Assembly: GCF_020829625.1 (NCBI RefSeq)
Contig: NZ_JAIVFX010000034.1
Location: 37,633 to 69,632, forward strand
DNA length: 32,000 bases
Direction of reading: 5' to 3'
Source: Nostoc sp. XA010
GTDB lineage: Bacteria > Cyanobacteriota > Cyanobacteriia > Cyanobacteriales > Nostocaceae
In this document: piece after piece, positions 1-32,000 of the stretch
Position numbering within the stretch: the first letter of the stretch is position 1
Layout: the number at the start of each line of letters is the position of its first letter
Position numbers and translations under genes: made by a program
Notes under the pieces: generated by a model
Database searches by the model: none
What the model was told of the DNA's origin: nothing
Seen by the model: the letters and a program-made list of their open reading frames with translations, nothing else

Positions 1-497
1 ATCGTCGGCACGTCTTTAGCTGCCTTTTTCCCCAGATTCCAGACAGCCTGAATCACGATCGCAATTATTACAGGTTTAATTCCATAGAGCAGCCATTCCA
101 CTTGGGGGACAGTTTGATAGCGAGCATAAATGGCGGCTAATGCCCAAACTATCAGCATCGCAGGTAGAATAAAGCAGCTACCCGCAACCAGTAACCCACG
201 CCATCCCGCTCGTTCGTAGCCAATGTGAATCGCTAATTCCGTCGAGTTGGGGCCTGGAATCAAATTCGTAATTCCTAGCAAATCTAGCAGTTTCTCCCGG
301 CTCATCCACTGACGGCGATTCACCACTTCATTGTCCATCATGGCGATGTGGGCAGCAGGACCACCAAAAGCGATCGTCCCCAGTCGTAAAAACACCGTTG
401 CCAGTTCTGTTAATCGCTGCTTCTGTTGTCTGGGAGTCAAAGCCTTATAGGAAAACGCTTCTTGCTCTTTCTGGATATCCTCAGCTTCTTGTGTCAC
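1..497 (-). CDS. chrA: Chromate transporter (CHR family), N-terminal part; the gene runs off the left edge of the window
   Basis: Not in the ORF track because it is partial. Reverse-strand translation from GTG (497-495) is open to position 1. It reads ...LTELATVFLRLGTIAFGGPAAHIAMMDNEVVNRRQWMSREKLLDLLGITNLIPGPNSTELAIHIGYERAGWRG..., a motif string typical of ChrA-type transporters. Confidence 0.7.
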   Translation of the reverse strand, partial: MTQEAEDIQKEQEAFSYKALTPRQQKQRLTELATVFLRLGTIAFGGPAAHIAMMDNEVVNRRQWMSREKLLDLLGITNLIPGPNSTELAIHIGYERAGWRGLLVAGSCFILPAMLIVWALAAIYARYQTVPQVEWLLYGIKPVIIAIVIQAVWNLGKKAAKDVPT

Positions 498-645
498 TAT
501 AGTTTTCCTGATTATGGATAAAGTACAGAAAAAATATTTAACCACAGATGAACACAAAGGTTTGTAGGAACACGGTATTGCCCATGTGTGTCAACTTAAG
601 CCAAAAGGTGGTCAGTGAATGACACTAACCACCATGCGTGAGACT

Positions 646-2532
646 TTATTTAACAATTCCTGAATGACCAGCGATATCTGCTAAAGGTTCAAATCTGCCG
701 CCTAAGTATTTGGCAAGAAACTCTTCTGCGATCGCAAAAAAGTGTAGCCGATTTTCTGGTCTGGCAAAACCATGTCCTTCATCTGTGTAAAGTGCATATT
801 GTACTGGCAAACCAGCCTGCTGCATTGCATTGACAATTTGATCGCTTTCTGATTGTTTCACTCGCGGATCATTTGCACCTTGACCGATAAGTAAAGGTTT
901 TTGAATTCGGTCAGCAAAGAATAAAGGCGATCGCGATTTCAAAAATTCCTCTTCTGTCTCTAAGTTACCGACACGATGATAAAGCATTGCCTTTAATGGT
1001 TCCCAATAAGGCGGTATAGTTTCTATCAAAGTAATTAGGTTACTCGGCCCCACAATATCCACACCAGCCGCAAAGATTTCTGGTGTAAAAGTTAACCCTA
1101 CTAGAGTGGCGTAACCTCCATAAGAACCGCCCATAATCGCAATCTTTTGGGGGTCGGAAATGCCTTTTTCCACTAACCAGTTCACGCTGTCAATCAGATC
1201 GTCGTGCATTTTGCCAGCCCATTCTCGATTTCCAGCATTCAAAAATGCTTTACCGTAGCCAGTGGAACCGCGAAAGTTTACTTGCAGAACAGCATAACCC
1301 CGGTTAGCTAGCCATTGCGTTGTGGGAGAAAAACCCCAAGTATCCCGCGCCCAAGGGCCGCCATGAACCAATAATACTGTTGGTAGATTCTGAGTAGGTA
1401 TTCCTACAGGGGTTGTCAGATAACTGTGGATAGTTAAGCCATCCCGCACTTCGTAAGAAATCGGTTGCATTGAAGCTAACTGCAACGTTTCGAGTTTGGG
1501 TTGGTTACTAAAGAGGAAGGTGCTAGTTTTTGACTCTCGGTTGTAGGCATAGTAATAAACTGGCCCATCGTCAGTTCTATAAGCTACTAGCCAAGTTTTA
1601 TCTTCCAAGTCGCGGCTAATTACAGAGAATTCTCCAGGACGTACCTTGGCAATTTCCTCAAAATCTGCGGCGATACTCTGGTCAATTACTTGCCATTCCT
1701 GTTTATCTTTGTAGAAAGAAACTGCTTGGATAACTCGCGTCAGTGGCTGAATGATTATCCCCACCACATCATACTGCTGGTTTTCAGCAATGACAGTTTC
1801 TTGACGGGTGTCTAAGTCAACAGCTAGCAGACGTTTGGCGTTAGCATCGTGATTCCCTTGAATATAAAGGGTTTTACCATCAGCCGAGAAACTTACGGAA
1901 TTCCCTTCTTCCTCTGACCCCCAGTGGCGAAGAATTTCCCACTGTTTATCGGGTTTCTGCAATAAGAGGTCGTAACCACCATCCGGTGCGCTAGCTGTCG
2001 CTGCCCGTATTTGGAAATCAGCGTCAGATGTCCAACTGATAATGTTACCGGGGTTGTCAGTGTCGAACTCCACAGCACCATTTTTTAAGTTGATGCGGTA
2101 AACGTCAAACTTTTGGGGATTGTTCAAGTTCAAAGCTACCAGCACTTGCTCTGGAAATTTGGGTTCCAGTTCCACGAGTTCGGCTTTTACACCCTGGAAT
2201 GGCGTTAAGTCACGCACAATCTTGGAGTGAATATTAACCAAGTGGAGGTGAAAGTTCTCGTCGCCATCCGAGTCCTGCATATAAATCAACTGGTCGGCGT
2301 TATAAGTCCAGAAGAAAATGCGGATACCGCGCTTTTTGTCGGCAGTTAGTATCTGGTCGTCTTCTTGTCCTACAGTTCGCAACCAAACCTGCAAGACATT
2401 TTTCTCATCGGGGGCGATATATGCCAAGTACTTGCCATCAGGCGAGAGTTGCGGGCTGGTTTTTTCGGGATTCCCAAACAGAATTTCGCGCGGAATGAGT
2501 GGTGGTGTGGAGGGCGCTTGAGCAGATGACAT
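646..2532 (-). CDS. S9 family serine peptidase (prolyl oligopeptidase / acylaminoacyl-peptidase type) with an N-terminal beta-propeller region
   Basis: 628-aa ORF with GAGGAT about 8 nt upstream of the ATG. The C-terminal alpha/beta-hydrolase part carries the nucleophile motif GGSYGG, then GANDPRV and DEGHGF as candidate Asp and His of the triad. Confidence 0.85.
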   Translation of the reverse strand: MSSAQAPSTPPLIPREILFGNPEKTSPQLSPDGKYLAYIAPDEKNVLQVWLRTVGQEDDQILTADKKRGIRIFFWTYNADQLIYMQDSDGDENFHLHLVNIHSKIVRDLTPFQGVKAELVELEPKFPEQVLVALNLNNPQKFDVYRINLKNGAVEFDTDNPGNIISWTSDADFQIRAATASAPDGGYDLLLQKPDKQWEILRHWGSEEEGNSVSFSADGKTLYIQGNHDANAKRLLAVDLDTRQETVIAENQQYDVVGIIIQPLTRVIQAVSFYKDKQEWQVIDQSIAADFEEIAKVRPGEFSVISRDLEDKTWLVAYRTDDGPVYYYAYNRESKTSTFLFSNQPKLETLQLASMQPISYEVRDGLTIHSYLTTPVGIPTQNLPTVLLVHGGPWARDTWGFSPTTQWLANRGYAVLQVNFRGSTGYGKAFLNAGNREWAGKMHDDLIDSVNWLVEKGISDPQKIAIMGGSYGGYATLVGLTFTPEIFAAGVDIVGPSNLITLIETIPPYWEPLKAMLYHRVGNLETEEEFLKSRSPLFFADRIQKPLLIGQGANDPRVKQSESDQIVNAMQQAGLPVQYALYTDEGHGFARPENRLHFFAIAEEFLAKYLGGRFEPLADIAGHSGIVK

Positions 2533-2635
2533 ATTTTCATCCTCTACTTGACTTCCCTATTGTCACTTAGTGGTGAAAATGACAATTCATCCTATTGGGT
2601 GAACCTCATTGGAGGATAAGGGATAAGGTATTTAT

Positions 2636-2761
2636 CTCCTGAACGAGTCTTTGATACTCGTGAACGAGGCTTTTAGCTCCATTCATCCACCTTTTATCCT
2701 CGTGAACGAGGCTTTTAGCTCCATTCATCCACCTTTGATACTCGTGAACGAGTCTTTTATA
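2636..2761. repeat. Tandem array with 21/42-bp periodicity directly 3' of the recQ-like stop codon
   Basis: Two nearly identical 42-bp units (2657-2698, 2699-2740) are flanked by 21-bp half units (2636-2656, 2741-2761). Each starts with the short palindrome CTCGTGAACGAG (first copy CTCCTGAACGAG), at 2636, 2657, 2699 and 2741. Confidence 0.85.
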
Positions 2762-2762
2762 C

Positions 2763-4208
2763 TCATTGACGGCAATTATCGCAATGTCCGCAACGCAAGT
2801 TAGCAGCTTCTTTGTTAAAACCAAAGGCATTTAACAAAAACTGCCAACGACACTGCTTAGTTGTCAGGTATTGATGCATCTGTTTAGCAGCGTGTAATTG
2901 AGTCGGTGGCTGATTTCCGGCTTTTTGCTCAATGATGTAATGAAAAGGATCAAGCCAGTTTAGCTGACCACTGCTATGGAGTAAAGCTAGCGCCGTTGCA
3001 CCTTCGGGAAATTGTCGAGTTACTGCATTCACTTCTCCCTGTTTAGGTAATTTTTTCACAAGTTGCTGCGCTATTTGCTGTTGCGATCGCATTTTTTCTT
3101 GAAAAAACTCCTGTCTTTGCTTATCCTCTGGATCTAACCATCCCGTAGGTTCACTTACCAATGTCAACGCTTCTGCCGGTTTCCCATCCCTTCCAGCCCT
3201 GCCAATTTCTTGCACATATTCAGATAACAAATGTGGCGCGTGAAAATGGGCAACCCACCTGACATTACTTTTATTAATCCCCATACCAAACGCACAGGTA
3301 CACACAACAAAAGGAATTTTGCCACCTAACCAGCTTGCTTCTACTTCACGGCGTTCGGTTGCACCCAATCCTGCATGATAACTAGCTGTTGCATAACCCA
3401 TCTCTGCTAACCATTGGGCTAAATCTTCGCTATCTCTCCGAGTGCGAACATAAACTAACCCCGATTGTTGCGGTCTATTTTGAATAAACTTTAATAATTG
3501 TTGTTTTCTACCTCGTGGTGTCCAAGCAATGCGAACGCTGGGATGCAAGTTTGGACGGTAGGGGTTTAAACGGAAAATCTCTGGTTGCTGTAATTGTAAA
3601 ACTGTTTGAATAATCTTTTGGGCTAATGGGTCAGCAGTCGCGGTAAAAGCGGCGATGCTGATTTTTGTTCCTGGTGGTTTTGATTTTAGCAATGCCGGAC
3701 GCACAGCCCCTAATCTGCGATAAGCTGGACGAAACGTGTCTCCCCACTGCACTAAACAATGAGCTTCATCCAAAATTAAGCCATTAATTTGCAATTGCGG
3801 CTGACATAATCTCTCCCACACTGGCGCACTTAGCAAAGTTTCTGGGGACAAATAAAGCAATCTTAGCTGTTGACGTTCTAAAGCTTGCAGAGTTGCACGG
3901 CGTTGAGATGAAGGTAATTCACTATGCAAAAGTGCTGCTTTTTGATTGCTTTGTAATAGTTCCTGAACTTGATTTTCCATCAACGCCACTAAGGGCGAAA
4001 CTACCAAAGTTAATCCTGTTTGTAGTAGCGCGGGAAGTTGAAAACAAATTGACTTTCCTCCACCTGTAGGCATAATAATCAGCGCATCTTTTTTTGCTAA
4101 TAAACTGCTGACAATTTCTCCTTGTGGCGGACGGAAATCTTCATAACCCCAGATTTTTTTAAATGTAGCGAGAACTTCTTGCCAAGATTTTATTGTAGGC
4201 TGATTCAT
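2763..4208 (-). CDS. recQ: RecQ-family ATP-dependent DNA helicase (short form with helicase core and Zn-binding RecQ-Ct, too short for an HRDC domain)
   Basis: Motifs present are PTGGGKS (Walker A), LDEAHC (DEAH), FTATA and EIGRAGRDG, plus the C-terminal Cys cluster C..(N)..CGHCDNC. ATG at 4208 (MNQPTIKSW) is preferred over the GTG at 4226 used in the track. Confidence 0.85.
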   Translation of the reverse strand: MNQPTIKSWQEVLATFKKIWGYEDFRPPQGEIVSSLLAKKDALIIMPTGGGKSICFQLPALLQTGLTLVVSPLVALMENQVQELLQSNQKAALLHSELPSSQRRATLQALERQQLRLLYLSPETLLSAPVWERLCQPQLQINGLILDEAHCLVQWGDTFRPAYRRLGAVRPALLKSKPPGTKISIAAFTATADPLAQKIIQTVLQLQQPEIFRLNPYRPNLHPSVRIAWTPRGRKQQLLKFIQNRPQQSGLVYVRTRRDSEDLAQWLAEMGYATASYHAGLGATERREVEASWLGGKIPFVVCTCAFGMGINKSNVRWVAHFHAPHLLSEYVQEIGRAGRDGKPAEALTLVSEPTGWLDPEDKQRQEFFQEKMRSQQQIAQQLVKKLPKQGEVNAVTRQFPEGATALALLHSSGQLNWLDPFHYIIEQKAGNQPPTQLHAAKQMHQYLTTKQCRWQFLLNAFGFNKEAANLRCGHCDNCRQ

Positions 4209-4367
4209 AATCAATAGTAGATACACTTATATCCTTGAAAACTGAATATAGCCTCTGTTATCTAGCTAATGGTTCAGTAATTTCATCATCTTAGGTTGCA
4301 ATCTACTGACTACAAGGATGAATTAAAACTAATATTTTATAAAACCTAGAAATAGCTTAACTGAAGG

Positions 4368-4435
4368 CTTGACTCACCCGCCTGGAACTAAAGTTCTTTG
4401 GCTTTCAGCTAAAGTCTAACTCGGTAGACTCAAGA
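4368..4435. repeat. Partial copy of a multi-hairpin dispersed (MITE-like) repeat family
   Basis: CACCCGCC, the hairpin GGAAC-TAAA-GTTC, GGCT, ..CAGCTAAAGTCT and ..AGACT match the left half of the elements at 13428-13552 and 25400-25522. Confidence 0.5.
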
Positions 4436-4464
4436 TTTTGGATGTATAGCGCAATACAGTTTAG

Positions 4465-4815
4465 TTAAGCATTTACACCATCATCATAAGCTTCCAGATA
4501 TGCCTTTATCTCTGCATTCATTTCTTGAATTCCTTGCTGTGCCACCCTTGCCCAACCCATAGTCCGCAGATATCTGTCAGTCTCTACCTGAGAGGAACCA
4601 AACATTTCTGACAGTCGCCCAGAACCAATGTGTTGCCAAAAATCCATTTGCCAAAATCGGTCTTGGGCGTGGATATAACCTTGCGCCATAAATAAATCAT
4701 GGGAGTTGGCAGCATAAATATGGGGAATTCTCCATTTCTCGCGCTGGACAGTTACTTCTGTCACTGCGGTATGTTCTTCCGTGAAAACGACGTATTTATT
4801 AGAAGTTGACCACAA
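4465..4815 (-). pseudogene. Remnant of a penicillin acylase (S45 / Ntn-hydrolase) family gene
   Basis: The 116-aa ORF reads ...WRIPHIYAANSHDLFMAQGYIHAQDRFWQMDFWQHIGSGRLSEMFGSSQVETDRYLRTMGWARVA...LEAYDDGVNA*. This corresponds only to an N-proximal piece of the much larger acylases. There is no signal peptide and no downstream continuation, since only about 240 bp of repeat-containing DNA follows. Confidence 0.6.
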
Positions 4816-4879
4816 GATTCCAAAATCGCAGGGCGTTTATACAGATCATAGTGCGTTTAAAAAAAGTTAAACATACATT

Positions 4880-4893
4880 ATTGATATATCAAT
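4880..4893. promoter_or_regulatory. Perfect 14-bp palindrome ATTGATATATCAAT, a possible operator upstream of the small ORF at 4944
   Basis: The palindrome is read directly from the sequence. It lies about 50 nt upstream of the ATG at 4944 in an AT-rich region. Any function is inferred. Confidence 0.3.
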
Positions 4894-4943
4894 GTATTTG
4901 CTATACATTTTTTATGTAAGTTTTAATTTTAGAGGTTTTACGA

Positions 4944-5171
4944 ATGGTTATTAAAATTTTAGAATTAGGTATTCTCAGGGAGCTTACCGAAGAAGAAGAA
5001 GAAAGCTATAAAGGAGGTACTTCCACAGAAGGTGCAGATATCCCTGTTAGTGGCGTTCCCAAAGTCAAGGATGCTACTGGTAAACCTCCTACATCTCACG
5101 TAAATCTTGTGCCAAAACCACCTGTTGTGTCAAAACCACCTGTTGAGCCACAAGAAATTGAAACAACCTAA
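4944..5171 (+). CDS. Small hypothetical protein, possibly a double-glycine-leader (cyanobacterial bacteriocin-like) peptide precursor with a Pro-rich C-terminal region
   Basis: 75-aa ORF with AGAGG about 8 nt upstream of the ATG. The N-terminus MVIKILELGILRELTEEEEESYKGG resembles GG-type leaders. The remainder is Pro/Lys/Val-rich and has an internal direct repeat, CAAAACCACCTGTTG twice, encoding PKPPVV and SKPPVE. Confidence 0.4.
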   Translation: MVIKILELGILRELTEEEEESYKGGTSTEGADIPVSGVPKVKDATGKPPTSHVNLVPKPPVVSKPPVEPQEIETT

Positions 5172-5260
5172 GTATAAGCTGCTACTAGCAATTTCATAAG
5201 ATAAAAAACAGCTATTGTTCCTACGTTTGACAAGGCTAGTCCTAATTTTTATTAAACTAT

Positions 5261-7963
5261 TCAAGTACGTCCGGTAAGGTTGGCAATTACGGCTGCTAAC
5301 TCGCCCGGATTGACTGGTTTGGGGACATGGAGTTGAAAGCCTGCTAACAGAGCTTGCGTGCGATCTTCTGCCCTAGCATAGGCTGTCAGCGCTACTGCTG
5401 GAATCCGCCCACCTTGGTCTGCTGGTAGCGCCCTGACTTGACGAATTAGTGTGTAGCCGTCTTCTTGTGGCATACCAATATCGCTCACCAGTATATGGGG
5501 GCGAAATTCTTGCAGGGCAAGCAGTGCATCACTTGCAGATGGAGCAGCCATGACTTGGGCCCCATACTGTCCCAGAATCATGGTGAGCAAATGACGCGCG
5601 TCGGCCTCATCATCAACAATCAGCACCCGTAAGTCATCTAGCTTTGGCAGGTAATTGTTAGCGTCTTGGGTATCTCCAACAGATGAAAGCTGCTCTGCGG
5701 TATTAGCCTCTACATAGACGGCTTTCATTGGCAAATTGACAATGAATGTCGCCCCCTCTCCAATTCCTGGACTTTCGGCAGAGACTGTGCCGCCGTGTAA
5801 TTCTACTAAGTGGCGGACGATCGCTAACCCTAATCCTAATCCACCATGCGATCGCGTGATCGAACTGTCTTCTTGACGGAAGCGTTCAAATACATGCGAC
5901 AGGAATTCGGCAGCAATTCCTACTCCTGTATCGCTCACCCGAATTTGCACGTAGGATTCAATGCGCTCCAATTGCACATCAATTCTTCCCCCCTTGGGTG
6001 TAAACTTAACAGCGTTGGAGAGCAAATTCCACACAACTTGTTGCAAGCGGTTGGCATCACCCACAACTACCCCTAATTCCGGGTCGAATTTACAGTTGAT
6101 GCTAATCTCTTTGGCCTGGGCTGCTGGGTACACAGTATCGATTGCTGCCTCTACAAGTGGTACAAGTTTTACCCGATGAATATTTAGATGCAGTGTGCCT
6201 CTAATAATCCGCGAAACATCTAAGACATCTTCGATTAGTTGAGCTAGGGATCTAGTGTTACGCTCGATTGTCTCTAGTGCCCGGCTAGTAGTAGTCTCAT
6301 CAAACTTGCGATTCCTAAGTAGCTGCGTCCAACCCAATATCGCGTTTAAGGGTGTGCGGAGTTCGTGGGAGAGTGTGGCGAGAAATTCATCTTTCATGCG
6401 GTTTGCAGCTTCTGCATCGGCTCGTGCTGCTTGTTCGCGCTCAAGCAATTGTTCACGTTCTTGCTCTGCTTGCTTGCGCTCGGTAATATCAATCATGAAT
6501 CCATGTAATAGTTGCGGCCCATTCTCATCCCGCACCACATTAACAATGTCATACAACCATACGACTCTGCCATCAGCCGCCAGCATTCTGTATTCAAATT
6601 CGTAATTATTCAGTAATAAAGAAGACTCTTGGCAATACTGAATAGCCCACTCCTGATCTTCTGGATGCATGTGTTTTGCCCAGAAATTATCGGTGTACCA
6701 GTCTGACAATTGATAGCCAAGAATATCAACGGTTTGCGGCCCTACATAGGTAAAATTATTGGTAGTAGCATTTACCTCCCAAGGAATCACGCGGACTTTT
6801 TCTGTGAGTGTCCTTAACCGTTTTTCGCTATGTTTAAGAGCTGCTTCTGCTAACTTGTAAAGTGTAATATCTGTGATTAGGGCAACAAATCCTTCAACTT
6901 TTTCTTGCTGACTAAACTGGGGAACGTAAGTGACATTCACGTAATGGTTTGTGCCATCTTTATCGGGTACTTGGGTTTCGTAAGTTACTTGTTCTCCTGA
7001 AAGTACCCTTTCTATATAAGGAAGAATTGACTCATAAACTGATTCTCCGACAATTTCTCTAATGTGTTTACCATAAATTTCTGCAGTAGGAATTCCAAAC
7101 CAGTCTTCATATCCTTTATTATTAAAGCGATAACACTGTTCGTTATCAACATAGGATATCTGGACAGGTACAGCATTTGTAATCAGGCGGAGTTGATCTT
7201 CTTGTTGGCGCAGTGCTGCTTCTACTTGTTTGCGTTCGCTTAAATCAAGTACAAAACAGATAACATGCTCTGGATTATTTTCTAATAAGGCGCAACCTAA
7301 CAGGATGGGAACACGGCTACCATCTTTGCGGATGTATTCGTTCTCAAAGGGCTGACACACGCCTTTGGTTGTGAGTTCTGCGATAGCACTGTTGTTAGCT
7401 TCAATATATTCTGGTGGTATGATGTCGCGCCATCGAAGCCCTCCTAGCAAATCCTCTTGCGAATAACCTACCATTGTTAAAAAAGCATCGTTAGCTTCTG
7501 CGTAGGCGTAGCCCGCCGTAGGCATCGCCCCGTCCATATTGGCTACAATTACCCCAATAATGTTGGAATCTACCAACCTTCTAAATTTTGCCTCGCTCAC
7601 CTGTAGCTTCTGCAAACTCATTTGAAGATGTTGTTTAGCAGTGCGTAACTCTGAGGTGAGCAAGCTGATAAGTATTGTTACCAGCATAAATAAGCCTAAC
7701 CGCACTATGCTGTTAAGATTATCAACAAAGAGCGAAAACACTGGCTCTAAGAAAAAGAAGCTGACGGCTAAAGTAGACAAAGCAGTAGCTAGTAACCCTG
7801 CTTTCATACCCCCATACCAAGTACTAACCGCTACGGCAGGAAAAAATAGCAGAAAAATAGTTGGTTTTAGTAGTGGCTGTAGCAATAGTGTTAGTTGCAA
7901 TGCGCTACCAACAGCTAATAATGTCACAGCATAGGGCGCTAGAAGGGAACGTGTTCCTTTCAA
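5261..7963 (-). CDS. Hybrid sensor histidine kinase: N-terminal membrane segment, multiple PAS domains, HisKA/HATPase and a C-terminal receiver
   Basis: 900-aa ORF with a TTG start at 7963 preceded by AAGGAG 8 nt upstream. Motifs are the H-box LSHELRTPLNAILGW, NLLSNAVKFT, DTGVGI and GLGLGLAIV. The receiver shows VLIVDDEADARH...LVSDIGMP...VPKP. Confidence 0.9.
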   Translation of the reverse strand: MKGTRSLLAPYAVTLLAVGSALQLTLLLQPLLKPTIFLLFFPAVAVSTWYGGMKAGLLATALSTLAVSFFFLEPVFSLFVDNLNSIVRLGLFMLVTILISLLTSELRTAKQHLQMSLQKLQVSEAKFRRLVDSNIIGVIVANMDGAMPTAGYAYAEANDAFLTMVGYSQEDLLGGLRWRDIIPPEYIEANNSAIAELTTKGVCQPFENEYIRKDGSRVPILLGCALLENNPEHVICFVLDLSERKQVEAALRQQEDQLRLITNAVPVQISYVDNEQCYRFNNKGYEDWFGIPTAEIYGKHIREIVGESVYESILPYIERVLSGEQVTYETQVPDKDGTNHYVNVTYVPQFSQQEKVEGFVALITDITLYKLAEAALKHSEKRLRTLTEKVRVIPWEVNATTNNFTYVGPQTVDILGYQLSDWYTDNFWAKHMHPEDQEWAIQYCQESSLLLNNYEFEYRMLAADGRVVWLYDIVNVVRDENGPQLLHGFMIDITERKQAEQEREQLLEREQAARADAEAANRMKDEFLATLSHELRTPLNAILGWTQLLRNRKFDETTTSRALETIERNTRSLAQLIEDVLDVSRIIRGTLHLNIHRVKLVPLVEAAIDTVYPAAQAKEISINCKFDPELGVVVGDANRLQQVVWNLLSNAVKFTPKGGRIDVQLERIESYVQIRVSDTGVGIAAEFLSHVFERFRQEDSSITRSHGGLGLGLAIVRHLVELHGGTVSAESPGIGEGATFIVNLPMKAVYVEANTAEQLSSVGDTQDANNYLPKLDDLRVLIVDDEADARHLLTMILGQYGAQVMAAPSASDALLALQEFRPHILVSDIGMPQEDGYTLIRQVRALPADQGGRIPAVALTAYARAEDRTQALLAGFQLHVPKPVNPGELAAVIANLTGRT
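7499..7528. repeat. Small dispersed repeat (about 29 bp, GCGTAGGCGTAGCCCGYCGKAGRCATCGC family), copy inside the kinase CDS
   Basis: TGCGTAGGCGTAGCCCGCCGTAGGCATCGC is near-identical to copies at 8027-8055, 17130-17158 and 20492-20520 (reverse orientation), with a weaker copy at 13346-13376. Confidence 0.8.
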
Positions 7964-8026
7964 TGTGGCTTCTCCTTGTATGCAGCTAGCTAGCTAAAGG
8001 ATTATTCCCAAAATCAGCTAGACAAT

Positions 8027-8055
8027 GCGTTGGCGTAGCCCGTTGTAGACATCGC
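8027..8055. repeat. Small dispersed repeat, intergenic copy
   Basis: GCGTTGGCGTAGCCCGTTGTAGACATCGC belongs to the same family as 7499-7528. Confidence 0.75.
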
Positions 8056-8175
8056 TAAACATTTATTATGCATCGGAAAAATACACCTTTAAGTGGTTAG
8101 TTACTGTGAATCTATCTAAAGTAATAAAACTTACTTTTAATACAGGTCAATAACCTGATAATTGTCGCTCTAATT

Positions 8176-8232
8176 ATATATCTATGCTTTTTGAGCCTCC
8201 ATCAAAAAGCATAGATATATTAATTTTTTAGG
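8176..8232 (+). terminator. Orphan terminator-like hairpin (17-bp perfect inverted repeat plus a T-run) with no annotated plus-strand gene upstream
   Basis: ATATATCTATGCTTTTT (8176-8192), an 11-nt loop and AAAAAGCATAGATATAT (8204-8220) are followed by TAATTTTTTAGG. The T-run is present only on the plus strand. Confidence 0.35.
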
Positions 8233-8951
8233 TTAATTTATTTTAGTATATTAAGTTATCATTTTTCATTTGCCTTTAATCTTAATTAAACCTCGTATAG
8301 CAATCCGATAGCGAAGCGGTAGCGAGTCAGACGCTCCTGCGTCGCTAACGCTGCGCTATCGAGCGTCTTTGATTTCTGAATCACTCGTAGAGGTAAGGGA
8401 CTCTTTACTGGGGACTGGGAAGAAGGAATAAAGGTGTACTGAGTTTTGTTCAAAAATCAAATATGAGTCCTATATCTCCAATAAGTGTTTATCCTTCAAA
8501 AGCTGACAACTTGCTTCAAAAAGTTCTTTAATTCATCCGCCAGTTGCACAAAAATCATTCTGTTAGCGGTAGCGGGGCGTTTAGCCCATTCTGATTCCTG
8601 ACTCCTGAATTCTGTTTTGATAAATAGAATTGATTAATTGTACTAAAATACCGAATTTAAAATCGTATCTTTTTCTTCTAATTGTGACTTGTGTAAATAG
8701 AAAAAGAGATTAAAGTTAAGCAAACAATCAACATAATCGGCGGCTGCAATTATGGCCGTTTCAGTAGAAAGGCTTGTCGTTGTTCCTTGTATAATTCAGC
8801 AAGATTATTGTTGGTTTCTCGCTCATAGATTCCATTACTAACGAGCGTATCTAGTTAGGTTTTGCCAGAGTTACTTGGATGAATCATGCACTTTTTGCGT
8901 TATTAGTAATCAATAGACTAGGGAATGGGGCATAAGCACATGGAAAAATTA

Positions 8952-9012
8952 CCAATGCCCAATGCCCAATGCCCAATCCCCAATCCCCCATGCCCAATCC
9001 CCAATGCCCAAT
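8952..9012. repeat. STRR-type heptamer tandem array (CCCAATG/CCCCAAT)
   Basis: CCAATGCCCAATGCCCAATGCCCAATCCCCAATCCCCCATGCCCAATCCCCAATGCCCAAT has a 7-bp period and sits immediately upstream of the helicase ATG. Confidence 0.9.
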
Positions 9013-9016
9013 ACTC

Positions 9017-10618
9017 ATGGCTCGTACTCCTACATTAAATTTTGATCGCGGCACATTAATTTTGCATCCACCACCACGCGGCAAAGGTTGGATGGATTAT
9101 GCTACATGGGATGATAGAGTTGAAAAATTCCGCATTCCCGCAATTAGATACCGATCGCTAGTGGAAGCACTACAAGCGGAAGATGTAAATTTTATCGATG
9201 AGGCCAAGCAATTTTATCCTGTAGATTTGGTTCCCAGTCTGGAAATGGAACCCTATCCCCACCAAACTGAAGCGCTAGCAGCTTGGAAACTGGCGGGTAG
9301 ACAAGGGGTTGTTGTGCTTCCCACGGCGGCGGGAAAGACTTATTTGGCGCAAATGGCGATGCAGTCAACACCGCGCACGACGCTAATTGTCGTGCCAACT
9401 TTAGATTTAATGCATCAGTGGTATGCACACTTAGTAGCGGCTTTCCCCGATGCTGAGGTGGGATTGCTGGGAGGTGGTTCGCGGGATAGAACAGCTATTC
9501 TCGTTGCAACTTATGATAGTGCAGCAATTCACGCTGAGACGTTGGGAAATCAATATGGTTTGATTGTTTTTGATGAATGTCATCATTTACCCACAGATTT
9601 TAATCGGGTGATTGCTGAATATGCGATCGCACCTTATCGCCTAGGACTCTCCGCTACACCAGAACGCACCGATGGTAAACACGCTGAGTTAAATATCCTC
9701 ATTGGTCAAGAAGTATATCGCAAACGCGCCGAAGATTTGGCGGGGAAGGCGTTAGCAGAGCATGAAATTGTTCAAATTAAGGTAAAGTTATCGCAACTTG
9801 AACGGGAAAGATACAATCAGTTAATTCAAACCCGCAATGACTTTTTGAAGCAATCAAAGATTTCTTTGGGGAGTCTTCAAGGTTGGCAAATGTTCGTGCA
9901 AATGAGCGCGCGATCGCAATCTGGACGTAGGGCGATGTTAGCGCATCGAGAAGCGAAAGATATCGCTTTGGGTACTGATGGTAAATTGCGAATTCTAATT
10001 GATTTATTGGCAGAACATTATCCAGCAAGAATTTTGATTTTTACTGCTGATAATACGACGGTTTATCGCATTTCTCAAGAGTTGCTAATTCCGGCAATTA
10101 CTCATCAAACTCCTGTGAAAGAACGGCATGAGATATTAACAAAGTTTCGAGAGGGTAAATATAATACTTTGGTTGCTTCTCATGTGTTGAATGAAGGAGT
10201 TGATGTGCCGGCGGCTTCTGTAGCGATTATTTTATCGGGAACGGGTTCGGCTAGAGAGTATACTCAGCGATTGGGTAGGATTTTACGGAAGGGGAATATT
10301 GAGAATAAGCAGGCGATTTTGTATGAAGTGGTGGCGGAGGATACGAGTGAGGAGGGGACTTCGGCTAGGCGGAGAGGGGAGAGGATAAGAGGACAAGGGG
10401 ACAAGGAGACAAGGGGACAAGGGGAGAAGAAAGGGAAGTTACAGGTTGTGTATGGGAGTGGGAAGGAAAGGAGTTTGAAGGCTGCGGAACAGTTAGAGAT
10501 TAATTATTCAATCCAAAATCCAAAATCTAAAATCCAAAATTCAGCAGATGTTACCGACAGATTTACTGATGCATCGCCAAAACGGAGAGGAGATCATTCC
10601 GAAGAGACTGAAGATTGA
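9017..10618 (+). CDS. xpb: XPB/Rad25-like SF2 DNA helicase (DEAD/DEAH box helicase family) with a repeat-derived C-terminal tail
   Basis: ATG 9017 (MARTPTLNFDRGTLILHPPP) is preferred because the 16 codons from the track start at 8969 are the heptamer repeat. Motifs are LPTAAGKT (Walker A), FDECHH (DExH), GLSATPERTDG (XPB RED-like region) and QRLGRILR (motif VI). The DUF790 partner lies immediately downstream. Confidence 0.85.
   Translation: MARTPTLNFDRGTLILHPPPRGKGWMDYATWDDRVEKFRIPAIRYRSLVEALQAEDVNFIDEAKQFYPVDLVPSLEMEPYPHQTEALAAWKLAGRQGVVVLPTAAGKTYLAQMAMQSTPRTTLIVVPTLDLMHQWYAHLVAAFPDAEVGLLGGGSRDRTAILVATYDSAAIHAETLGNQYGLIVFDECHHLPTDFNRVIAEYAIAPYRLGLSATPERTDGKHAELNILIGQEVYRKRAEDLAGKALAEHEIVQIKVKLSQLERERYNQLIQTRNDFLKQSKISLGSLQGWQMFVQMSARSQSGRRAMLAHREAKDIALGTDGKLRILIDLLAEHYPARILIFTADNTTVYRISQELLIPAITHQTPVKERHEILTKFREGKYNTLVASHVLNEGVDVPAASVAIILSGTGSAREYTQRLGRILRKGNIENKQAILYEVVAEDTSEEGTSARRRGERIRGQGDKETRGQGEKKGKLQVVYGSGKERSLKAAEQLEINYSIQNPKSKIQNSADVTDRFTDASPKRRGDHSEETED
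10391..10425. repeat. STRR-type heptamer array (GGGGACA/AGGGGAC) inside the helicase 3' tail
   Basis: GGACAAGGGGACAAGGAGACAAGGGGACAAGGGGA is translated as RGQGDKETRGQGE. Confidence 0.8.
10510..10541. repeat. STRR-type heptamer array (AAAATCC) inside the helicase 3' tail, just upstream of the DUF790 start
   Basis: AATCCAAAATCCAAAATCTAAAATCCAAAATT is translated as IQNPKSKIQNS. Confidence 0.8.
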
Positions 10619-11762
10619 TCGGGGAACTTCGGAGTTGGCGATTGAGTTAATTAATTATTTTCAATCAGCAGTGGGGAAGACTCAAGGTGTGCTTGAGCGG
10701 CAACTGACTGATTTTGAAGGAGATTCTACAGATTATCGGGTGAAGCGAGGGTTAGCTTATATTCTCAAAAGCAGTTTTTGCACTTTTGAGGTGGTTAGTC
10801 CTTTAGAACCACAAATGTTAAGAGAACGGGTGTTTTCGTTGGCTGCAAAATCGGTTTCTAGTCGAGAATCAACACAAGTTACTTTGAGTAAAGTTGCTGA
10901 TGAGTTAACTCAAGAACTTGAGCGGGAAGTTTTATTAGAACAGGTTCGGAATGGACTGTATGCTGATTTAGCTGAAAATAAAATTTTGACTGTTTTTGAT
11001 GCACCAACAGCGCCAGATGTGTTAAATAGATATAACTTATCTCAGGTACAGGGTGTATTTTATAAAGCCAGTCAACTTGTATTAAATGCTCATCGGAATG
11101 TTCCGGGTGAATATAAGCTGTTATTTCGCTATTTGAAGTTGTTTCAATTAATGGCTTATATTGAAGGTGATGCTGACCACGGGTTTACAATTACCATTGA
11201 TGGCCCAACGAGTTTGTTTAATCCTAGTACACGATATGGGTTAGCGATCGCTAAACTTATTCCGGCTTTACTTCACGTTACTAAATGGAGTCTTTCGTCC
11301 ATTCTCCAAACCCGTGACGCTTATACAAATAGTTGGAAAACTGGACGTTTCACTCTCAATTCAGAATGTGGTTTGGTATCCCACTATCCACCAGGCAAGC
11401 CCTACGATAGTATGCTAGAAGCATCCTTTGCTGATAAGTGGGATGCGTTAAAAAGTGGTTGGGCGTTAGAGCGAGAAGTTGATTTGATACCGATTCCCGG
11501 TAGTGTGATGATTCCCGATTTTCGCTTAGTTCATGCTGATGGACGCACCTTTTTGTTAGAAATTGTTGGTTATTGGCGACCAGAATATTTACAAAAGAAG
11601 TTTTCTCAAGTGCGGCGGGCTGGACGTGATGACTTAATTTTGGCAATTTCCGAACGACTTAATTTAGAAAAGGCGGGAGTAAAATTAGATGATGTCCCCG
11701 CCAGAATTGTTTGGTTTAAAGATAAGTTGTTGCCGAAAGCTGTGTTAGCTGTAATGGATTGA
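10548..11762 (+). CDS. DUF790 family protein (Bax1-like endonuclease partner of XPB)
   Basis: 404-aa ORF whose N-terminus MLPTDLLMHRQNGEEIIPKRL has the typical DUF790 pattern. The C-terminal nuclease-like segment is IPDFRLVH...LLEIVGYWRPEYLQKK. It follows the XPB-like helicase directly and overlaps it by 71 nt. Confidence 0.75.
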   Translation: MLPTDLLMHRQNGEEIIPKRLKIDRGTSELAIELINYFQSAVGKTQGVLERQLTDFEGDSTDYRVKRGLAYILKSSFCTFEVVSPLEPQMLRERVFSLAAKSVSSRESTQVTLSKVADELTQELEREVLLEQVRNGLYADLAENKILTVFDAPTAPDVLNRYNLSQVQGVFYKASQLVLNAHRNVPGEYKLLFRYLKLFQLMAYIEGDADHGFTITIDGPTSLFNPSTRYGLAIAKLIPALLHVTKWSLSSILQTRDAYTNSWKTGRFTLNSECGLVSHYPPGKPYDSMLEASFADKWDALKSGWALEREVDLIPIPGSVMIPDFRLVHADGRTFLLEIVGYWRPEYLQKKFSQVRRAGRDDLILAISERLNLEKAGVKLDDVPARIVWFKDKLLPKAVLAVMD

Positions 11763-11777
11763 TTAAGGAGGAATGAG

Positions 11778-12020
11778 ATGAAAAGTATAGAAACAATTGC
11801 CACAGTTAGCAAAGATGGTAAGATTACGGCGCAGTTACCATTGGATATTCCAGAGGGTGAACATCAAGTGGTAATAGTAATTGATGAAAAGCCTTTGGCT
11901 GAGGAAGCAGAGAGGAAAGAAAAGCGTCCTCCTCTAAACTTTCCTGTGCATAATTATGGGCCTTGGCCTGAAAATCTTTCTTTAAGACGTGAGGATATGT
12001 ATGGTGATTGGGGGCGGTAA
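11778..12020 (+). CDS. Type II antitoxin (VapB-like), partner of the PIN toxin
   Basis: 80-aa ORF with GGAGGA upstream. The N-terminal beta-rich segment IETIATVSKDGKITAQLPLDIPEGEHQVVIVIDE and the C-terminal ...LSLRREDMYGDWGR tail are typical of cyanobacterial antitoxins. It overlaps the PIN gene by 20 nt. Confidence 0.65.
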   Translation: MKSIETIATVSKDGKITAQLPLDIPEGEHQVVIVIDEKPLAEEAERKEKRPPLNFPVHNYGPWPENLSLRREDMYGDWGR

Positions 12021-12453
12021 TCCTGTTTTTCTAGACACAAATATCCTGGTGTACGCTAGTCAGATTAAGTCTCCATTTCACCAAGCTGCTATGGAGGCTA
12101 TCCAAGATTTTTATGATGCAGGGGTTGACTTGTGGATTAGCCGACAAGTGTTGCGGGAATATTTGGCTACCCTTACCCGTCCGCAACAATTTGCCAACCT
12201 ACTACCCATTGCAATAGTAATTCAGGATCTCCGCTATTTCTATAACCGCTTTCGGGTGGCTGAAGATAGTTCTCAGGTGACAGAAAGGTTACTGACACTC
12301 ATGGAGGAAATTCCTAGCGGTGGGAAGCAAGTTCATGATGCAAATATTGTCGCTACGATGCTAGTTTATGGTATTCCTCAGTTACTTACTCACAATACAA
12401 GTGATTTTGCAAGATTTTCTGGGTTAATTACTGTCTTGCCATTACAAGGTTAG
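12001..12453 (+). CDS. vapC: PIN-domain toxin (VapC family ribonuclease)
   Basis: The N-terminal VFLDTNILVYA provides the first PIN acidic residue, and HDANIVATM and THNTSDF follow later. ATG 12001 is preferred over the GTG at 11989. The gene is translationally coupled to the upstream antitoxin. Confidence 0.8.
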   Translation: MVIGGGNPVFLDTNILVYASQIKSPFHQAAMEAIQDFYDAGVDLWISRQVLREYLATLTRPQQFANLLPIAIVIQDLRYFYNRFRVAEDSSQVTERLLTLMEEIPSGGKQVHDANIVATMLVYGIPQLLTHNTSDFARFSGLITVLPLQG

Positions 12454-12532
12454 ATTGCTTGTTATTACTACTCGTGAAAATTTACTTCACGTTAAGAAAT
12501 GCAGTCTTTCGGTAATTATGCAATTCTACTGA

Positions 12533-13222
12533 TTAACCCCAAACACTTCTGCGTTCCCAATATTCAGCAACTCTTTTTTCCCACTGCTCCCAGTAATCTT
12601 TAATAACTGCTGATTCAAACCAAAATACCTCTGCTGGCATTTCTGGAATCGCTACTACCAAAAGAGCGTGCTTTAGCTGAATACCATAATCTCGATAATA
12701 CTCATTAGCTGCTCCTATGTACGCGGTAAGTTGCAGTGGATGTTCATATAAATGCTCAATTGAGCCTTTGGGTTTGTCTGCTGTTTTCCACTCACAAATA
12801 CAGGGAATACCTTGATAGCTGGCAATACAATCAACTTTGCCAGAATAACCCAAATCATGATGAAAAACAGAGCCTTCTACAAGTCTAACTGTGTCGATTT
12901 CTTGTAAAACTGGCTGAATACTCTCCCAATAGGGGCGACTCGCTTCGGGGCAAACTGGGTTTTGTCCAAGAAGGTAGCGCTCAATTTGTTTGTGTGTTTG
13001 GGTTCCCCGACGGCTAGCAGTTGTAGTAATGCGGGTAGCTTCTTCTGTACCAACACGCGTTTTCCAGTTTAATAATCTGTCTCTGTCTGCTTGTGATTTG
13101 GTGGCATTAAGTATTGTAGTCACGCTGGGAAAGCGATTTCCTTTGGCATCTACATAATATTGTTTACCATTTTCTCTTTTGGCTGTGGCATTAATTCGAG
13201 GTAGCAGTTGGGTATCATGCAT
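12533..13222 (-). CDS. PD-(D/E)XK (RecB/Cas4-like) nuclease family protein
   Basis: The 229-aa ORF has FPSVTTILN...RRGTQTHKQIERYL (N-terminal helix motif) and GYSGKVDCIASYQGIPCICEWKT (D...ExK core). Confidence 0.6.
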   Translation of the reverse strand: MHDTQLLPRINATAKRENGKQYYVDAKGNRFPSVTTILNATKSQADRDRLLNWKTRVGTEEATRITTTASRRGTQTHKQIERYLLGQNPVCPEASRPYWESIQPVLQEIDTVRLVEGSVFHHDLGYSGKVDCIASYQGIPCICEWKTADKPKGSIEHLYEHPLQLTAYIGAANEYYRDYGIQLKHALLVVAIPEMPAEVFWFESAVIKDYWEQWEKRVAEYWERRSVWG

Positions 13223-13345
13223 CAGTTGGTATGTTGATTTTGAGATTCCCTCAAGAAGGAAAGTGAATAAAACCCTATTTCATTGTAAGGAATGGAGCTA
13301 ATCTGGAAGTTTTGTGTTCTGAGGTTGAATGATGAAATTGTAAAG

Positions 13346-13376
13346 GCGTCACCCAACAGCCCGTCGGAGACATGGC
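13346..13376. repeat. Degenerate copy of the 29-bp small dispersed repeat
   Basis: GCGTCACCCAACAGCCCGTCGGAGACATGGC shares the core AGCCCGTCGGAGACAT.GC with the other copies. Confidence 0.45.
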
Positions 13377-13427
13377 TTACCTAAAAACTACTAAACTCAA
13401 GTAAGTCTGAGATATTGCATCTGTTGC

Positions 13428-13552
13428 ATTACCCGCCATAGGTTAGAAACCTATGGCTAATAGCTAAAGTCTTCTAAAGAAGACTGAGAATGGGTTTTAG
13501 TCCACTTGAGTGGAGTTGGGCTATTAGCCTTGCAATTGATTGCAAGGCGGGA
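13428..13552. mobile_element. MITE-like multi-hairpin element with terminal inverted repeats
   Basis: The ends CCCGCC and GGCGGG are inverted repeats. Internal hairpins are CCATAGGTT-AGAA-ACCTATGG, AGTCTTCT-AAA-GAAGACT, TCCACT-TGAGTGGA and CCTTGCAAT-TG-ATTGCAAGG. GGCTAATAGC and GCTATTAGCC are also inverted. Related copies lie at 25400-25522 and 4368-4435 (partial). Confidence 0.6.
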
Positions 13553-13612
13553 TATGGAGTTAACTGCTAAATATCTGTGATATATTTCCGAAATAGACAG
13601 AGCTACTAAATT

Positions 13613-14032
13613 ATGGAACCTGTAACATTAACAGCTGTTGCAACTGCGATCGCTACTATAGTTTTAACTAAAGCCCTAGAAAAAACTGGCGAAAAGCTTG
13701 GAGAAGCTGCATTAGACAAAAGTCGTGAGTTAATCGAACAGCTACATAATAAAAATAAATTGCCCTTGCTAGCGGATGCGACACAGCAGCCATTAGATTA
13801 TGGCAAAGCAGTCTTGGAGTTGAAAGCAGCAGCAGACGCAGATACCGAAATTGCTCAATCAGTGCGGGAAGTCGAAGCAGCCGCAAATGCTGATCCCCAA
13901 GCGCCGAAAGTCCAGGCGCTAGCGAATGACCTAAATTCGCAACCAGCAGGCGTTATCAATTCTACAAAGTTAGCTGACTCTATTAAAAACGTCTTTCAGG
14001 GAAATACTTTCACTGGTACTAATAACTTCTGA
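13613..14032 (+). CDS. 139-aa N-terminal module of the NLR-like locus: hydrophobic head, helical region and an N/Q/G/T/F-rich tail; candidate effector domain
   Basis: The ORF reads MEPVTLTAVATAIATIVLTKALEKTGEKLGEAALDK...INSTKLADSIKNVFQGNTFTGTNNF*. It is in the same reading frame as the NB-ARC/TPR ORF and separated from it by a single TGA (14030-14032). Confidence 0.6.
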   Translation: MEPVTLTAVATAIATIVLTKALEKTGEKLGEAALDKSRELIEQLHNKNKLPLLADATQQPLDYGKAVLELKAAADADTEIAQSVREVEAAANADPQAPKVQALANDLNSQPAGVINSTKLADSIKNVFQGNTFTGTNNF

Positions 14033-14107
14033 CTACAGTCGCCCGAACAGGAACGGGTAAAGTTAAATCCCTCTACTGAAACACCACAAAATTTACCTCT
14101 GAGTGGG

Positions 14108-16687
14108 GTGGTGGAGTTTATTGGACGTGAGGCTGAATTGCAAAACCTGCATGAGATGTTGCAGGAAAATAATCAGGTGGTAATTGCTGCGATCGCTGGT
14201 ATGGGTGGACTGGGTAAAACAGAATTAGCCTTACAATATGCAATGGCTCACCGTGAAACTTACAAGGGTGGAATTTGCTGGTTGCTGGCAAAGGCTGGAG
14301 ATGTGGGCATTCAAATTGTGCAGTTTGCCAGAACTCAGCTTGATTTAAACCCACCAGAAGATTTGGATATCCTCACACAAGTGCAATACTGCTTTCGGCT
14401 TTGGCGCGAAGGTAATGTACTGCTATTATTAGACGATGTTGGAGAATATCAACAAGTTAAGCCTTACTTACCTCTGCCATCTTCTCGATTTAAAGTGTTG
14501 ATTACCACGCGCCAACACTTCGGGGCATCTATAAAGGAATTATCTCTAGATGTATTGCAAGCAGAAGCAGCGCTAGAGTTATTAAAGTCATTTTTTAAAG
14601 AAACACCACAGCGAATTGAGCAAGAATTGGCTGTTGCAAATCAGTTGTGTGAGTGGTTGGGATATTTACCTTTGGGTTTGGAATTAGTCGGGCGATATTT
14701 GGCGCGAAAACAGGATTTATCTCTAACAGAAATGTTGCGGCGGTTAGAGAACAAGCGACTAGAACAACCCGCCCTTATTAAACCAGAAGCCGATATGACA
14801 GCACAACGAGGTGTATTAGCGGCCTTTGAGTTGAGTTGGCAAGAATTAAAGGATGAAGATAAGAAGCTTGGCTGTTTGCTGAGTTTATTCGCCGCCGCAC
14901 CTATATCTTGGAAGTTGGTGGAACAGTGTTTACCAGAGTCAGACGAGGAAGAATTAGAGGAAATTAGAGATGATAAGTTGTTGAATTTGCATTTACTTCA
15001 GCGCAAAGATGAGGGAGTTTATCAACTACATCCACTGCTAAGAGAGTTTTTTCAATATAAGCTTACAGGTTTAGAACAGGCAGAGCAATTAAAGCGATCG
15101 CTTTGTCGGGTAATGGTAGCAGTTGCCAAAGATATTCCTGAAGACGCTACCCTTAAGCAAATTACTGCTGTCTCCCCTGCCATTCCTCATATAGCTGAAG
15201 TAGCGAATCATCTCATTCAATACGTCAGCGATGATGATTTAATTTCGCTATTCATCGGTAATGCTCAATTTTATCAAGGTCAGGGATTGTATAGCCAAGC
15301 TGCACCTTGGTACCAAAAGTGTCTAGAAGCTACCAAAGAACGCTTAGGAGAAGAACATCCAGATGTCGCCCAAAGCCTCAACAACCTAGCATATCTCTAC
15401 AACTCCCAAGGCAGATACAGAGAAGCCGAACCCCTTCACCAACAAGCTTTAGCACTCAGGCGCAAGCTGCTGGGAGAAGAACATCCAGATGTCGCCGTTA
15501 GCCTCAACAACCTAGCGCATCTCTACTACTCTCAAGGTAGATACAGCGAAGCCGAACCCCTTTACATCCAAGCTTTAGCACTCAGGCGCAAGCTGCTGGG
15601 TGAAGAACATCCATCTGTCGCCGTTAGCCTCAACAACCTAGCGGGACTCTACGACTCCCAAGGCAGATACAGCGAAGCCGAACCCCTTTACATCCAAGCT
15701 TTAGCACTCTGCCGCAAACTGCTGGGAGAAGAACATCCATCTGTCGCCACTAGCCTCAACAACCTAGCGTGTCTCTACGACTCCCAAGGCAGATACAGCG
15801 AAGCCGAACCCCTTTACCAACAAGCTTTAGCACTCAGCCGCAAGCTGCTGGGTGAAGAACATCCAGATGTCGCCCAAAGCCTCAACAACCTAGCGTATCT
15901 CTACAACTCCCAAGGCAGATACAGCGAAGCCGAACCCCTTTACATCCAAGCTTTAGCACTCAGGCGTCAACTGCTGGGTGAAGAACATCCCGATGTCGCC
16001 CAAAGCCTCAACAACCTAGCGTCTCTCTACGAATCCCAAGGCAGATACAGCGAAGCCGAACCCCTTTACATCCAAGCTTTAGCACTCTGGCGCAAACTGC
16101 TGGGAGAAGAACATCCATCTGTCGCCACTAGCCTCAACAACCTAGCGTATCTCTACAACTCCCAAGGCAGATACAGCGAAGCCGAACCCCTTTACATCCA
16201 AGCTTTAGCACTCAGGCGTCAACTGCTCGGAGATGAACATCCTGATGTTGCACTTAACCTCAACAACCTAGCGTGTCTCTACGACTCCCAAGGCAGATAC
16301 AGCGAAGCCGAACCACTTTCCATCCAAGCTTTAGCACTCTCGCGCAAGCTGCTGGGAGAAGAACATCCATCTGTGGCACTTAGCCTCAACAACCTAGCAC
16401 TACTCTACAACTCCCAAGGCAGATACAGCGAAGCCGAACCCCTTCACATCCAAGCTTTGGCACTCAGGCGCAAGCTGCTGGGAGAAGAACATCCATTATT
16501 TGCCCTTAGTCTCAACAATCTGGCAAAACTCTACTACTTGCAAGAACTTTATGTAGAAGCTGAACCGTTGTATCTGCAAGCTTTGGAGATTTTTGAGCAA
16601 GGATTAGGGGTGAATCATCCCCACACTGTCAAATGTCGTGAAAATTTGGCAAGTCTACGCGATCGCCTCTCCTCAAATCCAGAATAG
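14108..16687 (+). CDS. NB-ARC (STAND NTPase) plus TPR-repeat protein, bacterial NLR-like; the 5' boundary is uncertain and the protein may be 13613-16687 if the UGA is read through or is an error
   Basis: Motifs are the Walker A GMGGLGKTELA, the Walker B LLLLDDV and the GLPL-type motif GYLPLGLELVGR. A helical linker follows, then ten 42-aa TPR units and a degenerate terminal unit. The track start is GTG 14108, but the frame is open back to the TGA at 14030. Confidence 0.9.
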   Translation: MVEFIGREAELQNLHEMLQENNQVVIAAIAGMGGLGKTELALQYAMAHRETYKGGICWLLAKAGDVGIQIVQFARTQLDLNPPEDLDILTQVQYCFRLWREGNVLLLLDDVGEYQQVKPYLPLPSSRFKVLITTRQHFGASIKELSLDVLQAEAALELLKSFFKETPQRIEQELAVANQLCEWLGYLPLGLELVGRYLARKQDLSLTEMLRRLENKRLEQPALIKPEADMTAQRGVLAAFELSWQELKDEDKKLGCLLSLFAAAPISWKLVEQCLPESDEEELEEIRDDKLLNLHLLQRKDEGVYQLHPLLREFFQYKLTGLEQAEQLKRSLCRVMVAVAKDIPEDATLKQITAVSPAIPHIAEVANHLIQYVSDDDLISLFIGNAQFYQGQGLYSQAAPWYQKCLEATKERLGEEHPDVAQSLNNLAYLYNSQGRYREAEPLHQQALALRRKLLGEEHPDVAVSLNNLAHLYYSQGRYSEAEPLYIQALALRRKLLGEEHPSVAVSLNNLAGLYDSQGRYSEAEPLYIQALALCRKLLGEEHPSVATSLNNLACLYDSQGRYSEAEPLYQQALALSRKLLGEEHPDVAQSLNNLAYLYNSQGRYSEAEPLYIQALALRRQLLGEEHPDVAQSLNNLASLYESQGRYSEAEPLYIQALALWRKLLGEEHPSVATSLNNLAYLYNSQGRYSEAEPLYIQALALRRQLLGDEHPDVALNLNNLACLYDSQGRYSEAEPLSIQALALSRKLLGEEHPSVALSLNNLALLYNSQGRYSEAEPLHIQALALRRKLLGEEHPLFALSLNNLAKLYYLQELYVEAEPLYLQALEIFEQGLGVNHPHTVKCRENLASLRDRLSSNPE
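15344..16603 (+). repeat. Ten tandem 126-bp (42-aa TPR) units with very high nucleotide identity inside the NLR CDS
   Basis: Units start at 15344, 15470, 15596, 15722, 15848, 15974, 16100, 16226, 16352 and 16478. The consensus is LGEEHPxVAxSLNNLAxLYxSQGRYSEAEPLxxQALALxRxL. Confidence 0.95.
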
Positions 16688-16799
16688 AATACATGAGGCT
16701 ATAAATTTACAGGTTTTGTGCAAAGCGTACCGTAATAAAACTAAAAATAGCGATCGCCTACACTAAAATTCATCTTGAATTAAGTAAAAATGCCTGATT

Positions 16800-17060
16800 A
16801 CTTATTCAAAAGCTGCTTTTACTTTCTCAAAAGCAGCTTTTAATTTCGCATTTCAGTGTTTTCCACAAACAAAAGCTGCTTTTACTTCTTCAAAAGCAGC
16901 TTTTAATCTCGCATTTTAGTGTTTTCCACAAACAAAAGCAGCTTTTATTTCTTCAAAAGCAGCTTTTAATCTCGCATTTTAGTGTTTTCCACAAACAAAA
17001 GCAGCTTTTACTTTCTCATTTTAGTGTTTTCCGCAAGCAAAAGCAGCTTTTACTTACTCA
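16800..17060. repeat. Intergenic tandem array (63-bp unit made of 21-bp sub-periods) carrying eight copies of the palindrome AAAAGC(A/T)GCTTTT
   Basis: The palindromes start at 16808, 16829, 16871, 16892, 16934, 16955, 16997 and 17039. All spacings are 21 or 42 bp. Confidence 0.9.
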
Positions 17061-17129
17061 AACCCCAGTTTGCTTACTCATTTGAGTAATTCACGCATTT
17101 ATTTTGGTATATCATTGAGCCGAAAGCTT

Positions 17130-17158
17130 GCGTAGGCGTAGCCCGTCGGAGACATCGC
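17130..17158. repeat. Small dispersed repeat, intergenic copy
   Basis: GCGTAGGCGTAGCCCGTCGGAGACATCGC. Confidence 0.8.
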
Positions 17159-17225
17159 TCTACAAAAGAAGTGTAAATCGATAAGCGGATCGCTGTTGTC
17201 GTCAGACATCGCTTCTAGGCAAATC

Positions 17226-17420
17226 TTAAAGGCTATTCCATTCTTCTAGCGTGATTTCCCGCTCTAGAATCACCTCAACTTCCCGAATCATCAGCCGCAA
17301 TTGTGGTACAGAATACTCATCATTAGAGGGAATAGTTAGACGATGTTGCCCATAAACCATAAATTGATGTCTTGTTCCAGAATAAGGCCCCTCAAACCCA
17401 ATCCGTCGTAATTTTCTCAC
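17226..17420 (-). CDS. hicA: HicA-like (YcfA family) mRNA interferase toxin
   Basis: The 64-aa ORF reads (V)RKLRRIGFEGPYSGTRHQFMVYGQHRLTIPSNDEYSVPQLRLMIREVE. It uses a GTG start, because an in-frame TAG lies 27 nt upstream. It starts 14 nt after the hicB-like stop. Confidence 0.65.
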   Translation of the reverse strand: MRKLRRIGFEGPYSGTRHQFMVYGQHRLTIPSNDEYSVPQLRLMIREVEVILEREITLEEWNSL

Positions 17421-17433
17421 AAAATCCCGACGC

Positions 17434-17706
17434 TTACAGGGTATCTATCGGCTCAAGAGTCGGCTCCTTATTGAGGTCAATATTATCAATTATTGGTAGA
17501 TAATGTCCCAGCTTTAACCCAAGCAAAATCCAGTCTTCCAGTGTTGAGCGTAATTCATCCTCACACTCGCGTAAAGTCGATGCAAAAGCTATCACTCCTT
17601 TGCAAACAGGAATTCTACCTGCAAATATACCATCTTCTAACTTGTCATAAATTGCCTGGGCGATCGCTCGGTCAACATAGTCGCTTAGAATAAACTTTAT
17701 CGTCAT
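17434..17706 (-). CDS. hicB: HicB-like (UPF0150 family) antitoxin, short form without an obvious DNA-binding extension
   Basis: The 90-aa ORF reads MTIKFILSDYVDRAIAQAIYDKLEDGIFAGRIPVCKGVIAFASTLRECEDELRSTLEDWILLGLKLGHYLP. It lies directly upstream of the hicA-like gene. Confidence 0.65.
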   Translation of the reverse strand: MTIKFILSDYVDRAIAQAIYDKLEDGIFAGRIPVCKGVIAFASTLRECEDELRSTLEDWILLGLKLGHYLPIIDNIDLNKEPTLEPIDTL

Positions 17707-17902
17707 GAAATCTCGCGTTGTGCTACCAATTTAATCTTACGTTAAAAAATTGATGACTATCGCCAACAAAATAAAGAAATTCCCATAGGTGGTTCTTTAC
17801 TGGAACAAATTTCTATAGAGGTTTGAGTGTGTCAAACGAAAATAATTAATTAAATATTTAGAGGATCTTTTAAAAGTCCTTTCGTCGGTAGCAAAACATT
17901 AT

Positions 17903-17980
17903 CGATCCCCCCAATTCCCCTTAAAAAGGGGGGCTTTAATTCCGGTTCCCCCCTTTTTAAGGGGGGGTTAGGGGGGATCT
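17903..17980. mobile_element. G/C-run double-hairpin element with terminal inverted repeats
   Basis: The sequence is GATCCCCCC...CCCCTTAAAAAGGGGGG...CCCCCCTTTTTAAGGGGGGG...GGGGGGATC. It forms two hairpins bracketed by the inverted ends GATCCCCCC and GGGGGGATC. Confidence 0.6.
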
Positions 17981-18063
17981 GAAAGTGTTTAAACTGACAA
18001 TGAAATACTTTTCAAACAACCTCTTAGAAGAAAAAGGCTTTTATGACCATAAAATCATTTGTA

Positions 18064-19572
18064 TCAAGTCCAATCACTTGAACCTTCTTGGATTCCTCTT
18101 TCCATTTCCTCTAAAGTTGCACTTTTCATTCCTGGACGGTGTAAAAGCCCTGATAAGCTTTGAATAGGAACAGAATCCCCCACTGAAACATTGCTGAATT
18201 CAGAATTCTGAATTCTGGATTCTTCTTCAACATTTAAACTCTCACTTTTTTTAAGATATTGTCGAAAATATAAACGATATAATTCACACGCAACAGTAGT
18301 GCGATCGCCTTCTAAATTAATTAGCCCCATACTCTGTAATTTACATACTAATGCTGGCTCTAATTGCACATAATTTGTAGCGTTAATTACCTCATAAAAA
18401 GCATTTTTCAATTCTGGCTCATCTTGTAGCACTAACACAAACTGCCTTAAATACTCGTGATAAATTCCTGCTTCTGTGGGTGCTTGTTGCAATAGCTGTT
18501 CTAAATTTCCTTCTAGTCCCCCTCTACCCACAAGGTGATAAAAAGCCAATCGCAGCAAATAAGGATATCCTCCCACCATTGCCATCAAACTATCGACATT
18601 TTTCCCATCTGTCCAATCCAAGCCGTGACGTAGTGCCAAATCCAGCACCTGCTCTCTTGTAAAGGGAGATAACTTAATCGGTAAACCAATATTAAATGGT
18701 GATTGAGTCAGTTTTATCGGAACAATAATTTCCGTTGAATAAACCAGAACTAAACGCAGTTTTTGCCAAACTTCTACACCTTTGGCTTGTTCATACCACG
18801 ATCGCAGCAATAATAACAATTCTTCAAAAAGTTTTTGATGCTCAAACACCCAGTCCACCTCATCCAATATCAAAACAAGAGGACTTTCCAGCGCCGACAG
18901 TAAATACTCTTGGAAATAGATAAAGCAACTGACTTTGCTACCCATATCTTCATTCCAATAATCATTGAGTTTTGGTTCTAGCTGTAACTCCCGACTCACC
19001 TTTGCACAGAACCAGCGCAAAAATTTATCCAAACTGGCAAATACTGCTTTATCTGCTTGCTGAAAGTTCAACGTCACGGTGCAAAAGCCTTGATTGTTAG
19101 CGCGTGCAAGCAACCGCAAAATTAGAGAGCTTTTCCCCATCTTCTTTGGTGCTTTGATGCAGATAAGACTTCCAGGTTTAGCTATTTCTGTGTAGACAAC
19201 TTCTTCAATTGGCGGGCAAGGGATGTAAAATCTGGAATTAAGAGATACTGGGCCACTAGGAAATTCTAAGGATATAGCCGTGGCTGCTTTGTTGAATTCC
19301 TTAACTAATTGCTGATGTGGTTTGCTAAGACGATGATTTTCTAAAGTCTGGCGAAAGTTTGATTTATTTATAGGTTCTTTGCAAAAAACACTTAGTAATT
19401 GCCATAAATGAGCAGCAATTTTCCTGACACCTTCCTCATCGTAGTCAGCTTCACAGGCTATATTCGTGTAGGTTTCTCCTTCCCACGAAGAACGCAATAT
19501 AATCTCTTGACGTGTCGTTAAACCGGTTGCTTGACTGGCTTTTAGTAGCAAAACTACTTCATCTATAGTCAT
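18064..19572 (-). CDS. AAA-like (AAA_35 type) P-loop ATPase with an N-terminal HTH-like module; STAND-like signalling ATPase
   Basis: 502-aa ORF. The N-terminal LTTRQEIILRSSWEGETYTNIA...VRKIAAHLWQLLS is HTH-like. FYIPCPPIEEVVYTEIAKPGSLICIKAPKKMGKSSLILRLL is the P-loop and LVLILDEVD is the Walker B. The C-terminal tail contains a GAATTCT heptamer array. Confidence 0.7.
   Translation of the reverse strand: MTIDEVVLLLKASQATGLTTRQEIILRSSWEGETYTNIACEADYDEEGVRKIAAHLWQLLSVFCKEPINKSNFRQTLENHRLSKPHQQLVKEFNKAATAISLEFPSGPVSLNSRFYIPCPPIEEVVYTEIAKPGSLICIKAPKKMGKSSLILRLLARANNQGFCTVTLNFQQADKAVFASLDKFLRWFCAKVSRELQLEPKLNDYWNEDMGSKVSCFIYFQEYLLSALESPLVLILDEVDWVFEHQKLFEELLLLLRSWYEQAKGVEVWQKLRLVLVYSTEIIVPIKLTQSPFNIGLPIKLSPFTREQVLDLALRHGLDWTDGKNVDSLMAMVGGYPYLLRLAFYHLVGRGGLEGNLEQLLQQAPTEAGIYHEYLRQFVLVLQDEPELKNAFYEVINATNYVQLEPALVCKLQSMGLINLEGDRTTVACELYRLYFRQYLKKSESLNVEEESRIQNSEFSNVSVGDSVPIQSLSGLLHRPGMKSATLEEMERGIQEGSSDWT
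18194..18223. repeat. STRR-type heptamer array (GAATTCT/GAATTCA) within the 3' end of the AAA_35 CDS
   Basis: CTGAATTCAGAATTCTGAATTCTGGATTCT is translated on the minus strand as ...RIQNSEFSN... Confidence 0.75.
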
Positions 19573-20011
19573 TACTGATCGGCTCTAAAGCATGAAATTT
19601 TCTCACACCATTCTTCTTTGCAACTCAATGTAGCCTGCTTTGTCTGGATAGCAGCCAGTCGTTTTCCAAAAAGCTACAAACAAGGCTTGACAATTTCTTT
19701 GTATCCTAAAAGATTTTACGTGACTTAATCATAAAATTTTTTTTACAAATTTTTTCGAGTTTTTAGGTAATTATATGTGATTTGAACTACTTTTTTTAGA
19801 CATATCTTAGAATGTAGATGCACACAATGGAGCTATTTTTTTAAATCGCAACTGCGATCGCATTACCTTTTTCTAAATTCCATCCAAATTGATGATATGG
19901 GCAGTGACAGCCTAATCAATTAAGTAGACGATTTATCCATAACTGGATCGTCAGGGTGCTAAGACAGCGTAGAGAGAGCTACAGGATATCTTCCTCATCG
20001 TACCAGCAGCT

Positions 20012-21538
20012 ATGCATATCGAAAAACCCGCTACCCATGAACCGGAAGCTTTGTCAGTACAAGATTCTCAGAGTTTCCCAGAATCAAAAGACTTATCTCA
20101 AGAAAATTTAGATCCTTGTCAATGCTCACAAGCCGCCTTACAAATGGCCTTAATAGCCAGTGGCTTGGGGTTGTGGGATTGGAATCTAATAACTAACAAA
20201 ACCTATTATGATCCTCACTGGAAGGGCATTTTGGGGTATGAAGTAGACGAAATCGAAAATGAGCATAAATCCTTTGAGCAACTTGTACATCCACAGGATT
20301 TACCAAGAATTCGCCAGGTGTTGCATGATTATCTGGAAGGATGCACACCTGTGTTTGAAGCCGAATTGCGAATGTTGACTAAATCCGGGGAGTGGAAGTG
20401 GATTTTGACTTGTGGGAAAGTATTTCAGTGGGATGAATTCGGTAAACCAATGCGGATGGCGGGGACGCACAAAGATATTACTCAAGATAAAGCGATGTCT
20501 ACGACGGGCTGCGCCTACGCTACTCAACAATACCAACTATTTGAACAACTCCAGTCTACCGAAGACCAAGTTAGGGAAAAATCACAGCAGCTAGAAACTA
20601 CCCTAGAAGAACTCAAATATACCCAAAAGCAGTTATTGCAGAACCAGAAAATGGCTAACCTCGGTCAACTGGTGGCGGATATGACTAACGAAATTAACAA
20701 CCCCGTTAGTTTCATCTACGGCAATCTCCATCCTGCGAGTCAATATGCTGAAGATTTAATCAGAATCATTGAACTTTACCAACATCACTATCCCACACCG
20801 ACACCAGTTATAGCTTTACATCTGCAACGCCTCGACCTTGGTTTCGTGAAGAAAGATTTTTTGAAATTGCTGTGGTCAATGCGAGCCGGATCTGAGCGCG
20901 TTAAAGAAATTGTTTTCGCCTTGCAGAATTTTTCAACCTCTGACGAAGGTCAAACAAAAAAGGTTGACCTGCATAAAGGACTTGATAGTGTTCTAAGGAT
21001 TTTGCAGCATCGTTTGAAAGAAAAGCCTGATAGAACCGGGATTGAAGTAATTAAAAACTTTGGGAAATTGCCTTTAATTGAGTGTTACCCTGGTGAACTA
21101 AATCAGGTATTCATGAACATCTTGACTAATGCCATTGATGCCTTAGAAGAAAGGATGAAACATGATTATTCTTTTACTCCCAATATTTTTATTCATACAG
21201 AAATTATTAGCAGCCATTTATCATTAGTCAAGAGTAATGAAGTTTTAGTAAATGATAAACTACTAGGAAAAAAACACAAAATTATAATTCGCATTTCTGA
21301 TAATGGTCAAGGCATACTTCCTCATATCAAACGACATATATTTGAACCATTTTTTACGACCAAACCAGTAGGCAAAAGTCAAGGGTTAGGGCTATCAATT
21401 AGTCGAGAAATTATAGTTGAAAAACATCAAGGTAAACTTAAGTGTAATTCTCAATTAGGTCAAGGGACAGAGTTGATCATTGAAATGAATACAACAGCAA
21501 GACACTATGCCGCAATTAGGAAATACGCCAGTTTTTAG
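20012..21538 (+). CDS. PAS-domain histidine-kinase-like protein (DHp and HATPase present, canonical H-box histidine replaced by Asn)
   Basis: 508-aa ORF with a PAS region (GLGLWDWNLITNKTYYDPHWKGILGY...GTHKDIT). The DHp segment is LGQLVADMTNEINNPVSFIYGNL. Other motifs are the N-box NILTNAIDAL, the G1 box DNGQGI and the G2 box GLGLSIS. Confidence 0.85.
   Translation: MHIEKPATHEPEALSVQDSQSFPESKDLSQENLDPCQCSQAALQMALIASGLGLWDWNLITNKTYYDPHWKGILGYEVDEIENEHKSFEQLVHPQDLPRIRQVLHDYLEGCTPVFEAELRMLTKSGEWKWILTCGKVFQWDEFGKPMRMAGTHKDITQDKAMSTTGCAYATQQYQLFEQLQSTEDQVREKSQQLETTLEELKYTQKQLLQNQKMANLGQLVADMTNEINNPVSFIYGNLHPASQYAEDLIRIIELYQHHYPTPTPVIALHLQRLDLGFVKKDFLKLLWSMRAGSERVKEIVFALQNFSTSDEGQTKKVDLHKGLDSVLRILQHRLKEKPDRTGIEVIKNFGKLPLIECYPGELNQVFMNILTNAIDALEERMKHDYSFTPNIFIHTEIISSHLSLVKSNEVLVNDKLLGKKHKIIIRISDNGQGILPHIKRHIFEPFFTTKPVGKSQGLGLSISREIIVEKHQGKLKCNSQLGQGTELIIEMNTTARHYAAIRKYASF
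20492..20520. repeat. Small dispersed repeat, copy inside the second kinase CDS (reverse orientation)
   Basis: GCGATGTCTACGACGGGCTGCGCCTACGC is the reverse complement of the family consensus and is translated as AMSTTGCAYA. Confidence 0.8.
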
Positions 21539-21641
21539 GTAAGTCGAACCAAGATTTACAGATCGCAATGGAAACGATAAAATTTGCCTCAAATCCTTGT
21601 CCATCGATGTGCCTAACTCAATGGATTATTGTAGGTTTGAG

Positions 21642-22688
21642 TCATTTAAAAAAGTGCGGTGCTTCCATATTTGTTTTGATTTTATTTACGACCTTTTTAA
21701 TGAATCTATGGCTTTTAGCCAGCATACTTGGCGTTTTGAGATTTTTTGGTTTTTGCTCAGGATTTTTTAAAAAACGATAGTATAAAAATTCATTTTTATA
21801 GCGGATGTTAACATCCTCACCTTGAGAAAGTCGAGTAAAATCAATTGAAGGATAATTCATGTAGTGAAGGCGATGGATATTTTTTAATCCATCTTGATTG
21901 TAAAGAACATTGTTAATATTAACGAATGGATCAACATCAGCACAGTTGCCAGTCTTGTCCTGTCCATTGGGGCTAAGGGTAAAGTTAAATAATGGGCGAT
22001 TATATCGCAAAGTCATATAGCTAAATAAGTCTGCATCACACCACCATGAATGATTGTTGATCCAGGTATACTCTTGCTTATCCACCAAAAGCTCTCTAAG
22101 CGTTTCTAGTTGATTATCCCCAAAAATACCACTTTTTGAACCGAAGAAACTAGAGCAATGTAACTGAGAGCGAATCTCAGATTCTGACAAATAAATTTTA
22201 TCTTCAATTAAAGAAAAATTTAATGCTGCTACAGGGGTTGATTTGCGATGCTCCCAATCGTCAAACACAAAGTCATAATCGTTTAACTTCTCTAAAACTC
22301 TATCCAAAGAACTCATGGCTAAACTGTCGGCATCATAAAACACAAATCTATCAAACTTACCATCAAAAGCAGACATTTTTCTAAATAAATTGCTATTTTT
22401 ATACCATTTATAATGCCCTTGAATTTTCTGATGTGCCTTAGGGTGCGCGTTCCAAACTTGATTATAAAATTCTTCCCAACGCTGCATTGATGTTTTGTTT
22501 TCAAATAAGCAAACATTTTGTCTTGAATTAATTTCCTGTTTCAAAAGTTGTATTTTATCATCATAAGGAATAATACATATAGGAATATCCGCGCCAACAT
22601 TTACCTCAATGCTATTGAGCAAAGCAACTAGTTGATCGTAAACGACATCATTAGCCAGGGTATAAATACCGAAAGGTTCCATTCTCAT
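21642..22688 (-). CDS. Uncharacterised protein, possibly a nucleotide-diphospho-sugar transferase (GT8-like) fold
   Basis: 348-aa ORF in a visibly AT-rich segment. The N-terminal YTLANDVVYDQLVALLNSI and the DxD-like FVFYDADSLAM suggest a glycosyltransferase-like fold. This is a weak assignment based on pattern only. Confidence 0.4.
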   Translation of the reverse strand: MRMEPFGIYTLANDVVYDQLVALLNSIEVNVGADIPICIIPYDDKIQLLKQEINSRQNVCLFENKTSMQRWEEFYNQVWNAHPKAHQKIQGHYKWYKNSNLFRKMSAFDGKFDRFVFYDADSLAMSSLDRVLEKLNDYDFVFDDWEHRKSTPVAALNFSLIEDKIYLSESEIRSQLHCSSFFGSKSGIFGDNQLETLRELLVDKQEYTWINNHSWWCDADLFSYMTLRYNRPLFNFTLSPNGQDKTGNCADVDPFVNINNVLYNQDGLKNIHRLHYMNYPSIDFTRLSQGEDVNIRYKNEFLYYRFLKNPEQKPKNLKTPSMLAKSHRFIKKVVNKIKTNMEAPHFFK

Positions 22689-23197
22689 AAATCCTTCTTG
22701 TTTTTATTCGTTCAGTAGCTACAATGTGAGAATTTTATCTATTTGCTATTATTCCCAAATTAGGACTGTTCTGAACACTTAAATATGAAATATATAGGAA
22801 TCCGGTTTGATTCCTGAAATTATTTGCGTGGTGCGCGAAGCACGATAGGCTAGGAGTGGAGAGTAGGAAAGAAGAATTTTTGAAAAAATTCCTTACACTT
22901 GAAGCTCAGGTGTAGCTAATGCCCATCCTACTAACCTAGATTTTAAAAATTAGACTTATATAGTCTTGTTAAGTTTATATCATCTTGCTATATAAATTAA
23001 TGTAGGTAGAACAGGTAAATTAGAATACCTTACCTTAGCCACACTTAAACAGACAGTTAAAACAGCAGATGGTAGACCATCAATGTCAGAATACTGAGTC
23101 ATAGGATGGGAAAATAAAGGTGAGTAATGTCCATCCCCAAATTTGCTGGACTATTTACCCAAGACAGATAAACAAAAAATTTTATCAGTCAAAATCT

Positions 23198-23794
23198 ATG
23201 ACTTCGACCCCCTCTCAAACTCGAAAGCTACCTACTCAAGCAATAGGAGCCAAAATTTTCCACTGGTGTAACATCATTAGCCTGTTTATCATGCTCACCA
23301 GTGGACTACAAATTTACAACGCCAACCCTGTTTTTGGTGGACGTGCAGGTTTGCACATTCCTCCGATATTTACGTTAGGAGGTTGGCTCGCAGGAGGTAG
23401 ACACTGGCATTTTGCCGCAATGTGGCTATTTTCGTTGAATCTCTTGTGGTATGGAATTTACATTTTAATTACCCGACGCTGGCGACATCGGTTTGTAGGT
23501 GCCAATGACTTCAAAGCATTACAAAAAACTCAAAATTCCAAACGCCTAATTTATGCTTGGCATCGAATTGCGTATACAGCAATTATTCCTATCTTGCTGC
23601 TGGCGTTATTGACAGGGATAGGAATGTATAAACCTGCTCAATTTCCCTGGATTGTGGATATGTTTGGCGATTGGCAAGCATTGAGAATTGTTCACTTTGC
23701 CTCAGTGCCAATGGTTATCTTATTTGTAATTATTCACTCTCGATTAGGGCGGAAAGCTGGCGGTACTGAATTAACTGAATCAATGTTTTCGTAA
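23198..23794 (+). CDS. Membrane cytochrome b (b561 / Ni-Fe hydrogenase b-type cytochrome subunit family)
   Basis: There are four or more predicted TM helices with conserved His positions (KIFHWCNIISLFIML; GGRHWHFAAMWLF; AWHRIAYTAIIPILL; LRIVHFASVPMVILFVIIHS). ATG 23198 is preferred over the GTG at 23120. Confidence 0.65.
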   Translation: MTSTPSQTRKLPTQAIGAKIFHWCNIISLFIMLTSGLQIYNANPVFGGRAGLHIPPIFTLGGWLAGGRHWHFAAMWLFSLNLLWYGIYILITRRWRHRFVGANDFKALQKTQNSKRLIYAWHRIAYTAIIPILLLALLTGIGMYKPAQFPWIVDMFGDWQALRIVHFASVPMVILFVIIHSRLGRKAGGTELTESMFS

Positions 23795-23871
23795 ACACAC
23801 TATGGTTATGGAAATAGGGAGACACGGGGACTAATGGCCAATGATCAATGACTCTTTTTTAAACTAAAAAA

Positions 23872-25308
23872 ATGAACTTTTTTGATAAACTGAATCGTAA
23901 TATCTTGCAAAATCAAAGCTTACTATTTGTAGGACTTGATCCAAATCCAGAGATGATGCCTGTGCGTTATGAATCTGAAGAACTGATCACTGGTTTGGAG
24001 AAATGGTTACAATTCATTATTGCTGAAACTGCTGATTATGTTTGTGCCTATAAACCGACACTTGGCTTTTACGAAGCATTAGGTATCCCCGGTTTAGAAT
24101 TGCTGTACAAAACTTTAGCAGCTATTCCAGCCCATATCCCAGTAATTTTAGATGCTAAACACAGTGATTTAAATACTAGTACCATTTTTGCCCAAACTGT
24201 GTTTACACAATGGCAGGTGGATGCAATCACTCTCAGTCCTTATACAGGACAAGATCATGTAGCACCTTTTTTGGTCTATCCTGATAAAGCGGTGTTTATT
24301 TTATGCTGTACTTCTAATCCAGGTGCAGAAGCTTTACAGCAATATCCGACAAACGAATCACCCCTTTATTTGCAAGTGGTAAAAGAATCAAAAACCTGGG
24401 GAACTCCAGAACAATTAGGTTTGGAAGTGGGAACTACAAATCCTGAAATTTTAGCACTTATTCGAGCGATCGCGCCTGAACGAATTATTATGGCGCGTAG
24501 CATCTGGGCGGAAGGCGCAAACCTGAAGCAAATTTTAGAAGCAGGTTTGAATGCTAATGGTGATGGTTTACTGATTCCTGTTCCTCAAGATATGTTGGGA
24601 AACACTCAACTATCTGAAGGAATCCAGAATTTACGCGCAGAAATTAATCAAATCAAAACTGAAATTGTTCACGAAAATTCCACATGTTCTGTGTGGTTTC
24701 CTGATGTTTGTTTCCTAAATCAGCATCCCTACCAAGATTTGATTTTACAACTTTATGATATTGACTGCATTATGTTTGGTAGTTTTGTCCAAGCATCAGG
24801 AGCTATATTTCCTTATTACATCGACTTACGCAAAATTATTTCCAATCCCCAAGTTTTTAATCAAGTTCTCACTGCATATCAGGATATTTTGAAGAATCTT
24901 ATTTTTGATAGATTAGCAGGTATTCCCTATGGTTCTTTACCTACTGCGACTGGTTTAGCTTTACGCCTTCATTGCCCGATGATTTTTCCCCGTAAAGAGG
25001 TGAAGGCACATGGAACTCGGAGAGTAATTGAGGGTAACTTTCATCCTGGTGAAACAGTTGTAGTGGTTGACGATATTCTCATCAGTGGTAAAAGTGTCAT
25101 GGAAGGGGCAGGAAAGTTGGAATCAGCAGGATTAAATGTTAATGATATTGTGGTATTTATCGACCATGAACAAGGAGTGAAAGATAGGTTACAGCAAAAT
25201 GGTTATCGTAGTCATGCAGTTTTAACTATTTCGGAAATTACTAATACTCTGTATCAAGCAGGGCGAATAAATGAGGAGCAATTTTTAGCTTTCGCTGAAA
25301 GTTCGTGA
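23872..25308 (+). CDS. pyrFE: Bifunctional orotidine-5'-phosphate decarboxylase / orotate phosphoribosyltransferase (PyrF-PyrE fusion)
   Basis: The N-terminal half has LFVGLDPNPEMMP and ILDAKHSDLNTS (OMP decarboxylase). The C-terminal half has the PRPP-binding motif VVVVDDILISGKS (OPRTase). Confidence 0.85.
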   Translation: MNFFDKLNRNILQNQSLLFVGLDPNPEMMPVRYESEELITGLEKWLQFIIAETADYVCAYKPTLGFYEALGIPGLELLYKTLAAIPAHIPVILDAKHSDLNTSTIFAQTVFTQWQVDAITLSPYTGQDHVAPFLVYPDKAVFILCCTSNPGAEALQQYPTNESPLYLQVVKESKTWGTPEQLGLEVGTTNPEILALIRAIAPERIIMARSIWAEGANLKQILEAGLNANGDGLLIPVPQDMLGNTQLSEGIQNLRAEINQIKTEIVHENSTCSVWFPDVCFLNQHPYQDLILQLYDIDCIMFGSFVQASGAIFPYYIDLRKIISNPQVFNQVLTAYQDILKNLIFDRLAGIPYGSLPTATGLALRLHCPMIFPRKEVKAHGTRRVIEGNFHPGETVVVVDDILISGKSVMEGAGKLESAGLNVNDIVVFIDHEQGVKDRLQQNGYRSHAVLTISEITNTLYQAGRINEEQFLAFAESS

Positions 25309-25314
25309 TTGGAA

Positions 25315-25351
25315 GAATAGGGAGTGGGGAGTAGGGAGTAGGGAATAGGGA
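25315..25351. repeat. STRR-type heptamer array (GGGAGTA)
   Basis: GAATAGGGAGTGGGGAGTAGGGAGTAGGGAATAGGGA lies directly after the pyrFE stop. Confidence 0.85.
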
Positions 25352-25399
25352 AGATTTTTCTCATGTACTTACCCTTGGTTATATCTTGCACCTGCCTAC

Positions 25400-25522
25400 T
25401 TTCTCGCCAGAGAATAAATTCTCTGGCTAATAGCACAAGTCCACTCAATTTGAGTATAAACCTTACCCAGTCTTGAATAGATAGACTTTAGCTAGTAGCC
25501 CCAGAATTCATGCTGAGGCGGT
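25400..25522. mobile_element. MITE-like multi-hairpin element, same family as 13428-13552
   Basis: The sequence runs CTCGCC, the hairpin AGAGAA-TAAA-TTCTCT, GGCTAATAGC ... GCTAGTAGCC ... GGCGG, giving an overall long imperfect palindrome. Confidence 0.55.
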
Positions 25523-25613
25523 TGTTTGGACTGGTGCAAGTTCTGAGCCTTGAACATATTTAATTACTCGGTTCAATCTAGTAACTAGAATAATTTGGAT
25601 TTTTAAATTAATT

Positions 25614-26714
25614 ATGAATTTTCCACTGAATCAACTGGTTAGATGGTTAATTTTTACGCTGTTATTTCCTTTAGTTTTTCTCAATGGGTGGCTAGCATTT
25701 TTGCTGGTTAAAAATTTTCAACCTGTTGTAACAATTCTTGTTTTGGCTACTTTGCTTGCATTCATTTTAAACTATCCTGTTACCATTCTCCAAAAGCGAG
25801 GAGTGAAACGTGGCTATGCAGTAGCATTGGTTTTTATATCAGCATTAATCATTATCGTTGCTCTGGGTATAACTTTGGTTCCTATTGTTTTAGAGCAATT
25901 TAATGAGATGGTGAAAGTGTTTCCCCAATGGATTGATTCTAGCAAAGAAAAACTTAAAATTTTAAATGATTGGTTTTTTACGCACAATTTAAATGTGAAA
26001 TTAAGTCAGTTATTAAACCGATTAACTGAGCAATTACCCAATGAATTAGAGTTTCTTTCAGACAAACTTTTAAGCATTCTCATAGATACGATTGATAGTA
26101 TCTCTGAGGGATTAATCACAATAGTATTCACTTTCTATCTGTTGTTAGATGGCCCAAGGATTTGGGAGGTGTTATTTAAAAAGCTACCTGGAAGTTTTGC
26201 TCAGAAGGTAAGCCAATCTATTCAACAAAACTTTCAAAATTACTTGATTGGTCAGGGAAGTTTGGCTTTGCTGATGGGAGTTTCATTAACATTATTATTT
26301 TTAGCTTTTCAAGTCCAGTTTGCTTTACTTTTTGGTTTAGGGGTTGGGCTTTTGAGTTTAATTCCCTTTGGCGATGTCGTCAGTCTTGTTGTAATAACTT
26401 TAATAATAGCCACACATGACTTTTGGCTAGCAGTGAAGATTTTTGCAGTAGCTGTTGTCATTGACCAGGTAATTGATCAGGCGATCGCACCCCGACTTTT
26501 AGGCAAATTTACTGGTATCAGACCAATATGGGTGTTAATTGCTTTGCTTGTAGGAACCAATGTTGGTGGAGTTTTGGGTTTGCTAATCGCGGTACCTGTA
26601 GCTGGTTTTATTAAAGATATAGCAGATGGTTTTTCTAAATCTGGTAATTCTGATAACGTCGGTGAGGGTGAAGCAGCATCAGAATTGTTGGCAGAGAAAT
26701 CAATATCGCAATGA
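25614..26714 (+). CDS. AI-2E family transporter (PerM/UPF0118 permease)
   Basis: 366-aa polytopic membrane protein with the typical family layout. That layout is N-terminal TM helices, a soluble insert, and a C-terminal TM bundle with ...IPFGDVVSLV...AIAPRLLGKFTGIRPIWVLIALLVG..GGVLGLLIAVPVAGFIK. Confidence 0.8.
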   Translation: MNFPLNQLVRWLIFTLLFPLVFLNGWLAFLLVKNFQPVVTILVLATLLAFILNYPVTILQKRGVKRGYAVALVFISALIIIVALGITLVPIVLEQFNEMVKVFPQWIDSSKEKLKILNDWFFTHNLNVKLSQLLNRLTEQLPNELEFLSDKLLSILIDTIDSISEGLITIVFTFYLLLDGPRIWEVLFKKLPGSFAQKVSQSIQQNFQNYLIGQGSLALLMGVSLTLLFLAFQVQFALLFGLGVGLLSLIPFGDVVSLVVITLIIATHDFWLAVKIFAVAVVIDQVIDQAIAPRLLGKFTGIRPIWVLIALLVGTNVGGVLGLLIAVPVAGFIKDIADGFSKSGNSDNVGEGEAASELLAEKSISQ

Positions 26715-26859
26715 TTTGTGGATAAAAATTAAGATCCTTTTTCATCAATTATGACAGTATCTTTAACTATCTGGAAATTTTGATTTTCAATCATATTGCT
26801 GCTATGTCCTAAACTCATTATAATCATCTGTGGGTAGGTGGATATTGCCCGCTAAAAAT

Positions 26860-26888
26860 AAAATTGCATAAAAAACCCCCTAGCATTT
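26860..26888 (-). terminator. Rho-independent terminator downstream of clpC
   Basis: The minus-strand RNA reads CCCCUAG-UAGAAAUG-CUAGGGG followed by G UUUUU. It lies about 130 nt after the clpC stop codon. Confidence 0.6.
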
Positions 26889-27016
26889 CTACTAGGGGTG
26901 ATAAATAATACCATTTCAATTTATGTTTGTCGGAGATGCCCCTGCGATCGCCTCTACTTAGATGAGAGGCTAGAGTATTCCTCAAATATTACAGCAAAAG
27001 GTGATCAGGTATAAAA

Positions 27017-29470
27017 TTATCCAACATTTGCCAAGAGCAATTCTCGTTTTTCTGATTTCCGTACTCTTACCTGAGAGTCATCATCAACATCAACGATCGC
27101 TGTATCTCCATCTGTAATTTCACCAGACAGCATTGCTTCGGCAAGAGAATCTTCTAGGAGGCGCATAATTGCCCGGCGTAAAGGTCTAGCACCATAACTA
27201 GGGTTGTAGCCTTCTTGCACTACACGGTCTTTGAAGCGATCGCTAACTTCAAGAATAATTCCCTTTTCTGTCAACCGGCTAGCAACTTCACGAAGCATAA
27301 TCTCAGCGATTTGCTTGACTTCATCCCTAGAAAGCTGGGTGAAGACGATAATTTCATCAAGACGGTTAAGGAACTCAGGACGGAAGTAAGCTTTCAATTC
27401 TTCATTTACCAAGGTGCGGATGCGGTTATAACTAGCGTCGGCTTGAGTGTCGAAGTCAAAGCCTAAACCACTACCACCTTTTTCAATCACCTTGGAACCA
27501 ATGTTGGAAGTCAAGATGATCAGCGTGTTCTTGAAGTCCACTTTCCGACCTTTGGCATCGGTAAGGTGGCCGTCATCCAAGAGTTGCAGCAGCATATTGA
27601 ATACATCGGGGTGAGCTTTTTCGATTTCGTCGAATAGCAACACTGAGTATGGTTTCCGCCGCACAGCTTCTGTAAGCTGTCCGCCTTCGTCGTATCCCAC
27701 ATAACCAGGAGGCGAACCAATTAGCTTGGCGACGGTGTGGCTTTCCATGTATTCGGACATATCTAGGCGAATCATGGAATCTTCCGCACCGAAGAAGTAA
27801 GAAGCTAGTGCCTTCGCTAATTCTGTTTTACCGACTCCGGTAGGCCCAGAGAAGATAAAGCTAGCAATGGGACGATTGGGATTCTTCAAGCCGACACGGG
27901 CGCGACGGATACCGCGAGATACAGCCGAGACTGCTTGCTCTTGACCAATAAGCCGTTGATGCAGAGTATCTTCTAGGTGCAGAAGCAATTCTGACTCAGA
28001 CTCAGTAAGCTTGTTGACTGGTACGCCAGTCCAAGAGGCAACGATTTGGGCGATATCTTCTTCGTCAACTACAGTAGAGTTGACAGGTTGATCGTTTTGT
28101 GTAAACGTTGCTTGCAGTTTTTCTGCAAGTTTTAACTCTTGGTCACGCAGGGTTACAGCTTTATCAAAATCTTGGACTCTGACTGCTGCTTCTTTTTCTT
28201 TGGTAACGCCAGCGAGTTCACGCTTGAGTTCTTTATTGGGAGAAATTTGAGAGTTCCGCAGACGAACGCGAGAACCAGCTTCATCAATCAAGTCTATTGC
28301 CTTATCTGGCAAGAAGCGATCGCTGATGTAGCGGTCTGATAATTCTGCTGCTGCTACAAGTGCTGCATCCAAAATTGTGACTTTGTGGTGTTGCTCATAA
28401 GCACCGCGCAAGCCGTAGAGAATTTGTACGGTTTCCTCTACTGAGGGTTCCCCAACCTTAATCGGTTGGAAACGACGCTCTAGGGCGGCATCACGCTCGA
28501 TATGCTTACGATACTCATCGAGGGTAGTTGCGCCGATACACTGGAGTTCACCCCGTGCTAAGGCAGGTTTGAGGATGTTCGCTGCATCCAAACCACCTTC
28601 TGTCCCACCAGCGCCAACCAAGGTGTGAATTTCGTCAATCACCAAGATGATATTGCCCACAGTGCGGACTTCTTCCACGACTTTTTTGATGCGTTCTTCA
28701 AAATCGCCACGGAAGCGAGTTCCAGCTACCAATGACCCCATGTCGAGGCTGATAACTTGTTTATCCTGTAAGGTTTCGGGAACATCCTGGTTGATAATCC
28801 GTTGAGCTAGACCTTCTGCGATCGCAGTTTTACCAACTCCTGGTTCTCCAATCAACACTGGGTTATTCTTAGTGCGGCGACCGAGGATCTGGATCGCCCG
28901 CTCAATTTCCTTCTCGCGACCAACTACGGGGTCAAGTCTGCCTTCTTGTGCTAATTTAGTCAAATTCCGACCAAACTCTTCCATCGTTAATGGTTGGGTA
29001 CGCTTTTGACTACCACCACCAGCTAAAGCTGGTGCATTTTCACCCAAACGGCGAACGATGGCACTGCGGACGGTCTTGAAGTCAACTCCTAGATTTTGCA
29101 GTACTTTGGCGGCAACACCTTCACCAGCCTCGGTCAATCCTAAGAGTAAGTGTTCAGTGTTAATGTAATTTTGTCCCAGACTATGAGCTTCTTTAAACGA
29201 TTGCTCGAAGAGGCTTTTTACCTTAGGAGTAAAAGGAATTTCTGGTGGTACAAAGCCAGAACCCCTGCCAATAATTTTTTCTACCTCGCGACGTGCATCT
29301 TTGAGGGTAACGCCTAATTCGGCCAGCACTTTAGCAGCAACCCCAGTTCCTTCTCCCATCAAACCCAGGAGAATTTGTTCTGTTCCTACAAAGTTGTGTC
29401 CCAGGCGACGGGCTTCCTCCTGAGCTAACATAATTACTCTAATGGCTTCGGAAGTGAAGTGTTCAAACAT
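27017..29470 (-). CDS. clpC: ATP-dependent Clp protease ATP-binding subunit ClpC
   Basis: The gene has the Clp N-repeat ([37 protein letters not shown]) and two AAA+ modules ([15 protein letters not shown]; [15 protein letters not shown]). A UVR-like linker ([11 protein letters not shown]) is also present. ATG 29470 is preferred over the upstream start at 29527. Confidence 0.95.
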
Positions 29471-29798
29471 AATGGGTTCTTGCTCCCTCGCTGCTTGGAC
29501 TTTGGGTGAGATAAAATTCACCCTCATCTAAAGTTTTTTGTATTTTCTTAAGAACTAATGTAACTTTATTTAAACTTGAGTGGCAGTGGTGAGAGCCGTA
29601 AGACATCAGGTGTACTTGCCGTCTACTAGGGGTTAGGAGTGATGAGTAGATAAGGAGTTCTCAATTTTACAATCGACTTGTCAGTGCAGAAGATGATTTT
29701 CTTTTGCCTTTTCTGCTCCTCAGCTCTGGGCTAAACTTAAAAACTAAGACTCTATACTCTTAATTCCTAACTTATAACCTCTCACTCAGGGACTCACG

Positions 29799-30095
29799 AT
29801 GACTGAAGCAAGGGTCGGCAAAGACCAACAACATCCTCTTTATAGCCGCGATCGCCCCCTTATTGATATTTTACTCTCTCAAGAGGCGACAGACTATAAC
29901 TTAGCAGAATTAGCTAGGCTGCGAATGCGTTATCAAGGGTTTCCAGGGGCAAGAGATATCCAAAAAGACCTAGATAAAGCCTTGCAGCAGTGGGGTTTGA
30001 CCGAAGCCGAGCTTTTTGAGAAAACTCGCCAAATTCACAATCTGGGGGGTATTTACAAAAGTCGTGGCAAGAAAGAGGAACAGGATTGGAATTAG
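29799..30095 (+). CDS. Small conserved cyanobacterial protein (DUF3288-like)
   Basis: The 98-aa ORF reads ...HPLYSRDRPLIDILLSQEATDYNLAELARLRMRYQGFPGARDIQKDLDKALQQWGLTEAELFEKTRQIH... The family name is recalled from memory and is not verified. Confidence 0.55.
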   Translation: MTEARVGKDQQHPLYSRDRPLIDILLSQEATDYNLAELARLRMRYQGFPGARDIQKDLDKALQQWGLTEAELFEKTRQIHNLGGIYKSRGKKEEQDWN

Positions 30096-30417
30096 GAAGG
30101 GGGCATGGGGCATTCAAAAGATGCAGGGGGCGCGGTGCGGGGGGCAGAGGAGATAAATTCTCCCTTGCTCCCCGCTCCCCTGCCTCTTCGGTCAAACATC
30201 TACAAATTAACCTTGCTTTTCTCAAAAAGAATTGGAGTACAGTCTCTTCTTTGAGAGGGCGAGTTAAAATACCCACCCCAAGAAAATAAATATTTTGGCG
30301 TTCCAGAACAGTAAGATGAATTGGGGCAAGCAGGGGAAGGAGAAGGGGAATTTTGGAAGTTGCTAAATTATCCCGTTTTCTCTGCAACGCTAATATTTTT
30401 GTCAGTGAAATGCAGGT

Positions 30418-31506
30418 CTACAAAATCTTACACTGCCCATGATGCCTTAACAAATGGTCACACAGTACCAACGCCACCATTGCCTCAACCATTGGAACTG
30501 CACGCGGTAATACACAAGGATCGTGGCGTCCTTTGGCTGCTAAGAGCGTTTCTTCGCCTTCACGAGTTACAGTCTTCTGCTCTTTTCTAATTGTTGCTGT
30601 CGGCTTAAATGCAACTCGCAAAATGATATTTTCTCCGTTGGAAATTCCCCCTTGAATACCACCAGAACGGTTTGTTAGTGTGCGGATTTCACCATTTGAA
30701 TCAATATAAAATTCGTCGTTATGCTCAATTCCCGTTAGCAACGTTCCCCCAAAACCGGAACCAATTTCAAAGCCTTTGCTAGCAGGAAGAGACATGACAC
30801 CTTTGGCGATATCAGCTTCTAATTTATCAAATACTGGTTCGCCCAAACCTTTCGGCACATTTCGCGCCACACATTCTACTACACCACCGATAGAATCACC
30901 TTGTTTACCTATTTGCTCAATTAATTCAATCATGCGATCGCCGCATTCAGCATCGGGACAGCGCACAATATTGCTTTCCACTTGTTCTAAGGTGACAGTA
31001 TTTGGATCAACTACACCTTCCAAGTCTTTGATGCGCTTAACGTAAGCGATAACTTCGACATTGGCGACTTGACGAAGAATTTTTTTAGCGATCGCACCTG
31101 CTGCGACTCTTCCGATTGTCTCACGCGCTGAGGATCTACCCCCACCTTGCCAATTGCGAATGCCATATTTGGCATCATAAGTTGCATCTGCATGAGAGGG
31201 CCGATATTTCTCAGACATCTCGTCGTAGTCTTGGGGACGAGTATCTTTGTTCCGCACTAAAATTGATATAGGCGTTCCCAAAGTTTTGCCCTCAAATACC
31301 CCTGATAAAATCTCGCAGGTATCCGCTTCTTTGCGAGGCGTTGTAATCTTACTTTGCCCAGGACGTCTTCTATCTAGTTCTACTTGAATTTCTTCTGCCG
31401 AAATTTCTAGTTGGGGAGGACAACCATCAATCACAACCCCCACACCGCCGCCGTGAGATTCACCAAAAGTACTGATGCGAAATAGATGACCAAAAATATT
31501 GCCCAT
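30418..31506 (-). CDS. aroC: Chorismate synthase
   Basis: The 362-aa ORF begins [31 protein letters not shown] and contains ...[39 protein letters not shown]... These are diagnostic AroC motifs. Confidence 0.95.
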
Positions 31507-31764
31507 GATTTTGAAAAAGAAGGTGAGGCTTATGTATTCTACCTAGAGTTCTTACAAAGTTTGTCTTTGTTTTTTGTATAATTTTTCGCTATTTTTTAGT
31601 AATTATCAACAATGTCTAGGAGTTTTTATCGAACTGCAATAACAGTATCTGTACTAAGGGACTTCCAAATAAAAAAATGTTCCAAAACTGACGCAAAAAC
31701 TCTCTCTATTCCTCCTCTCTCTGTATTTTCTGTGTCTCTAATTTATTTCTTGGAGTCCCTAACT

Positions 31765-31798
31765 TAAATTAAAAGCGCCCTCCCTTTTGGAAGAGCGC
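31765..31798 (-). terminator. Rho-independent terminator of psbA
   Basis: The minus-strand RNA reads GCGCUCUUCC-AAAA-GGGAGGGCGC followed by UUUUAAUUU. The two non-Watson-Crick positions are G-U wobbles on the minus-strand transcript but C-A mismatches on the plus strand. The hairpin is therefore strand-specific. Confidence 0.6.
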
Positions 31799-31823
31799 TT
31801 TATTATTTAGCTAAACTTAAGAA

Positions 31824-32000
31824 TTAACCGTTAATAGAAGGAGCGGTCATTGCTACAGGAGCAACATCTAAAGCCGCCAAATCTAAGGGGAAGTTGTGAG
31901 CGTTACGCTCGTGCATTACTTCCATACCCAGGTTAGCCCGGTTGATTACATCAGCCCAAGTGCTGATGACGCGACCGCTTGAATCAATAATTGATTGGTT
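31824..32000 (-). CDS. psbA: Photosystem II D1 protein, C-terminal 58 codons; the gene continues beyond the right edge
   Basis: Not in the track because it is partial. The reverse-strand translation is [58 protein letters not shown]. It includes the ...HNFPLDLA processing site and a 16-residue extension. Confidence 0.95.

Follow-up and report, generated by a model that had tools for sequence, protein, structure and literature searches.

Described effector–sensor pairs and readthrough signals

The closest described counterparts of the locus studied here are the bacterial Bell-BASS/BASS-NLR pairs (Dyrka et al. 2020, bioRxiv 10.1101/2020.01.06.895854), in which a small helical effector of the membrane-targeting type, with an N/Q/G-rich motif at its C-terminus, has its gene directly in front of a collinear gene for an NB-ARC or NACHT NLR; such pairs occur in Nostocaceae too. 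In the fungal HET-S/NWD2 and E. coli Bab/Agp systems, the receptor bears a short motif that acts as template for the matching motif of a pore-forming effector whose gene lies alongside, the two genes being translated separately and their motif copies evolving independently. All-in-one NLRs with Bell or ‘MEPIS’ N-termini are rare (Avs2, bNACHT02/11/23; 10.1101/2024.11.07.622273). Stop codons and readthrough are mentioned in neither Bell/BASS-NLR paper, and we found no report of programmed readthrough joining an effector to an NLR in the literature searched.

Eukaryotic viruses provide well-known cases of programmed readthrough with an RNA signal dedicated to it. The type II signals of alphaviruses, tobraviruses and coltiviruses combine UGA-CUA with a structure that begins some 8 nt 3′ of the stop (PMC3542737, PMC7026636); in these and in MuLV gag-pol, CUA or C comes after the UGA, a stem-loop or compact pseudoknot lies at that distance, and two products with a common N-terminus arise in a fixed ratio (Firth & Brierley 2012, PMC3542737). 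UGA readthrough on bacterial ribosomes is exemplified by the coat/A1 gene of phage Qbeta, where a minor, C-terminally extended isoform is needed beside the major short one (cited in PMC7026636).

Here we compare these systems with a locus of Nostoc sp. XA010, contained in a 32,000-nt stretch of contig NZ_JAIVFX010000034.1 (the window, to which all coordinates refer). Judging from comparison of related sequences, we consider it likely that region 13613-16687 is one translational unit, in which a programmed leaky UGA yields a free effector and a rare effector-NLR fusion.

A small effector ORF and an NLR-type sensor in one frame

The small ORF runs on the + strand from an ATG at 13613 to a TGA at 14030-14032 (139 codons, 139 aa). 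As the preliminary description of this DNA had noted, it shares its frame with the NB-ARC+TPR ORF at 14108-16687, only that TGA and 25 open codons lying between them, and the base right after the TGA is C. The frame behind the TGA is open for 884 codons, through 14033-14107 and then from GTG 14108 to TAA 16685-16687 (Table 1). Neither promoter-like nor terminator-like sites were found between the two ORFs, which annotation pipelines (PGAP) call as two separate genes. In one sequence this layout is weak evidence (same frame 1/3, 25 stop-free codons ~0.3; combined chance ~0.1, roughly 1 in 10), and only the comparison of loci takes it far beyond chance. An Rfam search of 13400-14400 returned no SECIS and no other relevant family; its sole match was a sub-threshold Acido-Lenti-1 hit on a palindrome upstream of the small ORF, for which an exact-repeat search found no conservation.

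Table 1. Positions of the observed and proposed features of the locus within the window.
Feature	Position	Strand	Details
Bell-like effector ORF, 139 codons	13613..14029	+	Starts MEPVTLTAVATAIATIVL; predicted five-helix bundle, about residues 1-110
N/Q/G/T-rich C-terminal motif GVINSTKLADSIKNVFQGNTFTGTNNF	13949..14029	+	Candidate amyloid signalling sequence (BASS-like)
Conserved in-frame UGA, proposed readthrough site	14030..14032	+	TGA in 78/78 related loci
8-nt spacer CUACAGUC	14033..14040	+	C at +4; CUA codon directly after stop
25-codon linker LQSPEQERVKLNPSTETPQNLPLSG	14033..14107	+	Without ATG, GTG or TTG
RNA hairpin	14041..14058	+	GCCCG 14041-14045, loop AACAGGAA 14046-14053, CGGGU 14054-14058; RNAalifold and covariation
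Candidate second helix (H-type pseudoknot)	14050..14070	+	GGA 14050-14052 with UCC 14068-14070; recurs at fixed offset
NB-ARC+TPR sensor as annotated	14108..16687	+	WP_229557008.1 (exact look-up); Pfam
Proposed readthrough product, 1,024 residues	13613..16687	+	Bell-like domain, motif, linker, NB-ARC, TPR; inferred from comparative evidence

The small protein shares several features with Bell effectors, which are short (about 120-140 aa) and built on a helical bundle of ~100 aa: it has 139 residues, and its AF2 model (mean pLDDT 65, moderate) contains five helices (6-25, 31-46, 63-76, 78-93 and 97-108). The first helix is hydrophobic and an acidic residue stands at position 2, so that the start, MEPVTLTAVATAIATIVLTK, matches the ‘MEPIS’-type start with its acidic residue at 2-3. 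In 30 aligned homologues M1, L6, T7 and A8 are invariant and E2 and P3 nearly so, and the MEP N-terminus agrees with the ‘MEPIS’ motif of Bell/Hell domains. The collinear NLR-type neighbour that Bell effectors have in multicellular bacteria is present as well, since all related loci are from Nostocales and carry NB-ARC or NACHT directly downstream. Homologues form 382 clusters at 50% identity, and about 296 free-standing ones (139-152 aa) were found in Nostocales. Searches of Pfam, NCBIfam and PADLOC gave no match for the 139-aa protein; none of these holds a Bell model, so that a Bell match was impossible there. The best hits in a PDB sequence search (E 0.07) and in a Foldseek search with the AF2 model (E 0.6) were not significant. 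As Bell membership thus cannot be confirmed by homology, we call the protein Bell-like, on its features and without a significant match.

Its C-terminal motif is a candidate amyloid-type signalling sequence. BASS motifs are N/Q/G-rich stretches of about 20-25 aa with beta propensity. The composition here is likewise N/Q/G-rich, the string resembles the published BASS3 and BASS7, and homologues share the conserved end ...KNVFQGNTFxGTxxF-stop; the motif is absent from the published BASS pair table, and the AF2 model shows the region as a low-confidence, unstructured tail. The preliminary description had missed the Bell-like nature of the N-terminal module, the amyloid-type tail and the RNA structure.

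In the downstream part, Pfam identifies NB-ARC (PF00931, E 3e-17; about 14129-14764) and about 11 TPR_12/TPR_10 repeats in an array at about 15179-16657, within which Tandem Repeats Finder detects a 126-nt tandem repeat of 9.3 copies (15347-16518). The P-loop GMGGLGKTELA and the C-terminal repeats are those of an NLR-like STAND NTPase.

Conservation of the stop, the RNA structure and the frame

The same layout is present in well over a hundred cyanobacterial loci, and a DNA-only search for the stop/hairpin element yielded 70 further cases. Whether orthologues carry a sense codon or a conserved TGA at this position was among the checks suggested in the preliminary description. Among 78 related Nostocales loci with an intact small ORF, the stop is TGA in every one and never TAA or TAG. 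In 76 of these the TGA is followed in frame by an open continuation of up to 1,228 codons into a STAND NTPase, with C at +4 in all but one (75/76), and the codon next to the stop is CTA in 36 and CTG in another 36 of the 78 (72/78 together). The stops of long ORFs in the same loci provide a background of TGA 31.5%, TAA 47.7% and TAG 20.9%, with TGA-C in only 13 of 302. The TGA is kept across at least 15 Nostocales genera, in independent assemblies that include complete genomes, and does not vary among 70 distinct junction sequences. Because the loci are related and in many cases paralogues, with many paralogous copies of the cassette per genome, gene conversion could inflate this apparent conservation. 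What is conserved, then, is a UGA in the leaky context (C at +4, CUA) expected of a readthrough site, UGA-CUA being the type II context (PMC7026636, PMC3542737).

Exactly 8 nt past the stop begins a hairpin of 5 bp, which RNAalifold predicts independently from 70 distinct sequences. In the alignment 98.3% of cells are paired, compared with 5-38% in slid controls, and compensatory changes occur at three of the five pairs; in an independent metagenome set, all five pairs are standard in 50/50 elements. Synonymous variation is suppressed around the element and falls to 0.02 in linker codons 9-10. The thermodynamic z-score of the single sequence was not significant. A 3′ structure with covariation is thus conserved at the distance typical of recoding signals. 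A second helix possibly extends the hairpin into a pseudoknot, for which the alignment offers moderate support: standard pairs make up 89-90%, against 45-68% in slid registers, and although only 3 bp can form in Nostoc sp. XA010, most relatives have 4-6 bp, with versions such as GGGA:UCCC, GAGA:UCUC, GGGAG:CUCCC and CAGGA:UCCUG recurring at a fixed offset. An outer stem enclosing the stop (UAACUU/AAGUUA), suggested by single-sequence folding, was discarded; RNAalifold does not predict it, and relatives whose C-terminal motifs differ do not, by eye, share it.

The linker behind the stop evolves as coding sequence. Its indels across loci are multiples of three, and in codons 19-25 pN is 0.05-0.08 compared with a pS of 0.27-0.40; over 53 NB-ARC-type loci, pN/pS is ~0.2 in the codons just upstream of the GTG. 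A GTG-GTG pair at post-stop codons 26-27 is kept in NB-ARC-type loci, that of Nostoc sp. XA010 included, and gene callers differ on where the NLR starts. In NACHT-type loci, 41-75 conserved post-stop codons contain no ATG, GTG or TTG, the first canonical start coming at codon 72 in five loci (L045, L053 and L055-57), at codon 76 in L052 and at codon 42 in L037. Here post-stop codons 12-71 have a pN/pS of 0.116, indicative of purifying selection, against 0.25-0.27 in flanking coding sequence. The in-frame ORF downstream of the stop is therefore conserved as protein while having no start of its own, as expected of a readthrough extension.

Several relatives serve as natural controls. L065 and L067 are true two-gene pairs of the Bell-BASS/BASS-NLR kind, with neither the in-frame layout nor the hairpin, and in both the NLR starts at an ATG of its own and carries a second copy of the effector motif (alignment scores against the effector tail 36-47, z 5-7); L063 has the same out-of-frame NLR behind an interrupted small ORF. 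In the 74 in-frame loci compared, Nostoc sp. XA010 among them, the effector tail showed no similarity to the first 120 post-stop residues (maximum score 27, z <=2.1). The motif copy at the NLR N-terminus that characterises BASS pairs is accordingly found in L065/L067 and lacking in the in-frame loci, where the NLR also has no start of its own and a conserved in-frame UGA with an RNA structure links it to the effector. In L088, whose NLR has decayed, the stop is TAA-G. A distant relative, P0263, is truly fused, with Ser encoded where the other loci have the stop, which indicates that the fusion architecture is viable. From its distribution over the sequences the cassette is modular, effectors joined to the element being Bell-like, alpha/beta-hydrolase or TIR and sensors NB-ARC or NACHT.

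Proposed readthrough and its alternatives

Since the layout recurs in well over a hundred loci, both a free effector and a rare fusion are most likely translated from a single message by programmed readthrough. Sequence comparison establishes the conservation of stop, context, hairpin and frame, together with coding selection behind the stop; from this pattern we infer the occurrence and efficiency of readthrough, the amino acid inserted, amyloid templating and cell death as follows. Most ribosomes would halt at 14030-14032 and release the 139-aa Bell-like membrane-targeting effector with its amyloid-type motif. A minority would pass the UGA (most likely through near-cognate decoding, with Trp as the probable residue), aided by the C/CUA context and by the hairpin (possibly a compact pseudoknot) positioned at the mRNA entry channel, and would complete a fusion of ~1,024 residues (effector, motif, linker, NB-ARC and TPR) acting as sensor. 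In a search for a dedicated opal suppressor, ARAGORN found no UCA anticodon among the 24 tRNAs of the stress-induced trn operon on the PCC 7120 delta plasmid, which includes neither a Trp nor a Cys tRNA. Readthrough would let one mRNA set a high effector-to-sensor ratio and, with no second gene copy, equip the NLR with precisely the motif of the effector. Once triggered and oligomerised through TPR and NB-ARC, the sensors may use their clustered N-terminal motifs and Bell domains to recruit or template free effector, leading to membrane damage and cell death (abortive infection or a non-self response). The templating part of this model cannot be general, as an amyloid-like tail is missing from some of the alpha/beta-hydrolase effectors that occur with the cassette. 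The stimulatory role of the hairpin on the bacterial ribosome is assumed by analogy: eRF1 terminates in eukaryotic viral readthrough, whereas the UGA of these bacterial chromosomal genes is read by RF2, and the stem is much shorter than in the viral signals (5 bp, plus 3-6 bp).

That two ordinary genes lie here, with full termination at the UGA and the NLR starting at GTG 14108 or 14111, appears unlikely. The shared frame and open linker would then be left over from an ancestral fusion, and the hairpin would serve mRNA stability, processing or translational coupling. PGAP annotates the locus in this way, the conserved GTG-GTG could be an independent start, and classical two-gene Bell/NLR pairs do exist (L065/L067; Dyrka 2020). 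The preliminary description had pointed to the absence of a Shine-Dalgarno sequence before the GTG; this is correct, yet the ATG of the small ORF has none either, as is often the case in cyanobacterial genes, so the point is not diagnostic. Two genes leave unexplained the frame and openness kept in 76/78 loci with 3n indels only, the purifying selection on the start-less NACHT-type codons, the protein constraint upstream of the GTG and the constant TGA-C; nor do they account for the missing NLR motif that stand-alone partners carry, and the NLR start itself is disputed among gene callers. A diverged, stop-containing spacer with a proper NLR start, which had been named as the evidence that would count against a single gene, is found only in L065/L067 (and in L063, its small ORF interrupted) and not in the 76 in-frame loci. 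The related suggestion of a two-gene split caught early is right in that pipelines do call two genes and wrong in its timing, the architecture being old and stable.

We give still less credence to termination-coupled reinitiation, at or just after the UGA on CUG/CUA, with the hairpin holding the ribosome, which would produce an NLR beginning with the linker and devoid of effector and motif. It would account for coding conservation right behind the stop and for the want of a canonical start, and in half of the loci the stop is followed by CUG. In the remaining half it is followed by CUA, which is not known as an initiator codon. Reinitiation also fails to explain why TGA is preferred to TAA and TAG and why C stands at +4; it would leave the NLR unlinked to an effector, unlike the L065/L067 type with its own motif, and the sense-codon fusion P0263 shows the fused form to be the relevant protein.

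A selenocysteine UGA with the hairpin as bacterial SECIS is rejected as very improbable. An in-frame UGA with a conserved hairpin close behind it is suggestive of one, and the distance from UGA to apical loop lies near the lower limit of bacterial SECIS models. Rfam shows no SECIS, the site sits in a variable linker without a redox motif, close relatives showed no Cys or other sense homologue (the only sense-codon relative, the distant P0263, has Ser), the cassette is multicopy, and Cyanobacteria are reported to lack the Sec trait (PMC1794560), from which we judged the machinery. Translational bypassing of the T4 gene 60 type is rejected, the strictly kept frame and the coding constraint close behind the stop speaking against a hop. 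A recent pseudogenising mutation, phase-variable site or assembly error in a single 1,023-codon gene, the first of three readings among which the preliminary description made no choice, is barely conceivable and refuted: nothing beyond a single-sequence look speaks for it, the TGA is invariant across genera, independent assemblies and 70 distinct junctions, the sole ‘W’ at the stop position (P0007) is a gene-caller artefact whose DNA (L081) has TGA, and no protein in a 5.8-billion-sequence collection searched for fused forms spans the junction.

Programmed leaky termination, with a free 139-aa module and a full-length NLR as its products, was also raised in the preliminary description and is thus favoured, on much stronger grounds than a reader of one sequence could know: the conserved stop, the C/CUR context, the hairpin at 8 nt and post-stop codons that lack a start yet are conserved as protein. 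Beyond this locus, it is reasonably probable that Nostocales, and probably other filamentous cyanobacteria, use a portable recoding cassette to fuse a cell-death effector to a STAND/NLR sensor by programmed readthrough. The cassette would comprise UGA-CUR, the 8-nt spacer and the hairpin or compact pseudoknot, and could serve Bell-like, alpha/beta-hydrolase or TIR effectors, one cistron giving many free effectors and few effector-tagged sensors with an identical amyloid/oligomerisation motif in both. The predicted product has the architecture of all-in-one Bell-NLRs, of which P0263 is the sense-codon example in the present family, but would be a minor isoform beside a large excess of free effector; and a single motif copy would serve both proteins, unlike in HET-S/NWD2 and Bab/Agp.

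Known bacterial readthrough is, to our knowledge, limited to cases of the phage Qbeta type and selenocysteine and is almost unknown for cellular genes, so that bacterial recoding would gain a new entry with a family-wide, structure-assisted signal in chromosomal genes. Qbeta A1 belongs to a phage rather than to a family of cellular immune genes, and we know of no conserved downstream structure of this type there. If true, the cassette would be the cellular equivalent, in bacteria, of the Gag/Gag-Pol logic of viruses, with a signal that has converged on the type II signals of eukaryotic viruses. It would also offer a natural test of the ability of downstream structures to antagonise RF2. As the same locus is present in PCC 7120-type Anabaena strains, the hypothesis is directly testable in a genetically tractable organism. 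The start codons of hundreds of annotated cyanobacterial NLR genes would be arbitrary, and readthrough would account for how stoichiometry is set in NLR-effector systems, for how NLRs manage without a signalling motif of their own, and for systems missed by screens for motif pairs in two separate proteins.

Locus layout and the effector gene

The preliminary description placed a small ORF and a downstream NLR ORF in one reading frame, separated by a single TGA with 25 open codons after it, and this is what the window contains. At a single locus this arrangement is not remarkable, because two ORFs share a frame in 1/3 of cases by chance, and a stop-free run of 25 codons has a probability of ~0.3. 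Read as peptide, the junction would be NVFQGNTFTGTNNF-X-LQSPEQER, X being the UGA position. The NLR part, annotated from the GTG as WP_229557008.1 (exact look-up, Nostoc sp. XA010), comprises an NB-ARC NTPase and then ~11 TPR units. Tandem repetition of a 126-nt unit (9.3 copies, 89% identity; window 15347–16518) makes up its TPR array; such strong internal repeat conservation is typical of rapidly diversifying NLR sensors, and the NLRs of some relatives (L003, L034, L050, L069) end inside or before the repeats.

Features of the locus and its surroundings (window positions)
Feature	Position	Strand	Remarks
XPB-type helicase	8969–10618		overlaps DUF790 protein
DUF790 protein	10548–11762		
80-aa ORF and PIN-domain ORF	11778–12453		VapBC-like pair
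PD-(D/E)XK nuclease, weak match	12533–13222	-	
Perfect palindrome, 10-bp arms	13435–13457		GCCATAGGTT-AGA-AACCTATGGC; upstream of effector gene
Perfect palindrome, 10-bp arms	13527–13548		GCCTTGCAAT-TG-ATTGCAAGGC; upstream of effector gene
Small ORF (effector gene)	13613–14032	+	ATG start, 139 codons + TGA (14030–14032)
Linker	14033–14107	+	25 codons, open, small-ORF frame
Predicted hairpin, 5 bp	14041–14045 with 14054–14058		GCCCG with CGGGU; begins exactly 8 nt past stop
NLR ORF	14108–16687	+	GTG 14108, stop 16685–16687; frame common with small ORF
502-aa protein, full AAA_35 domain	18064–19572	-	E 5e-139

The upstream neighbours (8969–13222) have the look of a defence or repair island, and the AAA_35 protein, 1.4 kb downstream of the NLR, is a further STAND-like ATPase. 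The palindrome nearer the effector gene gave a sub-threshold Rfam match to Acido-Lenti-1 (24.3 bits vs a gathering score of 37); comparable palindromes occur in L003 and L045 and are not general among relatives.

The 139-aa protein has no match in Pfam, NCBIfam or PADLOC. Its ~296 homologues are essentially all free-standing proteins of 139–152 aa from Nostocales that share one end point, KNVFQGNTFxGTxxF before the stop, and a profile search across 1.84 billion representatives returned 382 clusters, nearly all of 130–160 aa. Judged by these homologues, the small ORF is a genuine, widespread gene. Features that fit the Bell domain of Dyrka et al. are the N-terminus MEPVTLTAVATAIATIVL, five predicted helices forming a bundle (residues 6–108) with an unstructured, N/Q/G-rich tail, a position directly upstream of an NLR, and a family confined to Nostocales. 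We use the label ‘Bell-like’ because no significant sequence or fold match to a reference Bell domain was found.

Two relatives deserve mention here. A Nostoc MAG (GCA_054880675.1; L001 5001–5627), compared with window 13613–14107, encodes an identical 139-aa protein, with LYPPVGEQ after the TGA vs LQSPEQER in the window and an NLR cut off after 69 codons; the comparison suggests recombination or sensor swapping, with the break falling where stop and hairpin meet. Another Bell-like homologue, less closely related (46% identity) and from a JGI metagenome (L082 4001–4579), ends in TGA-CTG without the hairpin; the 48 open in-frame codons behind it encode a hydrophobic segment of transmembrane type but no NLR, and may represent an extension of a different kind.

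Conservation of the stop and frame

With L001 and the window, the 79 fetched genomic loci of relatives gave 78 with an intact small ORF. The preliminary description had left it between a conserved TGA and a sense codon in orthologues: at all 78 the codon is TGA, never TAA or TAG, and at 76 it is followed by an open same-frame continuation of up to 1,228 codons. Of these 76 loci, 75 have C directly after the stop; the first post-stop codon is CTA or CTG at 72 of the 78. Ordinary long ORFs at the same loci use TGA for 31.5% of stops and TGA-C in 13 of 302, vs 58 for TGA-T (L001–L089 and the window), figures that show strong avoidance of TGA-C as an ordinary terminator in these genomes and are consistent with an intrinsically leaky TGA-C in Nostocales. 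The pattern stays while the effector C-terminal motif varies (NTFTGTNNF, QQHNTYN, NQTNTF and others) and across NB-ARC+TPR, NACHT+HEAT+NCC-H, other NACHT and NB-ARC + phycobilisome-protein domain partners. It is shared by PCC 7120-type Anabaena genomes (locus CP183817.1, 4562265–4572723), where NLR starts differ between gene callers.

The partner in Aetokthonos hydrillicola (L052 6436–8421) combines NB-ARC, DUF7779 and a C-terminal phycobilisome-protein (globin-like) domain without repeats, the last being a candidate sensor of a kind unusual in NLRs. Some genomes hold multiple copies of the cassette (L032 1462 and 6430 in [Scytonema hofmanni] UTEX 2349; L005/L036; L043/L077), sometimes in tandem ~5 kb apart, so gene conversion could contribute to nucleotide conservation. 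Among close relatives, no junction-spanning protein was found in a 5.8-billion-sequence collection; the one apparent Trp at the stop position, in protein P0007, was rejected as a translation-table artefact.

A candidate RNA element behind the stop

Variation at synonymous sites is ~0.5 in the effector gene and drops to 0.02 near post-stop codons 9–10. RNAalifold, applied to 70 distinct sequences, predicts the 5-bp hairpin that begins 8 nt past the stop; 98.3% of cells are paired (slid controls, 5–38%), with compensatory changes at three of the five pairs (e.g. C-G 33, U-A 26, U-G 6, G-C 1) and a loop that holds the 3-nt length difference between NB-ARC and NACHT types. The single-sequence folding energy of the window hairpin is unremarkable, and the structure case therefore rests on covariation. 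A possible second helix pairs the loop with a pyrimidine run 9–10 nt past the stem (variants GGGA:UCCC, GAGA:UCUC, GGGAG:CUCCC and CAGGA:UCCUG); standard pairs make up 89–90% vs 45–68% in slid registers, the window helix having 3 bp only. With moderate confidence, this helix would make the element a compact pseudoknot. The lowest pS (0.02) lies 3' of the hairpin in the nearly invariant, A-rich stretch GUA AAG UYA AAU (window 14059–14071 and relatives), which would be loop 3 if the pseudoknot forms.

Type II viral readthrough signals combine UGA-CUA with a structure from ~8 nt 3' of the stop (PMC3542737; PMC7026636), and MuLV has an 8-nt spacer and a compact pseudoknot (PMC3542737). The cassette resembles the former in its UGA-CUA and the placing of its structure, and the latter in its 8-nt spacer, the pseudoknot here being a candidate.

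Searching metagenome contigs by nucleotide pattern alone gave 80 matches, 70 of them with a long ORF ending at the TGA and a long in-frame ORF after it. In 50/50 distinct metagenome elements each of the five stem pairs is standard, and positions that the pattern left free alternate between C-G and U-A or between G-C and C-G. Among loci found without a TGA-containing pattern TGA precedes the element in 72/72 real cases. Sixty-three upstream ORFs match the Bell profile, and others encode alpha/beta-hydrolases (DUF676/PGAP1-like) or a TIR_2 domain; many carry differing N/Q/G-rich tails, one BASS5-like, and some hydrolases are tail-less.

Proposed readthrough and its alternatives

The evidence is computational throughout. 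The simplest account of these sequence patterns is programmed UGA readthrough, which would yield mostly free effector and, as the minor product, an effector–NLR fusion. Decoding of the UGA as selenocysteine is unlikely, as the Sec trait was not detected in Cyanobacteria (PMC1794560) and the locus has neither a SECIS match nor Cys homologues.

Independent initiation of the NLR at the GTG, as annotated, has to be set against the codons behind the stop. The first ATG, GTG or TTG usually lies at post-stop codon 21–27 in NB-ARC-type loci, at codon 42 in L037, 76 in L052 and 72 in five NACHT loci (L045, L053, L055–57). In these five, codons 12–71 show a pN/pS of 0.116 vs 0.25–0.27 in flanking coding sequence, making them no less constrained than the latter. 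Across 53 NB-ARC-type loci, the stretch PQNLPLSG immediately before the GTG shows a pN of 0.05–0.08 vs a pS of 0.27–0.40. Linker lengths differ by multiples of three. By these measures the post-stop sequence is probably translated though it has no start of its own; GTG initiation cannot explain such start-less, constrained codons.

Two genes with a stop-containing spacer and a proper NLR start, which the preliminary description held would refute a single gene if consistent among orthologues, do exist in L065 and L067 (L063 has the same out-of-frame NLR and an interrupted small ORF), and are absent from 76 of the 78 loci. L065 and L067 show the classical arrangement of a gene pair: the small ORF ends in TGA-T, the hairpin is absent, and the NACHT gene, out of frame with the small ORF, begins at an ATG of its own 17 nt further on. 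Their NACHT N-terminus echoes the effector tail (KLAEKIGQVV..IQNQS vs KFAEKIGVVA..IHNQN, z 5–7), a copy found in the NLR of 0/74 in-frame loci. Beyond the motif, homology links these NACHT proteins with what follows the linker in the in-frame type, which places the second motif copy exactly at the point where readthrough would join effector to NLR. Reinitiation on the CUG/CUA can account neither for the TGA-C rule nor for the lack of an NLR motif. At L088, a Bell gene with a decayed NLR ends in TAA-G, and on the same contig P0263 is a true fusion that has a codon for Ser in place of the stop.

Under programmed readthrough, the clustered N-termini of activated fusions would draw in free effector via the common motif, and the effector drawn in would damage the membrane; we infer this model from the Bell/BASS and HET-S paradigms. 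As stated, recruitment cannot fit the tail-less hydrolases, for which the stop may mainly keep a dangerous all-in-one NLR scarce. In Anabaena PCC 7120, stop-codon readthrough reportedly rises when the stress-induced trn tRNA operon is de-repressed (PMC10272220); among its 24 tRNAs found by ARAGORN (delta plasmid, L170 500–2665) there is no opal suppressor, so translational stress could act on readthrough at the cassette loci only indirectly, if it does so at all.

Two Bell/BASS papers (one being 10.1101/2020.01.06.895854) make no mention of readthrough, stop codons or an in-frame arrangement, the published pair table lacks the present motif, and a full-text literature search returned nothing relevant on readthrough with NLR, NACHT, antiphage defence, Nostoc or Anabaena. 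Both ingredients are of already known kinds; their combination into a conserved readthrough cassette, assisted by a structure and placed in cellular immune genes of bacteria, appears to be undescribed.

Follow-up and report, generated by a model that had tools for sequence, protein, structure and literature searches.

How can an NLR be expressed when its reading frame opens directly behind the stop codon of another gene, with no start codon in between? This question is raised by a locus of Nostoc sp. XA010, in which, within the window (the whole stretch of 32,000 nucleotides that was analyzed), a small ORF running from an ATG to a TGA (13613-14032, forward strand) is followed by a gene for an NB-ARC/TPR protein. 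Only one TGA (14030-14032) and a stretch of 25 codons lie between the two. That such a gene sits directly 3' of the small ORF had been noticed in a sequence-only reading of the locus and was confirmed here, with the addition that both share one reading frame. The coding elements are the following.

13613-14029 (+): coding region of the Bell-family effector, 139 codons, assigned from its homologues and its relative in locus L064
13619-13672 (+): N-terminal uncharged helix, residues 3-20 (PVTLTAVATAIATIVLTK), preceded by Glu2
13949-14029 (+): N/Q/G/T/F-rich C-terminal tail, residues 113-139, at the position of the BASS5 motif in relatives (L064 alignment)
14108-16687 (+): NB-ARC/TPR STAND NTPase (NLR), with NB-ARC at about 14129-14764, TPR at about 15179-16657, and the stop at 16685-16687

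The small ORF is genuine, since a search with the 139-aa protein returned 296 homologues at E ≤ 0.01, and a second search found 417 cluster representatives matching it at E ≤ 0.001. Judged by these matches, it is a member of a large Nostocales family, nearly always 130 to 160 aa in length, and its own 139 aa fit the size of Bell proteins (stand-alone proteins of ca. 120 to 140 aa). The architecture described previously, with an uncharged head, a body of helices, and a tail rich in N, Q, G, and T, was borne out: the N terminus MEPVTLTAVATAIATIVLT and the tail VINSTKLADSIKNVFQGNTFTGTNNF are both exact in the translation, and the AlphaFold2 model (24 sequences, mean pLDDT of 61) is all-helical along the body, with a helix at residues 6 to 25 and a low-confidence tail (pLDDT of 33 to 56 for residues 113 to 139). 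The published N-terminal signature of Bell domains is a hydrophobic helix with a negative residue at position 2 or 3 (Dyrka et al. 2020, 10.1101/2020.01.06.895854). The effector carries this signature, as it begins with M-E-P-VTLTAVATAIATIVLT, and this N terminus is conserved in the family alignment, where M1, A8, A12, I13, T19, and K20 are invariant or nearly so. The protein had no match in Pfam, NCBIfam, or PADLOC. Foldseek comparison of the model with the PDB gave a best E value of only 1.8, and a profile search of PDB sequences returned coiled-coil noise only, so that neither fold nor profile links the effector structurally to Bab, HeLo, or MLKL.

The connection to known systems comes from closer relatives. 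The effector is 63% identical over its full length, tail included (E = 6e-53), to the protein encoded at 5299-5736 of locus L064, whose C terminus is a textbook BASS5 motif (QKLAEKIGQVVVGGTGSIQNQSF) and whose partner NLR begins 18 nt after it with a matching NLR-side motif (MPEDTGKFAEKIGVV). With a BASS5-bearing relative of this kind next to a classical partner NLR, the initial idea of a Bell/BASS-like effector holds. A more distant relative, P0215 (31% identity, E = 4e-16), has a tail nearly identical to BASS5 entries in Table S2 of Dyrka 2020, from which the motif instances were taken. A cluster look-up gave no accessions overlapping that table. Bell membership of the window effector thus holds by sequence through the L064 and P0215 relatives, these being the Bell-side sequences with which it was compared. 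The tail itself is a different matter. It had been called amyloid-motif-like, and its position is indeed the one taken by BASS5 in L064, but with an HMM trained on 17 of the Table S2 motifs it scored 0.5 bits, no higher than shuffles. Many other members of the effector family score between 1e-14 and 1e-5 with this HMM. We thus regard the window tail as one that occupies the BASS5 position but has diverged. The same profile found no second copy of the motif in the linker or the NLR of the window, in agreement with the earlier remark that the 25-codon linker holds none.

The downstream gene has the layout of an NLR-like STAND protein, an NB-ARC domain (Pfam, 3e-17) followed by a repeat sensor domain (TPR_12, 4e-176), with TPR_12/TPR_10 matches in 11 stretches and, at 15347-16518, an array in which a 126-bp unit is repeated 9.3 times with 89% matches. 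Codon-position divergence of 0.17/0.13/0.35 shows purifying selection on the NB-ARC region. What sets the locus apart is the junction between both genes.

14030-14033 (+): conserved UGA with C at +4, the proposed readthrough site (TGA in 71/71 loci, C in 70/71)
14033-14107 (+): in-frame linker LQSPEQERVKLNPSTETPQNLPLSG, 25 codons without ATG, GTG, or TTG, carrying the pre-NB-ARC "NLP" segment

Junctions were counted in the 71 of 82 related genome loci that share the layout of effector ORF, stop, and STAND NTPase, the effector ORF running into either an NB-ARC or a NACHT NTPase. The effector stop is TGA in every one of them, followed by C in all except one, while among 370 long ORFs of the same loci TGA makes up 29% of the stops and TGAC 3.5%. 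The consensus across loci reads TGA CTR NAN TCG YCY. UGA is the leakiest stop codon, and a C at +4 as well as the UGA-CUA contexts of viruses and eukaryotes promote readthrough (PMC7026636); conserved UGA and 3' context together make this a leaky stop of the kind expected in programmed readthrough. Behind it, frame 0 stays open for 25 codons in all loci (stops in 0/71), compared with stops in 70/71 and 52/71 for the other two frames. Linker length differs only by whole codons (25 to 28), and although four lengths occur, each of the 53 NB-ARC-type junctions keeps the frame. Codon-position divergence in the linker (0.18/0.14/0.19) has no third-position bias, so its coding status rests on the maintenance of the ORF and on the whole-codon indels. 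In the window, the frame that readthrough would open extends over 14033-16684. Candidate peptides from the linker are LNPSTETPQNLPLSGVVEFIGR in the window and, in the PCC 7120-type sequence, LNPEIPQNLPLSGVVK. The corresponding locus, L202, has its small ORF at 5001-5459, the cassette at 5457-5498, and an NLR that extends to 7715.

No start codon is conserved on the NLR side. The first ATG, GTG, or TTG lies anywhere from 17 to 75 codons past the TGA, and in the NACHT-type loci a conserved pre-NACHT region (TPINWREIC...YVPLALV) is encoded ahead of any usable start. The downstream ORF is therefore in frame and without a start of its own, conserved domain sequence preceding the first candidate. 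A scan for promoters and terminators between the two ORFs, uninformative as such, gave no promoter-like or terminator-like site. Three other candidates were discarded: frameshifting, given that the NLR continues in frame 0; a start at the CUN codon that follows the stop, CUA being found in about half of the loci; and an intrinsic terminator at the junction, given that there is no U-run.

The second conserved property of the junction is an RNA structure, with these elements in the window.

14041-14058 (+): hairpin S1, stem 14041-14045 / 14054-14058, loop 14046-14053 (AACAGGAA)
14030-14065 (+): tentative lower stem, UGACU (14030-14034) with AGUUA (14061-14065), enclosing S1
14050-14070 (+): possible pseudoknot stem S2, loop GGA (14050-14052) with UCC (14068-14070)

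S1 begins 8 nt past the UGA and is 98.4% paired in 128 sequences, compared with at most 49% in slid-register controls. Three of its pairs have compensatory changes (in 52, 27, and 12 sequences), which are of the CG<->UA and GC<->CG types and non-synonymous, coupling Pro/Ser with Val/Thr. In a pattern scan of metagenomes that made no use of pairing, all 63 hits flanked by ORFs had 5/5 S1 pairs, versus 3 of 42 chance hits. A structure backed by covariation, as expected for programmed readthrough, is thus found shortly 3' of the stop. The lower stem is 96% paired, but its changes are one-sided only (G-U/G-C), and it was neither predicted by RNAalifold nor present in the single-sequence MFE. S2 has 3 bp in the window and 4 to 6 bp in relatives, its core pairs are 87 to 98% paired, with 23 double-change cells, and the energy of the duplex between the loop and the downstream segment is -6.69 for matched and -6.00 (sd 0.13) for mismatched combinations. 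The hairpin may, tentatively, extend to a pseudoknot. Upstream of the junction, Rfam gave a sub-threshold match to Acido-Lenti-1.

From this junction we consider it probable that a single frame expresses effector and NLR by programmed UGA readthrough, as a cell-death or immunity module of the Bell/BASS type. The view that the locus is no classical two-gene pair and no clean fusion either is upheld. As for the suggestion of an undescribed effector variant, the novelty lies less with the effector than with the conserved junction cassette, which is of a recoding type.

A natural exchange of this cassette is seen in L063 and L064. L063 has the UGA cassette, and L064 consists of two genes, the NLR having its own start and the NLR-side BASS5 motif. 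Their Bell domains are 83% identical, their NLRs are 97% identical from "TPINW" onward, and the sole difference is the replacement of the L064 start and NLR-side motif by the UGA and the hairpin linker. The pair bears on the main competing explanation, in which the two genes are translated separately, the NLR from an internal GTG or TTG (14108 in the window), and signal without a shared motif, the hairpin serving mRNA stability, processing, or translational coupling. The exchange drops the NLR-side motif without a substitute, which separate genes do not explain, nor do they account for the constant frame with its whole-codon indels or the universal use of the weakest stop signal, UGA-C. A GTG is present at 14108, and NB-ARC-type loci often have a GTG or TTG 3 to 8 codons ahead of the FVGRE motif, so that independent initiation could take place in loci of this type; however, the start codon is conserved in neither position nor type, the conserved "PQNLP...G" pre-NB-ARC segment sits upstream of the GTG, and NACHT-type loci would forfeit 25 to 75 conserved residues. 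Gene callers annotate the locus as two genes, giving conflicting NLR starts. The hairpin has purine-rich, SD-like loops (GGGGA/GGAGGA), and folded by itself the window element reaches an ordinary energy (-8.9 kcal/mol, z of -1.36), both of which would suit separate translation. Taking all of this together, we judge two independent genes to be unlikely.

The cassette is not confined to Bell effectors. In metagenomes it was also found (model R1, E values of 7e-8 to 5e-13) 3' of TIR_2 effectors (3.9e-16) and after DUF676/PGAP1-like alpha/beta-hydrolase effectors, the NTPases behind it being of the NB-ARC/TPR or the NACHT/HEAT kind. That one cassette links three or more types of effector to two or more types of NTPase, that several copies occur per genome (L031, L050, L084), and that L063 and L064 represent a recent junction exchange on nearly identical flanks would all be expected if the junction were primarily a DNA recombination module, in which the shared 40 to 50 nt shuffle effector and NTPase cassettes and the stop and hairpin are by-products. 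Homology alone, however, predicts no compensatory changes that keep the stem, and neither the invariant UGA-C nor the always-open frame nor the absent start codon follows from it, so we give this explanation little credence. Shuffling may well be an additional consequence of the cassette, one that is silent on expression of the locus.

An in-frame UGA with a conserved hairpin a few nucleotides behind it, with conserved loop G residues about 20 nt past the UGA, also resembles a selenocysteine codon with a bacterial SECIS. Unlike in those, no Rfam family, SECIS models included, matched the junction at E ≤ 10, the UGA lies in an interdomain linker and not at a redox or catalytic site, and in ca. 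130 loci this position is never taken by a sense codon, be it Cys (UGY) or another. Moreover, neither tRNA-Sec nor a UCA anticodon turned up in 61 surveyed cyanobacterial genomes (PMC6933170), and the survey took in Scytonema hofmanni UTEX 2349, the host of three cassette loci (L031, L043). Selenocysteine insertion is, in our estimation, very improbable. The decay of an effector-NLR fusion by a nonsense mutation, to which the decayed NLR parts of L002, L033, L049, L066, L079, and L080 might point, is effectively refuted at the sequence level by the same codon, stop, and context in more than 130 diverged loci of many Nostocales genera, by downstream ORFs that are mostly intact (500 to 1,270 codons), and by the selection on the NB-ARC region.

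Under programmed readthrough, most ribosomes would stop at the UGA at 14030-14032 and release the free 139-aa effector. A minority would decode it, presumably through a near-cognate tRNA such as tRNA-Trp, aided by the weak UGA-C context and by the hairpin or pseudoknot beginning 8 nt behind it, and would cross the 25-codon linker into the NB-ARC/TPR region, giving an effector-tail-linker-NLR fusion. With a single frame read through, the fusion would bear the same tail motif as the free effector, and this tail would stand in for the second, NLR-side motif copy of the classical system. Once the TPR sensor is triggered, the NLR would oligomerize, and its clustered tails would nucleate an amyloid or assembled state that recruits and converts the abundant free effector, whose predicted N-terminal helix would then attack the membrane. 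We infer the occurrence of readthrough, its efficiency, and the inserted residue, as well as the membrane attack and the amyloid templating by the tail, from sequence features. Some of the cassette-bearing hydrolase-type effectors have no obvious amyloid-like tail, so the templating rationale may not be general. The literature searched contains no description of such a UGA-hairpin junction and no report of the extended protein. To our knowledge, bacteria offer essentially no documented case of a cellular gene whose readthrough is stimulated by a structure, which sets a low prior for this mechanism.

The known precedents are viral or eukaryotic. At the MuLV gag-pol stop an RNA structure lies about 8 nt downstream, and the coat/A1 UGA of Q-beta is a programmed readthrough signal. 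The window shares with known signals of this kind (structure-stimulated readthrough is reviewed in PMC7026636) a leaky UGA, the C at +4, CUA or CUG as the next codon, a stem (possibly an H-type pseudoknot) starting about 8 nt past the stop, and the proposed output of a major short and a minor extended product from one frame. It differs from the viral and eukaryotic cases in being a multi-copy family of bacterial cellular genes, with an effector joined to an NTPase of 700 to 1,200 aa.

Among amyloid-type systems, the nearest are the Bell/BASS effector and NLR gene pairs of filamentous bacteria, notably the BASS5 class (Dyrka et al. 2020, 10.1101/2020.01.06.895854); for the Bab/Agp pair, function has been shown in E. 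coli (10.1101/2024.11.07.622273). Like these pairs, the window has a helical effector of ca. 140 aa with a hydrophobic N-terminal helix, an acidic position 2, and, where BASS5 would sit, a tail rich in N, Q, and G; a collinear NLR (NB-ARC/TPR or NACHT) follows immediately 3'. The effector family is restricted to multicellular cyanobacteria, and relatives at 63% identity are bona fide BASS5 pairs. In contrast to them, the NLR of the window type has neither a motif copy nor a start codon of its own, the in-frame UGA-C and the RNA hairpin replace the intergenic region and the NLR-side motif, and the tails of the cassette family are much more diverse than those of BASS5 pairs, the window tail failing the BASS5 profile. 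As in the fungal HET-S/NWD2 pairs, a receptor-borne motif is proposed here to template a membrane-targeting effector, and the predicted readthrough product resembles all-in-one NLRs with an N-terminal HeLo or Bell domain. Unlike in either, one ORF would yield both an all-in-one receptor and a free effector, and, unlike in two-copy pairs, the motifs of receptor and effector would be identical by construction instead of co-evolving.

One gene thus probably makes, as far as the sequence indicates, both the free effector and a rare effector-sensor fusion. If true, this mode of expression would be highly unusual for a bacterial gene, and the cassette, which heterocystous cyanobacteria carry in many paralogous copies, would be one of the rare examples of conserved readthrough of bacterial cellular genes that goes with an RNA structure. 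Next to the two-gene pair and the all-in-one NLR, there would be a third design for signaling by amyloid or cooperative assembly, in which a tethered seed and a free pool share identical motifs and no co-evolution of two motifs is needed; this may account for the very diverse tails. It also raises the questions of how the receptor:effector ratio is set in NLR signaling, whether bacterial ribosomes can be programmed for readthrough by 3' structures, and whether hundreds of "N-terminally truncated" NLRs and "hypothetical 140-aa proteins" annotated in cyanobacteria are single recoded genes.

A more speculative extension, which we hold to be doubtful, is that the cassette is a dedicated recoding element across NLR systems, with Bell, TIR, and hydrolase effectors and NB-ARC and NACHT receptors, in which readthrough efficiency is a control point and the stop codon forms part of the sensor. 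The fusion would be made only as often as termination fails, so that whatever disturbs termination at UGA, in an infection or under stress, would increase the amount of armed receptor and tip the cell toward death. Depletion of RF2, phage suppressor tRNAs, stop-codon-recoded phages, or ribosome modification could be the source of such a disturbance.

The effector and the NLR directly 3' of it share one reading frame, interrupted by an in-frame TGA, and this junction is the unusual feature of the locus. Its elements are the following:

13613-14032, + strand: effector ORF, ATG to TGA, 139 aa
14024-14071, + strand: match (73.6 bits) to R1, our covariance model of the cassette, i.e., the UGA-C, hairpin S1 and linker that join the effector to the NLR frame
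14030-14032, + strand: in-frame stop TGA separating the effector and NLR ORFs
14041-14045 with 14054-14058, + strand: hairpin S1, loop AACAGGAA, 5-6 bp stem starting 8 nt past the UGA

The effector ORF is present exactly as an earlier sequence-only reading had described it, and its translation begins with MEPVTLTAVATAIATIVLT and ends in VINSTKLADSIKNVFQGNTFTGTNNF. Scans of the 139-aa protein against Pfam, NCBIfam and PADLOC gave no match, although its family is large, with 296 matches at E<=0.01 in a 90%-clustered database and 417 representatives at E<=0.001 among 50% clusters. The members are nearly all stand-alone proteins of 130-160 aa, and the named sources are Nostocales without exception. 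Four longer members (P0179, P0184, P0231 and P0247; 364-823 aa) continue, with no intervening stop, into additional modules: a NACHT-C/HEAT fragment, a coiled coil or a P-loop NTPase-like region (Walker A by eye). The best-conserved region in the alignment is the N-terminus (M1, A8, A12, I13, T19, K20, E23 and G26), which fits the signature that Dyrka et al. (2020) published for Bell domains, a hydrophobic helix at the N-terminus together with an acidic residue at position 2 or 3. AlphaFold2 returned an all-helical body, as had been presumed from sequence, and a low-confidence tail (pLDDT 61); a structure search and a PDB sequence search with the effector gave nothing informative.

Many family members carry textbook BASS5 motifs (KLAEKIGxVVQGG...) at the C-terminus, which score 1e-14 to 1e-5 with an HMM that we derived from Dyrka's Table S2 (17 BASS5 instances). 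One relative, in the Tolypothrix locus L064 (5299-5736), shares 63% identity with the window protein from end to end and is followed after 18 nt by a NACHT/HEAT NLR whose N-terminus is a matching NLR-side motif, MPEDTGKFAEKIGVV. The window tail NSTKLADSIKNVFQGNTFTGTN aligns to the L064 motif NLQKLAEKIGQVVVGGTGSIQN, while against the BASS5 profile it reaches 0.5 bits, below significance. The proposal of a Bell domain with an amyloid-type tail is thus supported through the BASS5-bearing relatives, the L064 homology and the tail alignment, and not by a profile match of the tail itself. The Bell/BASS assignment of the window protein therefore rests on its relatives, and its tail is a diverged form that occupies the place of BASS5. 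As had been stated for the 25-codon linker, the profile detected no second BASS5 copy, either there or in the NLR.

The NLR ORF encodes NB-ARC (Pfam 3e-17) and TPR domains in the effector frame. The window linker, LQSPEQERVKLNPSTETPQNLPLSG, has 25 codons and zero ATG, GTG or TTG; the earliest possible NLR start is a GTG at 14108, at the FIGRE motif opening the NB-ARC domain. We surveyed 82 junctions in 79 fetched genome loci with relatives. The frame remained open past the stop for >200 codons, or up to the contig end, in 71 of them, leading into an NB-ARC/TPR NTPase in 53 and into another STAND-type ORF in 18 (mostly NACHT, the sampled cases being NACHT/HEAT). The stop was TGA in all 71 open junctions and the next base C in 70, with the consensus TGA CTR NAN TCG YCY. 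Among 370 long background ORFs of the same DNA, TGA accounted for 29% and TGA-C for 3.5%, the joint rarest tetranucleotide stop signal. UGA is the leakiest stop, and a C at +4 makes termination leakier in various organisms; among viral and eukaryotic genes, UGA-CUA is known as a context for readthrough (PMC7026636).

The sequence past the UGA behaves as coding, seemingly without a start of its own. Within 25 codons 3' of the UGA, stops occurred in 0/71 loci in frame 0, in 70/71 in frame +1 and in 52/71 in frame +2. NB-ARC-type linkers differ by whole codons only (25, 26, 27 or 28 to F[VI]GR), and all NB-ARC matches share the frame of the small ORF. The NB-ARC part is under purifying selection, with divergence of 0.17/0.13/0.35 at the three codon positions; the linker had no third-position bias, as expected where constraint is weak and the sequence encodes an RNA structure as well. 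Three observations contradict independent initiation of the NLR: no start codon is conserved, the frame is constant across loci, and conserved coding sequence lies 5' of the candidate starts. The earliest ATG, GTG or TTG lies 17-75 codons past the UGA (with one exception, a TTG directly after the stop) and varies in position and type, and for one sequence (L202) gene callers disagree between 5529 and 5541. In NACHT-type loci a conserved pre-NACHT segment (TPINWREICRQLL...YVPLALV) precedes every usable start; the same segment sits after the NLR-side motif of the two-gene locus L064. Independent initiation keeps a residual probability for NB-ARC-type loci.

Support for an RNA structure 3' of the UGA is comparative; the single-sequence fold of the window element is unremarkable (z -1.36), and zero Rfam families match at the junction. 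S1 was 97% paired in 60 unique genome sequences and 98.4% paired in 128 sequences with metagenomes included, versus <=49% in a slid-register control, and RNAalifold predicted it independently. Compensatory double changes occur at three pairs: two show CG<->UA, in 52 and 26 sequences, and a G-C pair has 12 double changes, of which 11 give C-G. All of this changes the protein, coupling Pro/Ser with Val/Thr and Arg with Gln, so selection is acting on the RNA. A metagenome pattern scan did not impose complementarity and so had a built-in control: S1 was perfect in 63/63 ORF-flanked matches versus 3/42 without ORFs. Two further stems are tentative. A lower stem, UGACU/AGUYA, is 96% paired, with one-sided changes only, and RNAalifold does not predict it. 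A pseudoknot stem would pair loop GGGA, GAGA, CAGGA or GGGAG with UCCC, UCUC, UCCUG or CUCCC 9-10 nt past S1 (core pairs 87-98% paired, 23 double-change cells; duplex energy -6.69 for matched versus -6.00 +/- 0.13 for mismatched partners), with 3 bp only in the window.

Across the 1.14 Mb of fetched loci R1 matched 80 times, always at a family junction. In metagenomes, 56 pattern matches follow Bell-family ORFs with highly diverse tails. Others lie between two long ORFs, with TIR_2 (3.9e-16) or DUF676/PGAP1-like alpha/beta-hydrolase domains 5', NB-ARC or NACHT NTPases 3' and R1 E-values of 7e-8 to 5e-13 (L132 870, L094 1275, L138, L156 1610, L170 1475, L174 934 and L189). In some of these effectors an amyloid-like tail is not evident; the cassette is therefore general across effector types and not confined to Bell or BASS. 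On the 6.41-Mb chromosome CP183817.1 (L202 5001-7715) a cassette locus lies 3' of a heavy-metal P-type ATPase; its protein is also found on a 6,413,771-bp contig. In a Nostoc MAG (GCA_054880675.1; L080 6001-6630) the 139-aa gene is identical and the cassette intact, but the NLR is reduced to 44 codons, and in L002, L033, L049, L066 and L079 the NLR is decayed with effector and cassette intact.

A natural swap was found between L064, with the classical two-gene layout, and the cassette locus L063 of Nostoc mirabile. Their Bell domains are 83% identical and their NLRs 97% identical from "TPINW" on (L063 8001-9341 versus L064 5299-9044), and the architecture differs solely between tail and TPINW. 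There, L064 has a stop, 18 nt, a start codon and a 36-residue NLR-side BASS5 segment, and L063 has the UGA and a 12-codon hairpin-encoding linker; in L062 and L064, both two-gene loci, the covariance model had no cassette match. The cassette therefore stands in for "start codon plus receptor-side motif," and the comparison indicates that the two architectures were recently exchanged. A purely DNA-level recombination site would account for such modular shuffling, but it leaves the covarying stem, the invariant UGA-C and the open frame unexplained. Selenocysteine insertion at the UGA is unlikely, given the absent SECIS match, zero Cys orthologues among ~130 loci, the location of the UGA in a linker and a survey that found no tRNA-Sec in 61 cyanobacteria, one cassette-bearing species among them (PMC6933170). 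The idea of a pseudogene fails on conservation.

Programmed UGA readthrough is, from these comparisons, the best explanation, and we infer every step beyond a conserved recoding-type signal. Termination at the UGA would yield free effector, and occasional decoding, favoured by UGA-C and the 3' structure, an effector-tail-linker-NLR fusion. The decoder would probably be a near-cognate tRNA, e.g., tRNA-Trp, for which the leakiness of UGA in bacteria is the basis. The fusion would provide a receptor-side motif copy by construction identical to that of the free effector, and the activated NLR would oligomerise and so seed the free effector to convert or assemble, in the manner of the amyloid templating shown for Bab/Agp and HET-S/NWD2; with TIR or hydrolase effectors, nucleated co-assembly would take the place of this step. 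Readthrough would also account for the great diversity of tails at cassette loci, since each tail lacks a second copy to co-evolve with. The locus is a Bell/BASS-NLR system with a previously unrecognised, probably recoding-based expression architecture. The literature searched in full text, key papers included, does not describe this arrangement; its coverage was incomplete and an earlier description is possible.

Upstream of the effector lie the following genes:

8969-10618, + strand: SF2 helicase, strong PADLOC PbeA matches (2.4e-52)
10548-11762, + strand: DUF790 protein (Pfam 4.3e-154), overlapping the helicase ORF
11778-12020, + strand: small ORF, overlapping the next
11989-12453, + strand: PIN-domain ORF

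The first two look like an XPB/Bax1-like helicase-nuclease pair, so the NLR locus may sit in a defence-rich neighbourhood. The other two resemble a VapBC-type toxin-antitoxin pair; the PIN domain is taken from the gene table of L080, a near-identical locus. The intergenic DNA preceding the effector gene holds three short, perfect inverted repeats (13435-13457, 13468-13485 and 13527-13548), the third under a sub-threshold Rfam match to Acido-Lenti-1 (24 bits, E 0.004); they may represent either dispersed cyanobacterial repeats or a regulatory leader. The TPR sensor of the NLR (15347-16518) repeats a 126-bp (42-aa) unit 9.3 times in tandem, with 89% matches; repeats of such high internal conservation have been noted for fungal and bacterial NLRs and suggest rapid repeat turnover. 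On the - strand, two small ORFs of 64 and 90 aa at 17226-17706 are HicA/HicB-like by eye, and the adjoining gene (18064-19572) encodes a 502-aa AAA_35 ATPase (Pfam 4.9e-139), a second STAND-like gene near the NLR.

What the first reader, a model, noticed from the sequence alone, without database searches (positions are those of the whole stretch)
15344..16603. Ten near-identical 126-bp TPR units with substitutions on about eight codons, a signature of a rapidly diversifying sensor
The units are in perfect 126-bp register and most codons are identical even at synonymous sites. Amino-acid differences cluster at fixed positions of the 42-aa unit. These are position 7 (D/S), 10 (Q/V/T/L), 17 (Y/H/G/C/S/L/K), 20 (N/Y/D/E), 32 (H/Y/S), 33 (Q/I), 39 (R/C/S/W) and 41 (K/Q). 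High internal repeat conservation with a few hypervariable surface positions is the pattern described for fungal and some bacterial NLR sensor repeats. It implies repeat shuffling or concerted evolution with diversifying selection on a ligand-binding surface. The same property makes the region prone to assembly collapse or expansion.
Basis: seen in the sequence. Interest (0 to 1): 0.65.

Follow-up and report, generated by a model that had tools for sequence, protein, structure and literature searches.

The report
Diversifying TPR sensor of cyanobacterial NLR
The repeat array is the ligand-sensing end of an immune-receptor-like (NB-ARC–TPR) protein of a Nostoc cyanobacterium, a known kind of fast-evolving sensor. 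The more surprising feature is that the receptor seems to be joined to an upstream cell-death domain by a conserved leaky stop codon.

Summary
There are nine near-identical 126-bp units (15344-16477, 83-95% nt identity, no indels). The tenth unit is only 60-64% identical and, with a degenerate unit on the other side, caps the array.

The array is the C-terminal KLC-type 42-residue TPR domain of an 859-aa NB-ARC–TPR (NLR-like STAND) protein of a Nostoc.
- The same positions are hypervariable in 70 homologues.
- Positions 10, 17 and 20 show non-synonymous diversity 1.5-1.9 times the synonymous level.
- Positions 10, 17, 20 and 39 correspond to cargo-contacting residues of kinesin light chain 1.
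- Unit number ranges from 3 to 17 among relatives.
- Units recombine, and they are homogenised within arrays and across paralogues.

This regime is already described for fungal NLRs and noted for bacterial ones, so the array is a new member of a known kind.

One thing was noticed in passing. The 139-aa Bell-like ("MEPVT…") gene upstream ends in UGA-C, followed 8 nt later by a hairpin supported by covariation. The NLR follows in the same frame. This holds in all 56 related NB-ARC loci and in 16 NACHT or other loci, some of which code without any start codon. Programmed read-through is the likely explanation. It is untested and I found no description of it.

The parts
15344..16477 (+). Nine highly internally conserved 126-bp (42-aa) KLC-type TPR units. 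This is the core of the finding.
   Evidence: 83-95% nt identity, no indels, hypervariable codons 7, 10, 17, 20, 32, 33, 39, 41. Pfam TPR_10/TPR_12 at E = 1e-157 and 2e-176.
15218..15343 (+). Degenerate N-terminal capping TPR unit.
   Evidence: In register with the array but divergent. The unit HMM scores it 10 bits, against 96-100 bits for the core units. It is helical in the AF2 model.
16478..16684 (+). Degenerate tenth unit (16478-16603) plus a C-terminal capping half unit. The stop codon is at 16685-16687.
   Evidence: 60-64% nt identity to the core units. Unit HMM score 52 bits.
14108..15217 (+). NB-ARC NTPase module (P-loop GMGGLGKT at 14198-14221) plus a helical linker. It lies in the same ORF as the TPR array (14108-16687, 859 aa from the first GTG).
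   Evidence: Pfam NB-ARC E = 2.8e-17 over aa 8-219. 1775 homologues at E <= 1e-10, all named ones from Nostoc and other Nostocales.
13613..14032 (+). 139-aa all-alpha Bell-like protein gene (N-terminus MEPVTLTAVATAIATIVL…) ending in TGA at 14030-14032. It is in the same frame as the NLR ORF.
   Evidence: The protein is 100% identical in L001 despite about 17 synonymous nt differences. 296 and 426 homologues, nearly all free-standing at 130-160 aa. AF2 gives an all-helical model. The 'MEPIS' N-terminal motif of Bell/Hell/Bab domains is described.
14033..14107 (+). 25-codon open linker between the TGA and the first GTG of the NLR ORF (LQSPEQERVKLNPSTETPQNLPLSG).
   Evidence: In all 56 related NB-ARC loci the linker is open, in frame and a multiple of 3 nt long (66, 69, 72, 75 or 93), and its peptide is conserved.
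14041..14058 (+). Conserved RNA hairpin (GCCCG-AACAGGAA-CGGGU) beginning 8 nt after the UGA.
   Evidence: RNAalifold predicts it independently. 97.5% of cells are paired, against 8-39% in the slid controls. Three of five pairs carry compensatory changes (30 cells). There is no Rfam match.

Best explanation
The array is the ligand-sensing domain of an NLR-like STAND ATPase (NB-ARC + 42-residue KLC-type TPRs) of a Nostoc cyanobacterium.

What is shown:
- Nine near-identical units sit between degenerate caps and are predicted to form a continuous TPR solenoid.
- The units are kept alike by unequal crossing-over and gene conversion, both within the array and between paralogous NLR genes.
- Unit number changes among relatives.
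- Three groove-lining helix-A positions (10, 17, 20) carry an excess of amino-acid diversity. Position 39 on the inner face of helix B is about as variable, but its excess is not significant.

What is inferred from homology to KLC1-cargo complexes: an extended peptide or protein segment lies in the concave groove. The invariant Asn13/Asn14 ladder holds its backbone, and the variable residues read its side chains. Reshuffling units therefore creates new specificities.

What is inferred from the general behaviour of NLR/STAND proteins: ligand binding releases NB-ARC autoinhibition and drives oligomerisation. That in turn activates an N-terminal death module.

What is inferred here from comparative genomics: the death module is the Bell-like 139-aa protein encoded directly upstream. 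It is joined to the NLR in a minority of translation events by read-through of a conserved UGA-C stop that is followed by a hairpin. The locus would then make much free Bell-like protein and a little Bell-NB-ARC-TPR sensor.
For: Architecture. The AF2 model has pLDDT 88.7, and its TM-score normalised to the target is 0.78 against the KLC1-JIP1 and KLC1-TorsinA complexes 6FUZ and 6FV0.

Hypervariable positions:
- They are reproduced family-wide.
- Positions 10, 17 and 20 have pN/pS above 1.
- The other 34 codons have dN/dS of 0.05.
- Positions 10, 17, 20 and 39 map to KLC1 ligand contacts, and positions 13/14 to the Asn pairs.

Recombination and concerted evolution:
- Four-gamete failures and a mosaic unit.
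- Nearest neighbour in the same array 110/279 against 7.5 expected.
- Within-array scaffold pS of 0.156 is lower than the NB-ARC pS of 0.205-0.245 to the closest orthologues. L005 has a 63%-identical NB-ARC but TPR scaffold pS of 0.208, while L006 has an 89%-identical NB-ARC but TPR pS of 0.92.

Repeat-number variation:
- 3-17 units in complete ORFs.
- A clean 2-unit in-register difference between otherwise identical strains that share the small protein P0170.

Modular NLR family: close NB-ARC homologues carry EAD4, CHAT or a short N-terminal motif instead.

Read-through module:
- All 56 NB-ARC loci plus 16 NACHT-HEAT or other loci are in frame through a single TGA.
- 76 of 81 Bell-like genes end in TGA-C, against 3.5% of background ORFs.
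- The hairpin shows covariation.
- In five NACHT-type loci, codons 13-71 after the TGA are under purifying selection (pN/pS 0.10 for codons 13-30, 0.09 for codons 51-80), yet there is no ATG, GTG or TTG before codon 72.
- One natural TGA-to-TGG variant gives a continuous ORF.
- Rare direct Bell-NTPase fusions exist.
Against: - No ligand, no phenotype and no expression data exist for this locus.
- PADLOC finds no known defence NTPase model.
- Four of the eight window-variable positions (7, 32, 33, 41) are not among the KLC1 contacts named in the text I read. Positions 33 and 41 show pN/pS below 1.
- The pN/pS test uses uncorrected p-distances, a pooled synonymous rate and bootstrap over non-independent, recombining units.
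- I could not obtain model coordinates, so 'concave face' rests on secondary structure, helical phase and homology, not on measured geometry.
- The unit count of this assembly could not be checked with reads.
- For read-through, no protein evidence exists.
- In the window's own NB-ARC class a GTG start is available at linker codons 26 and 27.
- Linker dN/dS in that class is only weakly lower than in shifted frames: 0.54 against 0.64-0.69.
Confidence: 0.75

Rival explanations
1. Two separate proteins with no recoding. The Bell-like protein terminates at the UGA. The NLR starts independently at GTG 14108 or 14111 as an 'N-less' NB-ARC-TPR, and acts on the free Bell-like protein in trans. Alternatively, ribosomes terminate and re-initiate. 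On this view the hairpin regulates coupling, mRNA stability or processing.
For: All 296 and 426 homologues are called as free-standing small proteins. A GTG lies at linker codons 26 or 27 in most NB-ARC-type loci. Linker dN/dS is only weakly below the shifted-frame controls. The small gene stays under purifying selection where the NLR is deleted in L001, so the short form works without a cis NLR.
Against: This view does not explain several observations:
- The frame is kept in 72 loci across at least three NTPase classes, with five linker lengths that are all multiples of 3.
- The rarest stop context, TGA-C, is nearly universal.
- Five NACHT-type loci have 59 or more selected codons, including the NACHT motif IYVPLGLVERK, with no canonical start.
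- L037, L052 and L078 have no canonical start in the linker.
Confidence: 0.3
2. The repeat variability is neutral or structural. The TPR array would be a generic scaffold or regulatory domain, as in AfsR-like or MalT-like regulators. The 'hypervariable' sites would simply be unconstrained surface positions in recently duplicated units.
For: Positions 7, 32 and 39 have pN/pS of about 1, and positions 33 and 41 are below 1. dN/dS over the whole unit is 0.47. NCBIfam shows weak similarity of the NB-ARC part to AfsR and HaaT.
Against: Positions 10, 17 and 20 exceed the synonymous rate with bootstrap intervals above 1, carry 12-14 amino acids each, and often differ by two or three nucleotides per codon. 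The same positions are the cargo-contacting positions in KLC1. The scaffold is under very strong constraint, with dN/dS of 0.05. The NCBIfam scores for AfsR and HaaT are far below their cut-offs.
Confidence: 0.1
3. The array's length or order in this window is an assembly artefact, produced by collapse, expansion or a chimera of paralogous arrays.
For: No reads of the source strain were found and no identical protein is on record. Related assemblies break at these arrays. At 859 aa the protein is longer than all 120 database homologues listed. The 2-unit difference among otherwise identical strains could itself be a collapse.
Against: - All nine units are distinct, with differences every 10-20 nt and a longest exact repeat of 98 nt.
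- The ORF is intact and has proper N- and C-caps.
- Independent genomes carry complete arrays of 9-17 units, e.g. L014 and L047 with 11, L046 with 14, L023 and L062 with 17.
- An artefact would not create the position-specific variation, which is also seen family-wide.
Confidence: 0.07
4. The UGA encodes selenocysteine and the hairpin is a bacterial SECIS element.
For: There is an in-frame UGA with a hairpin immediately downstream.
Against: No homologue has Cys at this position, and the one sense variant has Trp (TGG). The site lies in a poorly conserved inter-domain linker with no redox motif. The hairpin has no match among the Rfam families. Whether these genomes have Sec machinery was not tested.
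Confidence: 0.04
5. The variable codons are produced by targeted hypermutation, for example by a diversity-generating retroelement.
For: Variation is confined to a few codons in an otherwise near-identical sequence.
Against: No reverse transcriptase appears among the window's 20 ORFs of 100 aa or more, 17 of which were scanned against Pfam, and I saw no obvious template repeat. The variable columns show no adenine bias: the consensus base is A in 11 of 35 variable columns, against 37 of 126 overall. Variants are shared and recombined among units and among genomes.
Confidence: 0.02

Closest known systems
Highly internally conserved (HIC) TPR, ANK and WD repeats of fungal NLRs (Podospora anserina NB-ARC-TPR genes such as Pa_2_10340; Dyrka et al. 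2014, PMC4986451)
   Same: - NB-ARC + 42-residue TPR (PF13374) architecture.
- 80-90% unit identity.
- Repeat-number polymorphism.
- Exchange of repeats within and between paralogues.
- Positive selection at a few positions mapped on a KLC2-based model (compared).
   Different: This is a bacterial (Nostoc) gene. Mean aa identity of 86% just meets the 85% criterion of that paper. Synonymous divergence between units is appreciable (pS 0.156). The N-terminal module is a Bell-like domain behind a stop codon, not HET, sesB or PFD.
Bacterial NLR-like NB-ARC/TPR proteins of filamentous Actinobacteria and Cyanobacteria, paired with Bell-domain proteins through BASS amyloid motifs (Dyrka et al. 2020, bioRxiv 10.1101/2020.01.06.895854; Bab/Agp, bioRxiv 10.1101/2024.11.07.622273)
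   Same: A small alpha-helical protein with a hydrophobic 'MEP…' N-terminus is encoded immediately upstream of, and collinear with, an NB-ARC-TPR gene in Nostocaceae. That paper already notes 80-90% internal repeat identity in bacterial NLRs.
   Different: The annotated NLR has no N-terminal motif matching the C-terminus of the small protein. Instead the two ORFs are in frame through a single UGA-C plus a hairpin. The accession of the Nostoc punctiforme NIES-2108 member (RCJ37669.1) is not in that paper's supplementary tables.
Kinesin light chain TPR domain (42PR class; PDB 6FUZ, 6FV0, 3NF1) and the Podospora 42PR structures 4Y6C and 4Y6W
   Same: - Sequence E-value of 4e-60 to KLC1 and 1e-28 to 4Y6W/4Y6C.
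- About 44% identity and target-normalised TM-score 0.78 to peptide-bound KLC1.
- The same 42-residue unit with HP at the start of helix A and the LNNLA Asn pair.
   Different: KLC has six diverged repeats and a fixed function. Here nine near-identical repeats vary at exactly the KLC cargo-contact positions.
Programmed stop-codon read-through signals (a leaky stop plus a 3' structure about 8 nt downstream, as in retroviral gag-pol; Qbeta coat/A1 UGA read-through). This comparison rests on my own knowledge.
   Same: A weak stop context (UGA-C), an 8-nt spacer, a conserved downstream stem-loop, an in-frame downstream ORF, and a short and a long product from one message.
   Different: It is a chromosomal bacterial immune-type gene family. 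The structure is a simple 5-bp hairpin with an 8-11-nt purine-rich loop. No experimental evidence exists. The searched literature and Rfam returned nothing on it.

Membership tests
NLR-like STAND NTPase (NB-ARC + superstructure-forming repeats) | NB-ARC/AP-ATPase domain with a P-loop | tested here: met
   Pfam NB-ARC E = 2.8e-17 over aa 8-219. GMGGLGKT is at aa 31-38 and LLLLDDV is present.
NLR-like STAND NTPase (NB-ARC + superstructure-forming repeats) | C-terminal TPR, WD, ANK or LRR repeat sensor domain in the same polypeptide | tested here: met
   Eleven TPR units and a half unit follow the NB-ARC in one ORF.
NLR-like STAND NTPase (NB-ARC + superstructure-forming repeats) | N-terminal effector or adaptor domain | tested here: inconclusive
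   The ORF from its first GTG has only about 7 residues before the NB-ARC. A Bell-like domain lies upstream in frame behind a UGA. Close homologues carry EAD4, CHAT or a short motif, fused directly.
NLR-like STAND NTPase (NB-ARC + superstructure-forming repeats) | Ligand-induced oligomerisation and an immune or cell-death output | not testable with these tools
   This needs biochemistry and genetics. PADLOC has no matching NTPase model.
HIC repeats under concerted evolution (fungal-NLR type, Dyrka 2014) | At least 85% identity between repeats over at least 100 aa | tested here: met
   Mean aa identity is 86.4% (79-95%) over 378 aa. Each unit is 86-95% identical to the consensus. This is borderline.
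HIC repeats under concerted evolution (fungal-NLR type, Dyrka 2014) | Repeat-number polymorphism among alleles or strains | tested here: met
   There are 3-17 units among complete related ORFs. A 2-unit in-register difference separates otherwise identical strains that share the small protein P0170. This was not tested for the window's own strain.
HIC repeats under concerted evolution (fungal-NLR type, Dyrka 2014) | Recombination or exchange of repeats within and between loci | tested here: met
   58 of 120 four-gamete incompatibilities and a mosaic unit 6. Nearest-neighbour excess. NB-ARC and TPR divergence are decoupled.
HIC repeats under concerted evolution (fungal-NLR type, Dyrka 2014) | Positive diversifying selection at positions of the binding surface | tested here: met
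   pN(site)/pS(global) is 1.54-1.89 with intervals above 1 at positions 10, 17 and 20, and about 1 at 7, 32 and 39. Positions 10, 17, 20 and 39 are KLC1 cargo contacts. HyPhy-type models were not available.
KLC-type 42-residue TPR (42PR; Pfam TPR_10/TPR_12) | 42-residue period with a helix A / helix B hairpin, and sequence and fold similarity to KLC | tested here: met
   Period 126 nt. TPR_10 matched 1-42/42. KLC1 E = 4e-60. AF2 places helix A at unit positions 6-21 and helix B at 25-42. Target-normalised TM-score 0.78 to 6FUZ.
Bell-domain / BASS amyloid-signalling gene pair (Dyrka 2020) | Small alpha-helical protein with a conserved hydrophobic N-terminal ('MEPIS'-type) helix, adjacent to and collinear with an NLR gene | tested here: met
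   MEPVTLTAVATAIATIVL… at the N-terminus. All-helical AF2 model with pLDDT 71. The motif is described. Adjacency holds in 72 loci. There is no significant sequence or fold match to any solved structure.
Bell-domain / BASS amyloid-signalling gene pair (Dyrka 2020) | A shared amyloid motif of about 20-25 aa at the C-terminus of the Bell protein and the N-terminus of the NLR | tested here: not met
   The stretch upstream of the NB-ARC is the Pro-rich linker LQSPEQERVKLNPSTETPQNLPLSG. By eye it bears no resemblance to the small protein's C-terminus …IKNVFQGNTFTGTNNF. The NLR would carry the same C-terminal stretch only through read-through.
Programmed stop-codon read-through | Conserved leaky stop context and a conserved 3' RNA structure at a short fixed distance | tested here: met
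   TGA-C in 76 of 81 genes, against 3.5% background. A 5-bp hairpin 8 nt downstream shows covariation: 97.5% paired, 3 of 5 pairs compensatory.
Programmed stop-codon read-through | A downstream ORF kept in frame and under protein-level selection, with no start codon of its own | tested here: met
   72 loci are in frame. In NACHT group A the first canonical start is codon 72, while codons 13-30 and 51-80 have pN/pS of 0.10 and 0.09. In the window's own class a GTG exists, so the test is inconclusive there.
Programmed stop-codon read-through | Detection of the extended protein | not testable with these tools
   This needs proteomics, western blots, reporters or ribosome profiling.
Known anti-phage NLRs (Avs / bNACHT, PADLOC models) | A match of the NTPase module to a curated defence-system model | tested here: not met
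   PADLOC matches only generic TPR models.
FxSxx-COOH system TPR protein (NCBIfam NF040586) | Full-length equivalog match and an FxSxx-COOH/FxsB neighbourhood | tested here: not met
   The score of 394 exceeds the cut-off of 300, but the best of the three matched stretches covers only TPR repeats (profile 441-733 of 830). None of the window's Pfam matches is a radical-SAM (FxsB-type) family. The name would be a repeat-driven false positive.

The most novel reading that the evidence does not exclude
The NLR is not a free-standing gene. It would be the read-through extension of the upstream Bell-like cell-death gene. A conserved recoding cassette (UGA-C, an 8-nt spacer and a covarying hairpin) would sit between a pore-forming-type death domain and interchangeable STAND sensors (NB-ARC-TPR, NACHT-HEAT and others) across Nostocales. 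One message would then yield abundant free executioner and rare executioner-sensor fusion. This would be a translational, fixed-ratio alternative to the two-gene amyloid-motif (BASS) coupling and to all-in-one NLRs. It would be a programmed stop-codon read-through in bacterial chromosomal immune-type genes of a kind I could not find described.
Probability: 0.55. Interest if true: 0.8.

Novelty: new member of a known kind. Interest (0 to 1): 0.45.

Why it matters
The TPR array itself extends to a cyanobacterium, with quantitative support, an evolutionary regime so far documented mainly in fungi. In that regime, repeat shuffling plus diversifying selection at ligand-contact positions acts as a generator of new receptor specificities. 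This supports the idea that NLR-type sensors of multicellular bacteria evolve like eukaryotic immune receptors. It also gives a concrete prediction of which four residues per repeat set specificity.

The practical warnings are these:
- Such arrays break or collapse in short-read assemblies.
- They attract repeat-driven false family names.
- Gene callers truncate these NLRs.

If the read-through module is real, it would reveal a new way of wiring a sensor to its death effector. It would also provide a compact natural recoding signal in bacteria. Many Nostocales 'hypothetical 140-aa proteins' and 'N-less' or N-terminally truncated NLR and NACHT annotations would then need correcting.

Tried and rejected
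- **Reads of the source strain.** No run holds more than 17% of the sampled words. The best four runs give only 60-170-nt unitig pieces over the array. The assembly could therefore not be verified.
- **Exact-protein look-up of the NLR.** Not on record.
- **3-D mapping.** The structure tools return no coordinates and none are available offline. Face assignment had to rest on secondary structure, helical phase and KLC1 contact lists.
- **Marold et al. 2015 (the 42PR structure paper).** Not held.
- **Small protein against solved structures.** No significant match by sequence profile or by fold: best E = 1.6, with Bcl-2-family hits only at probability 0.1 or less. It matched no family in Pfam, NCBIfam or PADLOC.
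- **Single-sequence folding of the hairpin.** Unremarkable, z = -0.8. The support comes from covariation only. A second small stem, GAC…GUC, which includes part of the UGA, is not conserved.
- **Linker dN/dS in the NB-ARC class.** Weak and not decisive.
- **DGR-type hypermutation.** Rejected: no RT among the scanned ORFs, no template repeat seen, no A bias.
- **FxSxx_TPR equivalog name.** Rejected as repeat-driven.
- **Literature.** Three searches for read-through combined with NLR, Bell or cyanobacteria found nothing relevant. Rfam found nothing at the hairpin.

Full report
**1. What is in the sequence**

Tandem Repeats Finder reports one period-126 array at 15347-16518, with 9.3 copies, 89% matches and score 1776. 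It lies inside a single + strand ORF, 14108-16687 (859 aa from the first GTG). Cutting from 15344 in 126-nt steps gives in-frame 42-aa units.

- Units 0-8 (15344-16477) are 83-95% identical pairwise at nt level (mean 88.8%) and 79-95% at aa level (mean 86.4%).
- There are no indels and no two units are identical.
- 20 of 42 codons are invariant at the nucleotide level.
- The tenth unit (16478-16603) is only 60-64% identical.
- With a degenerate unit at 15218-15343 and a terminal half unit at 16604-16684, it caps the array.

20 of the 35 variable nucleotide columns fall in those eight codons (Fisher p = 2e-10).

**2. What the protein is**

Pfam finds an NB-ARC domain at aa 8-219 (E = 2.8e-17; P-loop GMGGLGKT). 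It also finds eleven TPR_10/TPR_12 units (E = 1e-157 and 2e-176).

- The TPR region matches the kinesin light chain TPR domain at E = 4e-60 and the Podospora '42PR' structures 4Y6W and 4Y6C at about 1e-28.
- An AlphaFold model of aa 331-859 is confident (pLDDT 88.7). It is an uninterrupted helix-turn-helix solenoid, with helix A at unit positions 6-21 and helix B at 25-42.
- It superposes on peptide-bound KLC1 (6FUZ and 6FV0; TM-score normalised to the target 0.78; 43-44% identity).
- HIP1 sites (GCGATCGC) and the homologue list place the window in Nostoc. 1775 proteins match at E <= 1e-10, and all named ones are from Nostoc and other Nostocales.
- The closest genome fragment found (L001) is about 94% identical in flanking DNA.

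This is an NB-ARC-TPR, NLR-like STAND protein. That architecture is known to be abundant in filamentous cyanobacteria.

**3. Is the variation position-specific beyond this one gene?**

Using an HMM of the window's units, I extracted 337 units from 70 homologous proteins. Mean within-protein entropy per position correlates with the window's profile (Spearman rho 0.84).

- The four most variable positions are 17, 20, 39 and 10. Each has 1.35-1.46 bits, varies in 96-99% of proteins, and shows 16-18 residue types when pooled.
- They are followed by positions 7, 32, 37, 40 and 41.

The pattern is a property of the family, not a quirk of this array.

**4. Selection**

Within the window (Nei-Gojobori):
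- dN/dS is 0.47 over all codons.
- It is 0.05 over the 34 scaffold codons.
- It is 1.42 over the eight variable codons. That last figure is circular, because the codons were chosen for being variable.

For a less circular test I pooled 120 unique 'window-type' units at nucleotide level from 25 loci. I compared each codon's non-synonymous diversity with the pooled synonymous diversity.

| Position | pN(site)/pS(global) | 95% bootstrap interval |
|---|---|---|
| 10 | 1.89 | 1.72-2.07 |
| 17 | 1.78 | 1.62-1.98 |
| 20 | 1.54 | 1.38-1.69 |
| 7, 32, 39 | 0.94-1.07 | not above 1 |
| 33 | 0.56 | below 1 |
| 41 | 0.68 | below 1 |
| scaffold | mostly below 0.3 | below 1 |

Many alleles at positions 7, 10 and 33 differ by two or three nucleotides (GAT/TCT; CAA/GTT/ACT/CTT; CAA/ATC). 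These are therefore old, maintained variants rather than fresh point mutations.

Caveats: the distances are uncorrected p-distances, the synonymous rate is pooled, and the bootstrap runs over related, recombining units. HyPhy-type models were not available.

**5. Where the variable residues sit**

No coordinates could be retrieved, so I mapped by homology.

- The alignment and the statement that KLC1 Ile209 is 42PR position 2 give: unit position = KLC1 residue - 204 - 42(n-1), where n is the number of the KLC1 TPR motif.
- The residues reported to contact the JIP1 and TorsinA peptides then map as follows.

| KLC1 residue(s) | Unit position |
|---|---|
| K340 | 10 |
| N259, N301, N343 | 13 |
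| N302, N344, N386 | 14 |
| V305, L347 | 17 |
| L348 | 18 |
| R266 | 20 |
| K309, N351 | 21 |
| Y313 | 25 |
| R327 | 39 |

The family's four most variable positions (10, 17, 20, 39) are thus side-chain-reading contacts in the closest solved complex. The invariant N13/N14 are the asparagine pairs that hydrogen-bond the peptide backbone.

By helical phase (my inference), positions 7, 10, 13, 14, 17, 20 and 21 lie within a 140-degree arc of helix A. That is opposite the packing residues 9, 12, 15, 16 and 19. Positions 32 and 39 lie on the inward stripe of helix B (28, 32, 35/36, 39). Positions 33 and 41 face elsewhere.

The 'ligand-binding surface' claim is well supported for 10, 17, 20 and 39. 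It is plausible for 7 and 32. It is not supported for 33 and 41.

**6. Shuffling, concerted evolution and copy number**

- **Recombination within the array.** 58 of 120 pairs of informative sites fail the four-gamete test. Unit 6 is a clear mosaic of unit 3 (5' part) and unit 4 (3' part).
- **Homogenisation.** Among 279 units from 44 loci, a unit's nearest neighbour at scaffold columns is in its own array 110 times, against 7.5 expected. For the window the figure is 7 of 9.
- **Synonymous divergence.** Within-array scaffold pS (0.156) is lower than NB-ARC pS to even the closest orthologues (0.205-0.245).
- **Decoupling from the NB-ARC.** L005 has a 63%-identical NB-ARC but nearly the same TPR units (scaffold pS 0.208, pN 0.013). 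L006 has an 89%-identical NB-ARC but unrelated units (pS 0.92). This is the signature of repeat exchange between paralogues, as described for fungal NLR families.
- **Copy number.** Complete related ORFs carry 3 to 17 units.
- **Strain-level difference.** Three strains share the small protein P0170. One of them (L082) is a complete 6.41-Mb chromosome, which suggests the Nostoc/Anabaena PCC 7120 lineage. Their NLRs are identical and, for L081 and L083, so is the 4.5 kb upstream. The only difference is a clean in-register 84-aa (two-unit) gap in L083, whose junction lies inside a unit. It reflects either unequal recombination or an assembly collapse in that draft.

**7. Assembly**

I could not verify this assembly.

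- No run holds the stretch and the exact protein is on record nowhere else.
- In other datasets the array is covered only by 60-170-nt unitigs at very high word depth.
- Eight related contigs end at or in the array, and many database homologues are 'partial'.

Several points argue against an artefact in the window:
- All units differ, and the longest exact repeat is 98 nt.
- The ORF is intact and capped.
- Arrays of 9-17 units occur in independent genomes.

**8. Comparison with what is known**

The combination tested here is exactly the regime documented for Podospora and other fungi (Dyrka et al. 2014). It consists of NB-ARC with 42-residue TPRs, at least 85% internal identity, repeat-number polymorphism, inter-paralogue exchange, and positive selection at positions modelled on KLC.

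Dyrka et al. 2020 explicitly note that bacterial NLRs also have WD and TPR repeats of 80-90% internal identity. [quoted passage not shown]

The array is therefore a new, quantitatively characterised member of a known kind. It matches no curated defence model. An NCBIfam 'FxSxx_TPR' equivalog hit above its cut-off is driven by the repeats alone.

**9. How it most likely works**

- **Shown:** the architecture, the evolutionary regime, and the homology of the variable sites to KLC ligand contacts.
- **Inferred:** an extended peptide or protein segment binds the groove. Binding releases the NB-ARC switch and causes oligomerisation, and an N-terminal module executes the response.

Close NB-ARC homologues carry EAD4, CHAT or a roughly 50-aa N-terminal motif fused directly. 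This is the modularity typical of NLRs. The window's NLR has no such domain if it starts at its first GTG.

**10. Noticed in passing: the upstream gene and a candidate recoding signal**

*The upstream gene.* ORF 13613-14032 encodes a 139-aa protein.
- In L001 it is 100% conserved despite about 17 synonymous differences.
- It has 296 close homologues and 426 representatives at 50% identity, nearly all free-standing at 130-160 aa.
- It is predicted to be all-helical.
- It begins MEPVTLTAVATAIATIVL…, which fits the 'MEPIS' hydrophobic N-terminal helix. That helix characterises Bell, Hell and Bab membrane-targeting death domains and the N-termini of Avast2 and some bNACHTs.

*The frame relationship.* The gene ends in TGA (14030-14032) and the NLR ORF is in the same frame 75 nt later. 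In 80 related loci:
- All 56 loci with this NB-ARC family downstream are in frame through that single TGA. Linker lengths are 66, 69, 72, 75 or 93 nt and the linker peptide is conserved.
- 16 further loci have NACHT-HEAT-NCC-H, other NACHT or other NB-ARC ORFs of 242-1228 aa in frame behind the same junction.

*The stop context.* The stop is TGA-C in 76 of 81 genes. TGA-C ends only 3.5% of other long ORFs in the same loci. From my own knowledge, UGA-C is the weakest RF2 context in E. coli.

*The hairpin.*
- Eight nucleotides downstream lies a 5-bp hairpin (window 14041-14058).
- RNAalifold predicts it independently.
- 97.5% of cells are paired, against 8-39% in the slid controls.
- Three of five pairs show compensatory changes.
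- A 14-nt pattern taken from the stop and the bases that follow it, up to the start of the stem, occurs 78 times in 0.8 Mb, against 3 expected. 77 of those occurrences are at the end of a Bell-like ORF.

*Coding without a start codon.* This is the most telling point. In five NACHT-type loci the first ATG, GTG or TTG after the TGA is codon 72.
- Codons 13-30 and 51-80 have pN/pS of 0.10 and 0.09.
- The NACHT motif IYVPLGLVERK lies at codons 46-56.
- This is coding sequence with no start codon, so ribosomes must arrive through the UGA.

*Supporting variants.* One natural variant has TGG in place of TGA, giving a continuous ORF. Rare direct Bell-NTPase fusions exist.

*What is missing.* No paper or Rfam family describing this was found. 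In the window's own class a GTG start is available and the linker's coding signal is weak. For this locus, read-through is therefore an inference from the conserved module. There is no protein evidence anywhere. I put the probability at about 0.55.

**11. Verdict**

- The array is a new member of a known kind, with moderate interest.
- The locus deserves attention mainly for the conserved UGA-hairpin junction between a death domain and interchangeable STAND sensors. If confirmed experimentally, that junction would be a new way of coupling sensor and effector, and a new bacterial recoding signal.

Noticed in passing
window 13613-14107 (TGA at 14030-14032; hairpin 14041-14058); loci L001-L083: A Bell-like 139-aa gene ends in UGA-C. 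A covarying hairpin follows 8 nt downstream, and the NLR ORF follows in the same frame. The arrangement is conserved in 72 related loci in front of NB-ARC-TPR, NACHT-HEAT and other STAND genes. Some of those genes are under protein-level selection with no start codon. This is a candidate programmed read-through.
   Followed up: yes
window 14224-16799 and 17199-26831, compared with L001: In the closest related genome fragment (about 94% nt identity) the NLR body is missing from just after the P-loop to just after the stop, and about 840 bp of unrelated sequence stands in its place. The 9.6 kb at 17199-26831 is also absent. That stretch holds the AAA_35 gene, a PAS histidine kinase, an Npun_R2821-family gene, cytochrome b561, an OMPdecase/PRTase gene and an AI-2E transporter. 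The small upstream gene stays intact. The locus is a presence/absence hotspot.
   Followed up: partly
L081/L082 versus L083 (strains sharing small protein P0170), NLR at about 5029-7215: Assemblies identical in the 4.5 kb upstream (L081 vs L083) and elsewhere in the NLR protein differ by a clean in-register deletion of exactly two TPR units (84 aa), with the junction inside a unit. It is either unequal recombination between strains or an assembly collapse in the draft.
   Followed up: partly
P0127 (ENA contig of 1147 nt): This is a natural variant of the small gene with TGG (Trp) in place of the TGA. It gives one ORF that runs through the linker into the NB-ARC start and then diverges (…QENNQCRPKPQQPS), possibly through a frameshift.
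   Followed up: partly
L032, positions 462 and 5430: Two complete Bell-UGA-hairpin-NB-ARC-TPR modules lie in tandem about 5 kb apart in [Scytonema hofmanni] UTEX 2349. Several genomes carry two or more paralogous modules, for example L005/L036, L033/L039 and L045/L064.
   Followed up: partly
window 16798-17060: Nested tandem repeats of 63, 42 and 21 bp lie about 110 bp downstream of the NLR stop. They are built from a near-palindromic AAAAGCAGCTTTT core plus 'TTTAGTGTTTTCCACAAA'. They are partly conserved in L001 (80%). Only sub-threshold Rfam hits were found and the function is unknown.
   Followed up: partly
window 14108-16687 (NCBIfam scan): The protein scores above the curated cut-off of the equivalog NF040586 'FxSxx-COOH system TPR protein' (394 against 300 bits). 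The score comes from three repeat stretches, the best of which matches only TPR repeats of the profile. Automated annotation pipelines would probably mis-name it.
   Followed up: yes
P0021, P0013, P0113 (homologues 73-84% identical in the NB-ARC region): Close homologues of the same NB-ARC-TPR carry different directly fused N-termini: EAD4 (PF19959), a CHAT fragment, or a roughly 50-aa motif (MNDRPNSENIQQSAFENVQARDITV…) that resembles an amyloid-signalling motif. This shows N-terminal module swapping within one clade.
   Followed up: partly
window 8969-11762: An XPB/ERCC3-like helicase (XPB_DRD + ResIII + Helicase_C) overlaps a DUF790 gene by 71 nt. The helicase resembles PADLOC PbeA models at E = 2e-52. 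Short tandem repeats lie at its start (CCAATGC x8.7 at 8952-9012) and near its 3' end (GGACAAGG x5.9 at 10383-10429; AATCCAA x4.4 at 10510-10540).
   Followed up: no
window 11989-13222 and 18064-19572: A PIN-domain gene (+) and a PD-(D/E)XK nuclease gene (-) lie just upstream of the Bell-like gene. An AAA_35 'AAA-like domain' protein gene (-, E = 5e-139) lies downstream. Together with the NLR this looks like a defence or variable island.
   Followed up: no
window 15001-17000: The array is richer in G+C (0.49 against about 0.42 in the flanks) and has a strongly negative GC skew (-0.17 to -0.22). The repeated codon set of the unit probably accounts for this, rather than foreign origin.
   Followed up: no
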